Shown: one piece after another, positions 1 to 64,000 of the stretch
Numbering within the stretch: the stretch's first letter is position 1
How the letters are laid out: every line of letters starts with the position of its first letter
Virus record (IMG/VR): IMGVR_UViG_3300025012_000027
Location: 62,001-126,000 of that record
Strand: one strand, 5' to 3'
DNA length: 64,000 nt
Program-made: the position numbers and the translations under genes
The notes under the pieces: generated by a model
What the model was told of the DNA's origin: nothing
The model's database searches: none
The model's input: the letters and a program-made list of their open reading frames with translations, nothing else

Positions 1-799
1 ATACTCGGTCCGATTGCCCACGAGCTATAACTTGGCGTTTTGAGTGATCTATGTTCAACGTCAATTTTCGAGGCAATATAAACTCTCGCTCTGCAGGTAT
101 AGAACTATATTCTGGAACATATAACCCAGCATGATTTTTTGGGATATGTAATGCAACTACATCACCTCCTCTAGACTGAGCAAATCCCGTCGCCAGTCGC
201 AGGCTAAGCGAAGATGATAGAAACGCTGGATGATATACTTTATCATTGTGTCGAAGAAGGTTTGAGTGTCTGCTGCTAGTACCGCTATACACTACAAGGT
301 CGGCTGGAGTTTTTCCTCTAGATATAGCTGTGTCTAGATGACTTACGGTTTCAGCATGCTCGGAATCAACGGTGTTTGCTAATAGGTGTTGGTTGATTCC
401 AGAGGTGAATGTGTATTTTGCTATAGCTTTAGCTTCGGGCATGTTCAGAGCAGTGTGCTGCCGATAATGACCAACTAGTTCATCGTTTAACGCAATGACA
501 CCATCTCGTTGACGATTCCCCAGTTCGAAGTCGTGATTCGCAGCATCATTTAGAGTATCAAATTGCTTGGGTGTAGATGTTCCGGAAAAGTGAAAGAATT
601 TCCCTGGGTGGGCTGGATGTTCCCATACATTTGGTTCTCCGGGATATAGATTGAACCCACGATTCTCTGGAGAGTGTTCTTCTGGACCAACATATCCTAG
701 AAAATGTTCGACTTTGCGTTCTTCTTCCAGCACATCATCGCGGATGCTAAGATGAACGCTTGGAATATGATTCTTAGCGTATTCGGTAAACCTAAGCAT
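1..799 (-). CDS. VIP2/Alt-like ADP-ribosyltransferase (3' end runs off the window; not in ORF track)
   Basis: Manual translation from ATG at 799: MLRFTEY...AIAKYT...INQHL...LDTAI...DLVVYSG...HPAFLSSSLS...AEREFILPR, the R/STS/ExE scaffold of C2/C3-type ARTs with S at the R position; open to the window edge. Confidence 0.85.
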   Translation of the reverse strand, partial: MLRFTEYAKNHIPSVHLSIRDDVLEEERKVEHFLGYVGPEEHSPENRGFNLYPGEPNVWEHPAHPGKFFHFSGTSTPKQFDTLNDAANHDFELGNRQRDGVIALNDELVGHYRQHTALNMPEAKAIAKYTFTSGINQHLLANTVDSEHAETVSHLDTAISRGKTPADLVVYSGTSSRHSNLLRHNDKVYHPAFLSSSLSLRLATGFAQSRGGDVVALHIPKNHAGLYVPEYSSIPAEREFILPRKLTLNIDHSKRQVIARGQSDRV

Positions 800-2060
800 T
801 GTTTGGTCCTTTATGCAACGAGTCTTTGTTTATCTGCAGACTAACAGTATGACGTTTTCGATCAAATACATGCTTTATAGACGTTACTAGGTATCGACCA
901 CTCAACGTTTGATCTAATAACGACCCCATATCCTTTTCGGCGGTGTCTGATGTTGGAATATGAGACACTGGGACAACTAAGTTAATCACATTCCCAGCAT
1001 AGATGTTCATGCGACCAGCAACTTCGAGGAACACGGTCTGACTATTTATAGACGCCATTTCAGTTAACCTCTGAGCAAACCATTCATGATTCATTTCAGT
1101 CGGCATACTTGGATGACTATTCGACTCAAACGTCCTAACTCGAAATACTGAATTTATGCGTCGAACAGCTTTTTCTGATCCTAAAGGTACTGGATTCAGT
1201 CTGGCAAACTTTCCATATGAATCGAGAAAGTCGTAGTATCTATATGCATATCGCTTGTTTGTTGTATTGACCGACAGGGTTCTGTTACCATAAGTGCCAG
1301 TCATAATACGGTCTATATAATCAAAGTTATCATCAACATATAGCTTATGGACAATCCCCTGCTCCGTCTCGTTCAATACATCTCCAGCATGAGTATTAAC
1401 TGAGTATAGATAGTCGAACGATGCTGGTTGAGCAATCAGAATATCTATAGGAGAGAATATAAACGATTTCTTGGTCTCATAAAACACATATGATGGAGAT
1501 AACGAATCGGCACTAACGGATCTATCACACAGATATTTTATGTTCTGCATAGGCGACCAGTAGTTCGAGATGTATGATACCGCATTCTTGGTTGGATGGC
1601 AGTATAGCTCTTTCTTTACAGATAGATTTTCTTTACAGATATGCTCTCGAACAATATCCGATGGCTGCCCACTAAATGCCTTGGACAATTTGATGTTCAT
1701 ATCTATGATAGCTTCGCCTGATATACAGTGCAAAGTATAAGTAGCAGCTCTGTCAGATACATTTATACGATCAGACATCTTATACACATAGAATCCCTGT
1801 TGCCGCATTCCAACTTCACCATCTGGACCAACAATATCTATTTCGAGGTATTCTTCACCCATCAACGGTAGAAGACTGTTCAAAGACATAGCATCGAGTA
1901 TGTTCACCTTCATCGTTATGAATGGAGAATACATCGACTCATATACCTCGACGTAGTTTATTAGCTTAGTTATATCAATCGGCGTGTCTGATCGACTAGA
2001 CAGCAACGTAGCATAGTTTATATTAAAACTAGATGGAGATTGTGATATAGTAGTATCCAT
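792..2060 (-). CDS. Baseplate hub protein (gp27-like)
   Basis: Position after gp48-gp53; motifs VYESMYSP, PSYVFYET, LSGRYLVTSIKH typical of T4-like hub proteins. Confidence 0.65.
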   Translation of the reverse strand: MDTTISQSPSSFNINYATLLSSRSDTPIDITKLINYVEVYESMYSPFITMKVNILDAMSLNSLLPLMGEEYLEIDIVGPDGEVGMRQQGFYVYKMSDRINVSDRAATYTLHCISGEAIIDMNIKLSKAFSGQPSDIVREHICKENLSVKKELYCHPTKNAVSYISNYWSPMQNIKYLCDRSVSADSLSPSYVFYETKKSFIFSPIDILIAQPASFDYLYSVNTHAGDVLNETEQGIVHKLYVDDNFDYIDRIMTGTYGNRTLSVNTTNKRYAYRYYDFLDSYGKFARLNPVPLGSEKAVRRINSVFRVRTFESNSHPSMPTEMNHEWFAQRLTEMASINSQTVFLEVAGRMNIYAGNVINLVVPVSHIPTSDTAEKDMGSLLDQTLSGRYLVTSIKHVFDRKRHTVSLQINKDSLHKGPNNA

Positions 2061-2545
2061 TACACCGATATCAAGTTTTTATATTGTTGAACGAATTCAG
2101 ATAACAACTCTCGTTTTAATATCTTGATTGGTCGAGTTGCTTCGTTTAGTTCTCGAACGTATTCTAAGTTAGTAATGGGTATTCCTGTAGTATTAATGTT
2201 ATCTACCCAATTCATATTCGCATCTTCGTAGTGATGAACGTCGTTTATATTGGTATACTGAGTTTTTGCAAATTCGATAAGTATCTCATCGCTTTTAGGA
2301 AAATCTCGATATGGATCAAACTTTTCATTGACGAGCATTATAACCCAATGATACTGAGTACTCTTGTAGAACTTATGAGATATCATCTCAGGGGTTTCGT
2401 TATCCTTAATTTCATAGACGTCATACATCAATGAATTGTCTTTGAGTACCGGATCTATCTTAATGGCTCGTAAGAAATCCGTAACGACAACAAGCGTACT
2501 GTCGTCTACTCTGAAATACGTGGAAGGAAAGTTTTCGAAGAACAT
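2060..2545 (-). CDS. 53: Baseplate wedge subunit gp53
   Basis: MFFENFP, YEIKDNETPEMISHKFY, HWVIMLVN, VHHYED, NEATRPIKIL. Confidence 0.9.
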   Translation of the reverse strand: MFFENFPSTYFRVDDSTLVVVTDFLRAIKIDPVLKDNSLMYDVYEIKDNETPEMISHKFYKSTQYHWVIMLVNEKFDPYRDFPKSDEILIEFAKTQYTNINDVHHYEDANMNWVDNINTTGIPITNLEYVRELNEATRPIKILKRELLSEFVQQYKNLISV

Positions 2546-2547
2546 GA

Positions 2548-3750
2548 TCAGTACCCTTGTTGGATTCTACCTTGATGTAGAATCTCGATTTCTTTAAACG
2601 ATAAACTAAGTTCTGTCACGACAGGTTCGCCGTTCATCAGAGACTGATATGACCCATTAGGAGCATAGTTTATGGCTATAGATTCAAGTACGCAACTTGA
2701 AATTTTGTTTAAACTATCATTCTCAACAGATTCACCATCCTCATTTATATACATGTACTTTATATCAAACTCCGCGGGATATAAGTAGAGGAAGTTTCCA
2801 TATCCGGGTAATACTTCAGGGTGTGCGAAGAACTTAAACATATAGATTATGTCTGCGACTTCCTTTGCCTCGGCTGCTGACCTAGGAGCAAAAGTATAGT
2901 TGAAGTTGAACTGTCTATTACCCACATGACTAAACATGATATCCTTCTTAGGATTCACAGCGGTTTTACTCAACAAACTAACGGTTTTAACTTTACTAGC
3001 AATGATTCTAGCAACCGACGATATACTCTTAGTAGCATCTCCAGCCGAAGATAGGGCATCTTTGATAGCTCCGGATTGATCTTGTTGAGCTAGATCCGTC
3101 AGTAAATCTTCAGTAACATCATATCGCATATTGTATTCAGTACGAATGTCTGCTGGTGAATATAGAGTAATAGATGCTTTTAGTTTTTGTAGTTTATTCG
3201 TTAGATGAAATTCTTCCGATGCTACTTTTCCAGCACCATACCCCGCACCAGCCGCTACTGCTGTTCCTATCGCAGCAAAACCTAATGCAGTTCCTACCGC
3301 ACCTGCTTGATATGCAGCACTAGTAGGAGCACCACTACCAAAAACTGATTTCAACCACTTAGCGCTCCATTTAGCACCTGCTTGAGCACCCACGATGCCA
3401 CCAACTACAGCACCACCTTCGGCAATAGTATCTGTTGTTTGTAATCCTCTAGATACTCTAGCTTGTTGAGAATTATCTACTGGACCACTCGTTCCTATTT
3501 GACTGCGCTTAACAATTCTAGATTCATCATTCACGTTGATCGAAAAGACTACATAGTGAGAGTTCCCTCCAGCGAGAGGATATTCTAGAAAACGAATCTT
3601 ATCATCTCCTTGAGTATATGAAACCATTCGTTGATCAGTTGCGGCAAAGTTCTTTCGAGCATCTTGAGCAGACAGTACTGAAAGATTATGTTCTCGTTGT
3701 AATGCTAGATTCTCTTCAGTCGCTCTATCTTGTTGACCAGTTACACCCAT
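2548..3750 (-). CDS. 48: Baseplate tail-tube cap gp48
   Basis: NPKKDIMF, RQFNFNYTFAPRSAAEA, YPAEFDI, CVLESIAINYAPNG, LSLSFKEIE. Confidence 0.9.
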   Translation of the reverse strand: MGVTGQQDRATEENLALQREHNLSVLSAQDARKNFAATDQRMVSYTQGDDKIRFLEYPLAGGNSHYVVFSINVNDESRIVKRSQIGTSGPVDNSQQARVSRGLQTTDTIAEGGAVVGGIVGAQAGAKWSAKWLKSVFGSGAPTSAAYQAGAVGTALGFAAIGTAVAAGAGYGAGKVASEEFHLTNKLQKLKASITLYSPADIRTEYNMRYDVTEDLLTDLAQQDQSGAIKDALSSAGDATKSISSVARIIASKVKTVSLLSKTAVNPKKDIMFSHVGNRQFNFNYTFAPRSAAEAKEVADIIYMFKFFAHPEVLPGYGNFLYLYPAEFDIKYMYINEDGESVENDSLNKISSCVLESIAINYAPNGSYQSLMNGEPVVTELSLSFKEIEILHQGRIQQGY

Positions 3751-3777
3751 TTGAATACCCTCGTATCGTAATTATCT

Positions 3778-3797
3778 TATTTACAGTAGGTTAAATA
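3778..3797. promoter_or_regulatory. Divergent T4-type late promoters (TAAATA on - at 3778-3783, on + at 3792-3797)
   Basis: TAAATA motifs directly upstream of gp48 (-) and gp4 (+). Other intergenic copies at 5618, 12113, 17747, 20911(-), 25729, 35772, 42431, 45747, 47964, 54860, 60294, 63309(-). Confidence 0.75.
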
Positions 3798-3802
3798 GTT
3801 CA

Positions 3803-4252
3803 ATGAAGACATATCCTAAACCTAGAAAGTGGTTTCCAAAACATCCTGAAAAGTATGTAGGAAACTTCAATAACATCATCTCTAGAAGTTCTTGGGAACT
3901 ACGATTCATGAACTACTGCGATATAAGTTCTAACGTAGTAAAATGGAATAGTGAAGATACTATCATTCCTTACATATCACCTGTTGATGGAAAGCCGCAT
4001 AGATACTTTGTAGACTTTACTGCGACTATACGACAGAAAGATGGTACAACAAAAACTTTCTTGATAGAAATCAAGCCATTTACTCAAACCATCCCGCCAA
4101 AGAGTACTCGTAACAAGAGAGTGCTTATGGAATCTGTTGCTACGTATCAGATCAATCAAGCAAAGTGGGAAGCCGCTCGTGAGTTCTGTCAAAGAAGAGG
4201 ATTCGAGTTTATGATAGTCACGGAGTACCAGTTGGGCATCAAAACCAAATAG
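3803..4252 (+). CDS. 4: Head completion nuclease gp4 (TnsA-like)
   Basis: PKHPEKYVG, RSSWE, WNSE, IPYISPVDGKPHRYFVDF, LIEIKP, NQAKWEAA. Confidence 0.95.
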   Translation: MKTYPKPRKWFPKHPEKYVGNFNNIISRSSWELRFMNYCDISSNVVKWNSEDTIIPYISPVDGKPHRYFVDFTATIRQKDGTTKTFLIEIKPFTQTIPPKSTRNKRVLMESVATYQINQAKWEAAREFCQRRGFEFMIVTEYQLGIKTK

Positions 4253-4408
4253 TCCTCCTTCCGTACCGTTGGTTGGAAGTTTTTATTGTTGCGCAGCAAC
4301 TGGTTGTTTCATATTGGTATTTGGATGTTTTCTTGGTCGCTACGCGACTGCGCTTCGCGCATGGTTGTTTCTTTTGGTATTGGTATTCTTTAATACCCAC
4401 TACGTGGT

Positions 4409-4436
4409 ATTATACAACAACAAATTAACTTGTCAA
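4409..4436 (-). promoter_or_regulatory. Consensus sigma70 promoter firing leftward into non-coding palindromic DNA
   Basis: Minus strand reads TTGACA-16 nt-TATAAT. Confidence 0.65.
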
Positions 4437-4469
4437 GCATTTCTTAAGCTTCTCGGCAGAAATATTTTC

Positions 4470-4499
4470 TTGACACGGTGGGCTGATTCATGTTACACT
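4470..4499 (+). promoter_or_regulatory. sigma70-type early promoter of RNA ligase 1
   Basis: TTGACA-18 nt-TACACT with TG extension. Confidence 0.6.
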
Positions 4500-4522
4500 A
4501 GTGCTACACCGAGACTTATACA

Positions 4523-5620
4523 ATGATTACACTCAAAGACTTTGACCATCTACGCAACGATCCAAGGGTTCGTTTTATGGAGACCGAACTGTACGGCCAT
4601 CGACTAACGACCATCTGCTATATGATTGCTGATTCGGACTTCTGGTCTCTTCCACTCGCACTAGAATGTCGAGGGATTGTATTTGATAACGAAACTGGTC
4701 ATTGTGTATGTCGCCCACTAGAAAAGTTCTTCAACGTAGGCGAACGAGCAGATACTCAAAAGCATCTATTAGATTTTGATAACTGTCAAATCTTTGAGAA
4801 GCGTGATGGGTCGATGGTCACCCCAGTATTCTTGGATGGTAAGCTTTTCTGGAAGTCTAAAAAGTCGTTCTCATCAGACGTTGCTATCAAAGCAGCTAAT
4901 ACTGCTACTGAAGGGGTCGAGACATTGAGTCATCTATTCTATAGTATGGGTTATACGGCTATATTTGAATATACACATCCCGAACATCAAATCGTGATTG
5001 ATTATGGAAGCGACCCAAGATTTACTTTACTAGCAGCTAGGCATAACGATACTGGAGAATACCTGCCATACACCGCTCTAAAAACGTTTGCAACCTTCTA
5101 TAAGGAGAACTGTATCCAGTGTTATACTCACACCCTTTCAGTTGACGCTATGTTTGAACAGATGGAAACTATCAAAGACTTTGAGGGATATGTTGTTCAA
5201 CTAGCAAACGGTATTCGTGTAAAGCAGAAGAGCAGCTGGTACTTAAAAATGCACGTTATAATGACTGCATTGCGAGAACGTGATATTGCTAAAGCGGTTA
5301 TCGACGAAACTCTGGACGACATCAAAAGTATGATTTCAGCTGAAGGTAAAGACCTAGCTCCAGTAATCGAAATTGAGAATCGAGTTGTTCTTGGAATTGA
5401 GAATATGCGCATCGAGACTGAGCAATTGGTTAAACAGTTCGAGTCACTTGAAACTAGAAAAGATATAGCAATGACGTATCGAGATCATTCGATGTTCAGT
5501 TTGGCTATGAAACTATATGACGGTAAAGAACCAGATTACAAGAAAACTTGGGTCGATCGGTATCTTCAAGACTTCAATCTTAGAACCATCTATAACACTT
5601 CCTTCAATCAAGAAGGGTAA
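4523..5620 (+). CDS. rnlA: RNA ligase 1 (T4 RnlA/gp63-like)
   Basis: ECRGIVF, RPLEKFFNVGE, motif I EKRDGS, FEY, QIVIDY, EGYVV, KQKSSWY. Confidence 0.92.
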   Translation: MITLKDFDHLRNDPRVRFMETELYGHRLTTICYMIADSDFWSLPLALECRGIVFDNETGHCVCRPLEKFFNVGERADTQKHLLDFDNCQIFEKRDGSMVTPVFLDGKLFWKSKKSFSSDVAIKAANTATEGVETLSHLFYSMGYTAIFEYTHPEHQIVIDYGSDPRFTLLAARHNDTGEYLPYTALKTFATFYKENCIQCYTHTLSVDAMFEQMETIKDFEGYVVQLANGIRVKQKSSWYLKMHVIMTALRERDIAKAVIDETLDDIKSMISAEGKDLAPVIEIENRVVLGIENMRIETEQLVKQFESLETRKDIAMTYRDHSMFSLAMKLYDGKEPDYKKTWVDRYLQDFNLRTIYNTSFNQEG

Positions 5621-5683
5621 ATACAAGACGCGAGTGGTTCTCGCGTAATCAATCAACCATTATTTTTAACTTTAAGGACAATT

Positions 5684-6610
5684 ATGAGCAATATAGACGC
5701 TATAAGTCGACTGCTGCCTGATGATCGTGAACTTATATTGGATGAATATGCGGAGTTCACTAGGACCAGAATCCGTAAAGGCGTGAAGAATCGATATTAT
5801 GTATACGCATTAACCCACCCAGACGGAATACCGTTCTACATCGGGAAAGGGTCTGGTAAACGAGCGTGGGATCACTTGTTATCATATAATCGAGCTCCGC
5901 CAAGTTCGACCAAGATGGCGTGTATCCACGATCTAATCGATAACATTAAAGAATATCCGATCATTAGTATATACTCAGATGGGTTATCTGAGACTGACGC
6001 CTTAGCACAAGAAGCGTTTTGGATATCGCATTTTGGCAGACTCGTCAACGATACTGGAATATTGACTAATATTATGCTTGACGGTGCGGTTAGTGATGTG
6101 CCAATCATTTCGGCACAGATGGCCATCGGCGGAGCAAAAGGTGGGCGAACCACTAAAGATAGCCGAGTCGGTATATTTTCACCGACATATGATCGATCTG
6201 CACAGTCTAAGAAGAATTGGGAAATGGGGCTTCTCGATCATATAAATTTTAGAGCGGCTGGGCATAAAGCTGGGACAGCCACTAGAGCTAACGCATCTGG
6301 AATATTCGATCCAGCAAAACAGCACTTGCGGTCTGAATGGAGTAGTAACGCCGCAAACGCATTAACTGCCGCTGGGACACGGAAGGGGTGTTGCACTGTG
6401 GAGTGGTGGTTAGACCCCGTAAATCGACAAGCAGCCGCTGATCGCAAAAAGAAACGAGATGCCGCCGCTGCTGAAACTATTCGGATTAATGGCCCGAAAT
6501 TTATCTGGTCTGATGGTAATGTTAATATACGATCGTATGTATGTCCAGGTGGGTCGTTTGTCAGAGGAACGACCCGCACAGTTAAATCAACAAACCAAAA
6601 AGGAATCTAA
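5684..6610 (+). CDS. Free-standing GIY-YIG homing endonuclease
   Basis: YYVYAL...PFYIGKGSGKRAWDH...ALAQEAFWI...GILTNI; C-terminal GG(K/R)...GIF repeats. Confidence 0.8.
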   Translation: MSNIDAISRLLPDDRELILDEYAEFTRTRIRKGVKNRYYVYALTHPDGIPFYIGKGSGKRAWDHLLSYNRAPPSSTKMACIHDLIDNIKEYPIISIYSDGLSETDALAQEAFWISHFGRLVNDTGILTNIMLDGAVSDVPIISAQMAIGGAKGGRTTKDSRVGIFSPTYDRSAQSKKNWEMGLLDHINFRAAGHKAGTATRANASGIFDPAKQHLRSEWSSNAANALTAAGTRKGCCTVEWWLDPVNRQAAADRKKKRDAAAAETIRINGPKFIWSDGNVNIRSYVCPGGSFVRGTTRTVKSTNQKGI

Positions 6611-6612
6611 CA

Positions 6613-7680
6613 ATGTCTTCACTTATGTCCCGAATGCTAAAAGCTGGGTCGACTTCAGGGGCCGCGATCTTAACAGAATCTTCGATCTTTAAGACGAAAG
6701 ATCCTGTTATCACACAAATCCCAATCATTAACATCGCGTTTTCTGGGGATGTTAATGGTGGGTTAGTATCGGGGTTAACTATCATAGCAGGTGATTCAAA
6801 AACTTTTAAATCAGCGTTTAGTTTGTATTGTATGAAAGCATATCTTGATAAGTATCCAGAAGCTATATCAATTTTTTATGATACTGAGTTTGGTATTACT
6901 GAATCTTATATCCGGTCGTTTGATATCGATCCTGCTAGAGTCGTCCATATTCCAGTCGAGCACATTGAGATGCTGAAATTTGATATGACCAAGAAATTGG
7001 CTGAATTGAAGAAGGGCGACCGCGTATTCTTTTTTGTGGACTCTATTGGTCAGATCTCAAGTCGTAAAGAAGTAGATGACGCCGTAGATGAAAAATCGGT
7101 CGCTGATATGACTAGGGCGAAGGCTATGCGCTCACTTCTTCGATTGGTCACTATTCAATTGTCGACAAAAGATTTACCATGTATAATGGTAAATCACGTT
7201 TATCGAACCCAAGAACTTTATGCAAAAACCGTAATCCCAGGAGGCACAGCTGTTACATATTCAGCCAATCAAATTTTCGTGCTATCGAAATCTCAAGAAA
7301 AAGGTGCTGATGGCGAATTGGATGGGTGGAACTTCACTATCAATGTCGAGAAATCTAGGTATGTTCGAGAGAAGTCTAAGCTACCGTTGTTAGTGCTGTT
7401 TGATAGTGGTATTCAGAAATATTCTGGATTGCTAGACATCGCGCTGGAATCAAAGAGAGTCATCAAACCATCTAATGGTTGGTACTCTAGAGTCGATGAT
7501 GATGGGGTTGTAGAAGATCGTAAGTGGAGAGCTAAAGACACACACACATCCGAGTTCTGGGATAAGCTGTTAGCGTCGAAATCGTTTAATGAATGGATCG
7601 GAAATCGGTATAAATTAGCAAACACATCTTTCTCGACGTTTGAAGACGAAGAAGATCTTGACACAGAGTCTCAAAGCTAA
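6613..7680 (+). CDS. uvsX: UvsX RecA-like recombinase
   Basis: INIAFSG, AGDSKTFKS, FYDTEFG, DSIG, ADMTRAK, EKSRYVREKSK. Confidence 0.97.
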   Translation: MSSLMSRMLKAGSTSGAAILTESSIFKTKDPVITQIPIINIAFSGDVNGGLVSGLTIIAGDSKTFKSAFSLYCMKAYLDKYPEAISIFYDTEFGITESYIRSFDIDPARVVHIPVEHIEMLKFDMTKKLAELKKGDRVFFFVDSIGQISSRKEVDDAVDEKSVADMTRAKAMRSLLRLVTIQLSTKDLPCIMVNHVYRTQELYAKTVIPGGTAVTYSANQIFVLSKSQEKGADGELDGWNFTINVEKSRYVREKSKLPLLVLFDSGIQKYSGLLDIALESKRVIKPSNGWYSRVDDDGVVEDRKWRAKDTHTSEFWDKLLASKSFNEWIGNRYKLANTSFSTFEDEEDLDTESQS

Positions 7681-7686
7681 TACAAT

Positions 7687-7992
7687 ATGTTTTTCTTCAA
7701 GCGACCCACTAAAACGGTTAGTGACTCTGAGTATGAATTGGTCGAACACCCGCTGGATGACGGCGGGGCTGTACCTGGTGTTCGACTACTCAAAGAACCA
7801 TACGCTGGCGTAATCGTTACAATTTCCCCTAAAGTTTCTGTAAAAGTCGTTGACGAAGAACTACGAGTGTCTTTTGACTATAATGTCGTATTCATGCCGA
7901 CAGGTATGGGTCCGATAGATCACTCAACATTCAAACCTATAATTGGCGACATTGTCGTCGACATAATGCAAAAGGATTACGATGCGACGTGA
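7687..7992 (+). CDS. 40: Head vertex assembly chaperone gp40-like
   Basis: Synteny uvsX-40-41; PYAGVIV, SFDYNVV, IGDIVVDI. Confidence 0.65.
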   Translation: MFFFKRPTKTVSDSEYELVEHPLDDGGAVPGVRLLKEPYAGVIVTISPKVSVKVVDEELRVSFDYNVVFMPTGMGPIDHSTFKPIIGDIVVDIMQKDYDAT

Positions 7993-9388
7993 AGAGCTAA
8001 TTCTGTCAGCGTTGACGCATAACTTTGAATTCACTAAAAAGGCAATCCCGCACATTCAGCCAGACTTTTTCACAGACCCGTCAGAGAAACTAGTATTCAA
8101 GCTGATCGATAGTTTCTATACCAAGTATAGTAAGCTACCGACGAAGGATGTTCTTTCGGTTGAGTTGGAACAGAGTAAGGATATCCCGGAGAGTGTCTTT
8201 GATGAGGTTAAGTCGACACTCAAAAGTGCGTTCACCGATGAGTACGAATATGACCATCAGTGGATGCTAGACGAGACTGAAAAGTTCTGTAAAGAAAAAG
8301 CAGTCTATAATGCGATCATGACATCAGTTAAGATCATCAATGGTGATGACAAGAAGCACACTGAAGGTCAGATACCGTCTCTACTACAAGATGCTCTAAG
8401 TATATCATTCGATCACAATATCGGACACAATTACTTCAATGATGCGCAAGCACGGTTCGAGTTCTACTCGCAGAAAGAATCGAAGATTGCTTGTGGGATT
8501 GATCTGCTCAATACCGTGACTAACGGCGGCGTTAATCGCAAGACGTTGAATATGTTCGTTGCACCGCCAAAAGCGGGTAAGAGTTTAGCGCTATGCTCTA
8601 TTGGGTCTGACTATCTTAAGAGTGGGTACAATGTATTGTACATCACAAATGAGCTAGCTGAGTTTAGAGTCGGTGAGCGGATTGATGCGAACTTGTTGAA
8701 TGTCAATGTTAATGAGGTAAAGGCATTACAGCAAGATGCATTCTTATCAAAGATAACTGCTTTGAAGAAAAAAACTCACGGGCAATTAGTTATCAAAGAG
8801 TATCCAATGAAAACTGCGAGTACACAGCATTTCAGAGTTCTTATAGATGACCTTATCCTCAAAGAATCATTTAAGCCAGACGTCATCATCATTGACTACT
8901 TGGGCATTACAGCGAGTAGCCAATACGGTACTGCTAGCTCAGTAAACTCATATACATATCAGAAAGCTGTGTCAGAGGAAATGCGCGCAATGGCATCGGA
9001 ATATGATGTAGCGCTATGGACTGCGGTACAGACTAACCGAAATGGTATGAACGCATCGGATTTTGATGTAGAAGATATTTCAGATTCTACAGGCCCGATT
9101 ATGTCATGCGACTTGGCTATTGGGTTGATTGCAACTCCGGAGTTGGCAGCTCTAAACCAAATGATATTCAAGCAATTGGCTAGTCGATATGGCGACCCTA
9201 GTTACTATAAGAGATTTGTTGTAGGGGTTGACAAGACTAGAATGCGGTTGTATAATGTGGAACAGAGCGCTCAGTCCCTGTCAACCGAAGTTGGAACGAC
9301 AACTCAAGAATCATCTGACAGGTATAAACCTAAGTCAAAGACCAAGAAGAAAGAAGTTGCTGCTGTAGCATGGGATTTCGATGAATAA
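7982..9388 (+). CDS. 41: Replicative DnaB-like helicase gp41
   Basis: IGHNY, Walker A APPKAGKS, ERIDANL, IKEYP, IIIDYL, TAVQTNR, RYGDP. Confidence 0.97.
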   Translation: MRREELILSALTHNFEFTKKAIPHIQPDFFTDPSEKLVFKLIDSFYTKYSKLPTKDVLSVELEQSKDIPESVFDEVKSTLKSAFTDEYEYDHQWMLDETEKFCKEKAVYNAIMTSVKIINGDDKKHTEGQIPSLLQDALSISFDHNIGHNYFNDAQARFEFYSQKESKIACGIDLLNTVTNGGVNRKTLNMFVAPPKAGKSLALCSIGSDYLKSGYNVLYITNELAEFRVGERIDANLLNVNVNEVKALQQDAFLSKITALKKKTHGQLVIKEYPMKTASTQHFRVLIDDLILKESFKPDVIIIDYLGITASSQYGTASSVNSYTYQKAVSEEMRAMASEYDVALWTAVQTNRNGMNASDFDVEDISDSTGPIMSCDLAIGLIATPELAALNQMIFKQLASRYGDPSYYKRFVVGVDKTRMRLYNVEQSAQSLSTEVGTTTQESSDRYKPKSKTKKKEVAAVAWDFDE

Positions 9389-9692
9389 TGATCAATACAT
9401 TCTCGTAGGTTGCATTGGTAGATCTCAGATCATATCAATGATTCGAGTGTTCGACGCATGTCAACCAGATTTTTGGAGATTTGTTGGTCAGGATGTTCTT
9501 ATTCCTGGATGCTTATCTGATGAATCTATGAATGTTGATATAGTCAAGAATATCCAAAGCATGTTCTGGTACTCGAACCAAGGTACTTGGATAGAAAATA
9601 ATGGCTTGCGGTTAGAATACGATATACGCGGCGACGTGATCTATTCATTGATCATATCGACTATTGATGGAGAGGTGCTCGTGAAATGTTAA
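9381..9692 (+). CDS. Hypothetical protein
   Basis: Overlap-coupled ORF in operon. Confidence 0.5.
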   Translation: MNNDQYILVGCIGRSQIISMIRVFDACQPDFWRFVGQDVLIPGCLSDESMNVDIVKNIQSMFWYSNQGTWIENNGLRLEYDIRGDVIYSLIISTIDGEVLVKC

Positions 9693-10282
9693 CATATCGA
9701 GGATATCTAGAAGAGATGGCAAAGCAATTGCCTAGCCCATTTTCAATGCTTGAGTTTAGGGGTGATTCGTTCAAACGAGTTTCATATGTTAATAGTGCAT
9801 CGTATCCTGTGGTGTCGAGAAGTGGGGACCTAGTAGTCCAATCAATTCACAATCCCAGTACCAATAGCACCTTGTATATAACGAATAACACTAAGCTAGG
9901 ACATACAGTTCATGTGAGTGATATTCATCGGAAATCTCCCACGAAACAACTACCATTTGATCATCTAGAACAAGTGAGCGTGGATCGAGTCAAATCCTCT
10001 GAACATTTGCCTAAAGGCTATGTGACAGATTTCGTGTATAATACATGGGACAAGCAATCATTGCCTTTGAAATCGAGTAATGAACAGCATGTTCAAGGAC
10101 ATGCAATGTGGAAGCGACTATCAACTCGAGCACTCGATGCTGGTAAGCACGTATATGTATCAACTCCAGAAAGCATGACTAAACTGGACGCGTCGACAAT
10201 AGACTCTGGTATATCCGGAGCATTTGGGCCAGATGATCATATGTTATCTAAACACATTATTTTATCACACACTGAACTATGA
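9686..10282 (+). CDS. Hypothetical protein, possible internal head protein
   Basis: N-terminus MLTYRGYLEE resembles T4 capsid-targeting propeptides. Confidence 0.55.
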   Translation: MLTYRGYLEEMAKQLPSPFSMLEFRGDSFKRVSYVNSASYPVVSRSGDLVVQSIHNPSTNSTLYITNNTKLGHTVHVSDIHRKSPTKQLPFDHLEQVSVDRVKSSEHLPKGYVTDFVYNTWDKQSLPLKSSNEQHVQGHAMWKRLSTRALDAGKHVYVSTPESMTKLDASTIDSGISGAFGPDDHMLSKHIILSHTEL

Positions 10283-10563
10283 ACGACATTAGAACCGAAT
10301 ACAATCACTATCACAAACCTTGTCCGTACGATTACGTTGATGTGTACAGGGTGCTAGAACTTTTTAGTGTAACTGACCCATGCCTCCAACACGCGATCAA
10401 GAAGATGTTGGTGGCTGGTGGACGTGGAGCAAAAAACATCGACAAGGATGTAGCTGAAGCCATCGTCACTCTTACTAGATGGCAGCAGATGCGAGCAGAA
10501 GAGAAGCAATCAGTGTTATCGCCTAATGGCGCAGACACTCTTTCATTAACCATTGAACCATGA
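10279..10563 (+). CDS. DUF3310-like phage protein
   Basis: NHY...DVYRVL...HAIKKML.AG.RG.K...D..EA. Confidence 0.6.
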   Translation: MNDIRTEYNHYHKPCPYDYVDVYRVLELFSVTDPCLQHAIKKMLVAGGRGAKNIDKDVAEAIVTLTRWQQMRAEEKQSVLSPNGADTLSLTIEP

Positions 10564-10569
10564 TGTGAT

Positions 10570-11427
10570 ATGAGTAAACTAAAAATATCAGAACTATTCT
10601 ATTCGATTCAAGGAGAAGGACGCTATATGGGGGTTCCTAGCGTATTCTTAAGAACCTTTGGTTGCAATTTCAAGTGTGCTGGATTTGGGATGCCTAAAGG
10701 CGAATTGAGTTCGGACGCCGACGAGGTAGCGCATACTCATACCGCGATTGAAGCGTTTCAAACGTATAACGATTTGCCGTTAGTGAAAACCGGTTGCGAT
10801 TCATTTGCATCTTGGCATCCTGCATTCAAAGATCTTTCCCCTATGCTGACTGTGGATGCTATCGTTGATAGAGCCGTCGATCTACTACCACATAAAGAAT
10901 GGCGAGACGAGCATCTTGTTATCACAGGTGGCGAACCTTTGTTGGGGTGGCAGCGGTCTTACCCAGAACTTCTAGCACATCCTAAAATGCGTTCTTTGAA
11001 GGAACTCACATTCGAGACTAATGGCACTCAGCCGTTGAATGGTTTTTTCAAAACCGTGTTATACAGTTGGACAGAAGCCCGTACATATGACTCACTGACG
11101 TTTTCAGTTAGTCCAAAGTTAAGTTGCTCTGGAGAACCTCGTAGTGTAGCAATCAATCCCGAAGTGGTGGTTGATTATGAATTGTATGGCTACACTTACT
11201 TGAAGTTTGTAGTCGCAACTGAAGATGATATAGCAGAAGCGCTTGAAGTGACTGATATTTATCGAAAAGCTGGGTTCAAAGGCCCTGTTTATTTGATGCC
11301 AGTTGGTGGCGTGGAATCCGTATACACGCTAAATAACAGAACTGTTGCCCAGGCAGCAATCAAACATGGGCTTAGGTATAGCGATAGGCTACAAGTTCCT
11401 TTATTCAAGAATGCCTGGGCAACATGA
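10570..11427 (+). CDS. queE: 7-carboxy-7-deazaguanine synthase (radical SAM)
   Basis: ELFYSIQGEG, FLRTFGCNFKC...CDS, VITGGEPLL, FETNGT, SVSPKL, RYSDRLQ. Confidence 0.95.
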   Translation: MSKLKISELFYSIQGEGRYMGVPSVFLRTFGCNFKCAGFGMPKGELSSDADEVAHTHTAIEAFQTYNDLPLVKTGCDSFASWHPAFKDLSPMLTVDAIVDRAVDLLPHKEWRDEHLVITGGEPLLGWQRSYPELLAHPKMRSLKELTFETNGTQPLNGFFKTVLYSWTEARTYDSLTFSVSPKLSCSGEPRSVAINPEVVVDYELYGYTYLKFVVATEDDIAEALEVTDIYRKAGFKGPVYLMPVGGVESVYTLNNRTVAQAAIKHGLRYSDRLQVPLFKNAWAT

Positions 11428-11618
11428 TGAAAACTCGTGACGAAATTATCACGGACATGTGTTATGCTTGGCGACATGACTATGGCTTGGATAAATGGCC
11501 TGACGAGTTTAGTTTTAGGTCTGGTATGACCCCGGCTGAGAGAACTATCCTTTGGAACCAGATGGCTCGCCTATTTGATGATAATATATCCCCTTTTATG
11601 GAGTTTAATCAAGAATGA
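11424..11618 (+). CDS. Hypothetical protein
   Basis: ATGA-coupled on both sides. Confidence 0.55.
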   Translation: MMKTRDEIITDMCYAWRHDYGLDKWPDEFSFRSGMTPAERTILWNQMARLFDDNISPFMEFNQE

Positions 11619-12115
11619 ATCAACCAGTATCGTATAAGTATACATCAACTAAAGAATACATCGACGCATTCCCATGTGCGTATCGACAATGGCGAGCAGA
11701 CAGTCATTGCAATTCGATCCACGGATACAGTTTTTCCATGAAATTTTACTTTGGGACCAATGATCTCGACGTGCGAAATTGGGCCGCTGATTATGGTGGG
11801 TTGTCAGACCTTAAGAAAATTCTGGAGAGTCAGTTCGATCATACGTTGCTAGTGAGTTCAGATGATCCCGAGTTGGAAACTTACAAACTTCTTCAGGAAA
11901 AGAAGATGGCAAAGCTCACAATTCTACCTAAACTTGGGTGCGAAGCTCTCGCGGATATGCTGTATAAATACGTCAATGGCGTTTACATTCCAGATTTGTG
12001 GGGTCCTGGAGAATCCAACCGACTTTGGTGTCATCGAGTCGATGTGCGAGAAACTCGGAGCAACATGGCATTTCGAGAAGGCCATCGCGAATGGAACGAA
12101 GATCTGTTCGCGTAA
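11615..12115 (+). CDS. queD: 6-carboxy-5,6,7,8-tetrahydropterin synthase
   Basis: HCNSIHGY, DYGGL, FDHTLL, GCE, VRET. Confidence 0.92.
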   Translation: MNQPVSYKYTSTKEYIDAFPCAYRQWRADSHCNSIHGYSFSMKFYFGTNDLDVRNWAADYGGLSDLKKILESQFDHTLLVSSDDPELETYKLLQEKKMAKLTILPKLGCEALADMLYKYVNGVYIPDLWGPGESNRLWCHRVDVRETRSNMAFREGHREWNEDLFA

Positions 12116-12142
12116 ATATACATTCAGACAATAAAGGAACAT

Positions 12143-12457
12143 ATGAATACTAGACTATTAACCCCGCCAGAATACTGTCCGGATGCTCTAGCAACGGACG
12201 TTGGTTGGATCAACCCAAAGAATGGTGAGATCTTAGTGATCGTAAAGGATTTGCGGAATCGTCTCACATTACAGGCAGCCGAACTCGCAAAGGCGTTGGC
12301 GACAATGGAAGCCGTTCCAGAACTTGAGCCAACCACGGTTGATGATGTTGAAGTCGTCAATCAGCCCGAGACCTCATCTAGTGATGCAGTAGAAACCACC
12401 AACAAACCAGGGCGTCGCGGGCGTCCTCGTAAAATGACTTCAAAGGAGACAATTTAA
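12143..12457 (+). CDS. Hypothetical protein with C-terminal AT-hook-like RRGRPRK
   Basis: AAGGA RBS and TAAATA at 12113; GWINPKNGEILV motif. Confidence 0.6.
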   Translation: MNTRLLTPPEYCPDALATDVGWINPKNGEILVIVKDLRNRLTLQAAELAKALATMEAVPELEPTTVDDVEVVNQPETSSSDAVETTNKPGRRGRPRKMTSKETI

Positions 12458-13137
12458 TGAATTATGGTAAGTGTGACCCAGAATTGGGTAAGCGAGTTCG
12501 AGCGTATTTGATGTTGCAGGGGGTCGAGTCTCCAATCGACTATTCTGTGTATGACAGTACGACCGCTGCATCTAAAATTGAGGTGGTAGAACATCACATG
12601 AAAGCTGCTCTTGAAATCATGGGGTTCGACCTCACAAACGACTCTGTTCAAAACACCCCCAAGCGAATCGCGAAGATGTGGGTATCCGAGATCATGAGTG
12701 GCCTCGACTACAACAACTTTCCAAAGATTATGACGTTTGAGAACAAGTTCAAAGCATCTGGGATGGTTGTTGAGCGTGATGTTAAGTCAATGAGCCTGTG
12801 CAGCCATCACCTAGTTACTATTGACGGCGTTGCTACTGTTGCATACATTCCTAAAGAGCGGGTTATTGGTCTTAGTAAGATCAATCGTGTAGTTGACTAT
12901 TTTTCCAGACGCCCTCAAGAAGCCGAGCGTTTGACGTTGCAGATCTTCCATGCTCTTGAGTATTTGTTGGGAACTGAAGATATCGCCGTGTTCTTGACAG
13001 GCACGCACTTCTGCGTTCGTTCACGTGGCGTGCAGGATATCAATTCAAGCACATCAACCGTTAAGTTGGGTGGCGGATTCTTGAACGATCCAATGCTGCG
13101 CAAAGAATTCTACGACGTGGTGCATTCAAAGGCGTAA
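12457..13137 (+). CDS. folE: GTP cyclohydrolase I
   Basis: TPKRIAKM, SLCSHHL, IGLSKINR, RRPQEAERLT, HFCVRSRGV. Confidence 0.97.
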   Translation: MNYGKCDPELGKRVRAYLMLQGVESPIDYSVYDSTTAASKIEVVEHHMKAALEIMGFDLTNDSVQNTPKRIAKMWVSEIMSGLDYNNFPKIMTFENKFKASGMVVERDVKSMSLCSHHLVTIDGVATVAYIPKERVIGLSKINRVVDYFSRRPQEAERLTLQIFHALEYLLGTEDIAVFLTGTHFCVRSRGVQDINSSTSTVKLGGGFLNDPMLRKEFYDVVHSKA

Positions 13138-13149
13138 TTAAGCCACCTT

Positions 13150-13175
13150 GATCGGCAGAAATGCCGATCTTTTTT
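13150..13175 (+). terminator. Rho-independent terminator after folE
   Basis: GATCGGCA-GAAA-TGCCGATC followed by T6. Confidence 0.85.
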
Positions 13176-13186
13176 GACTATTCATA

Positions 13187-14515
13187 ATGAAAACTTTCAA
13201 TAAGCGTATTGGCTTCATCATCTCGGCTCAGCATCTTATTCCTCACGGCGGCATCGGACAATTCGCCAAGGGGTTGATTGAGATGCTAGACGAGTATCAA
13301 ATAGATATCATCCTTGATAAGGCTCCAGCATCATCTGAGTTCGTTGAATTATTGGCCGGTAAAGACAACGTTAAGCTAATATACCCCCCACAGCCGCTTT
13401 CGAGCCAAAAACATACTAAGGTACATGCCTTCAGCGAAACGTTGAATCTAGAGCGGATCATTAACTTTCGCGATAGTTTGATGCTTGCTCTGCAGACGCA
13501 GATCTACGATACTATCATTATCAACACGCCTGAAGCACTATTTTCTACATATGCTCTAGGCATTCAAAAGTTCGTTCAAATCGTATTCTATACGCATAAT
13601 GAGAATCTAGTGTTCAAAGATGCTTCATTCGCGGGGGTGTTCAATGACAGCTATGACGAGATCATAGGACAGAGTATGCGATCTGATGGGATCACCGTGG
13701 GAACTCAGACACCCAGAAACCTCGATGAGTTGGTAGGCATCAAAAGTAAGGCATGGTTACCTATGCCCATCCCTGAAAGGGATCTACTCACTCCAAGCAT
13801 TATCGAAAAATCTGGGGTGCTGTTCATCGGTCGATGGGAAGAACGAAAGAACCCCAAAGAGTTCCTGCGGCTGATTGAAGAAACTGGATTGCCTGCAAAG
13901 GTTATGACGAACGAAAACGGTGCTAAGAGTTTTGAAGCAGCTCTTAGTAAGTTGGGCGTGCCGTATGAGATCAAAGCATCTATCATCGGTAAAGAAAAGG
14001 TAGATTTCATTAAGTCAGCGAAAGTGTTCTATATGCCATCAAAGAGCGAGAGCTATGGGTTTGCTCTGATGGAAGCAATTGGACACACGCATTCAATCGT
14101 TCTCGAAGAATATCCGTGGCATAAGAACTTTGACCCGACGTTTATTAACGTATCGGCCAAGAAAGATGTTGCATCTTTGACAAAACGATTGTATAATACG
14201 CCGGTACATACGGCGAATATTGATTATGTACGATCACTAGACGATCAGTGTAAGTCTATCTGGGTTGACTTCATTGAGTCGTTTAACCCAAAGCAATCAA
14301 CCTCAAATTCGGCTAACATTACCAAACATGATGAAGTGCTATATGCAGACTTCATATCATCGTTGGGTCGGTTTGCTAGTATCGAGGATGTAATTTCTGT
14401 GCTAAGCAATCGGCATAAATTCACAGTGTCACATTCCAAAGAAGGAACCTTTCTCTCAAAGAGTGGAAAGACGATTCAAAAGTCTGAAGGCATTTCATTC
14501 GACGACATATTCTAA
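13187..14515 (+). CDS. GT-B glycosyltransferase (GT4-like)
   Basis: HGGIG, VLFIGRWEERKNP, MPSKSESYGFALMEA (E-x7-E). Confidence 0.88.
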   Translation: MKTFNKRIGFIISAQHLIPHGGIGQFAKGLIEMLDEYQIDIILDKAPASSEFVELLAGKDNVKLIYPPQPLSSQKHTKVHAFSETLNLERIINFRDSLMLALQTQIYDTIIINTPEALFSTYALGIQKFVQIVFYTHNENLVFKDASFAGVFNDSYDEIIGQSMRSDGITVGTQTPRNLDELVGIKSKAWLPMPIPERDLLTPSIIEKSGVLFIGRWEERKNPKEFLRLIEETGLPAKVMTNENGAKSFEAALSKLGVPYEIKASIIGKEKVDFIKSAKVFYMPSKSESYGFALMEAIGHTHSIVLEEYPWHKNFDPTFINVSAKKDVASLTKRLYNTPVHTANIDYVRSLDDQCKSIWVDFIESFNPKQSTSNSANITKHDEVLYADFISSLGRFASIEDVISVLSNRHKFTVSHSKEGTFLSKSGKTIQKSEGISFDDIF

Positions 14516-15763
14516 ATGATAAAAGATATACATTACATCGCGTCCGGAATGTCCTACACGAGAATCAATTCTCCGAGGAACTACGAGAACCCAGAAAATT
14601 TGCAGTTCATTAATGATACTTTCAGAAAGATCAGTGATAGTGCAACCAGACATGACTTCGGCATACTGTTCAACGCATTCACTGAATCTGCTTTTGGCGA
14701 ACGGTTCTCGAAGTATAATGGGCACAAATTTACACACGCCGACTCAGGTGGCTTGCAAGTAATTACTCAAGGTAAGACGATCACGCCGGCATTGAAAGAC
14801 GCCGTATATGCTGTTCAAGCTAAGTGGTCTGATCTGGGGATGTGCTTCGATGAGATTCCAATCGGAATGACTGGAACAACTTCGGGTAGAAATGACGTAA
14901 CGAATCGTTGGTATAAGTCAGACGATCTGGAACACTATGCTAGGCTGACTGGTCGAAACATTGCTAGACAGATTGAAGTTTACCATAAACTAGATTCAAA
15001 GTGTAAGCCAATTCTCATTGCTCAAGGAAACTGTTATGACAGTTACATGCGCTGGGTAGATTATATTATGGATGAGATTCCTGCATCCGACCGTCAATAT
15101 GTCGGCGGTGTTGCTATGGGAGCTGCTGCTCTTGGCACAGGCACCCTCGAAGACATCGAGCGAGCATTTATCTTCTCACAATTGCAGATCGACGTCAAGC
15201 ATCTACACGTGCTGGGAGTTGGTTCTGTAAAACGACTATATCCGTATTTGGTGTTCCAAGATTCGGGTCTGTATAAAGACATCACATTATCATATGACAG
15301 CACTAGCCATACTTCTGGAGGCGAACTTGCAAACTATTACACCGAAGATTTCAAACGTCTTTCGTTTACTCGTCAGTATTCGAGACACTATGAAAAGATT
15401 TTTAATGAGATTGCTGGGTTCATTGACGTTTCTGATTTGACGCCTCGAGACTTTCATGAGATCATGAACAGTGGATACACAAAGTATGTCGAGGAATTGA
15501 ATAAAAAAGACTTTGACTTTTTGCGTTGTCGTTTAGGTATTATTTTCAGAATGATCCATAATTTTATCAACCACGTTGAACACGTTATGGCAAGTAAAGA
15601 GAACATGATTGAAGATGCGATGCAGCATAACCTGCATGGTCAGATTAAGTTCTTGTATGGAGTGAAAGATAAGAATGACTTCGATGCTTGGAACTCGCAT
15701 TTCAAACGTACCGTTAAGTCAAATCGTGTGCAATCTGGACAATCTTTAGAATTGGAGTTTTAA
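14516..15763 (+). CDS. dpdA: DNA 7-deazaguanine transglycosylase (TGT fold, DpdA2-like)
   Basis: ADSGGLQ, CFDEIP, IAQG, HLHVLGVG, SYDSTSH; no C-terminal CxCxxC; clustered with queE/queD/folE. Confidence 0.85.
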   Translation: MIKDIHYIASGMSYTRINSPRNYENPENLQFINDTFRKISDSATRHDFGILFNAFTESAFGERFSKYNGHKFTHADSGGLQVITQGKTITPALKDAVYAVQAKWSDLGMCFDEIPIGMTGTTSGRNDVTNRWYKSDDLEHYARLTGRNIARQIEVYHKLDSKCKPILIAQGNCYDSYMRWVDYIMDEIPASDRQYVGGVAMGAAALGTGTLEDIERAFIFSQLQIDVKHLHVLGVGSVKRLYPYLVFQDSGLYKDITLSYDSTSHTSGGELANYYTEDFKRLSFTRQYSRHYEKIFNEIAGFIDVSDLTPRDFHEIMNSGYTKYVEELNKKDFDFLRCRLGIIFRMIHNFINHVEHVMASKENMIEDAMQHNLHGQIKFLYGVKDKNDFDAWNSHFKRTVKSNRVQSGQSLELEF

Positions 15764-15764
15764 T

Positions 15765-16124
15765 ATGGGAATCAAAACATACATCAAAGTTAGAACTGAG
15801 TTTGAAGGGTTTCATAGCTACCCAGGAGCCGGTAGCATAAGCCCAGCTATCAAATTCCTGGAAGATCGGCATCGCCACATGTTCAAAGTCGAGGTTAAGA
15901 TCTCTGTGACACATGATGACCGAGAGTTAGAGTTTTTCTTGACCAAGTGGGCGCTCGAAGATTTCCTGAATAGAAGAGAACTCAATAACAAGAGTTGCGA
16001 GATGATTGGGCGTGATATCTTGAACGATCATCTGCTGATAGCGTATGGCGGTGATCGATATTATGAAGTCATTGTGTCTGAAGACGGCGAGTCTGATGGT
16101 ATTGTAGAATATACTCCGGAATAA
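15765..16124 (+). CDS. dpdL: QueD-like T-fold protein, DpdL type (proposed CDG decarboxylase)
   Basis: FEGFH, LEDRHRHMF (LxxxHRHxF signature as recalled for DpdL), DRELEF, SCEM, VSEDGE. Confidence 0.7.
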   Translation: MGIKTYIKVRTEFEGFHSYPGAGSISPAIKFLEDRHRHMFKVEVKISVTHDDRELEFFLTKWALEDFLNRRELNNKSCEMIGRDILNDHLLIAYGGDRYYEVIVSEDGESDGIVEYTPE

Positions 16125-16128
16125 TACT

Positions 16129-17220
16129 ATGTCAAAACTTATCATTGTCCCCATTGAACCGATCGAATCTCGGTATACCTCTCAGTGGTATAAGTTCCTG
16201 CCAGGTTTTATTAAAGAAAATACGTCGTTTGATTCAATCGTCCATCTAGAGATTGACAAAGAAGTTCCTGAAAACACTTCTGGTGGGTTCTTTAACTTCA
16301 ATTTCACGTGCGAGTATAAGGCCGCGCAATTCATCTCATTATCTGAGATGGTTAAACGTGGTGAGATACAAGACGGTGATGTGATCTTCTATACAGATTA
16401 CTGGAACCCAACGGTTCATATGACTCGATACATTCTCGATCTAAATGGAATTCGTGCAAAGATCGTTGGATTTGCTCACGCAGGAGACTGGGACCCAGCT
16501 GATATTCTACATCAAAAGCTAGTTAATAAACACTGGTCTTGGACTACTGAGATGTCATTGCATCAGGCATATGATCAGATTTATTTCTCGACGTACTTTG
16601 CTCGACAGTTGTATGCTAATAATCTTGGGGCAGATCTAGTATATGCTGCAGGTGCAGACCTCATCGTAACAGGGTTCCCGATGGAATATTATGATGAAGT
16701 TCTCCCATCATACTGGGATCTTGAATCACCTGTTAATAAAGAAGACTTGATAGTATTCCCTCATCGAATCTCAGATGAGAAAAACTATAAACTATTCAAG
16801 ATACTTGAGCGTAGGTTGCCGCAATACAAATTCGTTGTGGCGATGGAAGTGTGTAAAACGAAAGATGCGTATCACGATCTATTGTACCGAAGCAAAGTAG
16901 CATTCTCGGCTGCATTGCAAGAAACAGGCGGCATAAGTATGGGCATCGAGTCTCTACGAGCAGGCTGTATGACTATAGTTCCTGATCGACTATCATATGC
17001 TGAAATCTTTGACCAGTGGGATTTGAAGTTTGCCGGTGATGTTGCGGATTACGTCGTCACGGAAGATAATGATCCATGTGTCGATATCCTAGTCGATACT
17101 ATAGTGAAGGCATTCGAAACCTGGAACATCGAGGTTATCAAGAAACAACATGATTTGAATTACGCAAAGTATTTCACTGGCACAATTCTTTATGCTGCAT
17201 TGGATACGTTCAATGAATAA
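16129..17220 (+). CDS. GT-B glycosyltransferase, GTDC1/QTMAN-like
   Basis: HAGDWDP, IVFPHRISDEK, KDAYHDLL, SAALQETGGISMGIE, VPDRLSYAEIF. Confidence 0.8.
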   Translation: MSKLIIVPIEPIESRYTSQWYKFLPGFIKENTSFDSIVHLEIDKEVPENTSGGFFNFNFTCEYKAAQFISLSEMVKRGEIQDGDVIFYTDYWNPTVHMTRYILDLNGIRAKIVGFAHAGDWDPADILHQKLVNKHWSWTTEMSLHQAYDQIYFSTYFARQLYANNLGADLVYAAGADLIVTGFPMEYYDEVLPSYWDLESPVNKEDLIVFPHRISDEKNYKLFKILERRLPQYKFVVAMEVCKTKDAYHDLLYRSKVAFSAALQETGGISMGIESLRAGCMTIVPDRLSYAEIFDQWDLKFAGDVADYVVTEDNDPCVDILVDTIVKAFETWNIEVIKKQHDLNYAKYFTGTILYAALDTFNE

Positions 17221-17728
17221 TATAATGCTGGACATTGAAACTTTAGGCACGTCTTCTAATAGCATCATCGTATCTATAGCCGCAGTGGCGTTCAACTTCA
17301 AAGATGATATTACCGAAGATTTGTTGCTAAACTGTTCTCCAAAGAGTAGCAAAGCCCTTGGTATGGTGTCTGATGCTGATACAGTACAATGGTGGGCTGA
17401 GCAACCCGCAGAAGTTCGCAATGCATGGATGGTAGATCAACGACCTATCACAGACGCGCTAACCACATTATCCGAGTTTGCCGGTACTCAATGGAAGAAT
17501 GTTGTTTGGTGGTCTAATGGGATGAACTTCGATTTCCCAGTATTGGAATGGAGTTATAAGGCTGCAACCATTCCAGTTCCATGGAAGTATTGGAATCTGC
17601 GAGATGTTAGAACGGTGTATTCTGTGTTTGATTTAAACTTTCGAGAATTCCCGAGGGTCGGTAAGTATCACAATGCTATTGATGACTGCAAAACTCAAAT
17701 CGCTGCCCTGAAATCCGTACTAATCTAG
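17213..17728 (+). CDS. dexA: DEDDh 3'-5' exonuclease (DexA/Rv2179c-like)
   Basis: MLDIETLG, WSNGMNFD, RDVRT, HNAIDDC; ATG 17213 preferred. Confidence 0.85.
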   Translation: MNNIMLDIETLGTSSNSIIVSIAAVAFNFKDDITEDLLLNCSPKSSKALGMVSDADTVQWWAEQPAEVRNAWMVDQRPITDALTTLSEFAGTQWKNVVWWSNGMNFDFPVLEWSYKAATIPVPWKYWNLRDVRTVYSVFDLNFREFPRVGKYHNAIDDCKTQIAALKSVLI

Positions 17729-17732
17729 TCGG

Positions 17733-17768
17733 TTAGTTCTCTTTCTTAAATAATAGAAAGAGAACTAA
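17733..17768 (+). promoter_or_regulatory. 14-bp hairpin with a late promoter in its loop, occluding the holin translation start region
   Basis: TTAGTTCTCTTTCT-TAAATAAT-AGAAAGAGAACTAA; ATG at 17770. Confidence 0.8.
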
Positions 17769-17769
17769 A

Positions 17770-18129
17770 ATGTCCAATAATGTATCTGAAGAATCTTGGT
17801 TTAAACACCAATGGAGACCCACGACTGCTTGGGTCTATCTTGCCATCTGTCTTTTCGACTTCCTGATAGCACCCATTCTAACCGCTGTATATTTTGCAAA
17901 ATATGGTGGTGACTATGTTGCTTGGAAGCCGATATCATTGTCTGAAGGTGGATTGTTCCACATGGCAATGGGCGCAATCTTAGGTATCACTAGCTGGACT
18001 CGTGGTCAAGAGCGAATCTCATCAGCTAGATATCGATCAGAACATTCGTATAGGTCAGACGACCGTGCCCCATATCGTTCTACCACGGAGACTGATTTCA
18101 GGGATAACCTGATCAATGATGACAGATGA
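17770..18129 (+). CDS. Putative holin (GTA 3TM-holin-like)
   Basis: WRP motif, hydrophobic helices, GAILG.TSWTRGQE; ATGA-coupled to endolysin. Confidence 0.65.
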   Translation: MSNNVSEESWFKHQWRPTTAWVYLAICLFDFLIAPILTAVYFAKYGGDYVAWKPISLSEGGLFHMAMGAILGITSWTRGQERISSARYRSEHSYRSDDRAPYRSTTETDFRDNLINDDR

Positions 18130-18740
18130 TCACAGTTGAACAACTACTAGAGATTTTTCCTAGAATAGAAGATGCTGACTTTTGGGTCGAGGCAATGGAG
18201 TATAATCTACCAGCTCATGATATCATAGAAGGGCCGCGTCTTTGGATGTTTTTAGCACAGTGCGGGCATGAGTCTGCTGGGTTCACAGTTTTTCAAGAAA
18301 ACTTGAACTACTCAAGCACCGGTCTGTTAAAAACTTTTCCGAAGTATTTTAACACAAAACTTGCAGCTCAATGCGCGAGACAGCCAGAACTTATAGCAAA
18401 TATTGTGTATGCTAACCGAATGGGTAATGGTCCATCAGAAAGTGGCGATGGTTATAGGTTTAGAGGTAGAGGACCAATCCAAATCACGGGTCGCAGAAAC
18501 TACACTGCTATGTCACACGATCTATGGGGTGATGATCGAGCCGTTGAAGAACCTGAGATGATTCTTTCGCCCGACAATGCAATTGCTAGTGCTGGATGGT
18601 ATTGGGACATCGCAAAACTAAATCAATATTGTGATCGAGAAGACGTCGTTACTGTTACCCGACGCATCAATGGTGGTACTAATGGATTGGCCGATCGCAA
18701 ACATCTTTACGCACAAATCAAAGAAATGTTGAACCAGTAG
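18126..18740 (+). CDS. GH19 chitinase-like endolysin
   Basis: FLAQCGHES, ENLNYS, YANRMGNG, FRGRGPIQITG, RRINGGTNGL. Confidence 0.93.
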   Translation: MITVEQLLEIFPRIEDADFWVEAMEYNLPAHDIIEGPRLWMFLAQCGHESAGFTVFQENLNYSSTGLLKTFPKYFNTKLAAQCARQPELIANIVYANRMGNGPSESGDGYRFRGRGPIQITGRRNYTAMSHDLWGDDRAVEEPEMILSPDNAIASAGWYWDIAKLNQYCDREDVVTVTRRINGGTNGLADRKHLYAQIKEMLNQ

Positions 18741-18745
18741 GATCT

Positions 18746-18756
18746 GGTGTTATAAT
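18746..18756 (+). promoter_or_regulatory. First of about 20 extended -10 promoters TGTTATAAT
   Basis: TATAAT starts at 18751, 19035, 25155, 26589, 31193, 33935, 35999, 36637, 37987, 38275, 38678, 42796, 43070, 50008, 50598, 52680 (TGG variant), 53785, 57955, 59477, 63543; all + strand and just upstream of genes. Confidence 0.8.
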
Positions 18757-18780
18757 ACACATACTTTATTGGAGTGTATT

Positions 18781-18987
18781 ATGAAAATGTTGACTAAGCA
18801 GGTGTTTGTTGAGTTTGATCCTAAAGACCCATCACATCGCAAATCGTTCGAACGTTTCTTAGCCACATCGTCGTGGAAACACACTACGTCGAGGTTTGTT
18901 CTCGAAGATAAGTTTGCCGACGTACCTAGCATGGTATCTCGAAAGCTGCTAGATTTTTATATGACACGTGATTCTGATCTGAAATAA
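18781..18987 (+). CDS. Hypothetical protein
   Basis: GGAG RBS, promoter upstream; VEFDPKDPSHR motif. Confidence 0.65.
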   Translation: MKMLTKQVFVEFDPKDPSHRKSFERFLATSSWKHTTSRFVLEDKFADVPSMVSRKLLDFYMTRDSDLK

Positions 18988-19061
18988 TATCCACTTGAAA
19001 TACTTGGTCTCTCCTTGTAACTGCAAAATTGTGTTATAATAGCGGCACACAAGGAGTTCCA

Positions 19062-19784
19062 ATGTTTGACTTTGTATCTGATGATGCCAAAACAACCCAT
19101 TTGTCAATGTTTGGATTGATGAAGACCAACCAAGGTCTGTTCAAAACAGCAAAGCAGGCAAACTATTTGTTTCCTATGTATTGTAAAGCACGCAGTTTCG
19201 ATACAATAGAGTCGGTGAAAACAAACTTTGGTATTGATCTAACCCCCGGGCAATGTATCGTAAACGTCGATGCAACTACGTCATGGGCTAGTTATGGCAC
19301 TAACAGCATTCGTCCAGTTTCATGGATGTATGTTGTTGATAAATATGGGGTTGTCGCAGAATACAAACTCGGATATAAAGGCACTATGCGAGAAGGCACT
19401 TACGTCGATCCAACAAAAACGAAACTTGTTTGGAATCGAACATGCGCAGTTAAGGAACTTGAACCAGTTGCCGTTGCTGAAAAAGTTCCCAGCAAACACG
19501 TTAGCTACGTTGGGCGTCGCATCGAAATGGAATGTACGGTTAAAAAGATTCGTACATATAACAAACCAAAGTTCCACTATTACGATTCTTCAGTCGGTTA
19601 TATGACCGTCATGGAGAATGCCGGTAACGTTGTTATCTACTGGGGCGCATTCGATGATGTATATGAAGGCGATACGATTAAGATTCGCGCAACAATCAAA
19701 GAACACTCTGTGCGAGATGGTGTTGCTCAAACGATCGTAAATCGACCAACACTAATTAAAGAAAAACAAGAAATCACAGCATAA
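19062..19784 (+). CDS. Hypothetical protein with C-terminal OB-fold-like domain
   Basis: AAGGAG RBS; SKHVSYVG.R...EGDTIKIRATIKEH...QTIVNRP. Confidence 0.65.
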   Translation: MFDFVSDDAKTTHLSMFGLMKTNQGLFKTAKQANYLFPMYCKARSFDTIESVKTNFGIDLTPGQCIVNVDATTSWASYGTNSIRPVSWMYVVDKYGVVAEYKLGYKGTMREGTYVDPTKTKLVWNRTCAVKELEPVAVAEKVPSKHVSYVGRRIEMECTVKKIRTYNKPKFHYYDSSVGYMTVMENAGNVVIYWGAFDDVYEGDTIKIRATIKEHSVRDGVAQTIVNRPTLIKEKQEITA

Positions 19785-19786
19785 CC

Positions 19787-20956
19787 AAGGATGTAAATGG
19801 CAGATGAATTTAAAGTATTGAGTGACCGCCATGCGCATTACTGTTGAGTGATTTGCAGTTGTCGTAGTGAAATCTTTTAAAATTCCATGTGGTGCCGATT
19901 CGATTACAGTGCGGACATTCAAACCTATTAGGTACCCTCCCTAACACATATCCTGCAGGAACACTAGATGATTGTGGTAATCTTAAGTTGTCGACGCCGT
20001 TATTATACCATCTAGTGCTAGTAACCGCATGCTTATATAGGTGATTGTTCTTCCAGAATTCAGCGGTGGTTATAGTAATCCGTTTATCGGTGGTCAACTC
20101 GATGACTGGTATGCGACCGGAGCATCCCTTATTGCCTTTACCAGTATGGTCATATAAGTCTTTATTAGCCGCATACTCTTCGCTAGTCAGTCTTACTTTT
20201 TCAGTCGTCCCTTTAGTATGAACGGTTAGTTTTCCGGATGGAAGTTTTAGCCCAGAATTCCAAGATGGGGTCCCTTCCGCGAAATGTTTGTATAACCCTC
20301 GATTTGCACGATATTCGGCTACAGTTACCCAGACAGTTTCATCAGTTGCTACTAATTTACACGACAGATGCGCTGGATGAGTAGCACAATGTCGGGTTCG
20401 ACTGTCAGAAATCTTCTTGCGCGTTTCTGGGCTGACATATTTTCCGGTATGCCTTTTCGATACTTGTTTGGCATGTGCTATACACGCCTCGCCGTATAAC
20501 AAAGCCGCGTTTATCATATTGTCGTCGTCAAACTTAGATATGTTTTGGGTCGAACACATCAACAGCAAAGGTGATGCGTTTTGCGCAACTCGCCATGATT
20601 TCCATAATAAGAAATGTGCGACGAGGTGATCTGAGTGTGTTAGAATAACCCGATTCCACGGAAATCTTGCAAAATTTGAATATTGGCCAAATGCCCATCT
20701 AGGAAGTATGTGGTGAGCTGCGGTTTTAAATTTTATGCGTTTTGGCAGACGCGCAGATTCTATGAATGTAAAATATTCAACTAGATCTATCGTAGGATAT
20801 TCTTGACGAAACGCGTCAACATAAGTATAATTACTGAACATTGTTATTTCCTTAGTACCGTTTTAACGTGTTTAGAGTCCTTGGGTGCGTAATACCGCGA
20901 AGGACACTTTTATTTAAAGGGTGTAAATGGCAGATGAATTTAAAGTATTGAGTGAC
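19787..20956. repeat. 40-bp direct repeat (19787-19826 / 20917-20956) of the topoisomerase RBS and first 10 codons, bracketing the HNH gene
   Basis: aagg(a/g)tgtaaATGgcagatgaatttaaagtattgagtgac, 39/40 identical. Confidence 0.95.
19810..20841 (-). CDS. Free-standing HNH homing endonuclease
   Basis: HHILPR...NRVILTHSDHLVAHFLLWK; NUMOD3-like SPETRKKIS; three internal repeats; WYNNG; C-terminal CPHC finger. Confidence 0.85.
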   Translation of the reverse strand: MFSNYTYVDAFRQEYPTIDLVEYFTFIESARLPKRIKFKTAAHHILPRWAFGQYSNFARFPWNRVILTHSDHLVAHFLLWKSWRVAQNASPLLLMCSTQNISKFDDDNMINAALLYGEACIAHAKQVSKRHTGKYVSPETRKKISDSRTRHCATHPAHLSCKLVATDETVWVTVAEYRANRGLYKHFAEGTPSWNSGLKLPSGKLTVHTKGTTEKVRLTSEEYAANKDLYDHTGKGNKGCSGRIPVIELTTDKRITITTAEFWKNNHLYKHAVTSTRWYNNGVDNLRLPQSSSVPAGYVLGRVPNRFECPHCNRIGTTWNFKRFHYDNCKSLNSNAHGGHSIL

Positions 20957-22732
20957 AGGGACCACATAATGTTGCGACCGGGCATGTATGCGGGATCGGT
21001 AGTTGAAGAGCCCATCTCAGGTATCATTGATTACAAATATCAATCGAAGAAGATTGTCCCAGCACTTATCAAGTGCATCGAAGAGATTCTGCAGAATTCT
21101 ATTGACGAGCATATTCGCACTGATGGAAAGTTTGCTACTGAAATATCGTTGACGATCGACCAAACGATCAATGGAACAGAAATTACAATCGCGGATAACG
21201 GCCGCGGAATTCCTGTTGAAAAGATCGGCGATTCTTATCGACCAGTATTAGCATGGACTGAGTTGAGAGCAGGGTCTAACTTCGATGACTCTGCTGGTCG
21301 AGTGACCGCTGGCACAAACGGAATGGGGGCAGCTATCACCAACGTTCTTTCAAAACAGTTCATCGGAACAAGTTGCGACGGGAAGAAACGTATCGTAGTA
21401 TCGTCATATGACAATATGTCTACTGTCGACTTTGAGATATCAAAGACCAACGCTAAAGGTGTTACTGTACAGTTTATCCCCGATCTAGAACGATTTGGTT
21501 TGAGTGGGTTTACGTTAGACCACGAAGACGTCATCAATGACCGAATTCGTAATCTAGCTATCCAGTATCCTAAGATAACGTTCAGCGTCAACCGTGAGAA
21601 GATCAAGTTTAAAAACATCAAACAAGTCGCAAAACTGTTTCATGAAGATGCTATATCGGTCGAAGATGGGTTGGCTGCTATCGTTATTGCTCCTTCGGGT
21701 GACGACGAAGAGTTTCGTTGTTTGAGTTACGTTAACGGCATATACATCAAGAACGGCGGGGCGCACATCGATTTTGTGGTCGATCGTATCATTGTAATTC
21801 TTCGAGAGTATGTGAAGAAGAAGCATAAGATCGACGTGCTACCGAATCAAATCCGCCAGCACTTGTTGATTGCTAGTTGGATCAATGGATTCCCGAATTT
21901 GAAGTTTGACTCACAGACAAAGGAACGCATTACTAACTCGCAGTCAGAAGTGAATGTGGTATTGGGCAGTATCGACTTCGATCGAGTGGCAAAACAGATT
22001 CTAGGAACTCCGAGTATAATTGATCCAATGATCGCTGCTATTCTTTTCAAGAAAGAAATGGCTGAAAAATTAGCCCTGGCAAAGAAGCAGAAATCTGCGG
22101 CAAAACTTAGAGTCGTCAATCACATCGTAGCAACAGACCCCAATCCAGAAAACAAGATGTTGTTGCTGTGCGAGGGATTGTCTGCAATTGGATCATTGAT
22201 CTCAGTACGAAATCCTAAGACTGTTGGCGGATATCCTCTGCGAGGTAAGCCACTCAACATTTGTGGGATGAAACCAGTAGACATCGTTAAGAACAAGGAG
22301 ATGTTTGAGTTAATGAACATCATTGGTCTTGAGTTTGGTAAACCAAACCCAGAGTTGAACTATGGTAAGATTGCTGTGTTCAGCGACTTAGACATTGACG
22401 GTGCGCACATATTTGGCTTGTTGTTGAACTTTTTCAGTCTTTGGCCATCATTGTTTGCTGAGCGAAGAATATTTCGTATGCTGGCTCCTTTGTACCATTG
22501 TACTAAAGGAAAAGATGTTAAAATCTTTTACACAAAAGAAGAGTTTGATAAAGCAAATCTTAAGGGATATGCTGTAGACTACTTCAAGGGATTGGGTAGC
22601 ATGCCCGAAGATGTGTATCGCGAGTGTGTAAACAATCCTAGATTGATTGAAGTATGTGCGGACGATCTGAATAAACTCGACATGGCATTTGGCGATAGTG
22701 CTGATGCTCGTAAACAATGGCTAATGGCTTGA
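20927..22732 (+). CDS. 39: DNA topoisomerase II large subunit (fused gp39+gp60)
   Basis: RPGMY, EILQNSIDE, DNGRGIP, GTNGMG, FDSQTKE, EGLSA, PLRGK, DLDIDG, YFKGLGS. Confidence 0.97.
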   Translation: MADEFKVLSDRDHIMLRPGMYAGSVVEEPISGIIDYKYQSKKIVPALIKCIEEILQNSIDEHIRTDGKFATEISLTIDQTINGTEITIADNGRGIPVEKIGDSYRPVLAWTELRAGSNFDDSAGRVTAGTNGMGAAITNVLSKQFIGTSCDGKKRIVVSSYDNMSTVDFEISKTNAKGVTVQFIPDLERFGLSGFTLDHEDVINDRIRNLAIQYPKITFSVNREKIKFKNIKQVAKLFHEDAISVEDGLAAIVIAPSGDDEEFRCLSYVNGIYIKNGGAHIDFVVDRIIVILREYVKKKHKIDVLPNQIRQHLLIASWINGFPNLKFDSQTKERITNSQSEVNVVLGSIDFDRVAKQILGTPSIIDPMIAAILFKKEMAEKLALAKKQKSAAKLRVVNHIVATDPNPENKMLLLCEGLSAIGSLISVRNPKTVGGYPLRGKPLNICGMKPVDIVKNKEMFELMNIIGLEFGKPNPELNYGKIAVFSDLDIDGAHIFGLLLNFFSLWPSLFAERRIFRMLAPLYHCTKGKDVKIFYTKEEFDKANLKGYAVDYFKGLGSMPEDVYRECVNNPRLIEVCADDLNKLDMAFGDSADARKQWLMA

Positions 22733-22735
22733 TAC

Positions 22736-24052
22736 ATGAAAATTGAACAACGAACACTAACTGATATCATTGACACCGAGTTTCGTGCATTCTCGATGTA
22801 CACGATCGAGAATCGAGCAATTCCATCTGCAATTGATGGATTGAAGCCTGTTATGCGCAAATTGCTGTATGCAATGATCGTGGAACATAAGGGAAAAAAG
22901 GTTAAGCTCTCTGATTTGGGCGGGATCTCGAAGTACTCATACCATCACGGAGAAACATCTGCTATAGGTGCAGCTATTGGATTATCACAGGCGTGGAGCA
23001 ACAATGCGACACTGTTTGATGGTCACGGGAACTTTGGATCGAGACTTGTTCAAGAATCTGCGGCTCCTCGATACATATATGCTTCGTTGTCTGATAACTA
23101 TAAGAAATACTTCAGGGATACCGAGGTATCACCTGTGGCGTTCGACAAAGAAAACCCAGAACCAGCATTCTATCTCCCAATCATTCCGTGGGTGTTGGTA
23201 AACGGAATCAGTGGTATTGCTGTTGGATTCAAAACAGATATCTTACCTAGACAAATATCAGATCTAGTTGCCGCTACAAAAGCATGTGTAAAAAATCCCG
23301 ATGAATTTTTGAAAGCGGATGCTCCTATTAAGCCATCGTTCCCAGACTTCAAAGGAACGGTCACTCAATTGTCTAGTAATCAGTGGAAAACTTCTGGTAT
23401 CATTAGTTACGTTGGTAAGAACTATTTTTCAATCACCGAAGTACCTATTGGTTATGATCGAGCATCTTATGTAGAGTTGTTGAACTCGATGATCGACAAA
23501 GATCTGATTCGAGATTATGAAGACTGCTGCTCCAAAGCAGGTTTTGGATTCAACGTAAAGGTCAGTTTGAATCAGAAGATGGATGCCGAGAAAGATCTTT
23601 TGAAGTATTTCAAACTTGAACGAACACATACCGAGATTCTAACGACTCTTGGGCATGACGGCAAGTTGAAGATCTTCAATTCAGTTGCAGAGCTAATCTA
23701 CTACTTCGTTAACTATCGATTGACTAAGTTCGGTGATAAGATTCTGTACGACAAAACCAAGTTGTCTGAAGAACTTGATATAATTGAGCACAAGATTAAG
23801 TTCGTGAAAGATGTGATCGACGATAAGATCGACTTTAGGCATACTACGAAAAGTGCATTGCTGTCATGGATTAACAGCAATATATCGACATGTGATTGGG
23901 CTAAGTCATTCATTAACATTCCATTGTATGAATGTACCAGCGATCAAGTAGCAGAATTACAACAATCGTTTGACGATAAAACCGAAAAGATGCAGCAGTT
24001 GAACCTACAAACTCCTAATGGCATGTACCTAGCTGCTCTAAAAGGCGTATAG
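22736..24052 (+). CDS. 52: DNA topoisomerase II medium subunit gp52
   Basis: RAIPSAIDGLKP, YHHGE, GNFGSR, AAPRY (catalytic Tyr), LVNGISGIAVG. Confidence 0.97.
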   Translation: MKIEQRTLTDIIDTEFRAFSMYTIENRAIPSAIDGLKPVMRKLLYAMIVEHKGKKVKLSDLGGISKYSYHHGETSAIGAAIGLSQAWSNNATLFDGHGNFGSRLVQESAAPRYIYASLSDNYKKYFRDTEVSPVAFDKENPEPAFYLPIIPWVLVNGISGIAVGFKTDILPRQISDLVAATKACVKNPDEFLKADAPIKPSFPDFKGTVTQLSSNQWKTSGIISYVGKNYFSITEVPIGYDRASYVELLNSMIDKDLIRDYEDCCSKAGFGFNVKVSLNQKMDAEKDLLKYFKLERTHTEILTTLGHDGKLKIFNSVAELIYYFVNYRLTKFGDKILYDKTKLSEELDIIEHKIKFVKDVIDDKIDFRHTTKSALLSWINSNISTCDWAKSFINIPLYECTSDQVAELQQSFDDKTEKMQQLNLQTPNGMYLAALKGV

Positions 24053-24138
24053 GGCCTAATAGATCGTGCTGTATTCAATTACTTGAGATTGCATATGTGT
24101 AGCAGTTGGTTGACTGAAAAAAGACGCTCAAAGACTTG

Positions 24139-24167
24139 TTGACGTGATCGTAGTTTAGTCATATAAT
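24139..24167 (+). promoter_or_regulatory. sigma70 early promoter
   Basis: TTGACG-17 nt-TATAAT. Confidence 0.8.
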
Positions 24168-24173
24168 ACACAT

Positions 24174-24317
24174 ATGAAACTAATAATCGCACTTCTCGAA
24201 ATCATTGGTAGAGTACTCGGTGCTATCATAGGCACTGTGTTTATTTGGTTGATTGTCGATCAGTTCAGACTCGGTAAAAAAGTTACAGACCTGTTTAACC
24301 CAAAGGATTATGAATGA
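24174..24317 (+). CDS. Small membrane protein (47 aa, not in track)
   Basis: MKLIIALLEIIGRVLGAIIGTVFIWLIV...; ATG 6 nt after -10; ATGA-coupled to next gene. Confidence 0.6.
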   Translation: MKLIIALLEIIGRVLGAIIGTVFIWLIVDQFRLGKKVTDLFNPKDYE

Positions 24318-24730
24318 CATTCATTGTTACTGTGCAAGAGACTCCCGACGGCGAGCTGTTCATAGAACTCCCGCCAGAGATCGTAACATCTCTCAAACTC
24401 AAGGTCGGCGACACTATGTACTGGGCAGTCGGTGATCGAGAAGCGACGCTGTCTAAATCTCCCACAAGTCTTGTTAAGATTGAAACGGCATCGACGTTTA
24501 AGATGACCTATCTGGTTGAGGTCCCGTTGGGACATACGATCGAGTCTATTACAGAGTTACCTGAACCAACCGAACTTAACCAAGAACATTCGGGTGAATT
24601 CATTGTGTCTCAAGAACCAATTAGTCGAAAAGAATGTGATGCACTATTGCACGCCTATTGTCCTGGAGTTGGTGCGGGGGTGAGATTTAATGCATTCATC
24701 AACCGAATCGTTGATACGAAAGATGAATAG
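24314..24730 (+). CDS. AbrB/MazE/SpoVT-like DNA-binding domain protein
   Basis: DGELFIELPPEIVTSLKLKVGDTMYW. Confidence 0.65.
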   Translation: MTFIVTVQETPDGELFIELPPEIVTSLKLKVGDTMYWAVGDREATLSKSPTSLVKIETASTFKMTYLVEVPLGHTIESITELPEPTELNQEHSGEFIVSQEPISRKECDALLHAYCPGVGAGVRFNAFINRIVDTKDE

Positions 24731-24815
24731 AATATACGCTGATATTATCATGTATGTGGTTTGTGTGATACTAGGTATTGTGCTAGTAGCGATACAGGTT
24801 TTATAAAGGATTGAT

Positions 24816-25151
24816 ATGGAATTTATGTCATGTGATACGTATTGGGTAAAAATTTACATCGCTGGGCCAATTGAAGTTGCAAAGCAAATTATCAGACTTC
24901 ATACAGCGTCTGTCGGCCTGTGTGTGACGATCGACCCAACTACCTACATCTATACCGGTGGTGAAGAAGCTGGGTATGTCGTTGGGTTGATCAACTATCC
25001 TCGCTTCCCAAGCACACCAGACGAACTAGATGTGAAAGCTGCGGTTCTAGCAAGTGCGTTGCGCGCAGGGACCGGTCAGTCGTCTTATACGATAATGACA
25101 CCGACGACAACAAAATTCTTTTCATATCGAGCTGAGATGGGATCAGAATAG
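24816..25151 (+). CDS. Conserved phage hypothetical protein
   Basis: AAGGA RBS; GLCVT...YIYTGGEE.G...GLINYPRFP. Confidence 0.7.
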   Translation: MEFMSCDTYWVKIYIAGPIEVAKQIIRLHTASVGLCVTIDPTTYIYTGGEEAGYVVGLINYPRFPSTPDELDVKAAVLASALRAGTGQSSYTIMTPTTTKFFSYRAEMGSE

Positions 25152-25182
25152 TGTTATAATGTAGGCTTACTAGGAGTATATT

Positions 25183-25476
25183 ATGCGCGGAGATTATAGC
25201 CCAACAGTTACGGCAGCTTATGTAAAAGACCAAAACTGGTTTAGGAAATATGCTAATCTTGCTCCTCATGGTGATGTAGTGTATAGTCCATATGATCCAG
25301 ATGGTTTCGATTCTTATGGATACGACAAGGATGATATTGATCGGGCAGGATATACTGCGGATGCATATTACCATAATGATGCGGACTGGGACAGTGATGA
25401 AAACTACAATAATACGTATGACGCGATTCTTGGATCTTGGACATTTGACGGGATCAAACCAGTCCAAATTAAATGA
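25183..25476 (+). CDS. Hypothetical protein (YDxxG repeats)
   Basis: Promoter plus AGGAG RBS. Confidence 0.7.
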   Translation: MRGDYSPTVTAAYVKDQNWFRKYANLAPHGDVVYSPYDPDGFDSYGYDKDDIDRAGYTADAYYHNDADWDSDENYNNTYDAILGSWTFDGIKPVQIK

Positions 25477-25488
25477 GGGGATGCGAGT

Positions 25489-25731
25489 ATGATGGAATTT
25501 TTAATATTAGCCTGGTTATTCTGTGTAGCTGTCATCGGTTACTTCTTTATACGAAACAAAAATGTGTTCGCTGTTCGAATCGAATTTATAGAAATGGATA
25601 GCTCTTGTAGCATGTATGATAAGTTGCCGGGGTATGAATCCATGCTTTATGGTTGGAGATATCAATGTTTGTGGACTACTGACCAATGGATCGATTGGTG
25701 CAATCATAGATTCTCAGAAATCACTGACTAA
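25489..25731 (+). CDS. Small membrane protein
   Basis: N-terminal TM helix; YDKLP.Y.SML. Confidence 0.6.
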   Translation: MMEFLILAWLFCVAVIGYFFIRNKNVFAVRIEFIEMDSSCSMYDKLPGYESMLYGWRYQCLWTTDQWIDWCNHRFSEITD

Positions 25732-25812
25732 ATAATTTTGTAGTGGGTGCTACAACTAACCCTCTTTTAAAAGTTTATGGTCTTAGAGGGTGACCAGTAG
25801 AAAGGAAACATC

Positions 25813-26544
25813 ATGATGTTTAATAACAAGCTAGTTGCAAGTCTAAAAGCTAACGGTAAAATTCTCCGCGAATTCAAAGATACCGTTTACATCCCATTTG
25901 GTTCGGAATACTCATTCCTCATTAAGAACCTCAATATCTCCCGTGCGGTTGTTAATATCTTCATCGACGGGGATGATGTCGTTGAAGGAGGACTCGTTCT
26001 CAATGCTGGGCAATCCGTAGACCTTGAACGATATGTTCGAGCAAACAATCTAACCTCGGGTAATAAGTTCAAGTTCATTGAGCGAACCTCTAAGATCGAG
26101 GATCATCGAGGTGTCAAGTTAGAAGATGGTTTGATTAGGATCGAGTTCCAATTCGAGGCACCTCTGTATCAATATACTGCCTTGCGCGGTGGGTCGCTCC
26201 CATTTAGGAATGAGACATATTCGTTATTGGGTAGCGCAGTCGCACAAAACTGTAGTCAGTCTCAAATATCAGCGTCGGCTTCTGCGGCCGTTCCGGTAAA
26301 TGATATTGGCATCACTGTTCCGGGTAGCAAAAGCGATCAGGCGTTCACATCAACATATCTTGGCCAACTTGATCCAGAAAAGCATTCTATTGTGTTTCGT
26401 TTGCTGGGTGAAACCGAAGATAACAAAGTTGTTACGCGACCAGTGACGGTAAACACGAAACCTAGATGTGTTACGTGCGATACACGCAATAACTCGACGG
26501 CTAAATTTTGTTCCAACTGTGGAACGTCATTAGTGTTGTTTTAA
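25813..26544 (+). CDS. Conserved hypothetical protein with C-terminal zinc ribbon
   Basis: AAGGA RBS; PFGSEY, FKFIER, CxxC...CxxCG. Confidence 0.75.
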   Translation: MMFNNKLVASLKANGKILREFKDTVYIPFGSEYSFLIKNLNISRAVVNIFIDGDDVVEGGLVLNAGQSVDLERYVRANNLTSGNKFKFIERTSKIEDHRGVKLEDGLIRIEFQFEAPLYQYTALRGGSLPFRNETYSLLGSAVAQNCSQSQISASASAAVPVNDIGITVPGSKSDQAFTSTYLGQLDPEKHSIVFRLLGETEDNKVVTRPVTVNTKPRCVTCDTRNNSTAKFCSNCGTSLVLF

Positions 26545-26553
26545 TGTAACAAT

Positions 26554-26571
26554 GCCCGTGGATCCACGGGC
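26554..26571. terminator. GC-rich perfect palindrome, probable terminator
   Basis: GCCCGTGGATCCACGGGC right after stop; lacks a U-tract. Confidence 0.45.
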
Positions 26572-26617
26572 TCCGCTCAATATTATGTTATAATACCAGT
26601 ATCAAAAAGGAATCTAT

Positions 26618-26998
26618 ATGATGAAACGTTTAATGCTAGCTGCTATTGTGGCAGGATCGTTAGTTGGATGCTCTGATGCAGATGTAGCATCTGCTAACTT
26701 GTCTAAAGCAGCTGATCAGTTTGAAGTTACTCGCCGAGTAGTATTCTATAATGGAATTACTGGTGAATACATGCTTACGATTGAGGGACTATGCTCTTTA
26801 GGTAATGCGGACCCGGCTCGATCGCTGTCAATCACATGTAAAACTGGTCCGGACGCATACAAGAAACATTTTCTGGGATTGTCTGATAATGTGACATACT
26901 TTGTTGAGCAGCTTGATGCTAGCAAGGTTAATGTGTTCCATTATCGGGTTGTATTCAAACCAGCAGCTATCGTTCCAAATATTGATGTTGTGAACTGA
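26618..26998 (+). CDS. Conserved phage lipoprotein
   Basis: Lipobox LVGC; RRVVFYNGIT, YKKHFLGLSDNV. Confidence 0.75.
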   Translation: MMKRLMLAAIVAGSLVGCSDADVASANLSKAADQFEVTRRVVFYNGITGEYMLTIEGLCSLGNADPARSLSITCKTGPDAYKKHFLGLSDNVTYFVEQLDASKVNVFHYRVVFKPAAIVPNIDVVN

Positions 26999-27005
26999 TG
27001 TTACT

Positions 27006-27263
27006 ATGATTGCCGAAGCTCGAACCACTCTGATAGCGAAATCCCCCGGTAGGTATGCGCAAATTTTTGAGATCGGCGAAGAGGACAACGAAAATCTAGT
27101 CACTGGATATAAGATTGAGGTCGATCTTATCAGACGCGAATATACATCGTTCATTCAAAAGGGTGATGATGTATGGATAGTTCATAGCGTAAATCGTCCT
27201 ATTGCTAATATGCTATCATTCTGGTCTGAAATAGCGTATGGACAGCTAATACCTGTAGTATAA
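27006..27263 (+). CDS. Hypothetical protein
   Basis: Tiled ORF in operon. Confidence 0.5.
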   Translation: MIAEARTTLIAKSPGRYAQIFEIGEEDNENLVTGYKIEVDLIRREYTSFIQKGDDVWIVHSVNRPIANMLSFWSEIAYGQLIPVV

Positions 27264-27283
27264 TATCACATTAAAGGAATAAT

Positions 27284-27706
27284 ATGAATGTTGAGTTTGA
27301 ATTAGGTAAGCTCATTGCTGCTATGACAACATCATATGCTACCAAGATCGAAGAACTGACGGCTGCTCACGCAGAAGCTGTGTATCGTTTGAAGATCTTG
27401 CTCAACGCATCATTGGTTATGCCTACTGGTGATAGGGGTGAGTTGGTGGCGCGATTGCGAGTGGGTGTTACTCATGACACCCGAGATGATTTAGAAGCAT
27501 CTAGTTGCTATAACTTAGAGACGGCGGCAGATGATGCAGCTGACATGCTGGAGGCTGACGGCAAACTCCTAGCAGTCGCAAAACTTGCTCTGGATGCACT
27601 AGAATCGATACCTGAAGATTTGGAAGGATACTTGCCCGAATCATGTACGGATGCTGTGATTGCACTCCATTCTGTCATTGATAAAGTCGGGGAGAATGTG
27701 AAATGA
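27284..27706 (+). CDS. Hypothetical protein
   Basis: AAGGA RBS, upstream TATAAT. Confidence 0.6.
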   Translation: MNVEFELGKLIAAMTTSYATKIEELTAAHAEAVYRLKILLNASLVMPTGDRGELVARLRVGVTHDTRDDLEASSCYNLETAADDAADMLEADGKLLAVAKLALDALESIPEDLEGYLPESCTDAVIALHSVIDKVGENVK

Positions 27707-27903
27707 GTTATGCGTGCAAAGATCGATCGCCGTTCAAGGAACACCTTCAAGTGCAGGATGGTTATTTCATGGATGGAGTGACTCGCATTCAGAAAATGAT
27801 TTCTATTCCGTTTCGTATGGCGCTGGAATGTGTCTATCAAGCAGATGATCGATACAATGATCCGCAGTGTCGGGGATGCAAACACAAAGTGGATCATAAA
27901 TGA
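27703..27903 (+). CDS. Hypothetical Cys-containing protein
   Basis: ATGA coupling. Confidence 0.55.
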   Translation: MSYACKDRSPFKEHLQVQDGYFMDGVTRIQKMISIPFRMALECVYQADDRYNDPQCRGCKHKVDHK

Positions 27904-28163
27904 CTGAATTTTCAAAAGCACTGCGCAAAGCACGGCCATTGATTGAGTCTGGTGAAGCGCGATTTATGTGTCACGCATTAGGAATTACGGGAGGCGGCAA
28001 TTTCGCCAGTCGGATTTCGAGGCATCTCAAAAAATGCTTAACTTACGAAATTTGGCTTGATAAACACCACCGCGAGGTGTTCCTCAAGATGACCAAAAAC
28101 GACTTCCGTGATGGCCGCCTGCAATGGATCGACCACATGATCAAGATGGAGGAATCGAAATGA
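27900..28163 (+). CDS. Hypothetical protein, GRLQWIDHMI family paralog 1
   Basis: Homologous to 37710 and 37998 ORFs. Confidence 0.7.
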   Translation: MTEFSKALRKARPLIESGEARFMCHALGITGGGNFASRISRHLKKCLTYEIWLDKHHREVFLKMTKNDFRDGRLQWIDHMIKMEESK

Positions 28164-28405
28164 AAAAAGAAGAAGTGCTTGAGATTGCCAGGATGTCTGA
28201 TGCGGGGTTTGGCAGCGACATCGAAAATTGTGACCCTCTATCAGATTGTCTTATTGGGTATGAGGCAATAGCCGCGTTTGCTGGCGAAGTCGAACGTCGA
28301 ACGCTTGAACGTGCTATCACACAGACCATCGGTAAAGGGTTCGTCTCCGAGTATTACTCCTATGATTTTATCGATGCCATCAGAGCATTAAAGGAATCGA
28401 AATGA
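28160..28405 (+). CDS. Hypothetical protein
   Basis: GGAGG RBS, ATGA coupling. Confidence 0.6.
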   Translation: MKKEEVLEIARMSDAGFGSDIENCDPLSDCLIGYEAIAAFAGEVERRTLERAITQTIGKGFVSEYYSYDFIDAIRALKESK

Positions 28406-28581
28406 AATTCAACTTACGGAAATTCAACGATGTTGCTTTTTGTACATTGGAAGAATCCGGGACAATTATTGATTTCGGTGTGCTAGATGTGAATGATGCC
28501 AAGAAGCTACTGCGAGAAATCGAAGATGCTGCTGATGAACTTAAATGGTATCTTGAAAAACAGAACAAGGAACCGAAATGA
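28402..28581 (+). CDS. Hypothetical protein (59 aa, not in track)
   Basis: AAGGA RBS; ATGA-coupled on both sides. Confidence 0.55.
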   Translation: MKFNLRKFNDVAFCTLEESGTIIDFGVLDVNDAKKLLREIEDAADELKWYLEKQNKEPK

Positions 28582-29153
28582 ACACAACACTAAAACAAAT
28601 CCGCGAGAAATCACCATGTATTAGTGGCTGGGGAAATCTACTCGCCCACCTCGGGAAAACGAAAGCAGATGATGAGCCGCTGAGCATCTTAACGATCCTG
28701 GACAGCAATGGATTGAATGATGCCCTTTGGTGCCTACGCGCGGTGAAAGGCCGCGATAAGGAAATCCGCCTATACGCCGTTTGGTGCGCTCGCCAAGTGC
28801 AACACCTGATGACAGACCAGCTTAGCTTGGATGCACTAGATGTAGCAGAGAGGTTCGCAAAGGGCGAAGCCACAGATGATGAATTGGCTGCTGCGTGGGC
28901 TGCTGCGCGGACTGCTGCGTGGACTGCTGCGGAGGCTGCTGCGCGGACTGCTGCGGAGGCTGCTGCATGGACTGCTGCTGCATGGACTGCTGCGGAGGCT
29001 GCTGCATGGACTGCTGCTGCATGGACTGCTGCTGCGCGGACTGCTGCGGAGGCTGCTGCATGGACTGCTGCGGAGGCTGCTGCGAAGGTTGCGCAAGAAA
29101 AACGACTACGTGAAGTATGTATTGAATGCGAAAACAAATGGGAATCAAAATGA
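28578..29153 (+). CDS. Phage protein with Ala-rich (AAAW/AAAE) repeats
   Basis: SPCISGW...LGKTKADDEPL...ILDSNGLNDALW followed by repeats. Confidence 0.75.
   Translation: MNTTLKQIREKSPCISGWGNLLAHLGKTKADDEPLSILTILDSNGLNDALWCLRAVKGRDKEIRLYAVWCARQVQHLMTDQLSLDALDVAERFAKGEATDDELAAAWAAARTAAWTAAEAAARTAAEAAAWTAAAWTAAEAAAWTAAAWTAAARTAAEAAAWTAAEAAAKVAQEKRLREVCIECENKWESK
28887..29084 (+). repeat. Coding tandem array of 12/15-bp units ((g/a)ctgctgcN-NNN)
   Basis: gctgctgcgtgg, gctgctgcgcgg, actgctgcggag, gctgctgcatgg repeated over ~200 bp. Confidence 0.9.
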
Positions 29154-29575
29154 CAGCATTCCCAACCCACTATCGCATTAAAGACGTACTTGACGAATCA
29201 GGTGTCCACATCATCATGGAAAAGTGGCACCCACTGAGCGAGACGCCCGAAGGCTACTGGGTGTTGCTTGACGGTGGACCTAGCTGGCACGGTATTGACA
29301 AAAAATACCAGCGTAAATGTGGCGCCCTGAAGTGGGTGAGCAAGACCTCCGTCAGGCGCTACTGCTACCCCACCATGACCGAGGCGATGGCGTCATTCAA
29401 GCGACGCAAGGAAGTGCAGGTGAGCAAGCTGGCCATCCAACTGGAGCAGGCGCAACTGGCGCTGGCCAAGTTTGATGACTACAAGGACGCAACACCAAAC
29501 AGTTTCCCTTCGCGCTACGAGGGAATTTGCCTTGGCGAGATTGAGGCGGCAGCAAATTTAATTTGGGATTATTGA
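29150..29575 (+). CDS. Hypothetical protein
   Basis: ETPEGYWV...RRYCYPT..EAMASF..RK; ATGA coupling. Confidence 0.65.
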   Translation: MTAFPTHYRIKDVLDESGVHIIMEKWHPLSETPEGYWVLLDGGPSWHGIDKKYQRKCGALKWVSKTSVRRYCYPTMTEAMASFKRRKEVQVSKLAIQLEQAQLALAKFDDYKDATPNSFPSRYEGICLGEIEAAANLIWDY

Positions 29576-29576
29576 C

Positions 29577-30056
29577 ATGAACACAGAACAGATCATGGCA
29601 CTGGCGACGGCTTGGCGAACAGCCAGCTACGCAGACCGAGACACCCACAAAGCAGCCCTACAAGCCGCCATCGAAGCACTGGTGCAGGAGCGGGATGCGC
29701 TACAAAAGGAGCAGCCCGCAGGAACCTCAACAGCACTTGAGTTAGCGAACGATCTTTTAAACAACGTGACCCATATTCGTCAAGCCGATGCAGCAGCAGC
29801 GCTGCGCAGACTAGATGCCGAAAATGGCGCGATGAAATCCAGCATCGAGGCTCTTGAGCAAGCGCGGGACGAATATCGGGAAAAAATGTTTAGTTGGGTA
29901 CATGCAAATTCCGCAGGAGGGTGGATTGATGGTCTGCGCTTGGAGTGCGACAAGCTGGCAGCAGAGAACAAGGTGCTTCGGGATGCGCTCGCTAGGATTA
30001 AAGCGAGAGAAAGCAACGACTGGAATTCCAGCCCAGACAACCCCGAAAACTACTAA
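29577..30056 (+). CDS. Hypothetical coiled-coil protein
   Basis: Tiled ORF; LRRLDAEN module. Confidence 0.6.
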   Translation: MNTEQIMALATAWRTASYADRDTHKAALQAAIEALVQERDALQKEQPAGTSTALELANDLLNNVTHIRQADAAAALRRLDAENGAMKSSIEALEQARDEYREKMFSWVHANSAGGWIDGLRLECDKLAAENKVLRDALARIKARESNDWNSSPDNPENY

Positions 30057-30070
30057 ACAAGGAAACAATC

Positions 30071-30424
30071 GTGAGTAAAGCACTTGAATTGGCTAGCTGG
30101 TTAGAGTCCAACTACAGCCGCAACTCCACCCCGCTAAGAGCCGCAGACGAGCTTCGCCGCTTGGACGCAGAAAACAAGGCGCTGCGGGATGCGCTACCCG
30201 ATATGTTCTGGAATCATGACGATGCCGAAACTTTGTATCACAGCATAGGCGAATTCTTGAATGATGAAATTTGCAATGGATCACTTGAAGTTGGTGATGT
30301 TCGCACCATCCAACAAGCAAAACGACTGCCAAACGTCACCATACAAATCACTTCCATTGACGAAAATGAGAGTGATGCGGATTGGGTAATTGTTTTGGAC
30401 ACAGACACACGGAAACAATCATGA
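30071..30424 (+). CDS. Hypothetical protein
   Basis: AAGGA RBS, GTG start; AADELRRLDAEN module. Confidence 0.6.
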   Translation: MSKALELASWLESNYSRNSTPLRAADELRRLDAENKALRDALPDMFWNHDDAETLYHSIGEFLNDEICNGSLEVGDVRTIQQAKRLPNVTIQITSIDENESDADWVIVLDTDTRKQS

Positions 30425-30966
30425 ACCGAATTGACGCGATGAAACAGGCGCTTAGTCTGCTTGAGAATGGTGTGTATGAGTTCGCCTCGTCGTGGGACGA
30501 TAAAGCACCAACGATTATCAGCAACCTGCGCCAAGCCATCGAGCGGGTTGAACAGCAGCGCATAGGATGGTTGAAACCTTGCAGGGAAGGCTGGGTCGCT
30601 GACATTGACAACGCACCAATGCAAACTGGCGAAAGCCTGCCACTCTACCTGCACCCAGCACCACCACCATCTGCCTGGAACCGGAGCATCCGTGACTCCG
30701 TGGACAGCTTGCTACGGCAAGCAGGCTACGCCGAAGACAGCAGCGTGAGGCACCAACTTGCTTGTATGGACTTCGATGTACCAACAGCACCAGCGCAGCA
30801 GCCACTAACTGAAGAGCAGATATTTGATACCATCCCTGGTGGTATAATCGATTGTCTTTTAGATCCTTATGATGAAGGTGTCGGGGATAGAGACGAATCT
30901 CGTAGCGTACGATCCGACATCGTACGCATTGTTAGATCAATTGAAGCAAAACATGGCATTGAATGA
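30421..30966 (+). CDS. Hypothetical protein (temperate-phage-like mosaic)
   Basis: MKQAL..LE...LRQAIE...PLYLHPAP...QPLTEEQI...IEAKHGI. Confidence 0.6.
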   Translation: MNRIDAMKQALSLLENGVYEFASSWDDKAPTIISNLRQAIERVEQQRIGWLKPCREGWVADIDNAPMQTGESLPLYLHPAPPPSAWNRSIRDSVDSLLRQAGYAEDSSVRHQLACMDFDVPTAPAQQPLTEEQIFDTIPGGIIDCLLDPYDEGVGDRDESRSVRSDIVRIVRSIEAKHGIE

Positions 30967-31187
30967 AATTTATGGCGAATAACACTATTGGATACGGAAC
31001 TACTTATTCTAGTGATAATGGAATCACCATTTCACTCACCCCGCAACGCATTGTTGACCTAGAGCCTAAGACATATAGACTGCTCAAGAAACCATCAGGT
31101 GAACTCGTTCTCCAAGGTGCTTATCGTTGGTATGAAGGAGTGGAAGGAGGATTTGTGTGGAAAGATATCCCAACTGTGATCGAATAA
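30963..31187 (+). CDS. Hypothetical protein
   Basis: ATGA coupling; VLQGAY...WKDIPTV. Confidence 0.55.
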   Translation: MKFMANNTIGYGTTYSSDNGITISLTPQRIVDLEPKTYRLLKKPSGELVLQGAYRWYEGVEGGFVWKDIPTVIE

Positions 31188-31203
31188 TGTGTTATAATGT
31201 GAT

Positions 31204-31494
31204 ATGCACCGAAGGCTAATTATGACAAACGCTTATATTATTTTACCGGCAACGACGGTATATCAGGCATGCTCTGAGTATCTCGACGATCGGAACACTC
31301 TAATTGATGCGCATCGAGAAGAGATGATCCAGAGACTTATGGACAATAAACCTTGGTTTGGACACCCGCATACTCGAAAATCTGCTATCAAGAAGTTGCA
31401 ACGAGAGAATGGAGCGTGGTATCGGGCTGCGGGACGATCGAGGCGTTGGGCCATGGCACCAAAACTACGGCATTCAGGTGGAGTGGTAAGATGA
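31204..31494 (+). CDS. Hypothetical protein (start 31204 or 31222)
   Basis: Follows extended -10 promoter. Confidence 0.5.
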   Translation: MHRRLIMTNAYIILPATTVYQACSEYLDDRNTLIDAHREEMIQRLMDNKPWFGHPHTRKSAIKKLQRENGAWYRAAGRSRRWAMAPKLRHSGGVVR

Positions 31495-31682
31495 ACGAAC
31501 GGATCAAAGAACTTATGCTAGAAGCCGGGTATGCTGCCCCTGAGATTGCTGGTAGAGCTCAGAAACTTGCCGAATTGCTTATCTTGGATAGTGCATCTTT
31601 CATAGAAGATAAATTCGATTTTTGCGGCGATGAATTGGAAGTGTCGAATGCGCTGCGAGAACGCTATGGAGTAAATGAATGA
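31491..31682 (+). CDS. Hypothetical protein, MNERIKEL family
   Basis: GGAG RBS, ATGA coupling. Confidence 0.6.
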   Translation: MNERIKELMLEAGYAAPEIAGRAQKLAELLILDSASFIEDKFDFCGDELEVSNALRERYGVNE

Positions 31683-31903
31683 TTTGGACTAACATGAAAG
31701 TTCCTGTAGGCACCGTGCGGGTGATTAAACGGTTTGCATGGTTTGTGACGCCGTTGGATTTCCCAAAAAACCATCGCGTTTGGTTTAGCTACTACTATGA
31801 GAAGCAATACTATGGGCAATACTATACCGAGTTCAAGTGGTATGTGTTATCTCGGCATGCCGAGTGCCCTATCATTTCAGGTGATGAGGTAGATATAGTA
31901 TGA
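31679..31903 (+). CDS. Hypothetical protein
   Basis: GGAG RBS, ATGA coupling. Confidence 0.55.
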   Translation: MIWTNMKVPVGTVRVIKRFAWFVTPLDFPKNHRVWFSYYYEKQYYGQYYTEFKWYVLSRHAECPIISGDEVDIV

Positions 31904-32085
31904 ATCAGTTAAATGTGAAGTTTTTAAAAGATCTTGCGGCTAAGCAGTGCTACTACGATAGCGACCCCAACGATTGTGTTGAAGATTGGGTGGGTGGTAA
32001 TGTAGATGACGCCTTTACATTGGGCGAGCGAGCAGGTGAGGTTATGTTGGCCAGACAACTTCTAGAAGTATTGGGGATCGAGTAG
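31900..32085 (+). CDS. Hypothetical protein
   Basis: GAGG RBS; GGNVDDAF.LG. Confidence 0.6.
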   Translation: MNQLNVKFLKDLAAKQCYYDSDPNDCVEDWVGGNVDDAFTLGERAGEVMLARQLLEVLGIE

Positions 32086-32087
32086 AC

Positions 32088-32447
32088 ATGACACCAAAAA
32101 TTTTACACTATTATGAGTGGGACGATATCCAAGTAGAACTGTGCAAGAACTTGAATATCCCAGAAACACAGTTTAGATCTATGAGCCGCGACGACTGTTT
32201 TCGGGGAGATTGCTGGCACGTTTGGCTATCACTGTGGGGTGATCGAGTTCGCAATGACTTATTCGATTCGGTTTGGTTCTTTCCATCGGACGAAAAGGGC
32301 GACAAAGACGGCGAATGGGGATACTTGGAAGAACAAGCGGTGAAAGAATATGGCGAATGGGCCCGAGCATTTGTGAAAGCTGTTGAGAAGTTGGTGATTG
32401 ATCATCTTCTAGCCAACAAAGAAACTATAATTCACTATAGTTGGTAA
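32088..32447 (+). CDS. Hypothetical protein
   Basis: Tiled ORF. Confidence 0.6.
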   Translation: MTPKILHYYEWDDIQVELCKNLNIPETQFRSMSRDDCFRGDCWHVWLSLWGDRVRNDLFDSVWFFPSDEKGDKDGEWGYLEEQAVKEYGEWARAFVKAVEKLVIDHLLANKETIIHYSW

Positions 32448-32448
32448 T

Positions 32449-32814
32449 ATGAATGAAACACTGATGTTATTGACGTGGTTGATCATCAAGCACTTCATTA
32501 TAGATTTTCCGCTACAGACTAGATACCAGTACAGCAACAAAGGCACGTATGGCCATTTAGGAGGCTTACTACACGCCGGTCTGCACTCCCTGGGGACATA
32601 TGCAGTGTTTGTTATGTGGTATCCTGGTATTGCGGTTATATTAGCCCTCATAGACGGGGCGGTTCACTATCACATCGACTGGGCTAAAGTGAATATCAAC
32701 AAGCGTCTAGGTTGGGGGCCTACTACTCACGAAGAGTTTTGGTGGTTGTTAGGGTTAGATCAATTTATACATTCTCTGACATATATTTTACTTGTTTGGA
32801 TAGTTACACAATGA
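32449..32814 (+). CDS. DUF3307-like membrane protein
   Basis: KHFIIDFPLQ, GGLLHAGLH, HYHIDW.K, LGLDQFIH. Confidence 0.8.
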   Translation: MNETLMLLTWLIIKHFIIDFPLQTRYQYSNKGTYGHLGGLLHAGLHSLGTYAVFVMWYPGIAVILALIDGAVHYHIDWAKVNINKRLGWGPTTHEEFWWLLGLDQFIHSLTYILLVWIVTQ

Positions 32815-33290
32815 TACACCACGTTACTGGCGATCTAGTTGCTCTCGCCGATGCTGGGGAATTCGATATCGTCGTTCATGGATGCAATTGCTTCAACACA
32901 ATGGGGGCTGGTATAGCTAAACAGTTGAGAACTAGGTGGCCAGATATTGCCAAAGCAGATGCCGCTACTATAAAAGGCAACTATAATAAACTGGGAACAT
33001 TCAGCTTTGCATACATACCCGACGCCGACAAAGATTTCTTGGCCATAAACGCATATACGCAGTATAAGATTCGCCGAGAGTTTCAGGAAGATGTGTTTGA
33101 ATACACATCGTTTAAGATGATTCTGCAGAAACTATACTATCTGCATGGCTGTGAAAATTTTGGATTCCCTAAGATTGGTATGGGGCTCGCTGGCGGAGAT
33201 GAAAATCGTATCATGAGCATGTTAAATTATTTTTCAGAAGCAGTTGACAAACGCGGTGGATCTGTTACACTAGTGACACTAGGAGAGTAA
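32811..33290 (+). CDS. Macrodomain ADP-ribose hydrolase (T4 Tk.4-like)
   Basis: GDL, HGCNCFNTMGAGIA, NAYTQY, FPKIGMGLAGGD; ATG at 32811. Confidence 0.9.
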   Translation: MIHHVTGDLVALADAGEFDIVVHGCNCFNTMGAGIAKQLRTRWPDIAKADAATIKGNYNKLGTFSFAYIPDADKDFLAINAYTQYKIRREFQEDVFEYTSFKMILQKLYYLHGCENFGFPKIGMGLAGGDENRIMSMLNYFSEAVDKRGGSVTLVTLGE

Positions 33291-33439
33291 GATGAAAATT
33301 AAACAAGCCTTGATTTTTGTGTTTGAACAGGTCGCGTGTAGGTTGATTCTCGTAGCGTTGGGTATTGGTATATCAGTGTTTGGTCTGATAGCACCAACAA
33401 AGACACTTGATGCGCTAGCAAGGACTAAATGGTAATGTT

Positions 33440-33634
33440 ATGACTATATCAAAGAATCTTGTGGTTAGGGCTGCGGTGTGGGCAGCGTCGGTTATCGGGT
33501 TTGTTACAGCGTCGATCATCAATTATGACGCATATGTTTACGTGCTTCATTTTATAGGACTGTGCACGTGTTTCTACCAAATACTGCAATGGTCTAAGCG
33601 ATTGTGGCCTTTAGCAGGAAATCAAAATGACTGA
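33440..33634 (+). CDS. Small membrane protein
   Basis: Two hydrophobic segments. Confidence 0.45.
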   Translation: MTISKNLVVRAAVWAASVIGFVTASIINYDAYVYVLHFIGLCTCFYQILQWSKRLWPLAGNQND

Positions 33635-33914
33635 CTGGTACGACGATTGGAAAAAGAAATCTGAAGCGTATAAGCCGAATGAACCCGACCAAGGAGTCTT
33701 GTGGATGAAACAGATGGCGTTAATGTCGCCTCACTTTAAAGAGCTACGAGATCGAGAAAACAAGATTTCAGTTAACGAACATTGGATGAACGCATTTGGT
33801 CAGATGTGCTATGATATGGGTACTCAACGGATCGACGATCGGTCTTATGAAATGGGGTATGCAAAGGCCAGAAAAGATATCGCAGATTTGTTAGGATTTT
33901 CTGAAGAAGATTGA
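33627..33914 (+). CDS. Hypothetical protein
   Basis: AGGA RBS. Confidence 0.55.
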   Translation: MTDWYDDWKKKSEAYKPNEPDQGVLWMKQMALMSPHFKELRDRENKISVNEHWMNAFGQMCYDMGTQRIDDRSYEMGYAKARKDIADLLGFSEED

Positions 33915-33946
33915 TATGCGTTCTTAAAACGTGTTATAATCTTAAC

Positions 33947-34420
33947 ATGAACACTTTTACATCATACATCAAATCACTGTTTGCTACAAAGAAGATTCGG
34001 CGCATCGCGTTTCTTGATGGCGACCAACCTCTCCCAGGAGTGTTATCGGCATATCACAAATATGTCGTCGGGACCGGTACAGACACACATCTAATTCGAT
34101 ATAAACGAGATGATCATAAAGAGCCTAAGATCCTCAAGAACCTCGACGAGGTAAACAAAGTTTATCTGACTGGGTATCGAACTGGAAAAGAGATTGTTGA
34201 CAAGTTTATCGCGGGGTCTATCCAACAAGCGGTCAGTGATGGGTATCAACATATCACGGTCATCTCATCGGATTATGATTTCATCGATATTTTCAAGATG
34301 GCTGTGCAAATCAACCCATCAGCGAGTAACGTTTCATTTCACATTATTGTGCCGCACGCGCAAGGTATGATGGTTGATACGCCGGCGCAGATCGCAAACA
34401 TTGAAATTATCAAGATGTGA
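33947..34420 (+). CDS. NYN/PIN-fold nuclease-like protein
   Basis: AFLDGDQ, GKEIVDKFI, VISSDYDF acidic motifs. Confidence 0.7.
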   Translation: MNTFTSYIKSLFATKKIRRIAFLDGDQPLPGVLSAYHKYVVGTGTDTHLIRYKRDDHKEPKILKNLDEVNKVYLTGYRTGKEIVDKFIAGSIQQAVSDGYQHITVISSDYDFIDIFKMAVQINPSASNVSFHIIVPHAQGMMVDTPAQIANIEIIKM

Positions 34421-34435
34421 GAATACGGAACTAAT

Positions 34436-34711
34436 ATGAATATAATCGCAGCTCATAAACAATGTGTGTTTGACGTATACGTTGAAGATTATTACGTCGA
34501 TGTGTTTGAATCAGCGGTGGGCAGGCTCAACCAGCGGCTGGGTACAAGTTTCACCACCGATACTATTTCGGACCTAGTTAATGCAGAAGATATTGTAACG
34601 CTGTGGAACAATTTTTGGATCATATTGCCCGATTCGCCGTCCATACATCGGCCACCGTTCGATTTGGTGTGTGAGATTTGCGAATACGATTACAGAGAGG
34701 ATGACGAATGA
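34436..34711 (+). CDS. Hypothetical protein
   Basis: FW..LPDSPSIHRPPF...CE. Confidence 0.6.
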   Translation: MNIIAAHKQCVFDVYVEDYYVDVFESAVGRLNQRLGTSFTTDTISDLVNAEDIVTLWNNFWIILPDSPSIHRPPFDLVCEICEYDYREDDE

Positions 34712-34917
34712 CCGACCATGAAAAATCCATTGTATCAAGTGCGGTGCAAGCAGAACGAGATCGTATCACTAAAATCTTGCGGGGAATTGATGCATGTGAG
34801 CTAGACGACCCATTCGGTTGGTGGGAAACAAGCACAGGCGCAGACTTCGGTAACAATATATTGTATCAAATAAACAACTCGTTCATTGATGTATGTGACA
34901 CTTTTGGATTGAGTTGA
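34708..34917 (+). CDS. Hypothetical protein
   Basis: GWWETSTGA.FG motif; ATGA coupling. Confidence 0.6.
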   Translation: MTDHEKSIVSSAVQAERDRITKILRGIDACELDDPFGWWETSTGADFGNNILYQINNSFIDVCDTFGLS

Positions 34918-35282
34918 TGCGAGTTGTTTTATACGCACATGACTTTGAGCCAATCACAGTCATTGAACTGTCAACTTTCGTGACAGACTATCTCGAACGA
35001 TATGGGCGATGTTCTATTGCGGTTCCTATGCCGCTGTTGTTAGACGCTATGCCATCGACGACTATACGTCAAACATATCCGCGAGTAGATATAATTGCAG
35101 AACGATTGAGGTTTCATCGTGGAGACCACTTGATGCTATTCACAGCCGATGAAGAATCTGCATTGCTGTTGAAGTCTGTGTTTTTGCCTGGACAGTATAG
35201 GCAGTTGCACTCCGAGACTCGTGACGCATATGCCAGAGGGTTCCTTGCAGCAATCACCGCATTGGGTCATAATGGCAGTTAA
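34917..35282 (+). CDS. Hypothetical protein
   Basis: VVLY..DFEPITVIEL...ALLLKS.FLPGQ. Confidence 0.6.
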   Translation: MRVVLYAHDFEPITVIELSTFVTDYLERYGRCSIAVPMPLLLDAMPSTTIRQTYPRVDIIAERLRFHRGDHLMLFTADEESALLLKSVFLPGQYRQLHSETRDAYARGFLAAITALGHNGS

Positions 35283-35514
35283 GTTTAGACTGGGTAATAG
35301 ATTCTACTCAAAGCAACGTGATATGATCGAATGGTGCGTCGATCACGCGGGTGATGGTGGCTGGATAGCAGATGATATATCACTTTCGCTGGATAAATCG
35401 TGGGGAGTGGTATCAATGTTCGGCATATCATTCTTCATGTTTGCCGATATGGCAACAGCATTACAGTTTGCTGAGAAGTTTGAATGTAGGGATTGTTTAA
35501 CGAAAGATTATTGA
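35272..35514 (+). CDS. Hypothetical protein
   Basis: Tiled ORF; MIEWC. Confidence 0.5.
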   Translation: MAVKFRLGNRFYSKQRDMIEWCVDHAGDGGWIADDISLSLDKSWGVVSMFGISFFMFADMATALQFAEKFECRDCLTKDY

Positions 35515-35516
35515 CT

Positions 35517-35768
35517 ATGAACAAACACATTGCGGGTATTATCAAATCATCCGGCATACATGATGACATGCTTGAACAATGTATGTTCGGCGATGCGCAT
35601 ACATATGAAATGATCGATGATGATCTATCAAAATTTGCCGAGACTATCGTGCAAGAATGTATTAGGCAGATACAAATGGGTATTGCTAGAGACGGATATG
35701 ATACACCAGAATACCGACGATCTATCAAACACATAACCGACATCAAACGGTATTTTAGTTTGATCTAA
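35517..35768 (+). CDS. Hypothetical protein, KFAE.IV.EC family
   Basis: Paralogous motif with 31491, 50959, 53907, 54619. Confidence 0.6.
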   Translation: MNKHIAGIIKSSGIHDDMLEQCMFGDAHTYEMIDDDLSKFAETIVQECIRQIQMGIARDGYDTPEYRRSIKHITDIKRYFSLI

Positions 35769-36024
35769 TCTTAAATAACGAGTATCTATCAATTTCAACC
35801 GCTGGTTGATTAGGTGCAAGGGAGAACTTTATGTTGGTAATCATACCGATATTTTTGTGTTGCGTTTTTGCTATTCTAGGGATCGTAGAGTCCAGATTCT
35901 CCACGCGCCTTGCTTGGCTGTGTGCGTCGTTAGTTGCTCTTAATTGGGAAATCGCTCAATTAAGGTTGTCTGGATGGCTTTGGTAGTCGTTTCTGTGTTA
36001 TAATACGTGTAGCAGGAGTACATT

Positions 36025-36243
36025 ATGAGCGAACCGTTAGTTGGTCAAAATGATCTCGCGACTCTCGAGACTATGTTGGCGAATCATAACTGGCAGTATG
36101 GTCAGTCTGACGATCCAGCTGATTGGATACGATCCAGGGATGAACTCGCGGCCATCATTAATTTGATGGAGATTCTAGCAAAGGCTGGTGCTGGCGTAGA
36201 AGCTAGGGCGCTATATACCAAATACTGTGAATATGCTGTATGA
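36025..36243 (+). CDS. Hypothetical protein
   Basis: Promoter plus AGGAG; HNWQYGQSDD. Confidence 0.65.
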   Translation: MSEPLVGQNDLATLETMLANHNWQYGQSDDPADWIRSRDELAAIINLMEILAKAGAGVEARALYTKYCEYAV

Positions 36244-36434
36244 AACGAATAATTAACGATACGTCGATCATTTTAGATAAATACTGGCTGGCAGGTATCG
36301 GCGGGGTATCTGTGGTATTCTGTTTGATTACGGGGGATTACCTCACTTCTATATGGGCGTTAGCATTCACGATCAGTCGTTTGCATGTCATTAGCTTGCA
36401 AGACTTGGTAGAACAACTCGAAGAAACACAATAA
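36240..36434 (+). CDS. Small membrane protein
   Basis: Hydrophobic; ATGA coupling. Confidence 0.5.
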   Translation: MKRIINDTSIILDKYWLAGIGGVSVVFCLITGDYLTSIWALAFTISRLHVISLQDLVEQLEETQ

Positions 36435-36667
36435 GGAACTATCATGACAATCAGTAATGTCATAGCACTCGCAAGTTTCATCGTCATAATGGGACTCATC
36501 ATGTTCGAGGTGATCGGAAGCAGAAAGCGTCGAGCATTGCGGCTACAGATGATCGATGTATGTGCAGATTGTGAAAAAGCTAGACTTTTGCGCGAAAAAT
36601 TTGATAGTGAATGTGGTTAAACTAGAAAATCTGTGTTATAATACCTCTACAAACAGTAAAGGTGTAT

Positions 36668-37201
36668 ATGCAAACAAAGATCGATCAAGTTAAGGCAAAA
36701 GTCGCGCACTGCATTCAACTAGCCCAGCAAAAGTTAGGCATCAATCTTCCCACTATTGACGTTCGATTCGATCTTCGTGGTCGGGCTGCCGGCCAAGCCG
36801 GTCGTATTACTCACATCAACGGATTTCGAGAGTTTTACGTTCGATTCAATGTACATCATATTTCTAGTGACGCAGACTTCGAGCATCTCTTGAACTCAAC
36901 TGTCCCGCATGAAATTGCGCATAGCGTATGTCAAGCTTTCCCACATCTAGGTGATAACCATGATGCTGGGTGGAAGCGTATTTGTATTATGCTGGGTGGC
37001 AATGGCTCTCGTTGTTATTCAGCTGAAGACGCGCCAGATGCAACTGCTCGGCTTAAGCCAATCATCTATACTGCAACGAACGGCAAACAAGTACGTGTTA
37101 CTAAAGTAATCCACGGCAAGATTCAACGCGGTAAAAACTATATTGAACCTACAGGCGGTCGGCTTACACGCGATTGCCAATACAGTTTGGCAGTAAAATG
37201 A
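36668..37201 (+). CDS. SprT-like zinc metalloprotease
   Basis: LRGRAAGQA, TVPHEIAH, HDAGWK. Confidence 0.88.
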   Translation: MQTKIDQVKAKVAHCIQLAQQKLGINLPTIDVRFDLRGRAAGQAGRITHINGFREFYVRFNVHHISSDADFEHLLNSTVPHEIAHSVCQAFPHLGDNHDAGWKRICIMLGGNGSRCYSAEDAPDATARLKPIIYTATNGKQVRVTKVIHGKIQRGKNYIEPTGGRLTRDCQYSLAVK

Positions 37202-37707
37202 AACTGGTGTATAACGACACTGGGGCGACCCCATTTTGGTATTGGGTAAATCCAAAGTTTCCACGTGATATGATGAGCCAAAAGTTCTATTCAGAACCAC
37301 TTGCATTGCAATGGCGAGGTAGAGTTGGACATGAGAACTTTGGCGATATTGAAGAATTGACTGCTGAAATTACAGAACTACGCGCCAAGCTCGCTGCGCT
37401 AGAGGGGGCAGAGTTGGTACTGACGTTTAACTTTGGGACGCTTGTTAAAGTTGTTTTTCAAGACCACGCGTTATTCGAGGTTGACTTGTCACCACAACCG
37501 TATTTCCAGGTTTGCTGGGCGAGTGGTTGGGGCGGAGCATACGAAAGCGAAGAAGATGCTATCGATGAATCCCGCAGTCTATGTGGGTACGGCCGCAGCA
37601 TTCGCGAAGTCAAACCCGGCGATGATGAATACAAAAATCCACGCTATTTGAGCCTCACGGAACAACGCATTCCACTACAAGCAGCACTCAACTTTTTGAA
37701 AGATTAA
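37198..37707 (+). CDS. Hypothetical protein
   Basis: ATGA coupling. Confidence 0.55.
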   Translation: MKLVYNDTGATPFWYWVNPKFPRDMMSQKFYSEPLALQWRGRVGHENFGDIEELTAEITELRAKLAALEGAELVLTFNFGTLVKVVFQDHALFEVDLSPQPYFQVCWASGWGGAYESEEDAIDESRSLCGYGRSIREVKPGDDEYKNPRYLSLTEQRIPLQAALNFLKD

Positions 37708-37709
37708 TC

Positions 37710-37991
37710 ATGTTAAAAACCTTTAAAGCTGCGTTGAAAAGAATCCGCCCCCTCATCGAGAGTGGTAGAGAGTGCTTTATTTGCACGGCGCTGTTCAAGA
37801 CAGGCAATGGTAGATTCATCCATCGTATCACAGAACAGTTGACTGGTCTAAATGGGAGTCGATGTCCAACATACGATAGTTGGTTATATCAGTATCATCG
37901 CGAGACATATATTAAAATGACAGATGCTGATGTTGTAGAAGGTCGACTTCAATGGATCGACCATATGATTGCTCAAGAAACTGTGTTATAA
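37710..37991 (+). CDS. Hypothetical protein, GRLQWIDHMI family paralog 2
   Basis: Tandem paralog of 37998. Confidence 0.7.
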   Translation: MLKTFKAALKRIRPLIESGRECFICTALFKTGNGRFIHRITEQLTGLNGSRCPTYDSWLYQYHRETYIKMTDADVVEGRLQWIDHMIAQETVL

Positions 37992-38282
37992 TATACTATG
38001 AGTACAACATTCAAACAAGCATTGATCAAGATTCGCCCACTTATAAAGAGTGGCGAAGCAAGTTACATCTGTGTTGCATTATACATGACCGATAACTTCA
38101 AGTTCGATGGCCGCATCCACCGTCAGCTGGTTGATGCTATGGGTAACTCATGTAGTTCATATGAACAATGGATGTATATGACACATCGAGCAGTGAGTCG
38201 TAAAATGACTGCTCGCGATTACAGAGAAGGTCGACTTCAATGGATCGACCATATGATTGCTCAAGAAACTGTGTTATAATAT
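37937..38282 (+). repeat. 58-bp perfect direct repeat (37937-37994 / 38225-38282)
   Basis: agaaggtcgacttcaatggatcgaccatatgattgctcaagaaactgtgttataatat; contains the stop codon and the promoter motif. Confidence 0.95.
37998..38279 (+). CDS. Hypothetical protein, GRLQWIDHMI family paralog 3
   Basis: Tandem paralog of 37710. Confidence 0.7.
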   Translation: MSTTFKQALIKIRPLIKSGEASYICVALYMTDNFKFDGRIHRQLVDAMGNSCSSYEQWMYMTHRAVSRKMTARDYREGRLQWIDHMIAQETVL

Positions 38283-38299
38283 TTTAAAAGGAGTTTGAC

Positions 38300-38566
38300 A
38301 TGACAATGACCGCAGAAGAATTTTCCAGTCAATTTGTTGACGAATATGGCGACGTAAACGATCCGAGTATACCGCTAGTGTATGTGGGTGATGAACAGAT
38401 TGAAATGAAGATGGTTTACACTTCAAACGTATACCAGTGCGGGGAGCAGTTCTTTGAGGTGATGCTTGCAAGGTCTAACTCCGGGTATTGGGGTGATGCA
38501 GAATACGAGGATCCACAGGTCTCGGAAGTATTCCCATATACCTTTACCGAGACTCGATACAAATAG
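38300..38566 (+). CDS. Hypothetical protein
   Basis: AAGGAG RBS. Confidence 0.65.
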   Translation: MTMTAEEFSSQFVDEYGDVNDPSIPLVYVGDEQIEMKMVYTSNVYQCGEQFFEVMLARSNSGYWGDAEYEDPQVSEVFPYTFTETRYK

Positions 38567-38688
38567 GAACTATCATGAAAAAGAAATTTTATCGCATTGG
38601 ATATGAGATTGGCAAAACTGTTTCTCATATTGCGTTGTTTGTAAACTACATGATGTTCCCCTTCAAGTAATTTGTGTTATAATTCGGT

Positions 38689-38940
38689 ATGATCACAAAA
38701 TTTAACTCCTTTGTAGCAGGTATCCCATGTATCATCCAAGTCGATGATTATGAGCCTACTATCCCAGGACATCGTAGAGGACATCCCGATAATTGGGAAG
38801 ATGACATCGTTGGATACTTCGACTATACGATTTGTGATCGAACCGGCCGCCCAGCACCTTGGTTGGATAAAAAAGAAACTGAAGCTGATCAGGCCCAAAT
38901 TTTGGAAGACTTTCTCGAGGCCTTGAAAAATGATCAATAA
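38689..38940 (+). CDS. Conserved phage hypothetical protein
   Basis: VAGIPC...DRTGRPAPWL.KK. Confidence 0.7.
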   Translation: MITKFNSFVAGIPCIIQVDDYEPTIPGHRRGHPDNWEDDIVGYFDYTICDRTGRPAPWLDKKETEADQAQILEDFLEALKNDQ

Positions 38941-39160
38941 ACATTACGAATGGCGAAAGATCAACGACGACGGATCCTTAGCATATACTGACGAACTCGG
39001 ACCATACTTCGATCGAGATCGAACGCTGCGAGATGGAGCGTGGAATACCGAGGCCGAGGCCGTTGCAGCGCTTGAAGCGTGCGCGACCAAATATACTATA
39101 TACGGATCGAATCGACTATTAGTATTGCTAACTGTATATGAGGCTCCCTGTGAAATTTAA
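38930..39160 (+). CDS. Hypothetical protein
   Basis: Tiled ORF. Confidence 0.5.
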   Translation: MINKHYEWRKINDDGSLAYTDELGPYFDRDRTLRDGAWNTEAEAVAALEACATKYTIYGSNRLLVLLTVYEAPCEI

Positions 39161-39404
39161 CGGATATAACGTTGTCGTAACGAGAGACATTCCTAAAATG
39201 ACGTTGTCTCCTGGGGATTATGTTACGCTCGAATTTCGTAAAGAAATGGACGCCTGGTTGCTACAATTCTTTGGATCAACCAATCTTCTAAAAGATGGTG
39301 AATCGATGGTGACTGAATTAGATAAGAAGATCTTTATGAATCCTCGCACATACCATATTCTTAAAAAACAAGCATATAACTATGGCGTTAACGATTATGT
39401 TTGA
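39138..39404 (+). CDS. Hypothetical protein
   Basis: EFRKEMDAWLLQFFG...MNPRTY. Confidence 0.55.
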   Translation: MRLPVKFNGYNVVVTRDIPKMTLSPGDYVTLEFRKEMDAWLLQFFGSTNLLKDGESMVTELDKKIFMNPRTYHILKKQAYNYGVNDYV

Positions 39405-39810
39405 TAAATATACACAATTTCATAATACGCCTGTCAACACGACTGTCACCATCACCGAGAAACGAGCGCCTACAGACGAAAGCGTAAAATTGCTTCGTGA
39501 AATGGAAGCATCTGCCGCAGCATCGGTGTTGAACAGTGTACGCCTCGAAAACTGCGAACTTGACATTGTGTTGCATCACATGCGAGACCAATTTGCATTA
39601 GATTTGCTCATTGCTATTAACTATCGATTGGGTGGTACTCGAGTGACCCTCTACCATACTGTCCGAGATTTAGGTGAACCGAGAACTGTGCTCAATGAGC
39701 GAATATCGCGAGAACTGGTCGCAATTCTCTCTAACAGCATTGCCGTTAACATGCTAAAGTCTGTATCGCCGACCACTATGAAGCAACTTTTTCAATCAAA
39801 TACACTATGA
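39397..39810 (+). CDS. Hypothetical protein
   Basis: EKRAPTDESVKLLREME. Confidence 0.6.
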   Translation: MFDKYTQFHNTPVNTTVTITEKRAPTDESVKLLREMEASAAASVLNSVRLENCELDIVLHHMRDQFALDLLIAINYRLGGTRVTLYHTVRDLGEPRTVLNERISRELVAILSNSIAVNMLKSVSPTTMKQLFQSNTL

Positions 39811-40157
39811 CTACCCGAACACTCGATGAGCTATATGCAGAACAAACCGCCCTGAAAGAGCGTCTGCGCGAAAATAATGAATCAATCTCAGCTGCATTGA
39901 AAAAGACGCTGGTAAAGTGTACTACCAGCGTCTTGGGCAAGGGGTGTGGACAAGCTCTAGAAATTGGAGATCTCGAATACATGCAAACACACTATTATGT
40001 TCGGCCAACCGGCTGTACCGGTGGTGATTATTGGAATGAGTCTGAAGGTCTATTCGTGTGTCCAGAATGTGGGACAACCAACCGATTGTATGATCGACCT
40101 GACATCACTCGGCTGAAACACTTGTTCAAAACAGTGATTAATGTTCACAATGATTGA
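39807..40157 (+). CDS. Zinc-ribbon hypothetical protein
   Basis: QTHYY..P.GCTGGDYW...CPECG. Confidence 0.65.
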   Translation: MTTRTLDELYAEQTALKERLRENNESISAALKKTLVKCTTSVLGKGCGQALEIGDLEYMQTHYYVRPTGCTGGDYWNESEGLFVCPECGTTNRLYDRPDITRLKHLFKTVINVHND

Positions 40158-40166
40158 AAGACTGCT

Positions 40167-40373
40167 ATGAAACACCTTATTTGGAAATATCGCTTTGCAA
40201 TGTATCTCGTACAATATGGGGCATTGTTCGACGATGGTTGGGACGCTGCTGAGAATTGGGTTAATGCCGATCTACCACTTGGCGTTCCGGAAACTGCGGC
40301 ACTCGTCGAACGGGTGTTTATGCTAGGTCCAGACTTGGCAGACTCACTAATTATTAATTTTGAAAGACCTTGA
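40167..40373 (+). CDS. Hypothetical protein
   Basis: Tiled ORF. Confidence 0.45.
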   Translation: MKHLIWKYRFAMYLVQYGALFDDGWDAAENWVNADLPLGVPETAALVERVFMLGPDLADSLIINFERP

Positions 40374-40768
40374 ACATGCACATGCCAATTGTCAAACTAG
40401 AAGTTGAGGGGATGAAGTATGCTATGTATACTGCACTTTCCGAACATGCGGCTCAAATTGACGAGAATATCAAGCAATCCGTCGATGCATATTGTACTTC
40501 GGGTAACATCGCAAGCGTAATTGACCAAGAAGTTCGAATCGTATTAGACGCGGCAATCAAGGAAGAGATTCGAAATTTCTTCAGGTATTCGACGCCTGGA
40601 AGACTAGCAATTCGAGAGGCGATCGAGCATCATCTTAACGAAGTGTATCCAGTTTCGAGTGAGTCTGAGTTGGTGAAATGTGTATACTGCGGGTGTTCGG
40701 ATGGAGAGTTGGCCCCGTATGGTCCAAAAGGCGAAATGGTTTGTTTAGCATGTTTGGAGATATCATGA
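40370..40768 (+). CDS. Hypothetical protein with C-terminal CxxC...CxxC finger
   Basis: Ends KCVYCGCSDGELAPYGPKGEMVCLAC. Confidence 0.55.
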   Translation: MNMHMPIVKLEVEGMKYAMYTALSEHAAQIDENIKQSVDAYCTSGNIASVIDQEVRIVLDAAIKEEIRNFFRYSTPGRLAIREAIEHHLNEVYPVSSESELVKCVYCGCSDGELAPYGPKGEMVCLACLEIS

Positions 40769-41034
40769 AATGTGTATATTGCGGCTGCTCGGACGACGAA
40801 TTGCGGCCATATGGTCCGAATGGCAGTATGGTGTGTTTTGCCTGTGCGATGTTGACTCCTGATCGAGAAGAAGAAACAAAGAAAAACTTCATATCGCAAT
40901 TGGAAACCATTTCAGGAGTAGCTGTAATTGGGTCAGACGCTGGGCCATACCCGCTTGAACACAATCCCGTTATGGCTAGTATTGTCAAAGACCTTCTAGA
41001 ATTCGATTCTAGTGCCAAGCACAGTGTCCAATGA
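40765..41034 (+). CDS. Hypothetical protein with N-terminal CxxC...CxxC finger
   Basis: GGAG RBS, ATG 40765; MKCVYCGCSDDELRPYGPNGSMVCFAC. Confidence 0.65.
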   Translation: MKCVYCGCSDDELRPYGPNGSMVCFACAMLTPDREEETKKNFISQLETISGVAVIGSDAGPYPLEHNPVMASIVKDLLEFDSSAKHSVQ

Positions 41035-41072
41035 AACAGACGCTCATAGACGGTTATATTGGAGAATAGAGT

Positions 41073-41288
41073 ATGTGGTACAGTATAAAGAAGTTATTTA
41101 ATACTAGTGGTGTCAAAGCTGATCGCAAACGTATCAAAGATGTGATCCTTAGTTTGCGCACTAGGGCTAGCATCCGTAGGCAGATCGCCACTCGCAAAAG
41201 CGTACAGGAAGGTAAGCCGGACAGAATCTGCGACTTGCTTGAAGAAGCAGCAAACGAACTTGATCGGTTACTTAAAATTCATTATTGA
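41073..41288 (+). CDS. Conserved phage hypothetical protein
   Basis: RASIRRQIATRKSVQEGKPDRI.DLLEEAA. Confidence 0.65.
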   Translation: MWYSIKKLFNTSGVKADRKRIKDVILSLRTRASIRRQIATRKSVQEGKPDRICDLLEEAANELDRLLKIHY

Positions 41289-41293
41289 TAGTG

Positions 41294-41323
41294 CTTGACT
41301 GGTTGTCAAGATGGTTGTATAAT
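41294..41323 (+). promoter_or_regulatory. sigma70 promoter with an inverted repeat over the -35
   Basis: TTGACT(41295)-17 nt-TATAAT(41318); CTTGAC-N5-GTCAAG at 41294-41310. Confidence 0.75.
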
Positions 41324-41359
41324 ACGATTTTAGCGAACATTTACAAAGAAGGATATATC

Positions 41360-41995
41360 ATGGAACAGATGTCGGTTACTCGTGGATTAGTTGAATTGAA
41401 ACGTTTGGATGCCCGGATCAAGTCCGCGGTGTTGTCCGGCCAATTCGTTGGTCGAACTGTTGGTAAAAATAACTTTCGCAAGGTTGTTGGGGTGGCCGAT
41501 TCAGTTGAGGCAGTTTCTGCAAAGATTCAATCATCGTTCGATTCCGTCGATTCGTTGATCGCAAATCGTGAGCGGATCAAGTCAGCTATTGTGTTGTCTA
41601 ATGCAACCACACAGGTCACGGTTCTCGGTCGTGGTATGACTGTCGCTGAAGCGATTGAGTTGAAATCATCGGTTGATTATCGTCAAGCATACTTGAATCA
41701 GTTGCGCCAACAGCTAACTCGTGAATCAGTCGAGGTCGAGAAGGCAAATGCCGCATTGGATGCGACGATCGAGGTGTCGTTAAATAACATTTATGGGGCT
41801 GAGAAATCCAAGATTGCTGAAGATACATATGCTTCCGTAGCTAATCCTCAGAAAAATCAAAAGGAGGCTGCGTTGCTGGACCCGATGGGTATCTCGGCTC
41901 GTATCCAAAAGCTGACAGAGGACATCTCGAACATTGAATCTGAATTGGACTTCACTCTGTCTGAGTCAAACGCTCGGACAATGATCTCCGTTTAA
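41360..41995 (+). CDS. Coiled-coil protein (DUF6847/DIP1984-like)
   Basis: AAGGA RBS; MSVTRGLVELK, SNATT.V, MTVAEAIELK, LLDP, ELDFTLSESNART. Confidence 0.7.
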   Translation: MEQMSVTRGLVELKRLDARIKSAVLSGQFVGRTVGKNNFRKVVGVADSVEAVSAKIQSSFDSVDSLIANRERIKSAIVLSNATTQVTVLGRGMTVAEAIELKSSVDYRQAYLNQLRQQLTRESVEVEKANAALDATIEVSLNNIYGAEKSKIAEDTYASVANPQKNQKEAALLDPMGISARIQKLTEDISNIESELDFTLSESNARTMISV

Positions 41996-42000
41996 ATTTT

Positions 42001-42255
42001 GTTGCTTGTCATAGTCGAACGAACGAAATATGACTGTTCTTTGGGGGCGAGAACTAAAAGCACCCCCGCCATAACTTTATATGTTAAGAACGGAAACTTA
42101 ACGGTCAACGTTTAACGGTCAAGAGTTATCGGTCAGAGGTCAACGATTTTTATATCAACCTTGAAAGTTTAAACTCCAAAGGTCTTTTAAATCCTGAATC
42201 TGGTTCTTGGTTAGTCAGCCACCGTGAGTACCCCAGGCTGACTATGATGAGCAAC
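42001..42255 (+). ncRNA. Candidate structured non-coding RNA with phased heptamer repeats
   Basis: 16-bp end-closing stem 42001-16/42240-55 (two G-U pairs) then U-tract; internal pseudoknot; 11 heptamers; no ORF in track. Confidence 0.7.
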
Positions 42256-42451
42256 TTTTTCTTTTTATAATATGTTTTTAGCTTACGTGACACTGCTAGT
42301 TAAAGGTGAACAAACTGTGTTCGCCATCATCGGTAAAGATGAATCACAAATCTTGGAACGATCATTGAAGTATGGAACAGATCCAACGATCGTTTCTGAA
42401 TTGTATTGTTTGGGGGATGACTGGCGATACTAAATATAGTAAAGGATCTAT

Positions 42452-42715
42452 ATGACATATCAAAACCACTCTATCACCGATGCATACAAGCGTATGCGAA
42501 CACCAATCTTTGAATCGGCGGTTATGCCATATAACGGTGATCGCGTTGCTCGAAATCTGCGCAATCCACGATATTTAGCTGCTATCCATGGATTTCATGA
42601 TGTGGATGTTAGTTCACTCCCAGACGACCACCAGCATAAACAGATTTATGATCAGTTCACTGACGCCGACAAAGCCGAATACGCTGAGTGGAAACCAAAG
42701 TTCGACCAGCGGTAA
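42452..42715 (+). CDS. Late hypothetical protein, possible internal head protein
   Basis: TAAATA at 42431, AAGGA RBS; SITDAYKRM...IFE leader. Confidence 0.6.
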   Translation: MTYQNHSITDAYKRMRTPIFESAVMPYNGDRVARNLRNPRYLAAIHGFHDVDVSSLPDDHQHKQIYDQFTDADKAEYAEWKPKFDQR

Positions 42716-42732
42716 CATTTTACGCAATCAAC

Positions 42733-42752
42733 AATCCCGGTTTCCCGGGATT
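42733..42752 (+). terminator. Hairpin, probable terminator
   Basis: AATCCCGG-TTTC-CCGGGATT after stop; weak U-tract. Confidence 0.45.
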
Positions 42753-42806
42753 CGTCATCTGTGAAAGATATTGTTGCATTCTCGTCCAAGCATGTTATAA
42801 TACGGC

Positions 42807-43058
42807 ATGTCTTACAAAATGCACGTTACTGGAAATCGAGTCACATTCGCCTTGGCAAAGCAATTCGCAAAGGATCATGGCTTCATATTGATGCCAGCGT
42901 ATGTTCATGGAACTTGGTTTTGTTTTGACATTGGTCGCAAGCCACACTATCCAGATGCCGCAAAAGCAGCAAAGGCATTCTTCGTAGATGTCATTGTCGA
43001 GACTACCAAAGAACGTGGGTTGCGGGTTGAAAGATTTGTTATGGACTTTCATTCTTAG
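42807..43058 (+). CDS. Hypothetical protein
   Basis: ATG 5 nt after TATAAT. Confidence 0.55.
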   Translation: MSYKMHVTGNRVTFALAKQFAKDHGFILMPAYVHGTWFCFDIGRKPHYPDAAKAAKAFFVDVIVETTKERGLRVERFVMDFHS

Positions 43059-43098
43059 AACTTTTATGTTATAATACTGTTAACAAGGAAACTATATT

Positions 43099-43395
43099 AT
43101 GTCAAAGATTACGCGAGCAACAGTCAAATCTTTTGTTAAGAAAAATGCCGATAAGCTGTTGATCAGCACGGTATCAGATTTTGACGGTCAGGTGGATGGA
43201 TTAGTTCGATGCGCAGACCAATCATTTGGGTCGGCCGTAAAAGCAGATTACTTTCACGATAACAATCTCGGAATACATGGTATTTGGTTGGTCAGTGGTA
43301 GTCGAAATTATTTCACCGAATACTCAAAGCAAGGATTGATCGGGATTGAGGTTAGTAATTGCTGTGGTAGCTTTATTGTCGCTATCAAGGAGTGA
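43099..43395 (+). CDS. Conserved phage hypothetical protein
   Basis: KITRATVKSFVKKN...FDGQVD...GIWLV..SR...NCCG. Confidence 0.7.
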   Translation: MSKITRATVKSFVKKNADKLLISTVSDFDGQVDGLVRCADQSFGSAVKADYFHDNNLGIHGIWLVSGSRNYFTEYSKQGLIGIEVSNCCGSFIVAIKE

Positions 43396-43589
43396 CCATG
43401 CAGCAGATTGTATTGACTCGGGAGCAGATTTTTAAGTTAACTGTGTTCGCATCACAGCTTCCAGAGGTTAACGAGTTCACGATCGAGTCGGATTGCGCGT
43501 CTGGGATAGGTGAGCGAATTCTTGCTAAATGCGATCTATTCGCAAAAAACGACGCGACACTCGATATCAGCGAATATGATAAATTTTAA
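43392..43589 (+). CDS. Hypothetical protein
   Basis: SGIG...DISEY; AAGGAG RBS. Confidence 0.6.
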   Translation: MTMQQIVLTREQIFKLTVFASQLPEVNEFTIESDCASGIGERILAKCDLFAKNDATLDISEYDKF

Positions 43590-43608
43590 GTTTTTATAAG
43601 GGGTTATT

Positions 43609-44457
43609 ATGTTTTTAGTTATTGTTAGTTTGTTGGGGTCGTTGGTCCTGGCGGTTGGATTATACGCAGTTCTTGACTTTCGAGCGTTGTATTCTGGAAT
43701 TGCGGGGATTGCTGTGTTCGTGATTGCTTTGTTGGTGGGCAGCTTTACCGTTATCAGCGCTGGTCACACTGGAGTACAGGTTACTCTGGGAGAAGTTAAT
43801 ATCGTTCCGTTGACTGAGGGGGTTCATTTAGTTAACCCGATTAGCTCGGTGAAAGATGTCGATGTAAGGCTGCAGAAAGCAGAGCTGAAAGGAGCCAATG
43901 CTGGGACCAAAGATTTGCAGGTGGTGCATACTGATATCGTGGTGAATTACCGATTGAATGCACCAAAAGTTCCTCATATCTACAAAGAATTTGGACTCAA
44001 CGTTGATGAGAAAGTTCTTGGCCCGGGCATCAATGAAGCGTTCAAGAGCGTCACTGGACACTTTACCAGTGAAGAATTGATCACGAAACGAGATATCGTG
44101 AGTCAAGAAATTCTCGAGCATTTGAAGACTAAGATGGCTCCGTTTAATATCGATGTTAGTGGGATCAGTTTGGTAAACTTTGGATTCAGTCCGGAGTATC
44201 AGAAAGCCATCGAAGCCAAGGTTATTGCTACACAATCAAAGTTGAAAGCTGAACAGGATCTTGCACGTATTGAAGTTGAGGCGCGTAGTCGAATTGCTCA
44301 AGCTAAGGGCGAAGCTGAAGCGATCAGTATCCAAGCTCAGGCGATTCAATCAAATGGCGGGGCTCAGTACGTGCAACTTCAAGCCATCGAAAAGTGGAAT
44401 GGGCAGCTTCCAACGACTGTCTTGAGCGGTAGTGTCCCGTTTGTAAATATCAAATAA
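43609..44457 (+). CDS. SPFH/band 7 (prohibitin-like) membrane protein
   Basis: Two TM helices, TKDLQVV, AIEAKV, AKGEAEA, IEKWNGQLP. Confidence 0.92.
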   Translation: MFLVIVSLLGSLVLAVGLYAVLDFRALYSGIAGIAVFVIALLVGSFTVISAGHTGVQVTLGEVNIVPLTEGVHLVNPISSVKDVDVRLQKAELKGANAGTKDLQVVHTDIVVNYRLNAPKVPHIYKEFGLNVDEKVLGPGINEAFKSVTGHFTSEELITKRDIVSQEILEHLKTKMAPFNIDVSGISLVNFGFSPEYQKAIEAKVIATQSKLKAEQDLARIEVEARSRIAQAKGEAEAISIQAQAIQSNGGAQYVQLQAIEKWNGQLPTTVLSGSVPFVNIK

Positions 44458-44476
44458 CACATAACCTAGGTCTATC

Positions 44477-44869
44477 ATGAAGCTCTTCTACGCTTGTATT
44501 TTAACTCTGGTAAGCATGACATCATATGCTCAGGAGTGGGTACCGTTATCGCAATCAGGTGATATCTCCTACGAGATCCTCGCTGGGTCTATTAGAGTTA
44601 TCAAGGCGGAAAAAGACTCCGTGGTGGTTGGTACTGGACGCGTCGTAACCCTAACTGATAATACTATTACCGCCGAACTGTGGGCAGTGCCAATCGCCCA
44701 TTGTAGGGTTAAGCGGGGCGTACTAGTAGTGCTTGATGTCTTGGGCGAGGTCAAAAGTCGACATAGCTTTGTATATGGCCTAGGAACTGTTGCTGCAGAT
44801 GTAGCAGAAATCATGTGTCGCGTCGCGTTGGACGCTCAAACTAGCAAACCCCCGAAAGTGAATGTATGA
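44477..44869 (+). CDS. Secreted hypothetical protein
   Basis: Signal peptide ending SYA; two Cys. Confidence 0.6.
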   Translation: MKLFYACILTLVSMTSYAQEWVPLSQSGDISYEILAGSIRVIKAEKDSVVVGTGRVVTLTDNTITAELWAVPIAHCRVKRGVLVVLDVLGEVKSRHSFVYGLGTVAADVAEIMCRVALDAQTSKPPKVNV

Positions 44870-45420
44870 CCACTGTATATGATTATTTTAGTTCTATTGG
44901 CCGGGCGATGACCGCATCTGAATACTACGGTTGGGATTGTTATGGTCCGACTGCAAGGGTTGTAGACCACTGGCGACAAGGTGATAATGAGTTAACGGCA
45001 TGCTGTGTTTTTGATTCTGTTACATCGGTAGTGTATGAACTTGATCTATGTATGGTTGCAGAAAGGACTGCTCTTCGCTGGATAAATCCAGAGTATGAAA
45101 ATACATATCTAGCAGAGGCTGAGAATCGACAAATCTCTGATGTTGCTTGGGACGACGTCGAGTTTCAACGAGTTTCGTCTGCGGATACCATGCTGTCTCT
45201 TATACGCAAAGTAGTCGATGATCCATCAGTCACGTTGTCAGATGCGGCATCTGCATTGGATAACCCAGTCGACACATCTGAGATTCGGCTTGAACTTACA
45301 GAAGATGAGATGTTCAAATTGATGAAGATGGCCCATGAACATGACGTCAGTTTAAATCTGTTTGTTAGTTTGATCTTGCAGAAATATGTTGATGAATATC
45401 AGGAGAACAATAATGGCTAG
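44866..45420 (+). CDS. Conserved phage hypothetical protein
   Basis: SEYYGWDCYG...RWINPEY...AWDDV...LMKMAHE.D.SLN. Confidence 0.7.
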   Translation: MTTVYDYFSSIGRAMTASEYYGWDCYGPTARVVDHWRQGDNELTACCVFDSVTSVVYELDLCMVAERTALRWINPEYENTYLAEAENRQISDVAWDDVEFQRVSSADTMLSLIRKVVDDPSVTLSDAASALDNPVDTSEIRLELTEDEMFKLMKMAHEHDVSLNLFVSLILQKYVDEYQENNNG

Positions 45421-45730
45421 GTCGGTGATTATGATGACGGATGGTGTTGAAGTTAAGAAAGTCCCGATCGGATATTCTTGGACGGTGCTTTTCTTCAGCG
45501 GATTTCCGTGCTTGTTTAGGCAAGATTGGGTGTGGGGAGCAGTTCTAATCCTGTGCAATCTCTTTAGTTATGGTATTGTGGGCATCGTATGCTCGTTCTT
45601 CTATAACAAAGTTTATGCTAAGACCCTAGTGGATCGAGGATTCTATATCCACCATTTGCCGCCAACTGAATCAAACGAGTCAATCCTCGCATACTTAGGT
45701 TACTTGAAATTTCCGCATTCGAAAGTTTGA
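45413..45730 (+). CDS. DUF2628-like membrane protein
   Basis: VPIGYSWT..FF..FP.LFR.DW...FYNK.Y. Confidence 0.65.
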   Translation: MARSVIMMTDGVEVKKVPIGYSWTVLFFSGFPCLFRQDWVWGAVLILCNLFSYGIVGIVCSFFYNKVYAKTLVDRGFYIHHLPPTESNESILAYLGYLKFPHSKV

Positions 45731-45832
45731 TGGTTGGTTGGGCTCTTAAATAGGCTCTACGGAATAACGTGTTGAATTCATGATTTAGGTTTATACTCAT
45801 AAAACGGATTAACGTGTAGAAAAGGATTCGAT

Positions 45833-46480
45833 ATGACAAAAGAACGCTTCGGGGTGGCTGAACTCATCCTTCGGGAGGTTTGCGAGATGGACCCCGATGA
45901 CCCGGAGAAGAGCGACACCATTTGTATTGATGTGTCCACCTTGAAGCGGGTTATTGACGCCCACATTAGTGAGACGGACGAGCGCCACGGGCTGGACAGC
46001 GACACTCGCGTCTGCTTCTATGAGCAGGATTTTTACGTCCTGTCGAACTTCAGCTCGTTCAATCTTGTTGGCGGGTTCTATGGAAGCCCCCAGTCTGATG
46101 GCATCACATTCGCTACCAGTGAGCACGCCTATCACTGGCATAAGTTCCAGCCGACCGACAGCGATTTGGCCGATGCCATTCTGTTCGCGCCGTCTGCTCA
46201 CGACGCCTTTAAGCTTGCCGAGCGCAACAAGGTAAATCGTTGGGACCGATGGGACGAATTCAAGGTGGAAATCATGCGCGACATCCTGCGAGCCAAAGTG
46301 ACCCAGCACGAATACGTGCGCCGAAAGCTCCTGGCGACAGGCGACCGCGAACTGGTTGAGAACTCGTGGCGCGATGACTTTTGGGGGTGGGGACCAACCC
46401 AGGATGGCGCAAACATGCTGGGCAAGCTTTGGATGGAAATCAGAGCCGAAATCCGCGCAAAGGATACCCCTGACAATTGA
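45833..46480 (+). CDS. NADAR (YbiA-family) hydrolase
   Basis: LSNF, TSEHAYHWHKF, AKVTQH, LLATG, LVENS..D.FWG, GANMLGKLWMEIR. Confidence 0.92.
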   Translation: MTKERFGVAELILREVCEMDPDDPEKSDTICIDVSTLKRVIDAHISETDERHGLDSDTRVCFYEQDFYVLSNFSSFNLVGGFYGSPQSDGITFATSEHAYHWHKFQPTDSDLADAILFAPSAHDAFKLAERNKVNRWDRWDEFKVEIMRDILRAKVTQHEYVRRKLLATGDRELVENSWRDDFWGWGPTQDGANMLGKLWMEIRAEIRAKDTPDN

Positions 46481-46483
46481 TGG

Positions 46484-47950
46484 ATGACTGACATCCTCGA
46501 CCTTAAAGGCTGGACGGTGCTCTCCAAGTCTCAATCCGATGGTGAATACGTGATTGAGGCCGAGTACACCATTCAGCCCGCCAACTGCCCAAAATGCGGG
46601 GTTGTTGACACTCCATACAAGCATGGCGTAAAGCCCATCAGGTATCGCGACAGCCCCATCAGGGGTTCCGCTGTGGTCATCCTGGCCAACGTCCAGAGGT
46701 ACAGGTGCAAGCACTGCAAGGAGACGTTCCTTCAGCCATTGGAAGGCATTTACCCTGATATGAGGATGACACAGCGCTGTGTTGAGTACATTGAAACCCA
46801 GTGCCTTCGGGACACCTTTGTTCGGATTGCCGAGCATATTGGCTGTGATGACAAGACTGTAAGGACCGTTGCTGGCACTTACATTGACTCCATGAATGCC
46901 AAGTTCAAACCCTGGCTTCCTGAGTGGCTGGGCATTGATGAAACACAGATTGACGGCGAACTCCGATGCATCATCACTGATGTGGTCAACCGTAAGCCGG
47001 TGGATATGCTGCCCAATCGTGACAAGGTGTCGGTCACGGCATGGCTGTACCAGTTCAAAGACCGGCGCACCGTCAAGGGATTGGCCATTGACATGTGGCG
47101 TCCATATAAGGATGCAGCCCAAGCAGTGTTCCCCGGCCTGCCTGTAGTCATTGACAAGTTCCATGTAGTCAAGATGGCCAACAAGGCTTTGGAGGACATT
47201 CGCATTGCCCTTGCCAAAGACCAGCCCAAGGCAGTCGGCAAGGACTGGATGAGGCGCAAGGCACTGCTGCGGATGCGGTACAAGAATCTGGATGAAAAGG
47301 GCCGGTTTGCCCTCAGCATGTGGCTGGACAACGAACTGGCTCTCAAAGTCGCTTACGACCTCAAAGAAGCCTTCTATGACATCTACGATGCCCCTACCAA
47401 GGCAGAAGCTGGAACCCGGCTGGATGCTTGGCGCAACTCCATTCCCGCAACCATGAAGAAGGGGAAAAAGAGCTTTGCGCCCCTCATTACCGCCACGAAG
47501 AACTGGCGAGAAGAGATTCTTGCCTTCTTTGACCACCCCATCAGCAACGGGTACACAGAGGCTCTGAACGGCGTTGCCAAGGTAACCAATAGGCAAGGCA
47601 GGGGCTACAGCTTTGAAGTCCTCAGAGCCCGCGTTTTGTTCTCCAAGATTTCCAGAGTCCCTGTTACTGAAGAGGATGAGGTAACGGAAGTAGAGATGCC
47701 AGAACCCGAACAGGTTGAGGTAGTCATCCATAACCCAGCCCGTACCGTGCGCCACATGCTGCTTTACAAGTACAAGAACAGGTGTCAGTCCTGTCTTGGA
47801 GTGTTTCCCCCATCCGAGCTTTATGTCGCTCGAATGGGTGTCTTCCTTGAGGATGAACCAATGAAAAACAGGACGTTGATGTGTGCCCCTTGCAAAGAGC
47901 GTTTCCACACAGATGGAATTAAGCATGTTCATTCAACTTCCACACCTTAA
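46484..47950 (+). CDS. ISL3-family transposase with C-terminal Cys-rich extension
   Basis: CPKCG...RYRCKHC, LGIDE, IDMWRPY, VIDKFHVV, SNGYTEALN, GRGYSFEVLRARVL. Confidence 0.95.
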   Translation: MTDILDLKGWTVLSKSQSDGEYVIEAEYTIQPANCPKCGVVDTPYKHGVKPIRYRDSPIRGSAVVILANVQRYRCKHCKETFLQPLEGIYPDMRMTQRCVEYIETQCLRDTFVRIAEHIGCDDKTVRTVAGTYIDSMNAKFKPWLPEWLGIDETQIDGELRCIITDVVNRKPVDMLPNRDKVSVTAWLYQFKDRRTVKGLAIDMWRPYKDAAQAVFPGLPVVIDKFHVVKMANKALEDIRIALAKDQPKAVGKDWMRRKALLRMRYKNLDEKGRFALSMWLDNELALKVAYDLKEAFYDIYDAPTKAEAGTRLDAWRNSIPATMKKGKKSFAPLITATKNWREEILAFFDHPISNGYTEALNGVAKVTNRQGRGYSFEVLRARVLFSKISRVPVTEEDEVTEVEMPEPEQVEVVIHNPARTVRHMLLYKYKNRCQSCLGVFPPSELYVARMGVFLEDEPMKNRTLMCAPCKERFHTDGIKHVHSTSTP

Positions 47951-47995
47951 TCCGCAGAGCCCTTAAATAAAAGAGAATACTTCAGGGACCATACT

Positions 47996-48772
47996 ATGTC
48001 ACAAGATACACTCGTAACCGAATCCGCCATTGCATATATTATGATGCAAGAATCAATTTTGCTTGAATCTCGATTAGATTACCTAAAGGCAAATACTCCT
48101 CCATTGTCTACGGATCATGATACTACGGCTATTCATAAAGATACACCAAGCATCATCCAGCACTTTGCGGATAATGCTGATCCAACCCCAAACAAGCAAC
48201 GCACGCAATACATCGTTGGATTGTATCGCGCTAAGAAGATTCGACAAGAAGATGCGCCTAGAATTAAAGAAGCTTTGTCGTCATTTGAAAAATACAAACA
48301 CAAATTAGATCCATCAGAGAAACAACTCACCGTGTCTGCATATCCAACGGTTGCTAGTATTGAAGATAAAATGGTCCCGCATGTGGGCACCATGGCAACA
48401 AAACGTGAAGCTGAGCGCAATCTAAATCAACCCGGCCACGAGTTGAAGTACGATGATGAGAACATCTCGATATATCATTTGAAAGACAAAGAGACTTCCC
48501 AGAATTTGTATGGTGGCGGTCATCAACGTGGCGGTACCGGTACATCATGGTGCACTGCTGCTAGATCCAAAGATTGTATGTTTGATCAATATGCAAAAGA
48601 TGGACGATTACACGTATTGCATGATAAAAAGACTGGTAGTGTGTATCAATACCACACTAAATCTGCGTCGTTTATGGATGCTAAAGACAACGAGATTTCA
48701 CCGGAAGATTTCAAAGCAATTGCTCCAAGTTTTCATAAGGCCATTCTTTCTAATCCCGATCTGTTAAAATAA
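47996..48772 (+). CDS. Late hypothetical protein with GTSWCTA motif (PcfJ-like), possible internal head protein
   Basis: TAAATA at 47964; ILLE leader; ADPTPNK, EDAPRIK, WCTA, YQYH...FMDAKD. Confidence 0.65.
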   Translation: MSQDTLVTESAIAYIMMQESILLESRLDYLKANTPPLSTDHDTTAIHKDTPSIIQHFADNADPTPNKQRTQYIVGLYRAKKIRQEDAPRIKEALSSFEKYKHKLDPSEKQLTVSAYPTVASIEDKMVPHVGTMATKREAERNLNQPGHELKYDDENISIYHLKDKETSQNLYGGGHQRGGTGTSWCTAARSKDCMFDQYAKDGRLHVLHDKKTGSVYQYHTKSASFMDAKDNEISPEDFKAIAPSFHKAILSNPDLLK

Positions 48773-49365
48773 TGAATGTACGCAAACTTTTTCTAGCCAA
48801 GTACGGGGCTAAAGACCATCTCGATGAATTGGTTAATGATACTGATTTGGTTGTTAGGGATGCTGTAGCTAAAAATCCATCCGCAACGAAAGAACATCTA
48901 GATACGCTCGTTAATGATAAATCCGAGTATGTTAGAGAATCTGTAGCCAGTAACCCAAATGCCTCGAAAGAGCATCTAGATAAACTAGCGGCGGATAATC
49001 ACTTCTATGTTAGAGCGGCAGTAGCTCAGAATCCAAACGCCTCGAAAGAGCATCTAGATAAACTTGTTAACGATATAGACTGGCATGTTAGACGCGATGT
49101 AGCTCGGCATCTAAACGCCTCGACCGAACATCTAGATAAGCTGGTTAGTGATGCAGCCGAGTATGTTAGACACGCTGTAGCTAAGAATCCAACTGCCTCG
49201 AAAGAGCATCTAGATAAACTTGTTAACGATGATGATTGGCATGTTAGAGTCGCTGTAGGTCGGCATCCTAATGCTACTAAAGATCATCTAGATAAGCTGG
49301 TTAGTGATGATAACAGTGATGTTAGACGTGACGCGAAAGAAAATCTAACGAAAAGAAAACTATGA
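48772..49365 (+). CDS. HEAT/LRV-type repeat protein 1 (7 x 24 aa)
   Basis: Repeat HLDKLVxDxxxxVRxxVAxNPNAxKE. Confidence 0.85.
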   Translation: MNVRKLFLAKYGAKDHLDELVNDTDLVVRDAVAKNPSATKEHLDTLVNDKSEYVRESVASNPNASKEHLDKLAADNHFYVRAAVAQNPNASKEHLDKLVNDIDWHVRRDVARHLNASTEHLDKLVSDAAEYVRHAVAKNPTASKEHLDKLVNDDDWHVRVAVGRHPNATKDHLDKLVSDDNSDVRRDAKENLTKRKL

Positions 49366-49958
49366 CCGATCAACGACACGAATTTCTGGCTAAGTATGGT
49401 GCTAAAGAGCATCTAGATAAGTTGGTTACTGATAAAAGCGAGTATGTTAGAGAATCTCTGGTATCAAATCCCAGCATAACTAACGATCATCTAGATAAGT
49501 TGGTTACTGATGAACACCCGGGTGTTAGACACGCTGTAGCTAGAAACCGAACTGCTTCGAAAGAACATCTAGATAAACTGGTTACTGATAAAAACGAGTA
49601 TATTAGACGTAGTGTAGCTCGGAATCCAAATGCAACTAAAGATCATCTAGATAAACTGGTTACTGATAAAAGCGAGTATGTTAGAGAAGCTGTAACCAAG
49701 AGTCCAAATGCTTCGAAAGAACATCTAGATAAACTAGTTAACGATAGAGATTGGCATGTTAGAGAATCTGTAGCTAGTCATCCAAATGCAACTAAAGATC
49801 ATCTAGATAAGTTGGTTACTGATGAACACTGGGGTGTTAGACGTGCGGTAGCTAGTAGTCCAAATGCTTCAAAAGAACATCTGGATAAGTTGGTTACTGA
49901 TGAACACGTATATGTTAGCCGTGTCGCGAAAGAGAATCTAGCGAGTAGAAAACTTTAA
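49362..49958 (+). CDS. HEAT/LRV-type repeat protein 2 (7 x 24 aa)
   Basis: Same repeat; shared FLAKYGAK start and AKENL..RKL end. Confidence 0.85.
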   Translation: MTDQRHEFLAKYGAKEHLDKLVTDKSEYVRESLVSNPSITNDHLDKLVTDEHPGVRHAVARNRTASKEHLDKLVTDKNEYIRRSVARNPNATKDHLDKLVTDKSEYVREAVTKSPNASKEHLDKLVNDRDWHVRESVASHPNATKDHLDKLVTDEHWGVRRAVASSPNASKEHLDKLVTDEHVYVSRVAKENLASRKL

Positions 49959-50036
49959 AAAAATGTTGTAATTCTACAACAGTCATAATTCAGGTAAATT
50001 ATCGTGTTATAATATACTCACACCAGGAGTTATATT

Positions 50037-50258
50037 ATGCGAATCGAAACATTTAATGGCCGACAGCTAGTTCGCGATCACATCTTTCCAGCTGAATATA
50101 TCAAAGTGGGGTCGAAATGGGCTGCCGCTGATGGTAGCGATCACGTTGTCACAATCGACCACTTTGAAGACGGTGAAGTATACTACTCATGGGATGGCGG
50201 CTCACACTCCAAAGATAGGTTTAGCTTTCAAACCCGCTATTGCTTGATTGTTGGGTGA
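50037..50258 (+). CDS. Hypothetical protein
   Basis: Promoter plus AGGAG; HSKD.FSFQ.RY. Confidence 0.65.
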   Translation: MRIETFNGRQLVRDHIFPAEYIKVGSKWAAADGSDHVVTIDHFEDGEVYYSWDGGSHSKDRFSFQTRYCLIVG

Positions 50259-50365
50259 ACTATGTTGCTCGACGTCTGGATCTTAATAGTTTGGGTGGCT
50301 GTGCTGTACATCTTGATTTCCGATGCCATTACGCCTCCCAAACCACCTACTAGAAAGTTTCGACC

Positions 50366-50584
50366 ATGACAACAGTTGCTCAGCTGATCGCTAAACTCAA
50401 AGAATATCCAGCAGATGCCGAGGTAGAGTGTCTCCAAGAGGTGACTTGCAGCTATGATAAATGGGTAGAGTTCTTTCCAGTGGACTTGGACGACTTCGAT
50501 GTGCTCGATTATTCGTCTATTGTAGATCGAACAAAATATCCGCAAATGGCTGGAAAAATTATTATCCGATTGAACGCAGAGTGA
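50366..50584 (+). CDS. Hypothetical protein
   Basis: MTTVAQLIAKLKEYPADAEV. Confidence 0.65.
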   Translation: MTTVAQLIAKLKEYPADAEVECLQEVTCSYDKWVEFFPVDLDDFDVLDYSSIVDRTKYPQMAGKIIIRLNAE

Positions 50585-50630
50585 CACAAAACGGTGTTAT
50601 AATTAACTTCTACACTTAAAGGACTATATT

Positions 50631-50804
50631 ATGGCTGGCAAAGCAAAATCGGTTTACTTGACGATCAACCCACGTGGAACGTTGAAGACAGTGTTTCACA
50701 AAGTGTTCTTTGATGCAAAGTCGTATGCTGAATATGTGAAGACTGACGAGTTCAAGGCAAAATGGCCAGTTGAAGAATACTTGTTGGTCAAGGAGATCTA
50801 CTAA
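50631..50804 (+). CDS. Hypothetical protein (57 aa, not in track)
   Basis: MAGKAKSVYLTINP...; promoter and AAGGA RBS. Confidence 0.65.
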   Translation: MAGKAKSVYLTINPRGTLKTVFHKVFFDAKSYAEYVKTDEFKAKWPVEEYLLVKEIY

Positions 50805-50958
50805 TCATGGAACAACTATCGTTTTGGGTCCAAATCGCAGCGGCTGTGTATTTGGGATTTATGGCTACCGTGCTTGACACAAAAGGTTTGAGTAGCGGGT
50901 TTGTGTTTAGGTTTATCCCGCTCGTACTGTGCGTTCTAATTGCTCTGGATGTTATTCG

Positions 50959-51192
50959 ATGAATGATACATACAAACGATTAGCTAACGAAGCCGCAGAC
51001 TATTGTTCTGAACAAGCAGACGGATCTGCGTGGACATGGGAGCGGAAGTTTGCTGAACTGCTTATCGAAGACTGCTTGAAAGTCTTGGAAAGTCACAACC
51101 CACCCCCAACCATCGATTTCACAGTTGGTTGGAACGCGGCTGTAGAAATGAAATTGATCGCTATGAGGGCGCACTTTGGGATGCTTGAATGA
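50959..51192 (+). CDS. Hypothetical protein, KFAEL.I.EC family
   Basis: KFAELLIEDC...AHFG. Confidence 0.6.
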   Translation: MNDTYKRLANEAADYCSEQADGSAWTWERKFAELLIEDCLKVLESHNPPPTIDFTVGWNAAVEMKLIAMRAHFGMLE

Positions 51193-51548
51193 ACTTTACA
51201 ACATATGCTCGTGAATGCCGTAAGATGGGCAGCCTGGTCGCTCACGCTCAGGAGAACGGTCGGATGGATACCGTTGAAGAGATTACTACTGCTAATGTAG
51301 AACTTCAAGAAAGGTATCTTAAAGCTCGCAGAGATGCGACCGTTGCTGAAAATGCAACTGCATTGCTCGACAAGATGAAGCGCAAAGCTGAAGGTCGTAT
51401 AACTGCAAAATGGCAAACTCTAGCAGATGTTGATTGGGATGATCTCGAACATCACATTGATGTATGCAAAACTCGACCATCGGAGGCGACATTCGATACG
51501 GTTATCAGAATCGTCGAAGCTTTGAAGAATCAGGTCATGACACGGTGA
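51189..51548 (+). CDS. Hypothetical protein
   Basis: ATGA coupling. Confidence 0.55.
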   Translation: MNFTTYARECRKMGSLVAHAQENGRMDTVEEITTANVELQERYLKARRDATVAENATALLDKMKRKAEGRITAKWQTLADVDWDDLEHHIDVCKTRPSEATFDTVIRIVEALKNQVMTR

Positions 51549-51584
51549 AAATTGTGTTAAATTAACTTTTATGGAAGATATATT

Positions 51585-52145
51585 ATGAAAAAATTGATTG
51601 TGAGTTGTATGTTAGCAGTGGCGATGTGTTCTGTGTATGCACAGACCATTGATGTTAGTAAGTTAACGCAAGAACAAGTGACTGCACTGTCGAAGCAGGT
51701 TCAAGAACTGGCTGGAAATCCAGTGACAGTCTCGGCTCAGGTTCGATCTGAGGCATCCGCCTGGGGTGAGCTTGGTGCGAATATGGGAAAGGCGATGGTT
51801 GGTGCTGCTAAGGAAATTGGGGTGGCAGCAAATGAATTCAGCCAAACGTCCTTAGGTAAAGTTGTTGTCTTTATGACCGTCTACAAAATAATGGGGCGAG
51901 AACTTCTAGGAGTTATCGTCGGTAGTGGTATTATGCTATTCACATATAGCCTAGCGTTATGGTTATTGGCAACCAAGCGATGGAGCACCGTGACGTATAC
52001 ATATGTTCCCGTATTGTTTGGAGCATTTACGTTGAAGAAAATTTTAGACTCTAAAATCAGCGACGATGTTTTGTTTGCTAAAGTCATGACATCGGCGTTG
52101 CTCTTAGTGTTTAGTACGCTTATTGGATTGAACGTTATATTCTAA
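51585..52145 (+). CDS. Membrane protein with signal peptide
   Basis: AAKEIGVAANEF..T.LG; TM segments. Confidence 0.7.
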   Translation: MKKLIVSCMLAVAMCSVYAQTIDVSKLTQEQVTALSKQVQELAGNPVTVSAQVRSEASAWGELGANMGKAMVGAAKEIGVAANEFSQTSLGKVVVFMTVYKIMGRELLGVIVGSGIMLFTYSLALWLLATKRWSTVTYTYVPVLFGAFTLKKILDSKISDDVLFAKVMTSALLLVFSTLIGLNVIF

Positions 52146-52149
52146 AGGT

Positions 52150-52389
52150 GTGAGCATGAGTCCATCTAGTAATATGAAATTTTGTAAAGACTGTAGGCAC
52201 AGCGCCGCTAATCGGTATTCCGAGATCTCAGACTGGGATGCTATCCGATGCGAGAAGTTTGTCGAAACTCACCCAGTGTCTGGCCACGAAGTATGGCAAC
52301 ATACTTGCATACATGCCAGAACTCAGATCAGTTTGTGTGGCACTGACGCAAAGTATTTTGTAGAACGTGATGAGAACAAAATGACATGA
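52150..52389 (+). CDS. Cys-rich hypothetical protein
   Basis: FCKDCRH...C...C..AR....CG..AKYF. Confidence 0.6.
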   Translation: MSMSPSSNMKFCKDCRHSAANRYSEISDWDAIRCEKFVETHPVSGHEVWQHTCIHARTQISLCGTDAKYFVERDENKMT

Positions 52390-52646
52390 AAATTACTCTA
52401 GAAACTAAAGTATGGCAGGACGTCGAATTGTCTGAGAGAAGCGTAGATGATATCGTGAGACGCAAGCTAGATGATCTCATTTACCCAGGAGAATTCATCA
52501 AACAGCGGGACACCGGTCAATTGGTATTGATGAGAGCAGACCCGAATTGGCGACATGGTAATCCAGATGATGAGTTTGTGCGACTCGCAACTGAGTTAGA
52601 TGTGGCTGTGATCGCAGTGAAAGATGCTCTTAAACTTAAGAAATAA
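52386..52646 (+). CDS. Hypothetical protein
   Basis: ATGA coupling. Confidence 0.55.
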   Translation: MKITLETKVWQDVELSERSVDDIVRRKLDDLIYPGEFIKQRDTGQLVLMRADPNWRHGNPDDEFVRLATELDVAVIAVKDALKLKK

Positions 52647-52712
52647 TCACGACGCGTTGATTCACGACTAACCCAGTGGTATAATTAACTCATACACTTA
52701 AAGGACTATATT

Positions 52713-53771
52713 ATGGCAGAACGTAAGATGGCAACTATTCGGATGATCGATTCCATTGACCCAATCGAGGGGGCCGATGCAATCGAGGTAGCAACCGTCG
52801 GTGGATGGAAAGTGGTTGTGAAGAAGGGAGAATTCTCGCCCAATGATGTAGCAATCTTCTTGGAAATCGATAGCTGGGTGCCCCATGAACTCGCCCCATT
52901 CCTATCCAAAGGCAAAGAACCGCGTGAATATAACGGGGTTAAGGGTGAAAAGCTTCGCACTATTCGCTTGAAGAAGCAGCTGTCTCAGGGTCTGTTGCTG
53001 CCGATGTCTATTTTTGGCTGTGGCTCTGGATATGACGAGCCGGTGGATTTGAGGCCCGATTATAAAGTTGGAGATGATGTATCTGAAGTGCTCGGCATCC
53101 AAAAGTGGGAAGCTCCGATCAACGCTCAACTAGCCGGGGTTGCTCGGGGGAATTTTCCATCAGTAGTCCCCAAGACCGACCAAGAAAGATGTCAAAATTT
53201 GAAGAAAGAACTTCAAACATGGATTGAGAAAGGATACACTTGGGAAGTGACTGAAAAACTAGATGGATCATCCTGTACAATATATCTCGATCTGGATGGC
53301 GAGTTCCATGTATGTTCTCGCAATCTCGATTTGGTCCGTGATGAAAATAACAGTTTCTGGAAAGCTGCTATCAACTACAATGTTGAAGCGGTTATGCGAG
53401 ATAATCAATTGACCGGATTGGCAATTCAAGGCGAATTGATCGGCGAAGGTATCCAAGGCAATCCTTATGGTATCAAAGGGCATCGGTTCTGTGTGTTTGA
53501 CATCTACGATACCCAAATCGGGGCGTATCTTAGCCGATCGGCACGACACAATGTTGCCAATCTGTGCTATCTGGATAGTGTTCCTGTATTGAATCGATCG
53601 GTTAAATTGACTGAGACAGAGTCGATTGACTCACTGCTTAAAATGGCTGAAGGAATCTCAGTTATGGGAACAACAAACACTGAGCGAGAAGGCCTAGTAT
53701 TTGCATGTAATGAACACCCAGGTCTGTCATTCAAAGCGATTTCAAATAATTTCCTTCTTGGTCAGAAATGA
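52713..53771 (+). CDS. RNA ligase, DRB0094 (Rnl2/Rnl5-like) family
   Basis: PIEGADAIE, EIDSW, SQGL, PKTDQER, TEKLDGSS, QGELIG, EREGLV, SFKAISN. Confidence 0.92.
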   Translation: MAERKMATIRMIDSIDPIEGADAIEVATVGGWKVVVKKGEFSPNDVAIFLEIDSWVPHELAPFLSKGKEPREYNGVKGEKLRTIRLKKQLSQGLLLPMSIFGCGSGYDEPVDLRPDYKVGDDVSEVLGIQKWEAPINAQLAGVARGNFPSVVPKTDQERCQNLKKELQTWIEKGYTWEVTEKLDGSSCTIYLDLDGEFHVCSRNLDLVRDENNSFWKAAINYNVEAVMRDNQLTGLAIQGELIGEGIQGNPYGIKGHRFCVFDIYDTQIGAYLSRSARHNVANLCYLDSVPVLNRSVKLTETESIDSLLKMAEGISVMGTTNTEREGLVFACNEHPGLSFKAISNNFLLGQK

Positions 53772-53906
53772 TCTCGTTCCGTGTTATAATACACTATCAG
53801 GAGAAGTTAAATGGTTCACCCATATACTAGCGATGTTCAAATGTTGATGAAATTCGCAGCCGATTACAGCATTCCAGATGATGAATCGCCGGCAGAGTAA
53901 TTCAAT

Positions 53907-54158
53907 ATGAATACGCGAATAGAAGAACTAGTAACTAGAGCAGGTGGATACGTATCATGTTCATATGAACATGATGGGAATCTTATATTGAGTGGAAAAG
54001 ACGACATTGATCGGTTTGCAACTCTTATCATCGACGAGTGCGTTAACATTGTGTTGAAAGGTGAGCTGGTGGAAAAGACAACGGAAGATACTGCTTACAA
54101 TCTCGCACTCTTGGTTAGTGTAAGAAACATATGCAAAGAACTCGAGGCGGTGCTATGA
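53907..54158 (+). CDS. Hypothetical protein, MNxRIxEL family
   Basis: RFATLIIDEC. Confidence 0.6.
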   Translation: MNTRIEELVTRAGGYVSCSYEHDGNLILSGKDDIDRFATLIIDECVNIVLKGELVEKTTEDTAYNLALLVSVRNICKELEAVL

Positions 54159-54397
54159 CTACCGAACTAGCAATTTTTCTATTCGGCCTTCCTCCTATAC
54201 TGTATTGTGCGTCACTTTGGGTGCTGTGGTTTGGTGGTGAAGACTTGACCGTCGGTTTGTTCATGAGTATGTTCATCGCCTCGATCATTCCAATTCTAAA
54301 CATAATAATCTTTATTTGTATTGGCACTGTTACCTTAGCGATGAATGGTTCTACGATTATCATTCCTGGACGGAACATCAACAAAAAAGGCAAATAG
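54155..54397 (+). CDS. Small membrane protein
   Basis: IIPILNII; paralog of next ORF. Confidence 0.55.
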   Translation: MTTELAIFLFGLPPILYCASLWVLWFGGEDLTVGLFMSMFIASIIPILNIIIFICIGTVTLAMNGSTIIIPGRNINKKGK

Positions 54398-54398
54398 A

Positions 54399-54629
54399 AT
54401 GCTCAATACATATTATCTATACGGTTCTCCCGTATTATTTCTAGCACTGTTTTTGTATACGCTATGGAGAGAAAACGATGAGCTGCTCGTCTGTGACGTG
54501 TTCTGGGGGTTAGTTGTGGCATGCATCCCAGTACTCAATTTATTTTTCGCTGTGATGTGTCTAAGTCAACTGAGTAACGGTGTATGGTTGCAGGTTATTA
54601 TTAAAAGGAGCAACTCTAATGAAAACTAG
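54399..54629 (+). CDS. Small membrane protein
   Basis: CIPVLNLF. Confidence 0.55.
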   Translation: MLNTYYLYGSPVLFLALFLYTLWRENDELLVCDVFWGLVVACIPVLNLFFAVMCLSQLSNGVWLQVIIKRSNSNEN

Positions 54630-54849
54630 AATCACAGATTTATTGCAACAGTCTGGGTTTGTTCTATGGGAAAACGAAGCATGGGGACCAGGCCCACATA
54701 TGGTTGATTGGTCGAGTGACTATGCCGTCGAAATGGAACGATTCATTGCAGCACTGGTATCCGAATGTGCTTTGATCGCAGACAGCGATACATGTAAGCC
54801 ATATGCGACATATGGAGAACGGATCAAAGCACATTTTGGCATCAAGTAG
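54619..54849 (+). CDS. Hypothetical protein, MNxRIxEL family
   Basis: AAGGAG RBS; RFIAALVSEC...IKAHFGI. Confidence 0.65.
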   Translation: MKTRITDLLQQSGFVLWENEAWGPGPHMVDWSSDYAVEMERFIAALVSECALIADSDTCKPYATYGERIKAHFGIK

Positions 54850-54913
54850 TTTTTAAACGTAAATATACATAGTTGGGAATAGATCCCGACCAAACACTAT
54901 AAGAGGATTTCTT

Positions 54914-55939
54914 ATGCCAAAGCAATACAATACCCTAGTCTATATCGGTCGGTTTCAACCAGTGCACCTGGCACATTTGGAAATTATTCGTCGCGCCACT
55001 GAAATGGCAAACCAAGTGATTATTATCATTGGTAGCGCAGACCAACCGCGAACATACAAAAACCCATTTACTCGTCAAGAACGAGCGGCTATGCTGCATC
55101 CCGTGTATAATATGGGGGATATGGAATCTGCTATTCGGATTGAAGACGTAACCGATTCAACGTACAATAATCTTGCATGGGCTACCAAAGTACAAGCAAT
55201 CGTTGCAAAACATAGCTATGCAGGTGATTCTATTGGCATCATAGGACACGAAAAAGATGAATCAACATTCTATTTGAGAATGTTCCCTCAATGGAAGTTT
55301 GAAGATGTTGATCTGATCGAACCACTAAATGCAACGGACATTCGAAATTTGTACTTCAAACGATCTGGGAACATGAACTTCATTAAGAGCGTGGTCCATC
55401 ATTCAACGTTTGACTTCTTATCGCAGTTTGCCCATACCCCTGCATTTGAACAGATCATTCGTGAGCGTGAGTTCATTGACTCATATAAAATGCAATATGC
55501 ATCGCTGGCTTACCCGCCTATATTCGTAACCACCGATGCCGTCGTGCTGTGTTCCGGCCACGTACTGATGGTTAAGCGTAAAGCAGAACCTGGCAGGGGA
55601 TTGTGGGCGCTCCCAGGGGGCTTCTTGAATGCCTATACCGATGCAAGCATTCAAGCTGCTGCGATTAGAGAGCTTAGAGAAGAAACTGGCATCAAAGTTC
55701 CTGCCCCTGTATTGGTGGGTAGTATCGTAGACTGTAAAGTGTTTGATGCTGTTGACCGAAGTGCTAGAGGTAGAACAATAACCCATGCTTTCAAGATAGT
55801 GTTGCTTGATGGCATGCTACCAAAGGTGCGTGGGGCGGATGATGCCGAGAAGGCAAAGTGGGTCCCATTGGCAGACGTGAAACGATCTGAATGCTTCGAC
55901 GATCATTATGAAATTATTGCGACAATGATTGGCGCGTAA
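54914..55939 (+). CDS. nadM: Bifunctional NMN adenylyltransferase / Nudix ADP-ribose pyrophosphatase (NadM-Nudix, NatV-like)
   Basis: IGRFQPVHLAH, KNPF, Nudix box LPGGF...AAIRELREETG, GADDA, DHYEII. Confidence 0.95.
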   Translation: MPKQYNTLVYIGRFQPVHLAHLEIIRRATEMANQVIIIIGSADQPRTYKNPFTRQERAAMLHPVYNMGDMESAIRIEDVTDSTYNNLAWATKVQAIVAKHSYAGDSIGIIGHEKDESTFYLRMFPQWKFEDVDLIEPLNATDIRNLYFKRSGNMNFIKSVVHHSTFDFLSQFAHTPAFEQIIREREFIDSYKMQYASLAYPPIFVTTDAVVLCSGHVLMVKRKAEPGRGLWALPGGFLNAYTDASIQAAAIRELREETGIKVPAPVLVGSIVDCKVFDAVDRSARGRTITHAFKIVLLDGMLPKVRGADDAEKAKWVPLADVKRSECFDDHYEIIATMIGA

Positions 55940-55991
55940 CAAGTCTAGGGGATAGACTCCTAGCAATTTTAACTTTAAAGGAACTTTAAAA

Positions 55992-57425
55992 ATGAAAAAC
56001 TCAATTCTATTGAACACAGACAGCTACAAAGTGAGCATGTGGCAGCAGTACCCACAAGGCACCGAATATGTGTATTCATACATCGAATCTCGAGGCGGCG
56101 AATACGCTGAAACTGAATTCTTGGGCGTCCAAGCACTTGCGAAATATCTATCAATCCCCATCACGCTAGATGACATTGACCTCGCCGACAGATTATGGAC
56201 TGCTCACGGCGAACCATTCAACCGAGCTGGATGGGAATACATACTCAACACATATCAAGGTCGACTGCCAATTCGTATTCGGGCGGCAAAAGAGGGGCTC
56301 ATTATCCCAACTAAAAACGTTCTGTGTACCATTGAGAACACAGATCCGAAATGCTATTGGCTCACTACGTGGGTTGAGACTGCCGCCCTTCGAGCGATCT
56401 GGTATCCAACTACCGTTGGCACTATTTCGTGGAACATCAAACAGTTCATTCTAAAATACTTGGATAAATCTGGCGACCCGTCTACTATTGCTTTTAAACT
56501 GCATGACTTTGGTGCTCGCGGTGTTTCTTCTGAAGAATCTGCTGGTATTGGCGGTGCAGCACACCTGGTCAATTTCATGGGTACGGACACTATGTCTGGC
56601 ATTCTTCATGCTATGTCTGTTTATGGTGGAGACGTATGTGGCTATTCTATCCCAGCAGCAGAACACTCTACCATAACGAGCTGGGGGCGAGACAACGAAG
56701 TGAACGCATATCGTAATATGCTTACGCAATTCGCAAAGCCTGGATCGGTCGTCGCAGTTGTTTCTGACTCTTACGACATCTACAACGCATGTAATCTGTG
56801 GGGAACAGAACTCAAGCAACAAGTGATCGACAGTGGAGCGACGGTTGTTATTCGCCCGGATTCAGGTGATCCGATCGAAGTGTTATCAAAGATGCTGCGT
56901 ATTCTTGAAGAACGATTTGGTGCACCGAAGAACGCCAAGGGGTACAAAGTTCTTAACAATGTACGAGTGATTTGGGGCGACGGGATCAACATCCAAAGTC
57001 TCGAAGCAATTCTTACGCATATGGTCGACTTCCTCGGGTACAGCGCAGACAACTTCGCATTCGGCATGGGTGGCGGACTATTGCAACAATGCAATCGAGA
57101 CACCTTGAAGTTCGCTATGAAGGCGTCCGCAATTGGGGTTCGCGAGACTAGACTCGATGAGTTCTGCGGGGATGAAGATTACACGAGCTCGGTGGTGTGG
57201 CGTGATGTGTTCAAAGATCCAATCACTGATCCCGGCAAATCGTCCAAGAAAGGTCGAGTAACACTTTGGGAATCTGGCGGACACTATGAGTCCAGCGTAA
57301 CTCAGCCGACTAAATGGACCGATCGTGGATTTGAATGGAAAGAAGCTATGGAAACATACTTTGAAGACGGCGAAGTAACGTTCACGCAAACGTTTGAGCA
57401 AGTGCGATCAAACCAACATATCTAA
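55992..57425 (+). CDS. nadV: Nicotinamide phosphoribosyltransferase (NAMPT)
   Basis: TDSYK, LHDFGARG, SIPAAEHS, VSDSYD, IRPDSGDP, WGDGI, RDTLKFAMK. Confidence 0.97.
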   Translation: MKNSILLNTDSYKVSMWQQYPQGTEYVYSYIESRGGEYAETEFLGVQALAKYLSIPITLDDIDLADRLWTAHGEPFNRAGWEYILNTYQGRLPIRIRAAKEGLIIPTKNVLCTIENTDPKCYWLTTWVETAALRAIWYPTTVGTISWNIKQFILKYLDKSGDPSTIAFKLHDFGARGVSSEESAGIGGAAHLVNFMGTDTMSGILHAMSVYGGDVCGYSIPAAEHSTITSWGRDNEVNAYRNMLTQFAKPGSVVAVVSDSYDIYNACNLWGTELKQQVIDSGATVVIRPDSGDPIEVLSKMLRILEERFGAPKNAKGYKVLNNVRVIWGDGINIQSLEAILTHMVDFLGYSADNFAFGMGGGLLQQCNRDTLKFAMKASAIGVRETRLDEFCGDEDYTSSVVWRDVFKDPITDPGKSSKKGRVTLWESGGHYESSVTQPTKWTDRGFEWKEAMETYFEDGEVTFTQTFEQVRSNQHI

Positions 57426-57433
57426 GGAATTAT

Positions 57434-57649
57434 ATGTCCGACCATCATCTCCCTAAACTACCTACCCCAACAATCATCGATGGTCGGATGGTGTTCACAT
57501 CTGGTCAAATGAGAGAGTATGGCGAACTGTGCTTTGAGCAAGGTAAACTGTTTGACGCTGAAAATATTCCAGTTGAAGATACTACCAAGGTAGGGACTGA
57601 CTCAACATTCGTCGACGAACTAATGTCTATTTTTAACATGAAGAAGTGA
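57434..57649 (+). CDS. Hypothetical protein
   Basis: AAGGA RBS. Confidence 0.6.
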   Translation: MSDHHLPKLPTPTIIDGRMVFTSGQMREYGELCFEQGKLFDAENIPVEDTTKVGTDSTFVDELMSIFNMKK

Positions 57650-57655
57650 GGTTAT

Positions 57656-57940
57656 ATGGGTATTTATTATGCTGCACGTTTGGTTGTTGGGTTGCCTGCC
57701 AGCCAGGTCGACATTGAAGTTGATTCAGCTGATGGATTGGGGCTAGATATCATTTCTCCGTATTACGATGATCCATACGATCAATCATTGATTGGAATTG
57801 TTGTTGCAACCTCGGACGATTACTCATTCCAAGAGATCGACATGACAGCGGTACTTGAGAAGATTTCGTTGGCTAGGATCAAATTCGCTCGAATGACCGG
57901 CCTCGAAGGCAAAGTTTTTATTTCCACTTATGGAATGTGA
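57656..57940 (+). CDS. Hypothetical protein
   Basis: GAGG RBS. Confidence 0.6.
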   Translation: MGIYYAARLVVGLPASQVDIEVDSADGLGLDIISPYYDDPYDQSLIGIVVATSDDYSFQEIDMTAVLEKISLARIKFARMTGLEGKVFISTYGM

Positions 57941-58125
57941 CGGTATAACCATGTTATAATTTAGGTTTACAGCAAAGGAATATATTATGAGAATTTTGAA
58001 CTTCATTGCAATCTGCGTGGCGTATGCTATTATTGGATATGTGTACTTGCCAGCAGCTCTTGTATTATTAGTTATCGATTTGGGGCTGCTGTCGTATTTT
58101 CATCGGAAGCAACCGCGTACATCAA

Positions 58126-58344
58126 ATGGCGAGACCGATTGAGAACATGACCATGACACAAACATCTGTAGTTAATCACTCTCAGACATATACCCCGGAC
58201 AATGAACCGTTGAGTTGTGCTAAGTATGCCCGCATGGAGTCGGTAGTGGAAGCGATGTTCTTACCAACACCGTCACGTGAGCAACACATGGCGCTCCTGA
58301 ATCACATCATTGACTCTTGGATCTTTCCAGCAACTATCAACTAA
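58126..58344 (+). CDS. Hypothetical protein
   Basis: Tiled ORF only. Confidence 0.35.
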   Translation: MARPIENMTMTQTSVVNHSQTYTPDNEPLSCAKYARMESVVEAMFLPTPSREQHMALLNHIIDSWIFPATIN

Positions 58345-58352
58345 CTTATATT

Positions 58353-59456
58353 ATGTCATATTTCATTCGAAACGGAATCAATTTCAACGTATCTCCCGAT
58401 GGGGCGATCGATATGTATACCAAGCTGCCTGCTGGTAACTACATCATCAAACAAGACCCATACGAAAATCTTTTTCTGCAGAAGGTTGACGACTTCGTGC
58501 CAGTGAAGAAAGTTTATGGTAACATCAACCGGTATGCTGATCGCATCCTCGAGACATATAGCAAACGCAACACGTCTACAGGCGTTTTACTGACCGGCGA
58601 AAAGGGCAGTGGCAAAACTCTGCTAGCAAAACAGTTGAGCATCGACCTCGCTAAACGAGATGTTCCTACGATCATCATCAACTCTCCGTGGACGGGTGAT
58701 AAGTTCAACAAGTTCTTGCAGGACATCGACCAAGAGTGCGTGGTTATGTTCGATGAGTTTGAAAAGGTGTACAATACAGAGGCCCAGGAAGTTATTTTAA
58801 CTCTGTTGGATGGTGTATTTCCATCATCGAAACTGTTCCTATTGACGTGTAATGATAAGTGGCGTGTAGATTCACATATGCGAAACCGCCCAGGTCGCAT
58901 CTTTTATATGATCGACTTTGCTGGGCTCGACTCGGAATTCATCCGAGAATACTGCAATGATGCTTTGGACGACAAGCATCACATTGACAAGATCTGCGAG
59001 ATTGCTTTGTTGTTCAAGGAGTTCAACTTCGACATGCTGAAGTCTTTAGTCGAAGAGATGAATCGGTACAACGAATCGCCACAAGATTCAATGCTCATGT
59101 TGAACGCCAAACCAGAGTTCGGTGGAGATAACAGATACACCATCAATATCGTTAAAAACGGCGTATCCTTCGGTAAAAATGTGTCTCCATCAGTATACGA
59201 AGGAAATCCATTGAACGATGATTCGATCAATGTCCACTATAAGGCTATTGCCAAGAAACCTTCTAATGATACGGATTGCGTTCCAGTGTCTAGTGGCGAT
59301 GATGATGACGACGGCGGTTGGGGGTCAATTGTTGTGACGCAAGCAAACCTCATCAAAATACTGCCACAAGAAGGTCGATTCGTCTTTGTTAAAGATGACT
59401 TTGAAATTACGCTCACAAAGGTCGTTGAATATCGTTGCGATTGGCGAGCATTCTAA
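58353..59456 (+). CDS. AAA+ ATPase
   Basis: GEKGSGKT, VMFDEFEK, RNRPGRI; ATG 58353 preferred. Confidence 0.88.
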   Translation: MSYFIRNGINFNVSPDGAIDMYTKLPAGNYIIKQDPYENLFLQKVDDFVPVKKVYGNINRYADRILETYSKRNTSTGVLLTGEKGSGKTLLAKQLSIDLAKRDVPTIIINSPWTGDKFNKFLQDIDQECVVMFDEFEKVYNTEAQEVILTLLDGVFPSSKLFLLTCNDKWRVDSHMRNRPGRIFYMIDFAGLDSEFIREYCNDALDDKHHIDKICEIALLFKEFNFDMLKSLVEEMNRYNESPQDSMLMLNAKPEFGGDNRYTINIVKNGVSFGKNVSPSVYEGNPLNDDSINVHYKAIAKKPSNDTDCVPVSSGDDDDDGGWGSIVVTQANLIKILPQEGRFVFVKDDFEITLTKVVEYRCDWRAF

Positions 59457-59518
59457 CAAGCTGGTGCCAAGTGTGTTATAATTGCACACTTGGTTAAATA
59501 ATGTTGACTAAGAGGTGA

Positions 59519-59701
59519 TTGGTGCTTTTAGAGTTTAAAGACGATATAGATCGCAGGATTGCCGAGTATGCTAGATCAAAATGTTCAACTGATGAACAAA
59601 TAGAATTAGCACAATGGGTCACTTCTCTAATAAACCATAACTGGCGAGATCGTTTTGAGATCTTAACGTATATTGAGATGCGTATGCCAACTTTGCAATA
59701 G
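59519..59701 (+). CDS. Hypothetical protein
   Basis: GAGG RBS with TTG start after promoter. Confidence 0.35.
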   Translation: MVLLEFKDDIDRRIAEYARSKCSTDEQIELAQWVTSLINHNWRDRFEILTYIEMRMPTLQ

Positions 59702-59710
59702 GAATTTATT

Positions 59711-60280
59711 ATGCCTTCAGTTTTCTTGTATTCAGATCCACACTTTGGACACTTTGGCGTCTGTCGCTTCACGCAAGGTGATGGTATAACACCGCTGCGC
59801 CCATGGGATCATCCGGATGAGATGGATGAAGCAATGGTAAAGCTGTACAATGAAACTGTCAAGCCAAATGATAAAGTCTACTTTCTCGGCGATGTTGTTA
59901 TCAATCGGCGAGCATTGCCTACATTGGGTAGGTTGAACGGCGAGAAGATTTTGCTGAAAGGCAATCACGACGTGTTCAGACTCGAAGAATATACACCATA
60001 CTTCCGAGATATCAGATCATACCATGTAATGAACGGCGCAATCTTGAGCCACATCCCAGTGCATGAGTCTCAAATGGGGCGATTCGGCACTAACATTCAC
60101 GGACATCTACATTCTGGTAGAGTGATGACCACTAATCAGTATCATCAATCTGTCGTTGATACTAGATATCACTGCGTATGCGTTGAGCAAACTGACTTCA
60201 AACCTATTCTCGTAGAAGATGTATTCAAACGAATCCTAGCAGAAGGTGGATCGGTCGGTAAGACTCAAGGCAATCGCTGA
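59711..60280 (+). CDS. Calcineurin-like metallophosphoesterase
   Basis: SDPHFGH, LGDV, KGNHD, SHIP, HGHLH. Confidence 0.92.
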   Translation: MPSVFLYSDPHFGHFGVCRFTQGDGITPLRPWDHPDEMDEAMVKLYNETVKPNDKVYFLGDVVINRRALPTLGRLNGEKILLKGNHDVFRLEEYTPYFRDIRSYHVMNGAILSHIPVHESQMGRFGTNIHGHLHSGRVMTTNQYHQSVVDTRYHCVCVEQTDFKPILVEDVFKRILAEGGSVGKTQGNR

Positions 60281-60327
60281 ATTGATACTGTCTTAAATAA
60301 TACTAGTATTATTACAAGGATTATGAC

Positions 60328-62163
60328 ATGGCTTCAATCACCGAGATGGACCGTAACATCACAGCGGCATATCAGAAAATTAACTTTCGCAAAATGGTCT
60401 TCGAGAGTGTCGTGAATTCGGTGTTCTTGGAAACCGCCGATGAAGAAGAAACCACAAAGTTTCTAAGCTGGAAACAAGAAGTTCAAAAGGCAAATCCCGG
60501 AAAACGCCTGTTGTTCAAAGGCCGTATCGAGAAGGGCGCTAAAGGCGACCTAAACACAGTATCAGCCGAAGAAAGCGGTAAAGATCGTTCGTATGGTGTT
60601 TGGGATCACGATGAGAAAAAAGGCCATTTGTTTACGGAATCTGACGAATCTGGGTATTCTTCATTCCTACAAACAAAGCAGGGTGATGCACCGGTACCCA
60701 TCGAGCCAGAAAATGTGGCCTCTGATCCAGTTGATACAATCTCCATGGAAGTTCCATTCCTCATTCGAGCTATGGAGTATGCCAGAGAAGATGCAAAAAC
60801 TGATGAGTCGTTGCATGTAGCAACTGAGAAGATGATTAAGTTTAGCAAAGCAGGTCCTTTAACGATGGCAGCGTACGATGAAATCTTTGGGGTTGATCAT
60901 GCAGGGCCAGATGGGGATGGCGATGCTGACGATAAAACAGAAATGTCAGAAGCTACAAGAGAGCACCAAAATTGGGAAGTTAAAAGTGCTGTATGGAAAG
61001 ACGAGGGTGGGTATAGAAAACCTACCGACGTAAAAACGCACAGCGTCCGATCAGACCGTGCATATAGAGCAGTGCAAAAAGCCGAAAAACAATATGAGCC
61101 TGGCCGTGAAACTTGGTCTGTCCATGCGTTAGGAAATGTCGCGGAAGGCGTTGGCGATAAAGAAGAGGTGGCTGAAGGCTTTAGCGATACCGATACTGTA
61201 TTTTTAACCCCGCCGACCGGTAAGTTGGCGCATCTTCGGTATAATCTTTTCAGCGAAGGTTCGCCAGAAGATCATGCAGCCGCTATCAAATACCATTCCA
61301 AAGATGCAGATAGAGCTACCTCGCAAAAGTCAGCATTCCATGATATGCGCGCAAAGATGCATTCCGACTGGTTAGATGGGCGTCAAGTGACATCTGAAGG
61401 CTATGGCGAAGACGATGGAATTTTTATGGGTGCTAAGGTGTATCACCGAGACCATCAGTCAGGCGAACCGTTCAAAGTTGTAAAAATCGTCGATGATCAA
61501 CGAGTTGGAGTAGTTGACGACCACGGCAATACTACAGATTTGTTTATTAATCAATTAGTTCCAGCGAAAACAGCCGGCGATAAAGAACTTGAAGAAGCAT
61601 ATTCATATCCGGATGCTAAAGTTAGTCTGATCGCAGACCCAGAAGAACGAGCCAGAATCAATGATCTGAAATCGTTGTATTCGACGTTCGGCGGTGTAAA
61701 GGGTATTAAACGTGCTCGACACTTCGACAAAACTGGACTGTTAAAGGCAACGGCTAAACAAAAGGATCTATTGTTTCGGATGACAGATGAGACGGGCAAC
61801 GTTAAACCCAAACAAGATACGGTTACTGAATCTAAGGGGTCCACCGAGCCGTTGTCGGTCGGGGATAATGTGACACTACGAAATCCAAATTCTTCATTGT
61901 ATGGAGCATCCGGAAAGGTTGATCGGATAGATGGTGATCAGGTGTACGTTTCGGGAAAAAACATGATGACATTACCCCACGATCGGAAGCATGTCCAACT
62001 TGTTTCCAAGCCATTGGCAGTAGTTGAATCACTAACTGCTAACGATAGTATCGACAAATGGATCGGTGATTTCATTGCGTCCAAAGATCCAAAGTTCGAA
62101 GGTAAGTCTAAAGAAGACCGTCGCAAAATGGCAGTTGGTGCGTTCTATGGAGCAAAGAAATAA
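60328..62163 (+). CDS. Large late multi-module protein, probable protease-processed internal head protein
   Basis: TAAATA at 60294; repeated hydrophobic-x-E junctions; C-terminal WIGDF..SKDPKFEGKSKEDRRKMA.GA. Confidence 0.6.
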   Translation: MASITEMDRNITAAYQKINFRKMVFESVVNSVFLETADEEETTKFLSWKQEVQKANPGKRLLFKGRIEKGAKGDLNTVSAEESGKDRSYGVWDHDEKKGHLFTESDESGYSSFLQTKQGDAPVPIEPENVASDPVDTISMEVPFLIRAMEYAREDAKTDESLHVATEKMIKFSKAGPLTMAAYDEIFGVDHAGPDGDGDADDKTEMSEATREHQNWEVKSAVWKDEGGYRKPTDVKTHSVRSDRAYRAVQKAEKQYEPGRETWSVHALGNVAEGVGDKEEVAEGFSDTDTVFLTPPTGKLAHLRYNLFSEGSPEDHAAAIKYHSKDADRATSQKSAFHDMRAKMHSDWLDGRQVTSEGYGEDDGIFMGAKVYHRDHQSGEPFKVVKIVDDQRVGVVDDHGNTTDLFINQLVPAKTAGDKELEEAYSYPDAKVSLIADPEERARINDLKSLYSTFGGVKGIKRARHFDKTGLLKATAKQKDLLFRMTDETGNVKPKQDTVTESKGSTEPLSVGDNVTLRNPNSSLYGASGKVDRIDGDQVYVSGKNMMTLPHDRKHVQLVSKPLAVVESLTANDSIDKWIGDFIASKDPKFEGKSKEDRRKMAVGAFYGAKK

Positions 62164-62477
62164 TGTCCGAATACCAAGACATGTTCGATGCCAATCGGGC
62201 GATCATAGCAGCATATGGGCATGTCGTAGAGGCGGCTGCTCTTAGGCTAACCCCTATGGGGAAACAACACGACATTGGTATGTATTCGATTGACTTGTTC
62301 AAGCATCCACTACCAAACGGAGAAACTAACTTCGTTGGGCATATCTTTCACGGAAATAAACGATTGAAAGAAGTGCAAATCTTTAAGGGGGCTGATGATC
62401 AAGCATCCGCGGATCATCTCAAACAAGAATCTGCAGACGCATTAGCAGAATTTGTTAAAACTGAAAAGAGGGTTTGA
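62163..62477 (+). CDS. Hypothetical protein, possible internal head protein
   Basis: TAATG coupling; AIIAAYGHVVE leader. Confidence 0.55.
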   Translation: MSEYQDMFDANRAIIAAYGHVVEAAALRLTPMGKQHDIGMYSIDLFKHPLPNGETNFVGHIFHGNKRLKEVQIFKGADDQASADHLKQESADALAEFVKTEKRV

Positions 62478-62502
62478 CATCTCTTGGCAGTGATGTTAAA
62501 AT
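62474..62502 (+). promoter_or_regulatory. sigma70 promoter
   Basis: TTGACA-17 nt-TAAAAT with TG extension. Confidence 0.75.
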
Positions 62503-62514
62503 ACAGTTTTAGGA

Positions 62515-62823
62515 GTGATGATGGAAGATATCATGTTGGCGATTGTTATTGGGCTCACCGCCGGTTTCATACTCAGGACATTGTATGACCGCTTTTCAAA
62601 TAATGACGAAGCCGAAGATGACGGCCCCATGCCGCGTATCTTTGATGTAGATAAGATTGATGCATCATATTTCGCATATGATGAGTCCGAGACATTTGTA
62701 GCACAAGAACCTACACTGCAAGCTCTTGTTGATCGTCTAGTAGAACTCCATACATTCATCGCGCTCGCCACTGCTAACGAAGAAGTTAAAACAGAACTAC
62801 TTTCAATGGCTAAGCAGGCGTAG
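62515..62823 (+). CDS. Membrane-anchored hypothetical protein
   Basis: N-terminal TM; FAYD....FVAQ; start may be 62521. Confidence 0.6.
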   Translation: MMMEDIMLAIVIGLTAGFILRTLYDRFSNNDEAEDDGPMPRIFDVDKIDASYFAYDESETFVAQEPTLQALVDRLVELHTFIALATANEEVKTELLSMAKQA

Positions 62824-63283
62824 TAGTTTTCCCTGAAATTTTGTTATACTGTTCTTCTGTCCAGCCCATTGCATCGAGCAATACGTTGAACGTGATCGTC
62901 GGAAGAACGGTATGTAACGTTTGATCTTTGATATGAATCATCCATATAGCATCCTCGGCGGACATATCTTCCATCCACTGAACTAGGATTTGTTCCTTTT
63001 GGAACTGTTTTAGATCTTTACTGAACATAATGTAGTATTTGTTAGATAGATTCAAAATCTCTAGCGGAGCCACCCCCACTGGATGCAGACTGGGAATGTA
63101 TGGTGGGATTCCAGCTGGTAACGGAGATTTAAACTTTGGGTTTAGCGCATAGCCGAACATCACGTTCAATCTCGAATCTTTTTTCATGATGTTGCGCAAA
63201 TACTGTGCTGGATCTTCGGACTTGCCAGCAAGTGTCATGATTTCGTGGAAAGTGATGTTTTTATCATTCAGTTTTTCGTTCAT
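62810..63283 (-). CDS. Conserved T4-like hypothetical protein (DUF6433-like)
   Basis: TAAATA(-) at 63309, GGAGA RBS; LP.G.PPY...KE....QW.E...EDA.....IKDQ. Confidence 0.6.
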   Translation of the reverse strand: MNEKLNDKNITFHEIMTLAGKSEDPAQYLRNIMKKDSRLNVMFGYALNPKFKSPLPAGIPPYIPSLHPVGVAPLEILNLSNKYYIMFSKDLKQFQKEQILVQWMEDMSAEDAIWMIHIKDQTLHTVLPTITFNVLLDAMGWTEEQYNKISGKTTTPA

Positions 63284-63313
63284 TGTATTCTCCATATTAA
63301 CTACCATATATTT

Positions 63314-63535
63314 ATGCATCAATATAAACTCAAGATTGTAGATTGTCACGACTCGCTGATGTGGTATGCCAAGCATATCGGCGAATGCTTTCCGTTTGTT
63401 CGTATGGTTGAAGAGGGGTTCATGAGCCGAGAACCAGCTGGCTATCTGAACATCGTTCGATATTATGATGCTATTCTGTTGGATGAAAACGACAACGAAG
63501 TTATTTTTGATAATCGCCCTGCTGATATGCGCTAA
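63314..63535 (+). CDS. Hypothetical protein
   Basis: C.D...WY...IG...SREPAGY.NIV...D. Confidence 0.5.
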   Translation: MHQYKLKIVDCHDSLMWYAKHIGECFPFVRMVEEGFMSREPAGYLNIVRYYDAILLDENDNEVIFDNRPADMR

Positions 63536-63573
63536 ATGGTGTTATAATAGTGACACTAACAAGGAACTTTATT

Positions 63574-63789
63574 ATGTACGCTACTCTGTTTAATCGCTCT
63601 TCTGGCAGCACTGTAGTGCAAACTACGGTTGCAGAACTGTTGCAGTTCATCAAAGCATTTGCTCATACCGTTACGGATGTTGATGATCGCACCGAGCTCG
63701 AAGACTTGCTCGAATACGATGTTGAATTTTACGAACGAGTTGGTAAAGTTGAAGGGTCTACCTTCGTAGTTCAAGTTTGGAAGCCGTGA
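63574..63789 (+). CDS. Hypothetical protein
   Basis: Promoter plus AAGGA RBS. Confidence 0.55.
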   Translation: MYATLFNRSSGSTVVQTTVAELLQFIKAFAHTVTDVDDRTELEDLLEYDVEFYERVGKVEGSTFVVQVWKP

Positions 63790-63790
63790 T

Positions 63791-64000
63791 ATGGGTGGGA
63801 ATGCACTTAAGAATATCGAAACTCGTCGATACGTTCGAGACGAGTATGAACGAATTGCGAAGGCGGTTCTCGAAAAACTGAACCCAGTTCGTTGTATAGA
63901 TAGAGCAATTGATATCCCGGCATATCGCACAAAGGAAACTTTCGGCGATTTGGATATCCTATACTCTACCAATACAGATACCCCGCTGTCAGTCGAACAG
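63791..64000 (+). CDS. Pol-beta-superfamily nucleotidyltransferase (truncated by window end; not in track)
   Basis: MGGNALK...IPAYRTKETFGDLDIL (DxD). Confidence 0.7.
   Translation, partial: MGGNALKNIETRRYVRDEYERIAKAVLEKLNPVRCIDRAIDIPAYRTKETFGDLDILYSTNTDTPLSVEQ

Follow-up and report, generated by a model that had tools for sequence, protein, structure and literature searches.

A T4-like phage carries genes for the replacement of guanine in DNA by a 7-deazaguanine, joined to two genes for predicted sugar transferases, and the same pairing recurs in hundreds of other viral and in some bacterial genomes. These organisms probably make a sugar-bearing guanine analogue in DNA that has not been described, although the presence of the sugar on the base is inferred from gene content, predicted structure and gene linkage alone. 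No published report of glycosylated 7-deazaguanine in DNA was found.

The gene block and its products

The window analyzed was a stretch of 64,000 nucleotides, positions 62,001 to 126,000 of the IMG/VR record IMGVR_UViG_3300025012_000027, which is a 216-kb contig. An earlier note, made from the sequence alone, had listed queE, queD, folE and a terminator, followed by a tightly coupled glycosyltransferase-dpdA-dpdL-glycosyltransferase block with gaps of 0, 1 and 4 nt, and this observation was confirmed. The features were the following.

10570..11427 (+), queE, radical-SAM 7-carboxy-7-deazaguanine (CDG) synthase, 285 aa
11424..11618 (+), small open reading frame of 64 aa between queE and queD, without assigned function
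11615..12115 (+), queD, 6-carboxy-tetrahydropterin synthase (T-fold), 166 aa
12143..12457 (+), open reading frame of 104 aa between queD and folE, without assigned function
12457..13137 (+), folE, GTP cyclohydrolase I, 226 aa
13150..13175 (+), intrinsic-terminator-like hairpin plus T6 between folE and GT1
13187..14515 (+), GT1, predicted GT-B/GT4-like glycosyltransferase with a C-terminal extension of about 80 aa, 442 aa
14516..15763 (+), dpdA, DNA guanine transglycosylase of the DpdA2 family (TGT superfamily), 415 aa
15765..16124 (+), dpdL, QueD-like T-fold protein, proposed CDG decarboxylase, 119 aa
16129..17220 (+), GT2, predicted GT-B/GT4-like glycosyltransferase, 363 aa, the conserved partner of the DpdA2-like enzyme

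QueE was assigned by PHROG 2076 (“QueE-like radical SAM,” E 3e-52) and Pfam Radical_SAM (E 3e-6), QueD by Pfam PTPS (E 4e-15) and PHROG 2389 (QueD-like, E 4e-34), and FolE by Pfam GTP_cyclohydroI (E 7e-53, above the curated cut-off) and PHROG 2197 (E 4e-65). The alignment of QueD contained the CxxxHG motif region as HCNSIHGY. The two small open reading frames gave no family hit in searches against Pfam, PHROG and NCBIfam; homologues of the 64-aa protein occurred in a few GT1-bearing IMG/VR loci but elsewhere in those loci, and the 104-aa protein was found only in the contig of the window itself. The hairpin, at 13150-13169, has an 8-bp stem with 5 GC pairs and a GAAA loop and is followed by TTTTTT. 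All three enzymes leading to CDG were thus present, while a tblastn search with phage QueC and QueF found nothing within the 64-kb window, and no scanned large open reading frame matched ArcS or Gat-QueC.

DpdL contains the sequence FLEDRHRHMF, which agrees with the signature motif LxxxHRHxF that replaces CxxxHGH of QueD, and H36, H38 and F40 were invariant across 18 DpdL sequences, including that of phage phiST. The protein was assigned to PHROG 17812 (E 2e-20) and was 33% identical to phiST DpdL and 37% identical to ACP17 DpdL over at least 92% of the protein (tblastn). It gave no direct Pfam PTPS hit but could be aligned with QueD over the conserved His/Glu positions. As in related loci, it was encoded together with FolE, QueD, QueE and a DpdA but without QueC.

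The transglycosylase was assigned to PHROG 10773 (E 2e-95). Its family profile hit residues 99-271 of Z. mobilis TGT at E 4e-5 with DSGGxQ aligned, and D76, S77, G78, G79, Q81 (in the window protein D76-S-G-G-L-Q81), D112 and D261 were invariant in 21 family members, with D261 being assigned as the nucleophile by position only. Starting a tblastn search either from the window protein or from a KVP40-group protein retrieved the same family of 71 records, which includes the Vibrio phages VH7D, nt-1 and phi-ST2, whose DpdA2 inserts 7-deazaguanines into DNA (PMC10516641), whereas DpdA3 of phiST had no significant match in the window and formed a separate family. The enzyme therefore belongs to the DpdA2 family (VH7D/nt-1) and not to the DpdA3 of phiST.

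Sequence comparison of the single proteins gave only a sub-threshold Pfam hit for GT1 and none for GT2, but structure prediction and Foldseek showed that both fold as GT-B glycosyltransferases with two Rossmann-like domains. The AlphaFold model of GT1 (pLDDT 91.1) matched GT4 enzymes in the PDB (6eji, sucrose-phosphate synthase, HepE, MshA, BshA, PimA) with E values down to 3e-12. That of GT2 (pLDDT 94.9, pTM 0.92) matched MshA, BshA, GlgM and the DNA glycosyltransferase 9ir0 of phage HY126 (E 5e-9 to 6e-8), and its best viral match was the ACP17 homologue with a TM of 0.86. The Foldseek probability was 1.00 to MshA, BshA, PimA, sucrose-phosphate synthase, HepE and WaaG. The donor-binding motifs of the C-terminal domain, the Arg/Lys pair (GRxxxxK) and E-x7-E, were intact: G215-R216-W-E...K221 and E288-x7-E296 were invariant in the GT1 family and R213, E217, K218, E265 and E274 in the GT2 family, with a spacing of x8 in the GT2 sequence of the window. 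The GT2 profile aligned to the retaining glucosyltransferase AmGGT (8xsg), with these positions in the corresponding region.

Conservation of the linkage

Lack of a conserved linkage between the glycosyltransferases and dpdA had been named beforehand as a finding that would speak against glycosylation, and the outcome was strongly positive for linkage. GT2 has at least 576 relatives in IMG/VR. In 53 of the 57 GT2-selected loci with at least 3 kb on each side, DpdL was located within 1.5 kb. In the DpdL-selected loci with flanks of at least 4 kb, GT2 and the DpdA2-like gene were present together in 40 and absent together in 8 cases, GT2 was present with no DpdA2-like gene inside the fetched flank in 2 cases, and the DpdA2-like gene without GT2 in none. 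All GT2-less loci carried instead the small phiST-type DpdA3, for which plain dDG is the known product. This indicates that GT2 tracks the DpdA2-like enzyme rather than DpdL itself, which corrects the earlier reading, and bacterial GT2-DpdA operons can indeed lack DpdL.

Five different orders of DpdA, DpdL and GT2 keep the three genes together, with the cultured phages ACP17, X1, PA5oct, Phosso, BCSR5 and BUCT-ZZ01 as examples, and the same four-gene block after folE is present in Synechococcus phage BUCT-ZZ01. The arrangement is not chance, and GT2 is a near-obligate neighbour of this kind of DpdA and of DpdL in hundreds of viral contigs. Evaluation of these numbers needs to consider that many IMG/VR loci belong to a few related lineages syntenic with PA5oct, so that the number of independent observations is far smaller than the number of loci: 16 GT2 clusters at 50% identity, 13 of them with adjacent DpdL.

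GT1 recurs in a large subclade. It has 430 relatives in IMG/VR, nearly all directly after queE of a DpdA-DpdL-GT2-FolE-QueD-QueE cluster; of the GT1-selected loci, 34 of 37 with at least 9 kb upstream also held GT2, and 59 of 61 had QueE. GT1, GT2 and DpdA also recur together in Roseobacter chromosomes without folE, queE or dpdL (GT1 HMM E 1e-90 to 1e-97), in operons that contain little else than a YhhQ-like transporter, GT2, DpdA, one unknown protein and GT1. Clusters of relatives contain in addition an NDP-sugar epimerase/dehydratase (PF01370, in 86 of 177 GT2-positive loci) and a small nucleotidyltransferase (PF01467, in 75), which may be related to sugar supply. The window itself contains no NDP-sugar genes, phosphoribosyltransferase or f15 homologue in its 64 kb, and the phage would have to use sugar nucleotides of the host.

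Alternatively, the glycosyltransferases may belong to a different process, acting on a modified pyrimidine (hmC, 5hoC or hmU, as in T-even phages and RB69), a phage or host protein, or host glycans, with the clustering only reflecting a shared block of early or DNA-metabolism genes. GT-B enzymes glycosylating modified cytosine in DNA exist in T4-like phages, the structural hits of GT2 include 9ir0 of HY126, the DNA of which carries arabinosylated 5-hydroxycytosine (PMC13326640), only 64 kb of a 216-kb genome is visible so that a pyrimidine hydroxymethylase or hydroxylase could be located elsewhere, and two contigs of 462-465 kb carry GT1 without deazaguanine genes within 10 kb. On the other hand, the linkage survives five gene orders and very different phage lineages and also holds in the bacterial operons, DpdL modules with the other transglycosylase type never have the glycosyltransferase, no thymidylate-synthase-like gene was seen among the window open reading frames scanned, and 9ir0 is no closer to GT2 than MshA or BshA are. 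This possibility is considered unlikely.

Proposed pathway and alternatives

The block is best explained as a seven-gene DNA-hypermodification module. FolE, QueD and QueE should produce the free base CDG from GTP, as follows from family membership. With no QueC, the pathway would stop at CDG, which may be processed by the QueD paralogue DpdL; the published proposal is decarboxylation to 7-deazaguanine, which is inferred and has never been shown biochemically, even for phiST (PMC10516641). The DpdA2-family transglycosylase would exchange guanine in the phage DNA for the deazaguanine base, as inferred from the tested relatives of VH7D and nt-1, which do so in E. coli (PMC10516641). GT2, a retaining-type GT4-like enzyme with intact NDP-sugar motifs, would be an integral part of the pathway and most likely puts a sugar on the deazaguanine, while GT1 would add a second sugar or serve a second site. 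The virion DNA would then carry a glycosylated 7-deazaguanine in place of some or all G, shielding it from restriction enzymes.

The gene identities, the predicted folds, the conserved motifs and the conserved linkage were established by the analysis, whereas the activities of DpdL, of this DpdA and of both glycosyltransferases, the final position of the sugar on the base, the nature of the sugar and its donor, the acceptor atom and the order of the steps are inferences. The interpretation of the earlier note, one or two sugars added to the inserted base as a guanine-side analogue of T-even glucosyl-hmC, was thus partly supported, and the model as a whole is regarded as only somewhat more likely than not. 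GT2 may act on DNA after insertion, as in the T-even analogy, or on the free base before it. The evidence leans slightly toward the free base because GT2 co-varies with the type of transglycosylase, is strongly acidic (pI 4.8, net charge about −20), which is unusual for a DNA-binding enzyme, and resembles glycosyltransferases with small-molecule acceptors; the DpdA family, however, is also acidic.

Expression of dpdA plus dpdL of ACP17 in E. coli gave no dDG, and the authors wrote that other enzymes may be needed (PMC10516641); the ACP17 GT2 gene is located between these two genes. Phage PA5oct, which possesses the module, has restriction-resistant DNA consistent with a modified G and is also targeted by nucleases that sense hypermodified DNA (PMC12191111). 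No measured chemistry exists, however, for any phage with this architecture. Moreover, 7-deazaguanine has no obvious O- or N-handle at C7 while GT4 enzymes are typically O-glycosyltransferases, which leaves the acceptor atom unexplained, and the absence of DpdL from the bacterial GT2-DpdA operons means that the acceptor cannot be specific to the DpdL product.

A second, less likely possibility is that GT2 is needed to make or insert the deazaguanine but the sugar is not kept in the final DNA. The CDG carboxylate may be transiently activated as a glycosyl ester that is then processed by DpdL or DpdA, or a GT-fold protein may serve as an obligatory, perhaps non-catalytic, partner of the DpdA2-like enzyme, much as bacterial DpdA needs DpdB, and the end product would be plain dDG or dCDG. 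The strict co-variation of GT2 with the DpdA2-like gene, which it often overlaps, the missing handle for a stable O-glycoside and the ACP17 result are in agreement with this, and complete substitution of G by 7-deazaguanine was reported for a Vibrio phage of unexamined gene content, VP1 (bioRxiv 10.1101/2025.10.29.685425). A purely structural role is argued against by the invariant donor-binding and catalytic motifs across the family, a second glycosyltransferase and NDP-sugar tailoring genes are hard to explain if the sugar is only a transient handle, and the tested DpdA2 enzymes of VH7D and nt-1 work alone in E. coli.

Very unlikely is a third possibility, that the module makes a glycosylated deazapurine small molecule, such as a nucleoside-like metabolite or cofactor. 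The nearest structural neighbours of GT2 have small-molecule acceptors, a phosphoribosyltransferase and a nucleotidyltransferase are common in related clusters, and deazapurine nucleoside antibiotics such as toyocamycin and tubercidin are made from CDG. However, apart from the two loci mentioned above, a DNA or tRNA transglycosylase homologue was always present with GT2, DpdA2 relatives act on DNA, PA5oct DNA behaves as G-modified, and the phosphoribosyltransferase can be explained as salvage of the guanine released by base exchange.

Comparison with related systems

In the T-even phages with glucosyl-hmC (alpha- and beta-glucosyltransferases) and in RB69, DLP3 and HY126 with arabinosyl-5hoC (PMC13326640), the logic is the same as that proposed here: a base-level change gives an unusual base, which is then decorated by GT-B enzymes using NDP-sugars, sometimes by two or more transferases, with an anti-restriction role. 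Those systems act on pyrimidines through a hydroxyl handle made at the nucleotide level, while the base would here be a purine analogue installed by base exchange. GT2 and GT1 are GT4-like and not close relatives of the T4 enzymes, neither of which appeared among the 50 best Foldseek matches in the PDB or BFVD searches, so that the resemblance is one of function and not of family membership.

The only known case of a sugar on a 7-deazaguanine derivative in a nucleic acid is mannosyl- and galactosyl-queuosine in animal tRNA (QTMAN/GTDC1, QTGAL; PMC12518689, bioRxiv 10.64898/2026.06.28.735034), in which the base is also installed by a TGT-family enzyme and then glycosylated. This is RNA and not DNA, and the sugar is added to the cyclopentenediol hydroxyls of queuosine, which the pathway in the window cannot make. 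QTMAN is a GT4 enzyme.

In the bacterial Dpd system (DpdA/DpdB/DpdC, dPreQ0 and dADG in Salmonella Montevideo DNA), a TGT-family enzyme likewise puts a 7-deazaguanine into DNA, and the bacterial GT2-DpdA operons identified here also sit among defence genes. DpdB and DpdC are not present here, and neither the DpdA of the window nor the bacterial GT2-linked DpdA gave a hit to any PADLOC model.

The dDG module of Cellulophaga phage phiST (Cui et al. 2023, PMC10516641) shares the CDG-forming genes, the absence of QueC and a DpdL with the LxxxHRHxF motif, and its transglycosylase inserts the base after replication. It has, however, a DpdA3 of about 260 aa and no glycosyltransferase, and its product was measured as plain dDG, while the window has the 415-aa DpdA2-family enzyme plus GT2 and GT1. 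In the DpdL-selected loci, the two architectures were mutually exclusive.

The DpdA2 systems of the Vibrio Schizotequatroviruses (VH7D, nt-1, KVP40 group) and Menderaviruses possess a homologous transglycosylase (about 32-33% identity over 83-97% of the protein) in the same genomic neighbourhood next to folE in T4-like phages. Those phages carry QueC, with or without QueF or ArcS, make dPreQ0, dPreQ1 or dG+ at low levels, and have neither DpdL nor GT2. The loop equivalent to the TGT substrate pocket also differs, being GAAALGTG in the group of the window and xxCIGN in the QueC group.

Gene content of the cluster and identity of its products

The window derives from a T4-like phage and encodes a UvsX-like recombinase, a gp41-type helicase, both topoisomerase II subunits, RNA ligases, baseplate and tail genes, and NAD-salvage genes. 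It corresponds to about 62-126 kb of the IMG/VR contig IMGVR_UViG_3300025012_000027 with 216,115 bp, and all statements on the content of this genome refer to these 64 kb only. A megablast search with the 6.6-kb cluster against 50,697 phage records yielded no match. The phage has no close cultured relative. The nearest one is the freshwater Synechococcus phage BUCT-ZZ01, at 48-63% protein identity; for the four proteins of the block starting with GT1, identities of 23-63% to those of the window were obtained. The arrangement of open reading frames (ORFs) described in the earlier note was confirmed:

10570-11427, + strand: QueE (PHROG QueE-like, E 3e-52)
between queE and queD, + strand: a 64-aa ORF
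11615-12115, + strand: QueD (Pfam PTPS, E 4e-15)
between queD and folE, + strand: a 104-aa ORF
12457-13137, + strand: FolE (Pfam GTP cyclohydrolase I, E 7e-53)
13150-13175, + strand: hairpin with an 8-bp stem followed by T6
13187-14515, + strand: GT1
14516-15763, + strand: DpdA
15765-16124, + strand: DpdL
16129-17220, + strand: GT2

The last four genes are tightly packed with gaps of 0, 1, and 4 nt. Searches with phage QueC and QueF proteins by tblastn found nothing in the window. A gene for a 3'-5' exonuclease (Rv2179c-like, E 7e-38) at 17192-17728 on the + strand overlaps the end of GT2 by 29 nt and also follows GT2 in BUCT-ZZ01, but it was present in only 13 of the first 170 loci and is probably not part of the module.

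DpdL contains FLEDRHRHMF, which agrees with the LxxxHRHxF signature used to separate DpdL from QueD (Cui et al. 2023, PMC10516641). It is 33% identical to DpdL of phiST and 37% identical to that of ACP17, and H17, H36, H38, E56, C78, E79, and E106 are invariant in 18 DpdL sequences. In Vibrio phage Bakedbeans (gp176, locus L171:8221-9372) and Chryseobacterium phage MA9V-3 (locus L175:8461-9342), DpdL is the C-terminal part of a longer protein of 383 and 293 aa, respectively, with an N-terminal part that has no Pfam hit.

The 415-aa DpdA has no Pfam hit on its own, but a profile of 21 family members matched the Zymomonas tRNA-guanine transglycosylase (TGT) with E 4e-5 and with the DSGGxQ motif aligned. 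D76, S77, G78, G79, Q81, D112, and D261 are invariant. An assignment to DpdA3 was considered and rejected because the tblastn family of the protein includes Vibrio phages VH7D, nt-1, and phi-ST2, while the small DpdA3 of phiST forms a separate family. Cui et al. named the enzymes of the Vibrio phages DpdA2 and showed that these insert preQ1, preQ0, and, weakly, CDG into DNA. The loop equivalent to the TGT substrate pocket (GGLAVGE in Z. mobilis), within residues 192-212 of the DpdA of the window (window 15089-15151), reads GGVAMGAAALGTG in the T4-like, GT-linked DpdA2 proteins. A comparison with loci L004 (Stenotrophomonas phage Marzo), L005, and L006 showed xxCIGN in the QueC-linked DpdA2 proteins. 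This is a possible specificity determinant.

The sequences of GT1 and GT2 alone gave little information. GT1 produced a sub-threshold Glycos_transf_1 hit and GT2 none, PDB searches with the single sequences yielded nothing for either protein, NCBIfam gave only very weak GT4 hits for GT1, and a GT1 profile found nothing among PDB sequences at E 1e-4. Structure prediction was needed. With alignments of 46-47 metagenomic homologues, both proteins were predicted with high confidence (pLDDT 91.1 for GT1 and 94.9 for GT2) to fold as GT-B enzymes, whose best PDB matches are the GT4 family members MshA, BshA, PimA, GlgM, sucrose-phosphate synthase, HepE, and WaaG. The hits of GT2 also include the glycosyltransferase 9ir0 of phage HY126, the DNA of which carries arabinosylated 5-hydroxycytosine (PMC13326640). 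The donor-side motifs are invariant in both families: G215-R216...K221 and E288-x7-E296 in GT1, and R213, E217, K218, E265, and E274 in GT2, the latter aligning to the matching region of the retaining glucosyltransferase AmGGT. Neither protein is a relative of the T4 alpha- or beta-glucosyltransferase at the level of the 50 best structural hits.

Conservation of the linkage

A lack of conservation of the linkage between the glycosyltransferase genes and dpdA had been named in the earlier note as one of the results that would refute its proposal, but the linkage was found in cultured phages, uncultured viruses, and bacteria. In cultured phages, a GT2 homologue is located beside DpdL and/or the DpdA2-like gene:

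Synechococcus phage BUCT-ZZ01: same order as in the window
Acidovorax phage ACP17: DpdA-GT2-DpdL-QueE
Xanthomonas phages X1 and BUDD: GT2-DpdA-DpdL-QueE
Pseudomonas jumbo phages of the PA5oct group: DpdA-GT2-DpdL...QueE
Sinorhizobium phage Phosso: DpdL-GT2...FolE...QueE
Burkholderia phage BCSR5: GT2 homologue beside DpdL and/or the DpdA2-like gene

Uncultured viruses were selected on one gene at a time. A GT2 profile found at least 576 relatives in IMG/VR. Of 57 fetched loci with at least 3 kb on both sides, 53 have DpdL within 1.5 kb, 3 have it farther away, and 1 has none. A DpdL profile found at least 597 relatives. Of 50 fetched loci with flanks of at least 4 kb, 40 have both GT2 and the DpdA2-like gene, 8 have neither, 2 have GT2 only, and none has the DpdA2-like gene without GT2. 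Every locus lacking GT2 carries a phiST-type small DpdA3 directly after DpdL, as do the cultured phages phiST, D479, Ahp1, RHph_I1_18, Bakedbeans, and MA9V-3. The triad of DpdA, DpdL, and GT2 occurs in five different orders, and the GT2 sequences fall into 16 clusters at 50% identity, 13 of them with adjacent DpdL. Evaluation of these numbers needs to consider that they come from the best-scoring 80 loci of each scan without phylogenetic correction, and that many loci belong to lineages syntenic with PA5oct. The number of independent events is consequently much smaller than the number of loci, but it is clearly more than a few. One IMG/VR contig (L020) has two GT2 copies, at 10001-11032 and 13962-14966, flanking the DNA polymerase gene, with DpdL directly before the second copy.

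The GT1 family has 430 relatives in IMG/VR and more than 1,700 in the large protein collection. The usual order in GT1-selected loci is DpdA-DpdL-GT2-FolE-QueD-QueE-GT1, with QueE present in 59 of 61 evaluable loci and GT2 in 34 of 37 loci with at least 9 kb upstream. Two contigs of 462-465 kb have GT1 alone, and most GT2-selected marine loci have no GT1 within 10 kb. GT1 is therefore an accessory of a large subclade, while GT2 is core.

GT2 homologues also occur in 42 bacterial or archaeal genome contigs, again next to a DpdA2-like gene. In Magnetospirillum the order is GT2-DpdL-DpdA-QueD. Roseobacter-group isolates (Sulfitobacter, Shimia, and others) contain a YhhQ/Vut_1-like transporter, GT2, DpdA, an unknown protein of about 585 aa, and a true GT1-family gene on the other strand (HMM E 1e-90 to 1e-97), with no FolE, QueE, or DpdL nearby. 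This conserved operon was seen at positions 7360-13507 of the Sulfitobacter chromosomal locus L267; the other bacterial loci with such operons, of this or the Magnetospirillum type, are L264, L277, L281, L286, L269, and L273. Neighboring genes resemble a defense island (nSTAND3/PDC-S73, an AbiEii-like ATPase, HEPN). PADLOC models gave no hit for DpdA, GT1, GT2, or their bacterial counterparts. The operons may represent a cellular DNA-modification system that is not in PADLOC. The minimal conserved unit is thus GT2 plus the DpdA2-like enzyme, and the pair of GTs with DpdA recurs independently of the phage CDG genes.

Alternatively, the GTs may serve another target, such as a modified pyrimidine or a protein. 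This is contradicted by the linkage through five gene orders, by the exclusivity with the DpdA type, and by the compact bacterial operons, and no thymidylate-synthase-like gene, which would provide the handle for pyrimidine glycosylation, was found among the larger ORFs of the window. About 150 kb of the contig is unseen, however, and the alternative is not excluded for GT1 in the two jumbo contigs. It is considered unlikely.

Clustering of all ORFs of the fetched loci revealed further frequent members of the phage clusters: an NAD-dependent sugar epimerase/dehydratase (PF01370; 86 of 177 GT2-positive loci), a small nucleotidyltransferase (PF01467; 75 loci), a phosphoribosyltransferase (PF00156; 83 loci), and an unknown 170-aa protein, f15 (89 loci). 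The first two are the classic makers and tailors of NDP-sugars, which fits real glycosyl transfer. HMMs of these and other accessory genes found nothing in the 64-kb window. The phosphoribosyltransferase, located at L001:4748-5209 in BUCT-ZZ01, where it is annotated as xanthine-guanine PRTase, and at L007:10333-10767 in PA5oct, may recycle the guanine released by base exchange back to GMP and so to GTP for FolE. A nucleotide-level route was considered as another meaning of this gene, but salvage was judged to be the simpler reading, both being inferences.

Inferred mechanism and comparison with known systems

From established family knowledge, FolE, QueD, and QueE convert GTP to CDG, and the absence of QueC stops the pathway before preQ0. 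DpdL would then act on CDG or a precursor, and the published proposal, which has never been demonstrated, is decarboxylation to 7-deazaguanine (PMC10516641). The DpdA2-like enzyme would exchange guanine in DNA for the base. The new element in this view is that a GT4-like enzyme with intact catalytic motifs is an obligate partner of this transglycosylase, often with a second GT and with sugar-nucleotide genes. The simplest reading is that the deazaguanine carries one or two sugars in the final DNA. Gene and family identities and the conserved linkage rest on the sequence data and, for the folds of the two GTs, on structure prediction, whereas all functional statements beyond family membership, including decarboxylation, base exchange, and sugar transfer, are inferred from gene context and predicted structure. 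The interpretation in the earlier note, a deazaguanine decorated with one or two sugars, is supported in part.

Two published observations fit this reading. Expression of ACP17 dpdA plus dpdL gave no dDG in E. coli, and the authors suspected missing enzymes (PMC10516641); the GT2 gene of ACP17 is located between those two genes, which would give a concrete and testable reason for this negative result. PA5oct, which has the module, has restriction-resistant DNA consistent with a modified G and is also attacked by END nucleases that sense hypermodified DNA, the chemistry in PA5oct being undetermined in that study (PMC12191111). The omics paper on PA5oct says nothing about DNA modification.

Concerning the order of steps, GT2 co-varies with the type of transglycosylase rather than with DpdL, is strongly acidic (pI 4.8, net charge about -20), and has structural neighbors that mostly use small acceptors. 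In the T4-like members of the GT-linked group, moreover, the loop equivalent to the TGT substrate pocket reads GAAALGTG, against xxCIGN in QueC-linked DpdA2. Together, these features lean towards glycosylation of the free base followed by insertion of the bulkier base, but none of them is decisive, and global charge was uninformative as a test for DNA binding because the DpdA family is acidic, too. 7-Deazaguanine has no hydroxyl. The candidate acceptors for a sugar, by pure inference, are the CDG carboxylate (ester), N2, or the nucleophilic C7 (C-glycoside), or DpdL may perform different chemistry. An annotated inositol-1-phosphate synthase gene inside the FolE-QueC-DpdA2-QueE cluster of Menderaviruses (L004:3502-4752 in phage Marzo) hints at yet another, cyclitol-based decoration of deazaguanine; MshA, the closest structural relative of GT2, uses inositol-1-phosphate as acceptor.

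GT2 may instead be required while the sugar is only transient, or may act only as a partner protein, which would leave plain dDG or dCDG in the DNA. The invariant catalytic motifs, the second GT, and the NDP-sugar genes argue against this possibility, which remains doubtful. A glycosylated deazapurine metabolite rather than a DNA base as the product is very unlikely because a DNA transglycosylase homologue is always present.

The system belongs to the phage 7-deazaguanine DNA-modification systems. It shares DpdL with the phiST dDG module and the transglycosylase family with the Vibrio DpdA2 systems, and it differs from both by the obligatory GT2 and, in this clade, by GT1. It would work like the two-step scheme of the T-even phages or RB69, an unusual base followed by glycosylation, but it is not related to those transferases and would act on the purine side. 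The only known sugar on a 7-deazaguanine in a nucleic acid is that of mannosyl- or galactosyl-queuosine in animal tRNA. Full-text searches of an incomplete literature collection, in which DpdL appeared in only one work, found no report of glycosylated 7-deazaguanine in DNA and none linking a glycosyltransferase to DpdL or DpdA.

It is about as likely as not that GT2 plus the DpdA2-like transglycosylase, often joined by GT1, forms a widespread two- or three-enzyme unit that installs a glycosylated 7-deazaguanine in DNA. The unit is found in at least about 500 viral contigs from marine and freshwater samples, in Pseudomonas jumbo phages of the PA5oct group, in ACP17, X1, and BUCT-ZZ01, and, with a YhhQ-like precursor transporter, in chromosomal defense-island-like loci of Alphaproteobacteria. 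All known sugar-decorated DNA bases are pyrimidines (glucosyl-hmC, arabinosyl-hmC/5hoC, base J, SP15-type uracils), so that the product would be the first sugar-bearing purine analogue in any DNA. It would also give a chemical identity to the unknown modified G of PA5oct-like jumbo phages, which are of interest for phage therapy. Since the module is abundant in environmental viromes, the modification would affect restriction digests and sequencing-library preparation, nanopore basecalling, and the reading of phage-defense specificity (type IV restriction enzymes, DNA glycosylases). GT1 and GT2 are two new predicted enzyme families with a defined genomic signature.

Other features of the window

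Two homing-endonuclease-like ORFs are inserted among the replication genes, one at 5684-6610 on the + strand (PHROG 314/5356) between RNA ligase and UvsX, and the other at 19810-20841 on the - strand (PHROG 655/12434) just before topoisomerase II. Two local G+C peaks of 0.53 and 0.515, against about 0.42 elsewhere, were found at 45809-47932 and 28000-30000, the first coinciding with a 707-aa ORF on the - strand without PHROG or Pfam hit. Two adjacent proteins of about 197 aa, encoded at 48772-49958 on the + strand, are made of leucine-rich-repeat-variant and HEAT repeats (Pfam LRV, E 2e-28 and 3e-25), which is unusual for a phage. An NAD-salvage pair typical of KVP40-like phages, an NMN-adenylyltransferase/Nudix fusion and a nicotinamide phosphoribosyltransferase, is located at 54914-57425 on the + strand.

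Follow-up and report, generated by a model that had tools for sequence, protein, structure and literature searches.

The 64,000-nucleotide stretch of DNA analyzed here, referred to as the window (positions 62,001 to 126,000 of IMG/VR virus record IMGVR_UViG_3300025012_000027), encodes a QTMAN-like, GT4-type glycosyltransferase, GT-B (16129..17220, + strand; an ATG-initiated ORF of 363 amino acids), within a cluster of deazaguanine genes. We propose that GT-B is an optional last tailoring step of the DpdA3/DpdL module and glycosylates 7-deazaguanine, most likely once the base is in DNA. We lean modestly towards this reading, with a probability of roughly 0.55, and its substrate, donor sugar and linkage are all inferred.

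FolE, QueD, QueE, DpdA3, DpdL and GT-B are encoded in one co-directional block (10570-17220). The QueE-like radical SAM enzyme (7-carboxy-7-deazaguanine synthase; 10570..11427, +; Radical_SAM, E 3.4e-6) clusters with genes annotated as QueE or CDG synthase in PA5oct, ACP17, X1 and BCSR5, and is followed by the CPH4 synthase QueD (11615..12115, +; PF01242 PTPS, E 3.7e-15) and the GTP cyclohydrolase I FolE (12457..13137, +; PF01227, E 6.7e-53). The DpdA3-type DNA guanine transglycosylase (14516..15763, +; 415 aa; phrog_10773, E 2.3e-95) clusters with ACP17 ASD50403 and has an invariant or near-invariant D76-S77-G78-G79-x-Q81 stretch, which we take to be the TGT-type motif, as well as D261. Next comes a DpdL-like QueD paralog of 119 aa, a proposed 7-carboxy-7-deazaguanine decarboxylase (15765..16124, +; phrog_17812, E 1.5e-20), whose stop codon ends 4 nt upstream of the GT-B start. 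This protein carries LxxxHRHxF, conserved in 29 homologs and given as the DpdL signature by Cui et al. 2023 (PMC10516641). The criterion that a DpdA-family transglycosylase be encoded together with deazaguanine synthesis genes is met. QueC is absent from the complete phage genome, QueA, QueG and QueF were not seen in the cluster, no PRTase was found in the window's phage, and there are no tRNA genes in the window. At its 3' end, GT-B is overlapped by 29 nt by the ORF of a Rv2179c-like 3'-5' exonuclease (17192..17728, +; PF16473, E 6.6e-38), which has homologs in only 11-13 related loci and whose membership in the module is uncertain.

Two ORFs of the cluster look like glycosyltransferases, and GT-B lies second. 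GT-A, ahead of it (13187..14515, +; 442 aa), is a generic GT4 enzyme (Pfam Glycos_transf_1, E 3.5e-5); among the related loci, just 6 have a homolog. A GRWEERKNP stretch prompted its consideration as a second QTMAN-like enzyme; this was rejected, as the QTMAN HMM gives GT-A a score of just 10.4 bits and the generic GT4 profile fits better.

The preliminary description, made from sequence alone, had assigned two motif strings to the ORF at 16129-17220, and this held: IVFPHRISDEK corresponds to residues 207-217 and TKDAYHDLLY...VPDRLSYAEIF to residues 244-294. An alignment of 47 family members shows the invariant positions P211, R213, E217, K218, K245, S260, Q264, E265, T266, G268, E274 and P285, and conservation of at least 90% at H212, L288, S289, Y290 and E292. 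The two strings are thus features of the family rather than chance resemblances. With R213, K218, E265 and E274 invariant in all 47 sequences, the donor-binding Arg/Lys pair and the EX7E glutamates of GT4-like retaining enzymes are present as required. The AF2 model (pLDDT 94.9, pTM 0.92) shows two Rossmann-like halves, and Foldseek with this model gave a probability of 1.00 to MshA, BshA, PimB-type mannosyltransferases and others, so that the expected two-Rossmann fold is supported by both methods. GT-B of the window matches Pfam Glycos_transf_1 only at E 0.023, below the cut-off, while 38 of the 47 family members match it at E≤10 (best 1.8e-8); neither PHROGs nor NCBIfam yielded a match. Among solved structures, sequence searching turned up AmGGT alone (PDB 8xsg; E 8.3e-5, C-terminal domain), and 9ir0, the GT-B enzyme of phage HY126, ranks sixth in the PDB by Foldseek. 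With a pI of 4.83 and a net charge of -20, GT-B is strongly acidic; the median pI of the family is 5.5. As part of the main reading we propose that GT-B is an active retaining-type GT-B (GT4-like) glycosyltransferase; the fold and the conserved catalytic-type residues are shown, and activity is inferred without assay data.

Several comparisons place the phage family closer to the QTMAN/DUF3524 family than to generic GT4 enzymes. The QTMAN/DUF3524 family has the Pfam architecture PF12038 (QTMAN_N) + PF00534 (Glycos_transf_1) and comprises the animal tRNA-queuosine alpha-mannosyltransferase GTDC1 as well as bacterial DUF3524 proteins. We scanned 552 sampled bacterial genomes with the GT-B family profile, 96 of which have a QTMAN_N (PF12038) protein. 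In 96/96 of these the best cellular match was the QTMAN_N protein (E 1e-15 to 2e-7), the QTMAN_N ORF being matched in 77/77 Bacteroidota and 19/19 Pseudomonadota genomes that bear one. Leaving aside true GT-B homologs, only four other matches reached 1e-6. Local profile scores were 38-61 bits for QTMAN_N ORFs versus at most 35 bits for generic GT4s, and the reciprocal QTMAN HMM gave a median of 37 bits for the phage family versus 20 for generic GT4. Alignment of the phage and QTMAN profiles with hhalign (probability 99.3%, E 1.3e-20) extends over 280 columns and spans both domains, and per-sequence hhalign scores place the phage family beside QTMAN/DUF3524. The likeness of the two families is far beyond chance. 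In maximum-likelihood trees, the split between {GT-B + QTMAN} and {generic} received support of 99/96 at full length and 93/88 for the C-domain with motifs removed. In Swiss-Prot, Drosophila QTMAN was ranked second by Foldseek with the GT-B model.

The kinship is also visible at the level of residues. We compared 16 phage, 13 QTMAN_N and 20 generic GT4 proteins and found two motifs common to the phage family and QTMAN_N. The first, H/Q-R....(E/D)K, takes the form (W/F)x(H/Q)R....(D/E)K; the residue before its arginine is H in the phage family and H or Q in bacterial QTMAN_N, compared to G or S in the generic GT4 controls, as anticipated by the earlier statement that PHR replaces the usual GR. 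We take the lysine of this motif ((E/D)K) to be the counterpart, by position, of human QTMAN K296, a proposed catalytic residue (10.64898/2026.06.28.735034). The second, P(D/N)RLxYxE, follows the EX7E glutamates and takes the place of the GG loop of generic GT4s. The C-terminal signature of the QTMAN/GTDC1 family is met by the phage family.

Other tests do not favor QTMAN over generic GT4. Profile-profile hhalign gave a score of 155 (280 columns) for the QTMAN profile and 164 (201 columns) for the pooled generic GT4 profile, with 131 and 139, respectively, for the C-domain only. TM-scores were 0.74-0.76 for QTMAN-type models and up to 0.81 for generic GT4 (Foldseek against Swiss-Prot, PDB, AFDB clusters and ESM Atlas). 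Neither measure separates the two. PF12038 has no match at E≤1 in the GT-B protein, and none at E≤10 in any of the 47 family members or in the whole phage genome, while bacterial QTMAN_N members score 1e-39 to 1e-66 with this model. The N-domains alone align only weakly, if suggestively, by hhalign (E 0.002 over 128 columns). Since N-domain similarity is weak and QTMAN_N is unmatched, the shared ancestry may have more to do with the half that binds the donor than with the acceptor half. It should also be noted that the two joined stems of the tree are long, so that long-branch attraction is possible (the tree tool warned of this), and that the generic GT4 controls were drawn from Bacteroidota only. 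A search for eukaryotic GTDC1 with a bacterial QTMAN_N query returned only bacterial proteins among its best 120 rows, so the residue comparison does not include animal GTDC1. A sequence search of the PDB returned no structure from the QTMAN family, and no queuosine genes lie near the one bacterial QTMAN_N gene whose context was inspected.

The preliminary description had proposed that GT-B resembles the animal queuosine mannosyltransferase QTMAN (GTDC1), to be refuted if, in profile or tree analysis, generic GT4 enzymes were at least as close to it as GTDC1. It is not refuted, given the genome HMM scans, the reciprocal HMM, per-sequence hhalign, the two motifs and the two trees; the resemblance is supported as that of a sister family and not as membership. 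Since PF12038 does not match the phage protein, we describe the phage family as a viral sister group of QTMAN/DUF3524, neither an ortholog nor a nested member. Specific kinship to QTMAN_N proteins is shown, and the QTMAN sequences compared are bacterial. Members of both families adopt the GT-B fold, are about 360-400 aa long and share about 15-23% identity. Each has a link to the 7-deazaguanine modification of nucleic acids, but the phage family is viral and lies in a DNA-modification operon.

The evidence that GT-B acts on deazaguanine comes from its gene neighborhood. A DpdL homolog adjoins the GT gene in 80 of 82 loci examined by tblastn; across 121 GT-B loci, DpdA3 is present in 107, DpdL in 95, FolE in 71 and QueE in 64. 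Gene order within the module is shuffled between lineages. The trio of GT, DpdA3 and DpdL is also found in Xanthomonas phage X1, Burkholderia phage BCSR5 and cyanophage BUCT-ZZ01 (23-26% identity), and T4-like, jumbo, cyanophage and prophage-like contexts all preserve the linkage at 23-40% identity. All isolate-phage records with the GT also have DpdL (18/18); ten isolate-phage DpdL records (phiST and others) are without the GT. GT is thus tightly linked to DpdA3 and DpdL in unrelated phages. A nucleotide-sugar epimerase/dehydratase lies within the module in 41 loci, and related loci include a xanthine/guanine-type PRTase in 63 cases and a HinT-like HIT protein adjoining the GT in 33. That GT-B acts on deazaguanine remains an inference, strongly backed by this conserved neighborhood and without an assay. 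Of the earlier suggestion that a phage relative of QTMAN acts on deazaguanine in DNA, it is the deazaguanine part that is supported; whether the acceptor is DNA, free base or nucleotide is not shown. Two further tblastn matches, in PhiXhv and Ep032, were rejected as family members, having only 64-69% query coverage and a GlmS/deacetylase context.

In the proposed pathway, FolE, QueD and QueE would produce 7-carboxy-7-deazaguanine; preQ0 would not be made, as there is no QueC. DpdL would then yield 7-deazaguanine, which DpdA3 would exchange for guanine in phage DNA. GT-B would use an NDP-sugar to glycosylate the deazaguanine, most likely already in DNA, and GT-A may add a second sugar in the window's phage. 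Two analogies favor a DNA-borne acceptor: QTMAN modifies Q that is part of tRNA (10.64898/2026.06.28.735034), and phage DNA glycosyltransferases such as those of T4 act on DNA after replication (PMC13216743). GDP-mannose as the donor is suggested only by analogy with QTMAN, which uses it to alpha-mannosylate Q34 of tRNA-Asp. In the absence of QueC, and with no QueA, QueG or QueF seen in the cluster, the phage cannot make the cyclopentenediol that QTMAN mannosylates, and the acceptor atom must therefore differ from that of QTMAN. As plain 7-deazaguanine offers neither a hydroxyl nor a side chain for attachment, the sugar would have to be joined through an N- or C-glycosidic bond; the exocyclic N2 or C7 are possible attachment atoms, both inferred. 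Further points weigh against this reading. Such a linkage would be out of the ordinary for a nucleic-acid-modifying GT4-type enzyme, the strong acidity of GT-B is unexpected for a DNA-binding enzyme, and there are no biochemical or mass-spectrometric data for any phage carrying the GT gene.

The module resembles the phiST dDG pathway (PMC10516641), with which it has in common FolE, QueD, QueE, DpdA3 and DpdL with LxxxHRHxF, and the lack of QueC. DpdL and DpdA3 belong to phages with fully replaced DNA guanine, and phiST DNA carries plain dDG; no glycosyl step is mentioned in the main text of that study (PMC10516641). While phiST-type phages lack the GT, the modules here and in PA5oct, ACP17, X1, BCSR5 and BUCT-ZZ01 have this extra glycosyltransferase. 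PA5oct has a restriction-resistant modified G at G-containing sites, of unknown structure (PMC12191111). The T4 alpha/beta-GT (5hmC) and the enzyme of HY126, a phage whose DNA carries arabinosylated 5-hydroxycytosine (PMC13326640), follow the same proposed logic of placing a sugar on a modified DNA base to escape host nucleases. However, these enzymes use pyrimidine hydroxyls whereas the base here would be a 7-deazapurine without a hydroxyl, and the kinship is limited to the GT-B fold. A chemical precedent for a sugar on a deazaguanine-derived base without a side-chain hydroxyl is HuiG, a GT4-type enzyme (PF13439) that glycosylates a free 7-deazapurine base in huimycin biosynthesis (10.64898/2026.04.15.718813), with the sugar attached, as we take it, at exocyclic N2. 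HuiG differs from the phage GT in using a free base and in belonging to actinomycete secondary metabolism. AmGGT, a GT4 glucosyltransferase of Actinobacillus minor, is UDP-Glc dependent and elongates glucosides (PMC12159676); it has RR/EE where the phage family has HR/EK.

A possible alternative is that the GT acts before insertion, on free 7-deazaguanine or CDG base or nucleotide, which DpdA3, or a polymerase via the PRTase route of relatives, then inserts. The free-base substrate of HuiG, the acidity of GT-B, the small glycosides used by AmGGT, its closest solved sequence relative, and the PRTase and HIT proteins of related loci, which point to base- or nucleotide-level chemistry, are consistent with this. 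Against it, QTMAN and the T4 glucosyltransferases modify polymers, Q in tRNA and replicated DNA, respectively; the DpdA pocket would need to accept a far bulkier base; and the window's phage lacks the PRTase. We think it very unlikely that GT-B is instead a true functional analogue of QTMAN that adds a sugar to tRNA of the host or the phage, at a 7-deazaguanine derivative (Q or one of its precursors), and not to DNA. The nearest cellular relatives are QTMAN_N proteins, and the Foldseek rank of Drosophila QTMAN fits this view, but QueC is missing, QueA, QueG and QueF were not seen in the cluster, QTMAN_N is unmatched, the window has no tRNA genes, and the GT is tied to the DpdL and DpdA3 of guanine-replaced-DNA phages.

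Nor is there much to recommend the idea that GT-B merely happens to lie in the cluster and is an ordinary GT4 enzyme serving another modified base or a glycan, whether of the cell surface or elsewhere. The weak Pfam match and the profile-profile and TM-score results leave room for it, and polysaccharide glycosyltransferases are frequent in jumbo phages (PMC7824862). However, the linkage to DpdL and DpdA3 persists despite shuffled gene order and 23-40% identity, and the GT never occurs without DpdL in isolate phages, the PhiXhv and Ep032 matches falling outside the family. An equally poor prospect is that the GT is an accessory to the DpdL step or to DpdA3 insertion, for example by transient CDG activation or as a scaffold, leaving no sugar in the final DNA. 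The near-constant adjacency of GT and DpdL supports this, as does the failure of DpdL and DpdA3 from ACP17, a GT carrier, to give dDG in E. coli, for which the authors suggest that other enzymes may be needed (PMC10516641). However, the phiST pair failed in the same assay (PMC10516641), yet phiST carries dDG without such a GT; the GT is therefore not generally required. Glycosylation of deazaguanine as a late, optional step remains our preferred reading.

Both 7-deazaguanine DNA modifications and sugar-decorated pyrimidines are established phage counter-defense chemistries. The GT-B family predicts a base that combines them, a sugar-decorated deazaguanine, for which we found no report in DNA in the literature searched and which can be checked in cultured phages. 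Among the cultured carriers are PA5oct-like phages, which are discussed for phage therapy. A bolder reading, which in our judgment falls just short of being the better bet, is that sugar-bearing 7-deazaguanine is present in the DNA of many phages, among them PA5oct-like Pseudomonas jumbo phages, Acidovorax phage ACP17, a T4-like cyanophage and abundant aquatic phages, and is made by an enzyme family with which the animal tRNA mannosyl-queuosine synthase has a specific ancestor in common. To our knowledge no genome contains a glycosylated purine-type base, and this would be the first. If so, deazaguanine glycosylation in nucleic acids would be one ancient enzymatic theme, serving eukaryotic translation and phage counter-defense; it would bear on restriction and CRISPR evasion and on type IV and glycosylase defenses that sense modified G, and would matter for the sequencing and enzymology of such DNA. 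The family also provides evolutionary context for QTMAN/GTDC1 and brings into view the bacterial DUF3524 proteins, which are widespread and of unknown function.

The GT-B family is large and almost purely viral, with 702 clusters at E≤1e-30 and members on at least 597 IMG/VR contigs, so the modification, if made, would be common in nature. All 150 matches inspected from a profile search of 1.84 billion representatives were GT-B family members, and the search does not give the rank of QTMAN. Megablast of the whole cluster against phage records gave no match. The source record is a metagenomic virus, and the locus occurs only in DNA contig sets, with no RNA run among them, from groundwater and sediment.

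The target gene, which encodes the QTMAN-like glycosyltransferase GT-B (16129..17220, plus strand), is the final enzyme gene in a closely packed, co-directional block. Upstream of it on the same strand lie genes for a QueE-like radical SAM protein (10570-11427), QueD (11615-12115), FolE (12457-13137), a first glycosyltransferase of 442 aa, GT-A (13187-14515), a DpdA3-type protein of 415 aa (14516-15763; phrog_10773) and a DpdL-like protein of 119 aa (15765-16124; phrog_17812). The window covers positions 62001-126000 of its source record (216,115 bp, rated 100% complete in IMG/VR), which is that of a T4-like phage, with UvsX, RNA ligase 1, a tail-tube cap, a DnaB-like helicase and a split topoisomerase II, and the phage occurs in groundwater and sediment metagenomes.

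The 119-aa protein bears L-x3-H-R-H-x-F, exactly the signature given for DpdL by Cui et al. 2023 (PMC10516641), and across 29 homologs its conservation is 90% or more. DpdL is described there as a QueD paralog and proposed 7-carboxy-7-deazaguanine (CDG) decarboxylase in phages that have FolE, QueD, QueE and DpdA and lack QueC. In the alignment of homologs of the 415-aa protein, D-S-G-G-x-Q is invariant or near-invariant and a later Asp is invariant; we take these to be TGT-type active-site features, as known from tRNA-guanine transglycosylases. The same protein clusters with the one adjoining the glycosyltransferase in Acidovorax phage ACP17, which is among the phages whose DpdA and DpdL were tested by Cui et al. 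(PMC10516641). QueC was not found in a search of the whole phage genome. The DpdL signature, the TGT-type protein clustering with ACP17 and the lack of QueC together assign the block to the DpdA3/DpdL type. Cellulophaga phage phiST has a gene set of this type, and its dG is completely replaced by 2'-deoxy-7-deazaguanosine (dDG) (PMC10516641).

GT-B homologs are found consistently beside this pathway. In tblastn searches of 82 loci with the window's proteins (80 IMG/VR contigs, PA5oct and ACP17), DpdL adjoins the glycosyltransferase in 80/82, with FolE in 63/82 and QueE in 58/82. Unbiased clustering of all ORFs from 121 loci, many of them truncated by contig ends, recovered DpdA3 in 107, DpdL in 95, FolE in 71 and QueE in 64. 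Gene order varies by lineage: DpdA3-DpdL-GT in the window, DpdA3-GT-DpdL in PA5oct, and DpdL-GT-DpdA3 or GT-DpdL-DpdA3 in others. The trio is also present, at 23-26% identity, in Xanthomonas phage X1, Burkholderia phage BCSR5 and the T4-like cyanophage BUCT-ZZ01. At sites that contain G, PA5oct DNA resists restriction, and defence systems recognizing modified G attack this DNA; the chemistry of its modification is unreported (PMC12191111).

Every one of the 18 isolate-phage records that encode a full-length GT-B homolog also has DpdL, whereas ten DpdL records lack the glycosyltransferase (phiST and relatives, two Vibrio phages, and Rhizobium, Aeromonas and Chryseobacterium phages). Gene co-occurrence thus makes the glycosyltransferase a supplement to the DpdL pathway, on which it depends, and not vice versa. 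phiST makes plain dDG in the absence of this enzyme, whose simplest role is therefore a further step on deazaguanine. We lean towards GT-B being an optional last step that glycosylates 7-deazaguanine, probably in DNA (probability roughly 0.55).

In the proposed pathway, FolE, QueD and QueE would produce CDG, DpdL is proposed to convert it to 7-deazaguanine, and DpdA3 would swap this base for G in DNA; the part of this route that leads to dDG is based on Cui et al. (PMC10516641). GT-B would then transfer a sugar from an NDP-sugar, a step that is inferred, and GT-A may add a second sugar in this phage. The attachment atom remains open because 7-deazaguanine has no hydroxyl. The GT4-type enzyme HuiG of huimycin biosynthesis provides a precedent for glycosylating a deazaguanine-type base (10.64898/2026.04.15.718813). 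HuiG attaches its sugar at the exocyclic N2; other possible sites are the CDG carboxylate and C7 of the electron-rich pyrrole ring. GDP-mannose is a conceivable donor, suggested only by analogy with QTMAN.

The modules of related loci contain a xanthine/guanine-type phosphoribosyltransferase (63/121), a nucleotide-sugar epimerase/dehydratase (41/121) and a HinT-like HIT protein (33/121); examples of these genes are at L041:11900-12442, L033:12665-13036 and L081:5232-5981. They hint at deazaguanine chemistry on nucleotides and at a sugar donor of the module's own. Neither the epimerase/dehydratase nor the phosphoribosyltransferase was found in the window's phage. In most marine relatives, DpdA3 and DpdL are separated or flanked by two conserved families without a Pfam match, f4 (173 aa, 66 loci) and f6 (243 aa, phrog_12062, 63 loci); the window has neither.

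GT-B might instead act before insertion into DNA. This possibility stays alive because the protein is acidic (pI 4.83), the HuiG precedent involves a free base, and relatives carry the phosphoribosyltransferase. Action on tRNA, the substrate of animal QTMAN, is unlikely because the phage cannot build queuosine. The preliminary description had proposed a phage relative of QTMAN (GTDC1) acting on deazaguanine in DNA; the gene neighbourhood backs action on deazaguanine, with the glycosylation step itself, and DNA as its acceptor, inferred.

Kinship to QTMAN was assessed with bacterial proteins carrying Pfam PF12038 (QTMAN_N) as stand-ins; no animal GTDC1 sequence was in the comparison. Of 301 sampled Bacteroidota, 77 encode PF12038 proteins, about 370-400 aa long, and many of these genomes have two paralogs. 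The profile of 47 GT-B family members matched in all 77 of these genomes (E 1e-15 to 2e-8), in the same ORF and just downstream of the QTMAN_N match wherever coordinates were compared. Only 5 of the 224 Bacteroidota without QTMAN_N reached 1e-6 (G001, G037, G300, G235 and G008): G001 contains true GT-B homologs (E-149), three of the other four, taken as controls, behaved as generic GT4, and the G300 match is a 147-aa fragment. In Pseudomonadota, with the true homolog in G003 set aside, matches at E<=1e-6 fell in exactly the 19 of 251 sampled genomes that have QTMAN_N, with agreeing coordinates. Local rescoring gave 38-61 bits for QTMAN_N proteins versus 20-35 for each genome's best generic GT4. 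Reciprocally, when the 47 phage proteins were scored with a model of 25 bacterial QTMAN_N proteins, their median was 37 bits, versus 20 for the generic set. Aligning the two profiles with hhalign gave a probability of 99.3% (E 1.3e-20) over 280 columns that begin at the first strand and extend past the EX7E region.

Two motifs are common to the phage family and QTMAN_N and absent from the generic GT4 set. F-P-H-R-x-S-x-E-K corresponds to W-N-(H/Q)-R-W-E-Y-D-K, where generic enzymes have (G/S)-R...K, and V-P-(D/N)-R-L-S-Y-x-E corresponds to L-P-N-R-L-x-Y-P-E, where they have a G-G loop. Maximum-likelihood trees (LG+C20) separated GT-B plus QTMAN_N from 19 generic GT4 proteins at full length (support 99/96) and for the C-domain with both motifs cut out (93/88). 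A Foldseek search of Swiss-Prot (550,129 entries) placed Drosophila tRNA-queuosine alpha-mannosyltransferase at rank 2 (E 1.3e-9). As to the bacterial stand-ins, one QTMAN_N gene adjoins an Exo_endo_phos gene, a context without a clue to role, and bacteria are not known to contain glycosylated queuosine.

Not all comparisons agree. PF12038 matches neither GT-B, nor any of its 47 relatives, nor the phage genome, and the N-domains of the two families alone align weakly (hhalign E 0.002). In hhalign, the GT-B family profile matches a pool of generic GT4 proteins no less strongly than it matches QTMAN, though the match to the pool covers the C-terminal half only. TM-scores of QTMAN_N clusters to GT-B (0.74-0.76) fall among those of generic GT4 clusters (up to 0.81), not above them, and in the full-length tree the two long stems that join may attract each other. 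We read the phage proteins as a separate, viral sister family of QTMAN/DUF3524 and not as orthologs. It is possible that the shared C-terminal motifs reflect a common donor instead of a common acceptor. The claim in the preliminary description that GT-B is closer to QTMAN than to generic GT4 enzymes thus held in HMM scans, the reciprocal HMM, motifs and trees; pooled-profile hhalign and TM-scores did not discriminate between the two. Both strings it quoted are present in the 363-aa, ATG-initiated ORF, and its observation that P-H-R replaces the usual GT4 G-R also held, generic enzymes having (G/S)-R.

Curated libraries barely recognize GT-B: Pfam Glycos_transf_1 falls below the cut-off (E 0.023), and there is no PHROGs or NCBIfam match. 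One search gave 97 family clusters at 90% identity, and a library of 1.84 billion proteins gave 702 representative clusters at E<=1e-30 and 3,799 at E<=0.001. The family occurs on at least 597 IMG/VR contigs and on 38 bacterial or archaeal assembly contigs, mainly Alphaproteobacteria; its Atlas clusters are 95-100% viral. All 47 members share the Arg/Lys pair (R213, K218) and the EX7E glutamates (E265, E274) typical of GT4-type enzymes; in the N-domain, E10, R15, Y16, W20, H117, D122 and D125 are likewise invariant. The confident AlphaFold2 model (pLDDT 94.9, pTM 0.92) folds into two Rossmann-like halves, the layout of GT-B enzymes, and its Foldseek matches are GT4 enzymes throughout.

In the full-text literature searched, which excluded subscription journals so that priority is not ruled out, neither a glycosyltransferase in deazaguanine DNA-modification clusters nor a glycosylated deazaguanine in DNA has been reported. 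The word "glycosyl" is absent from the main text of the DpdA3/DpdL paper (PMC10516641), and a jumbo-phage survey attributes phage glycosyltransferases to surface polysaccharides (PMC7824862). What would be new, if the inferred glycosylation step is correct, is the combination of phage DNA sugar decoration with deazaguanine replacement, each kind being already known, together with a specific evolutionary tie of the phage family to the tRNA mannosyl-queuosine enzyme.

GT-A had also been considered as QTMAN-like on the basis of a GRWEERKNP stretch. Its score of 10 bits with the QTMAN HMM rules this out; it is a generic GT4 with a homolog in only 6 related loci.

GT-B and DpdA3, with or without DpdL, also occur together in the Roseobacter group, Magnetospirillum and Devosia, on alphaproteobacterial contigs of 0.4-1 Mb and one 3.9-Mb chromosome (L089, L094, L103, L110). 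The 8-kb flanks of these four loci showed no FolE or QueE; the loci may be prophages or a Dpd-like system belonging to the cell.

An Rv2179c-like 3'-5' exoribonuclease gene (17192-17728, plus strand) overlaps the last 29 nt of the GT-B gene; its homologs lie near the glycosyltransferase in only 11-13 related loci. Directly downstream of the block, a three-TM holin (GTA_holin_3TM) and a GH19-type lysin are encoded at 17770-18740 (plus strand). A lone minus-strand ORF amid plus-strand genes (19810-20841, 343 aa, no Pfam match) immediately precedes the split topoisomerase II genes (20927-22732 and 22736-24052); with its His-rich N-terminus and repeated T..EY..N..LY.H units it has a homing endonuclease-like appearance. 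G+C content is raised in 28001-30000 (0.515) and 46001-48000 (0.531) relative to the window average of about 0.43.

What the first reader, a model, noticed from the sequence alone, without database searches (positions are those of the whole stretch)
19787..20956. HNH endonuclease invaded the start of the topoisomerase gene in reverse and supplied a new 5' end
Seen: the RBS and first 10 codons of gene 39 occur twice, 1130 bp apart (39/40 nt). The upstream copy reads MADEFKVLSDRHAHYC* and its antisense provides the HNH C-terminus and stop. The downstream copy starts the intact gene and abuts the HNH late promoter. Inference: a splicing-free way to insert into an essential gene; the cut site probably lies near codons 10-15, where the copies diverge.
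Basis: partly seen in the sequence, partly recalled or inferred. Interest (0 to 1): 0.6.

Follow-up and report, generated by a model that had tools for sequence, protein, structure and literature searches.

The report
Homing endonuclease scar at topoisomerase start
In a T4-like groundwater phage, a selfish HNH nuclease gene sits backwards at the very start of the essential topoisomerase gene; the old ribosome-binding site and first ten codons remain as a 40-base scar, and a near-identical copy starts the working gene, which gives a natural footprint of how such elements enter new sites rather than a new kind of system.

Summary
A 40-nt direct repeat (39/40) at 19787-19826 and 20917-20956 flanks a 343-aa reverse-strand ORF; 0 such pairs are expected by chance. 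The ORF is a Mob-like HNH homing endonuclease by PHROG hits and an invariant HH..N..H...H motif, although Pfam is blank.

Three HEG-free, syntenic relatives (L021, L024, L025) have the ORF251 orthologue running straight into a single gene 39 start. The upstream copy is therefore the ancestral start, and the element landed after codon 10.

Four homologous HEGs (36-47% identity) in other T4-like contigs all sit divergently just upstream of gene 39. They share a control region: a promoter, a covarying hairpin and a T-run carrying a late-type motif. None of them has the duplication. Three of the four carry a terminator-like hairpin right after their own stop.

The window's HEG has lost its stop and that hairpin. 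It reads 13 residues past the conserved C-terminus into the antisense scar.

Best reading: the cassette was acquired by break repair that was homologous on the gene 39 side and illegitimate on the other. The cut site, the donor and read-level support remain untested. This is a new variant of known kinds: T4 one-sided homing, and fungal mitochondrial endonuclease ORFs that bring a replacement gene end.

The parts
19029..19784 (+). ORF251 (240 aa from the ATG at 19062), the gene that originally ran into gene 39
   Evidence: It is 58-60% identical to the 240-246-aa ORFs whose stop overlaps the gene 39 ATG (ATGA) in the HEG-free relatives L021, L024 and L025. The DNA of its 3' end aligns with theirs.
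19787..19826 (+). Upstream repeat copy: the ancestral ribosome-binding site and codons 1-10 of gene 39, now a scar
   Evidence: 39/40 identical to 20917-20956. It keeps the native left context, 2 nt after the ORF251 stop.
19797..19847 (+). Mini-ORF of 16 codons plus stop, left by the truncated old gene 39 start
   Evidence: Read directly from the sequence. No evidence of function.
19827..19851 (.). 25-nt junction or filler between the scar and the conserved end of the HEG; on the minus strand it encodes HEG residues 331-339
   Evidence: No second copy in the genome or in any related locus. No significant similarity to gene 39 codons 11 onward. It ends in TTGAGTGA, which also ends the scar (19818-19825).
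19810..20841 (-). Free-standing Mob-like HNH homing endonuclease gene, 343 aa, with a 13-residue read-through tail
   Evidence: phrog_655 homing endonuclease 2.4e-25 and phrog_12434 HNH endonuclease. About 43% identity over residues 7-79 to ORFs in T4-like phages, most annotated as HNH or homing endonucleases. Invariant H43 H44 N63 H72 H76 and C309 C312 H325 C329. Homologues end 2-4 residues after C329-K330.
20803..20831 (+). Sigma-70-like promoter (TTGACG, 17 nt, TATAAT; 11 of 12) inside the HEG 5' coding end, pointing at gene 39
   Evidence: Consensus scan. L012 and L013 carry TTGACT-17-TATAAT at the matching side of their cassettes. Function not shown.
20877..20905 (.). Hairpin of the shared HEG/gene 39 control region, followed by a T-run on the plus strand
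   Evidence: Each HEG-bearing locus tested (four folded; L011 read from the alignment) folds a hairpin at the same place with different stem sequences: GTCCTT/AAGGAC, GTCACT/AGTGAC, GGTAGC/GCTACC, ACAGGT/ACCTGT. The four HEG-free loci inspected lack it.
20911..20918 (-). Late-promoter-like motif TTTAAATA upstream of the HEG
   Evidence: (T/G)TAAATA is 5-8 fold enriched upstream of ORFs and precedes tail sheath, baseplate, terminase and virion genes in this genome. It lies 76 nt from the HEG ATG, further than the usual 31-45 nt.
20917..20956 (+). Downstream repeat copy: the working ribosome-binding site and codons 1-10 of gene 39
20927..22732 (+). Gene 39: DNA topoisomerase II large subunit, 601 aa, the fused 39+60 type, intact
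   Evidence: phrog_543 2.3e-193; Pfam HATPase_c, DNA_gyraseB, TOPRIM_C. Full-length alignment to more than 100 relatives.
22736..24052 (+). Gene 52: topoisomerase II medium subunit, directly downstream
   Evidence: ORF list. The same gene carries PF00521 in the ENA copy of the locus.

Best explanation
A mobile cassette has been acquired by a phage lineage in which gene 39 followed ORFx directly. The cassette consists of a Mob-like HNH homing endonuclease gene on the reverse strand and a small two-way control region: a promoter towards gene 39, a hairpin, and a late-type promoter towards the HEG.

The likeliest route is this. The endonuclease of a co-infecting, closely related HEG-bearing phage broke the recipient in the 5' part of gene 39. 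The gene 39 side of the break was repaired by homology with the donor, which copied in the donor's gene 39 start, its ribosome-binding site, the control region and the HEG.

The recipient's old ribosome-binding site and codons 1-10 survived as a 40-nt scar. The joint cut off the HEG's own stop and terminator, so the HEG now ends 13 residues late, inside the antisense of the scar.

Shown: the repeat, the ancestral position, the family's site preference, and the truncated 3' end of the cassette. Inferred: the break, its place, the donor, and the repair pathway.
For: 1. The repeat is real and non-random and is present in an independent k127 assembly.
2. Three HEG-free syntenic lineages have the ORF251 orthologue overlapping a single gene 39 start. 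Their best second-copy scores are 9-11, against 37 in this phage. The left flank of the upstream copy aligns with their ORF 3' ends.
3. All five members of the HEG family lie divergently just upstream of gene 39, next to different upstream genes, as expected for an element that targets gene 39.
4. L010 (HEG-bearing) and L026 (HEG-free) share the small upstream ORF. Their DNA homology starts at the gene 39 ATG. The cassette replaces a 30-nt spacer with no duplication.
5. Three of the four homologous cassettes (L010, L011, L013) end 2-4 codons after the invariant C-K and then carry a terminator-like hairpin. The window copy has neither and runs into the scar.
6. One-sided homing with an illegitimate joint on the side without homology is documented for T4 (review PMC2988022).
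7. The HEG keeps all invariant catalytic and zinc-finger residues, and the scar is 39/40 intact. Both fit a recent event.
Against: No donor and no near-identical HEG-free allele was found, so neither junction can be compared with its parents.

If the new start came from a donor, that donor must have matched the recipient at 39 of 40 positions. This needs a very close relative, or later gene conversion. A copy made from the recipient itself would explain it more simply.

No sign of a foreign, co-converted tract was seen in the 5' part of gene 39.

The 25-nt filler is unexplained.

No reads were available.
Confidence: 0.58

Rival explanations
1. Composite mobile unit as a regular strategy. On this view the element always travels as HEG plus control region plus a replacement gene 39 start, and it inserts inside the coding region after about codon 10. 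The duplication is then its normal, adaptive way of entering an essential gene without splicing.
For: The outcome in this phage is exactly that. Fungal mitochondrial endonuclease ORFs do the same at the 3' ends of genes (PMC3630166). In the ancestral arrangement there is no free spacer between ORF251 and gene 39, so only an insertion that brings a new start would leave both genes intact.
Against: None of the four other family members shows a remnant of gene 39 beyond the HEG 3' end. L010 against L026 shows a clean spacer insertion. The window cassette has lost the stop and terminator hairpin that three of the other four keep, which looks accidental.
Confidence: 0.15
2. Transposition-like insertion with a target-site duplication. 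Two offset nicks about 40 nt apart (the HNH enzyme may be a nickase) left overlapping ends. Both ends were filled in and joined illegitimately to a 1090-nt cassette, so both copies derive from the recipient.
For: It explains the 39/40 identity without needing a near-identical donor. The left edge of the repeat coincides with the end of the cassette's conserved block. MobA and MobE are reported to nick one strand, and transposition-like HEG insertions are discussed for T4-type phages (PMC2988022).
Against: A 40-nt stagger and two illegitimate joints are not documented for this class. The cassette ends carry no terminal inverted repeats. The right junction is equally explained by ordinary homology.
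Confidence: 0.12
3. The duplicate is kept for a function. The HEG transcript has no evident terminator before it crosses the scar, so it would carry 40 nt that are 39/40 complementary to the translation start of gene 39 and could silence it late. Alternatively, the mini-ORF or the repeat pair serves regulation or reversible excision.
For: No minus-strand terminator-like site follows the HEG stop. The scar is almost undecayed.
Against: No other family member has the duplicate. A recent origin explains the intact scar just as well. No expression data exist.
Confidence: 0.06
4. Assembly artefact: the HEG segment was threaded into the phage contig through a shared 35-mer.
For: All contigs come from one groundwater sample. 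The k=31 Logan graph breaks at the repeat. No reads could be laid.
Against: A k=127 contig crosses both copies and is identical to the JGI contig. The two copies differ at one base, and each keeps its own flank. The alternative resolution would need a free 1.1-kb circle. HEG homologues sit at this same place in unrelated contigs.
Confidence: 0.03

Closest known systems
Free-standing HNH homing endonucleases of T4-type phages (MobA-MobE); MobA targets the topoisomerase large-subunit gene
   Same: An N-terminal HNH domain is followed by a separate presumed DNA-binding part. The gene is free-standing, lies next to the gene it presumably targets, and is present or absent among relatives. A late-type promoter sits upstream, and a promoter for the neighbouring essential gene is embedded in the element (PMC2988022).
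   Different: This is a different family: no Pfam hit, and only about 43% identity over about 75 residues to T4-like HNH genes at another locus. It sits at the 5' end of gene 39, on the opposite strand, not between the 39 and 60 parts. No translational bypass and no split gene are involved.
One-sided homing with illegitimate double-strand-break repair in T4 (work summarised in PMC2988022)
   Same: Homology on one flank only. The joint on the other flank shows loss of sequence. The element reaches a site it could not enter by normal homing.
   Different: Those were laboratory crosses with the td intron. Here it is a natural free-standing HEG, and the joint preserved a working upstream gene and left a 40-nt duplicate. 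Microhomology at the joint cannot be checked without the donor.
Fungal mitochondrial mobile endonuclease ORFs that bring a replacement gene end (Allomyces atp6; Glomus atp6, atp9, cox2, nad3)
   Same: An endonuclease ORF lies inside the terminal coding part of an essential gene. The displaced native end is kept beside it as a dead duplicate, and a second copy completes the gene (PMC3630166).
   Different: Those sit at the 3' end, on the same strand, often fused in frame, and the inserted end is clearly foreign. Here it is the 5' end including the ribosome-binding site, the ORF is on the opposite strand, and the two copies are 39/40 identical.
Genes-in-pieces made by HEG insertion (Aeh1 mobE in nrdA; T4 mobA between 39 and 60)
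   Same: An HEG has landed in an essential DNA-metabolism gene of a T4-type phage, and gene function is retained (PMC2988022; Aeromonas examples).
   Different: There the host protein is split into two polypeptides. Here the host protein stays whole, and only a 10-codon stub is left behind.

Membership tests
HNH (His-Me finger) homing endonuclease, free-standing, T4 Mob-like | HNH catalytic motif: HH, then N, then H-x3-H with the usual spacing | tested here: met
   H43 H44, N63, H72 and H76 are invariant in all five family members, with 8 residues from N to H and 3 from H to H. That this matches the classical motif is from my own knowledge of colicin-type HNH nucleases.
HNH (His-Me finger) homing endonuclease, free-standing, T4 Mob-like | Profile-level homology to known HNH or homing endonuclease families | tested here: met
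   All five members hit phrog_655 (best 2.4e-25) and phrog_12434 HNH endonuclease (best 2.7e-10). tblastn finds T4-like ORFs, most annotated as HNH or homing endonucleases. Pfam, NCBIfam and PDB sequence searches found no HNH model.
HNH (His-Me finger) homing endonuclease, free-standing, T4 Mob-like | Beta-beta-alpha metal fold | tested here: inconclusive
   The AlphaFold2 model from 5 sequences has mean pLDDT 52, and the N-terminal domain is below 50. No fold search was run on it.
HNH (His-Me finger) homing endonuclease, free-standing, T4 Mob-like | Present or absent at one genomic site among related genomes | tested here: met
   Present in the window, L010, L011, L012 and L013 upstream of gene 39. 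Absent at the same site in L021-L025 and L026.
HNH (His-Me finger) homing endonuclease, free-standing, T4 Mob-like | Not carried by an intron or intein | tested here: met
   No Rfam family at E up to 1 in 19400-21400. Gene 39 is one uninterrupted frame. The HEG is on the opposite strand.
HNH (His-Me finger) homing endonuclease, free-standing, T4 Mob-like | Site-specific cleavage of the HEG-free allele and biased inheritance | not testable with these tools
   Needs the enzyme and a cross.
Product of one-sided (illegitimate) break repair | Element truncated or rearranged on the flank without homology | tested here: met
   The native stop and the terminator hairpin seen in three of the four homologues (L010, L011, L013) are missing. 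There is a 13-residue read-through tail.
Product of one-sided (illegitimate) break repair | Joint at microhomology between donor and recipient | not testable with these tools
   No donor sequence was found. An 8-nt TTGAGTGA repeat lies beside the joint, but it does not form a simple microhomology junction.
Endonuclease ORF with replacement gene end (fungal mitochondrial type) | Dead native end kept beside the ORF, with a second copy completing the gene | tested here: met
   here the 5' end rather than the 3' end.
Endonuclease ORF with replacement gene end (fungal mitochondrial type) | The inserted end is foreign (diverged from the native remnant) | tested here: not met
   The copies are 39/40 identical. 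No foreign tract is seen in the gene 39 5' part.
Transposon with target-site duplication | Terminal inverted repeats and a transposase | tested here: not met
   No inverted repeat at the cassette ends. The only ORF is the HNH protein.

The most novel reading that the evidence does not exclude
The scar is not inert. The HEG message runs through it, so late in infection it would carry a 40-nt stretch that is 39/40 complementary to the ribosome-binding site and start of gene 39. The selfish element could then act as a trans-antisense switch on the essential topoisomerase. In addition, the 40-nt direct repeats would let the cassette excise precisely and recreate its own target.
Probability: 0.06. 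Interest if true: 0.7.

Novelty: new variant of a known kind. Interest (0 to 1): 0.45.

Why it matters
Free-standing homing endonucleases spread easily between phages that share both flanks. How they reach genomes with a different neighbour gene is known mainly from laboratory crosses.

This locus is a natural, nearly undecayed footprint of such an entry. The old gene start is still there, the cassette is clipped at one end, and the element now lies inside what used to be the coding sequence of an essential gene without splicing, bypass or gene splitting.

It also defines an unnamed HNH family tied to the 5' flank of the topoisomerase gene, with a portable two-way control region. The scar's end suggests where to look for the enzyme's target site.

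It does not reveal a new principle.

Tried and rejected
I did not try another route to the reads.
- Near relatives by DNA: megablast and blastn against GenBank phages found nothing useful. The exact 35-mer occurs only in the phage's own JGI contig in metagenome contigs and in no viral contig.
- HEG word search in viral contigs: none found. ORF251 in viral contigs: none found.
- HEG family size: the five members come from the word-based protein search, which only sees proteins 0.55-1.75 times the query length. Five is therefore a lower bound. The large profile search was not used because the family scans had already settled the protein's nature.
- Pfam, NCBIfam and PDB by sequence gave no HNH hit. 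The AlphaFold2 model was too poor for a fold search.
- Remnants of gene 39 behind the other four HEGs: none above chance.
- Co-conversion test: the N-terminal part of gp39 looked unusually close to a 622-aa group. This turned out to be a divergent C-terminal third in that group, not a foreign 5' tract here.
- Possible extension of the scar beyond codon 10 (CGC CAT GCG resembling R-x-H-A of relatives): too short to test; the alignment is about 41% identical.
- Origin of the 25-nt filler: no other copy anywhere held.
- RNAalifold on the hairpin: MAFFT misaligned the covarying stems, so the consensus was meaningless. I rely on the single folds.
- The 'truncated' gp39 P0025 is only a scaffold gap of Ns.
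- The 337-aa ORF between gp39 and gp52 in L026 is unrelated to the HEG.

Full report
**What the window is.** The window is bases 62001-126000 of a 216,115-bp virus contig rated complete. The contig comes from a groundwater metagenome. Its topoisomerase is at most 44% identical to that of any cultured phage held, all of them T4-type. It is therefore a distant T4-like phage.

**The observation.**
- Bases 19787-19826 and 20917-20956 are 39/40 identical and 1130 bp apart. The 30-nt core occurs exactly twice, and shuffles gave none.
- Each copy holds a Shine-Dalgarno sequence, a 10-nt spacer, the ATG and codons 2-10.
- The upstream copy follows the stop of ORF251 by 2 nt. It continues as a 16-codon mini-ORF.
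- The downstream copy opens an intact 601-aa topoisomerase II large subunit, which is followed directly by the medium subunit.
- Between the copies a 343-aa ORF runs on the other strand, 19810-20841.

**Assembly.** An ENA megahit k127 contig contains window 19300-21500 exactly. A Logan k=31 contig equals 19797-20951, so it ends 30 nt inside each 35-nt identical core, as a real repeat would force.

**The reverse ORF.**
- Pfam, NCBIfam and PDB sequence searches are blank.
- The ORF and its four relatives all hit PHROG 655 (homing endonuclease, 2.4e-25) and PHROG 12434 (HNH endonuclease).
- Residues 7-79 are about 43% identical to ORFs in T4-like phages, most annotated as HNH or homing endonucleases; in the one record I inspected, the gene lies between the primase region and a small virion gene.
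- H43 H44, N63, H72 and H76 are invariant with HNH spacing. A C-terminal Cys2-His-Cys finger is also invariant.
- The structure model was too weak to use.
- No intron-like RNA is present.

I accept it as a free-standing Mob-like HNH homing endonuclease. Activity is untested.

**Relatives without the element.** Word-based protein search gave gp39 relatives at 72-76% identity. Their contigs L021 (206 kb), L022, L023, L024 and L025 share the window's gene order: an exonuclease-like gene, a holin-like gene, a GH19 lysin, small ORFs, a 240-246-aa ORF, then gene 39 and gene 52. They have no HEG.
- The 240-246-aa ORF is 58-60% identical to ORF251 in the two relatives compared (L021, L024), and there its stop overlaps the gene 39 ATG. 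The gene calls put L025's stop in the same 4-nt overlap.
- The DNA to the left of the window's upstream copy aligns with the 3' end of those ORFs.
- In six HEG-free loci the best second match to the gene 39 start scores 9-11, against 37 in this phage.

So the upstream copy marks where gene 39 used to start. The insertion, 1130 bp in net, lies after codon 10.

**The element's family.** Four homologues (36-47% identity, full length) were found, all in metagenome contigs of T4-like phages. Every one sits immediately upstream of gene 39 and divergent from it. The upstream neighbours differ: a small ORF, RNA ligase, and others.

The 53-95 nt between the HEG start and the gene 39 start share one plan.
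- A sigma-70-type promoter points towards gene 39. It is near-perfect in L012 and L013. In the window it is TTGACG-17-TATAAT at 20803-20831, just inside the HEG.
- The block GTCTAGAG follows.
- Next is a hairpin whose stem differs in sequence in each locus.
- Last is a T-run whose complement is a late-type motif.

The four HEG-free loci inspected lack this block.

In this genome T4's TATAAATA is not enriched. (T/G)TAAATA is enriched, and it precedes tail sheath, baseplate wedge, terminase and virion genes by 31-45 nt. The window's TTTAAATA at 20911-20918 fits this motif.

None of the four other loci has a remnant of gene 39 behind the HEG. L010 and the HEG-free L026 share their small upstream ORF. 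Their DNA homology starts at the gene 39 ATG, so there the cassette simply replaces a 30-nt spacer.

**The odd end in this phage.** The homologues stop 2-4 residues after the invariant Cys-Lys. In three of the four, a terminator-like hairpin follows. The window's HEG has no such stop or hairpin. It reads 13 residues on (SLNSNAHGGHSIL): first through 25 nt of unknown origin (19827-19851, no other copy anywhere), then into the antisense of the scar, which supplies its last four codons and the stop. The cassette is therefore clipped at this end and intact at the other.

**Mechanism.**
- Best reading (0.58): the cassette came from a closely related HEG-bearing phage by break repair. The repair used homology in gene 39 on one side and an illegitimate joint on the other, where the upstream genes differ. 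This kind of one-sided event is documented for T4 (PMC2988022).
- The end of the scar gives a 5' bound for the recipient end, so the cut lay at or 3' of codon 10. That is as far as the sequence goes.
- A weak hint: codon 11 of the working gene is AGG, the rarest Arg codon in the genome (8.7%) and the only one in gene 39. The scar continues with CGC, and relatives use CGN at that position.
- The main weakness is that a donor-derived start must match the recipient at 39/40. A copy made from the recipient's own ends (the transposition-like rival) explains that more simply but needs two illegitimate joints.
- In the ancestral layout there was no free spacer between ORF251 and gene 39. Only an event that kept the old ORF end and supplied a new start could leave both genes working. 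This may be why this odd product survived.

**Comparison with the known.**
- It works like a T4 Mob-type free-standing HEG. A promoter-like site pointing at the essential neighbour lies inside the element; where such a promoter is real, the review notes that it favours retention.
- The terminal duplicate mirrors fungal mitochondrial endonuclease ORFs that bring a replacement 3' end and leave the native end as a dead copy (PMC3630166). Here it is the 5' end, on the opposite strand, and the copies are almost identical.
- It differs from the genes-in-pieces cases and from MobA with its bypass, because the host protein stays whole.

I rate it a new variant of known kinds, of moderate interest.

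Noticed in passing
L020:4753-5045 (HEG-free relative, ENA scaffold): The only defect in this relative's gene 39 is a run of N at about codons 17-25, the conserved RPxMYxGS motif. A scaffold gap just there could mean strain variation at the spot where a gene 39-directed nuclease might act.
   Followed up: partly
window 20842-20926; L010, L011, L012, L013 between HEG and gene 39: A portable two-way control region is shared by all five HEG-bearing loci: promoter towards gene 39, GTCTAGAG, a hairpin with different stem sequences in each locus, then a T-run whose complement is a late-type motif. On the plus strand the hairpin plus T-run looks like a terminator placed between the promoter and gene 39. 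Its role is unexplained.
   Followed up: partly
whole genome G000 (for example window 17770, 47996, 60328 upstream regions): This phage's late-type motif is (T/G)TAAATA, 31-45 nt before structural genes, not T4's TATAAATA, which is under-represented (10 seen, about 18 expected). TGTTATAAT is the enriched early-type motif.
   Followed up: yes
G000:C1:187089-187361, minus strand (outside the window): A second ORF with a Mob-like HNH domain (33% identity to residues 22-106 of the HEG) lies elsewhere in the same genome.
   Followed up: no
window 19818-19825 and 19844-19851: The 8-mer TTGAGTGA ends the scar and recurs 26 nt later, at the edge of the conserved HEG end. It may bear on how the joint formed, but it is not a simple microhomology junction.
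   Followed up: partly
window 20957-20959: Codon 11 of gene 39, the first codon after the repeat, is AGG. It is the only AGG in the gene and the rarest Arg codon in the genome (8.7%). The scar has CGC at that place, and relatives have CGN.
   Followed up: partly
gp39 relatives P0112, P0114, P0118, P0119 and L010: A 622-623-aa group of gp39 proteins is about 70% identical to the window's over the first ~375 residues, then drops to about 35%. The C-terminal (Toprim) third is mosaic.
   Followed up: partly
window 19810-20841, HEG residues about 150-280: The middle of the HEG holds three repeats of a strand-strand-helix unit (158-179, 204-225, 243-264) with the motif EY..N..LY. They are the only moderately confident parts of the model and are probably DNA-binding modules. 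A NUMOD3-like stretch (HTGK..S.ETRKKIS) precedes them; that resemblance is recalled from memory.
   Followed up: no
L026:4618-6462: In this relative three ORFs (148, 337 and 113 aa) separate the two topoisomerase subunit genes, which are adjacent in the window. The 337-aa ORF is unrelated to the HEG.
   Followed up: partly
window 17770-18740: A holin-like gene (weak GTA_holin_3TM hit) and a GH19 chitinase-type lysin lie just upstream of the topoisomerase block. Their order is conserved in the HEG-free relatives.
   Followed up: no
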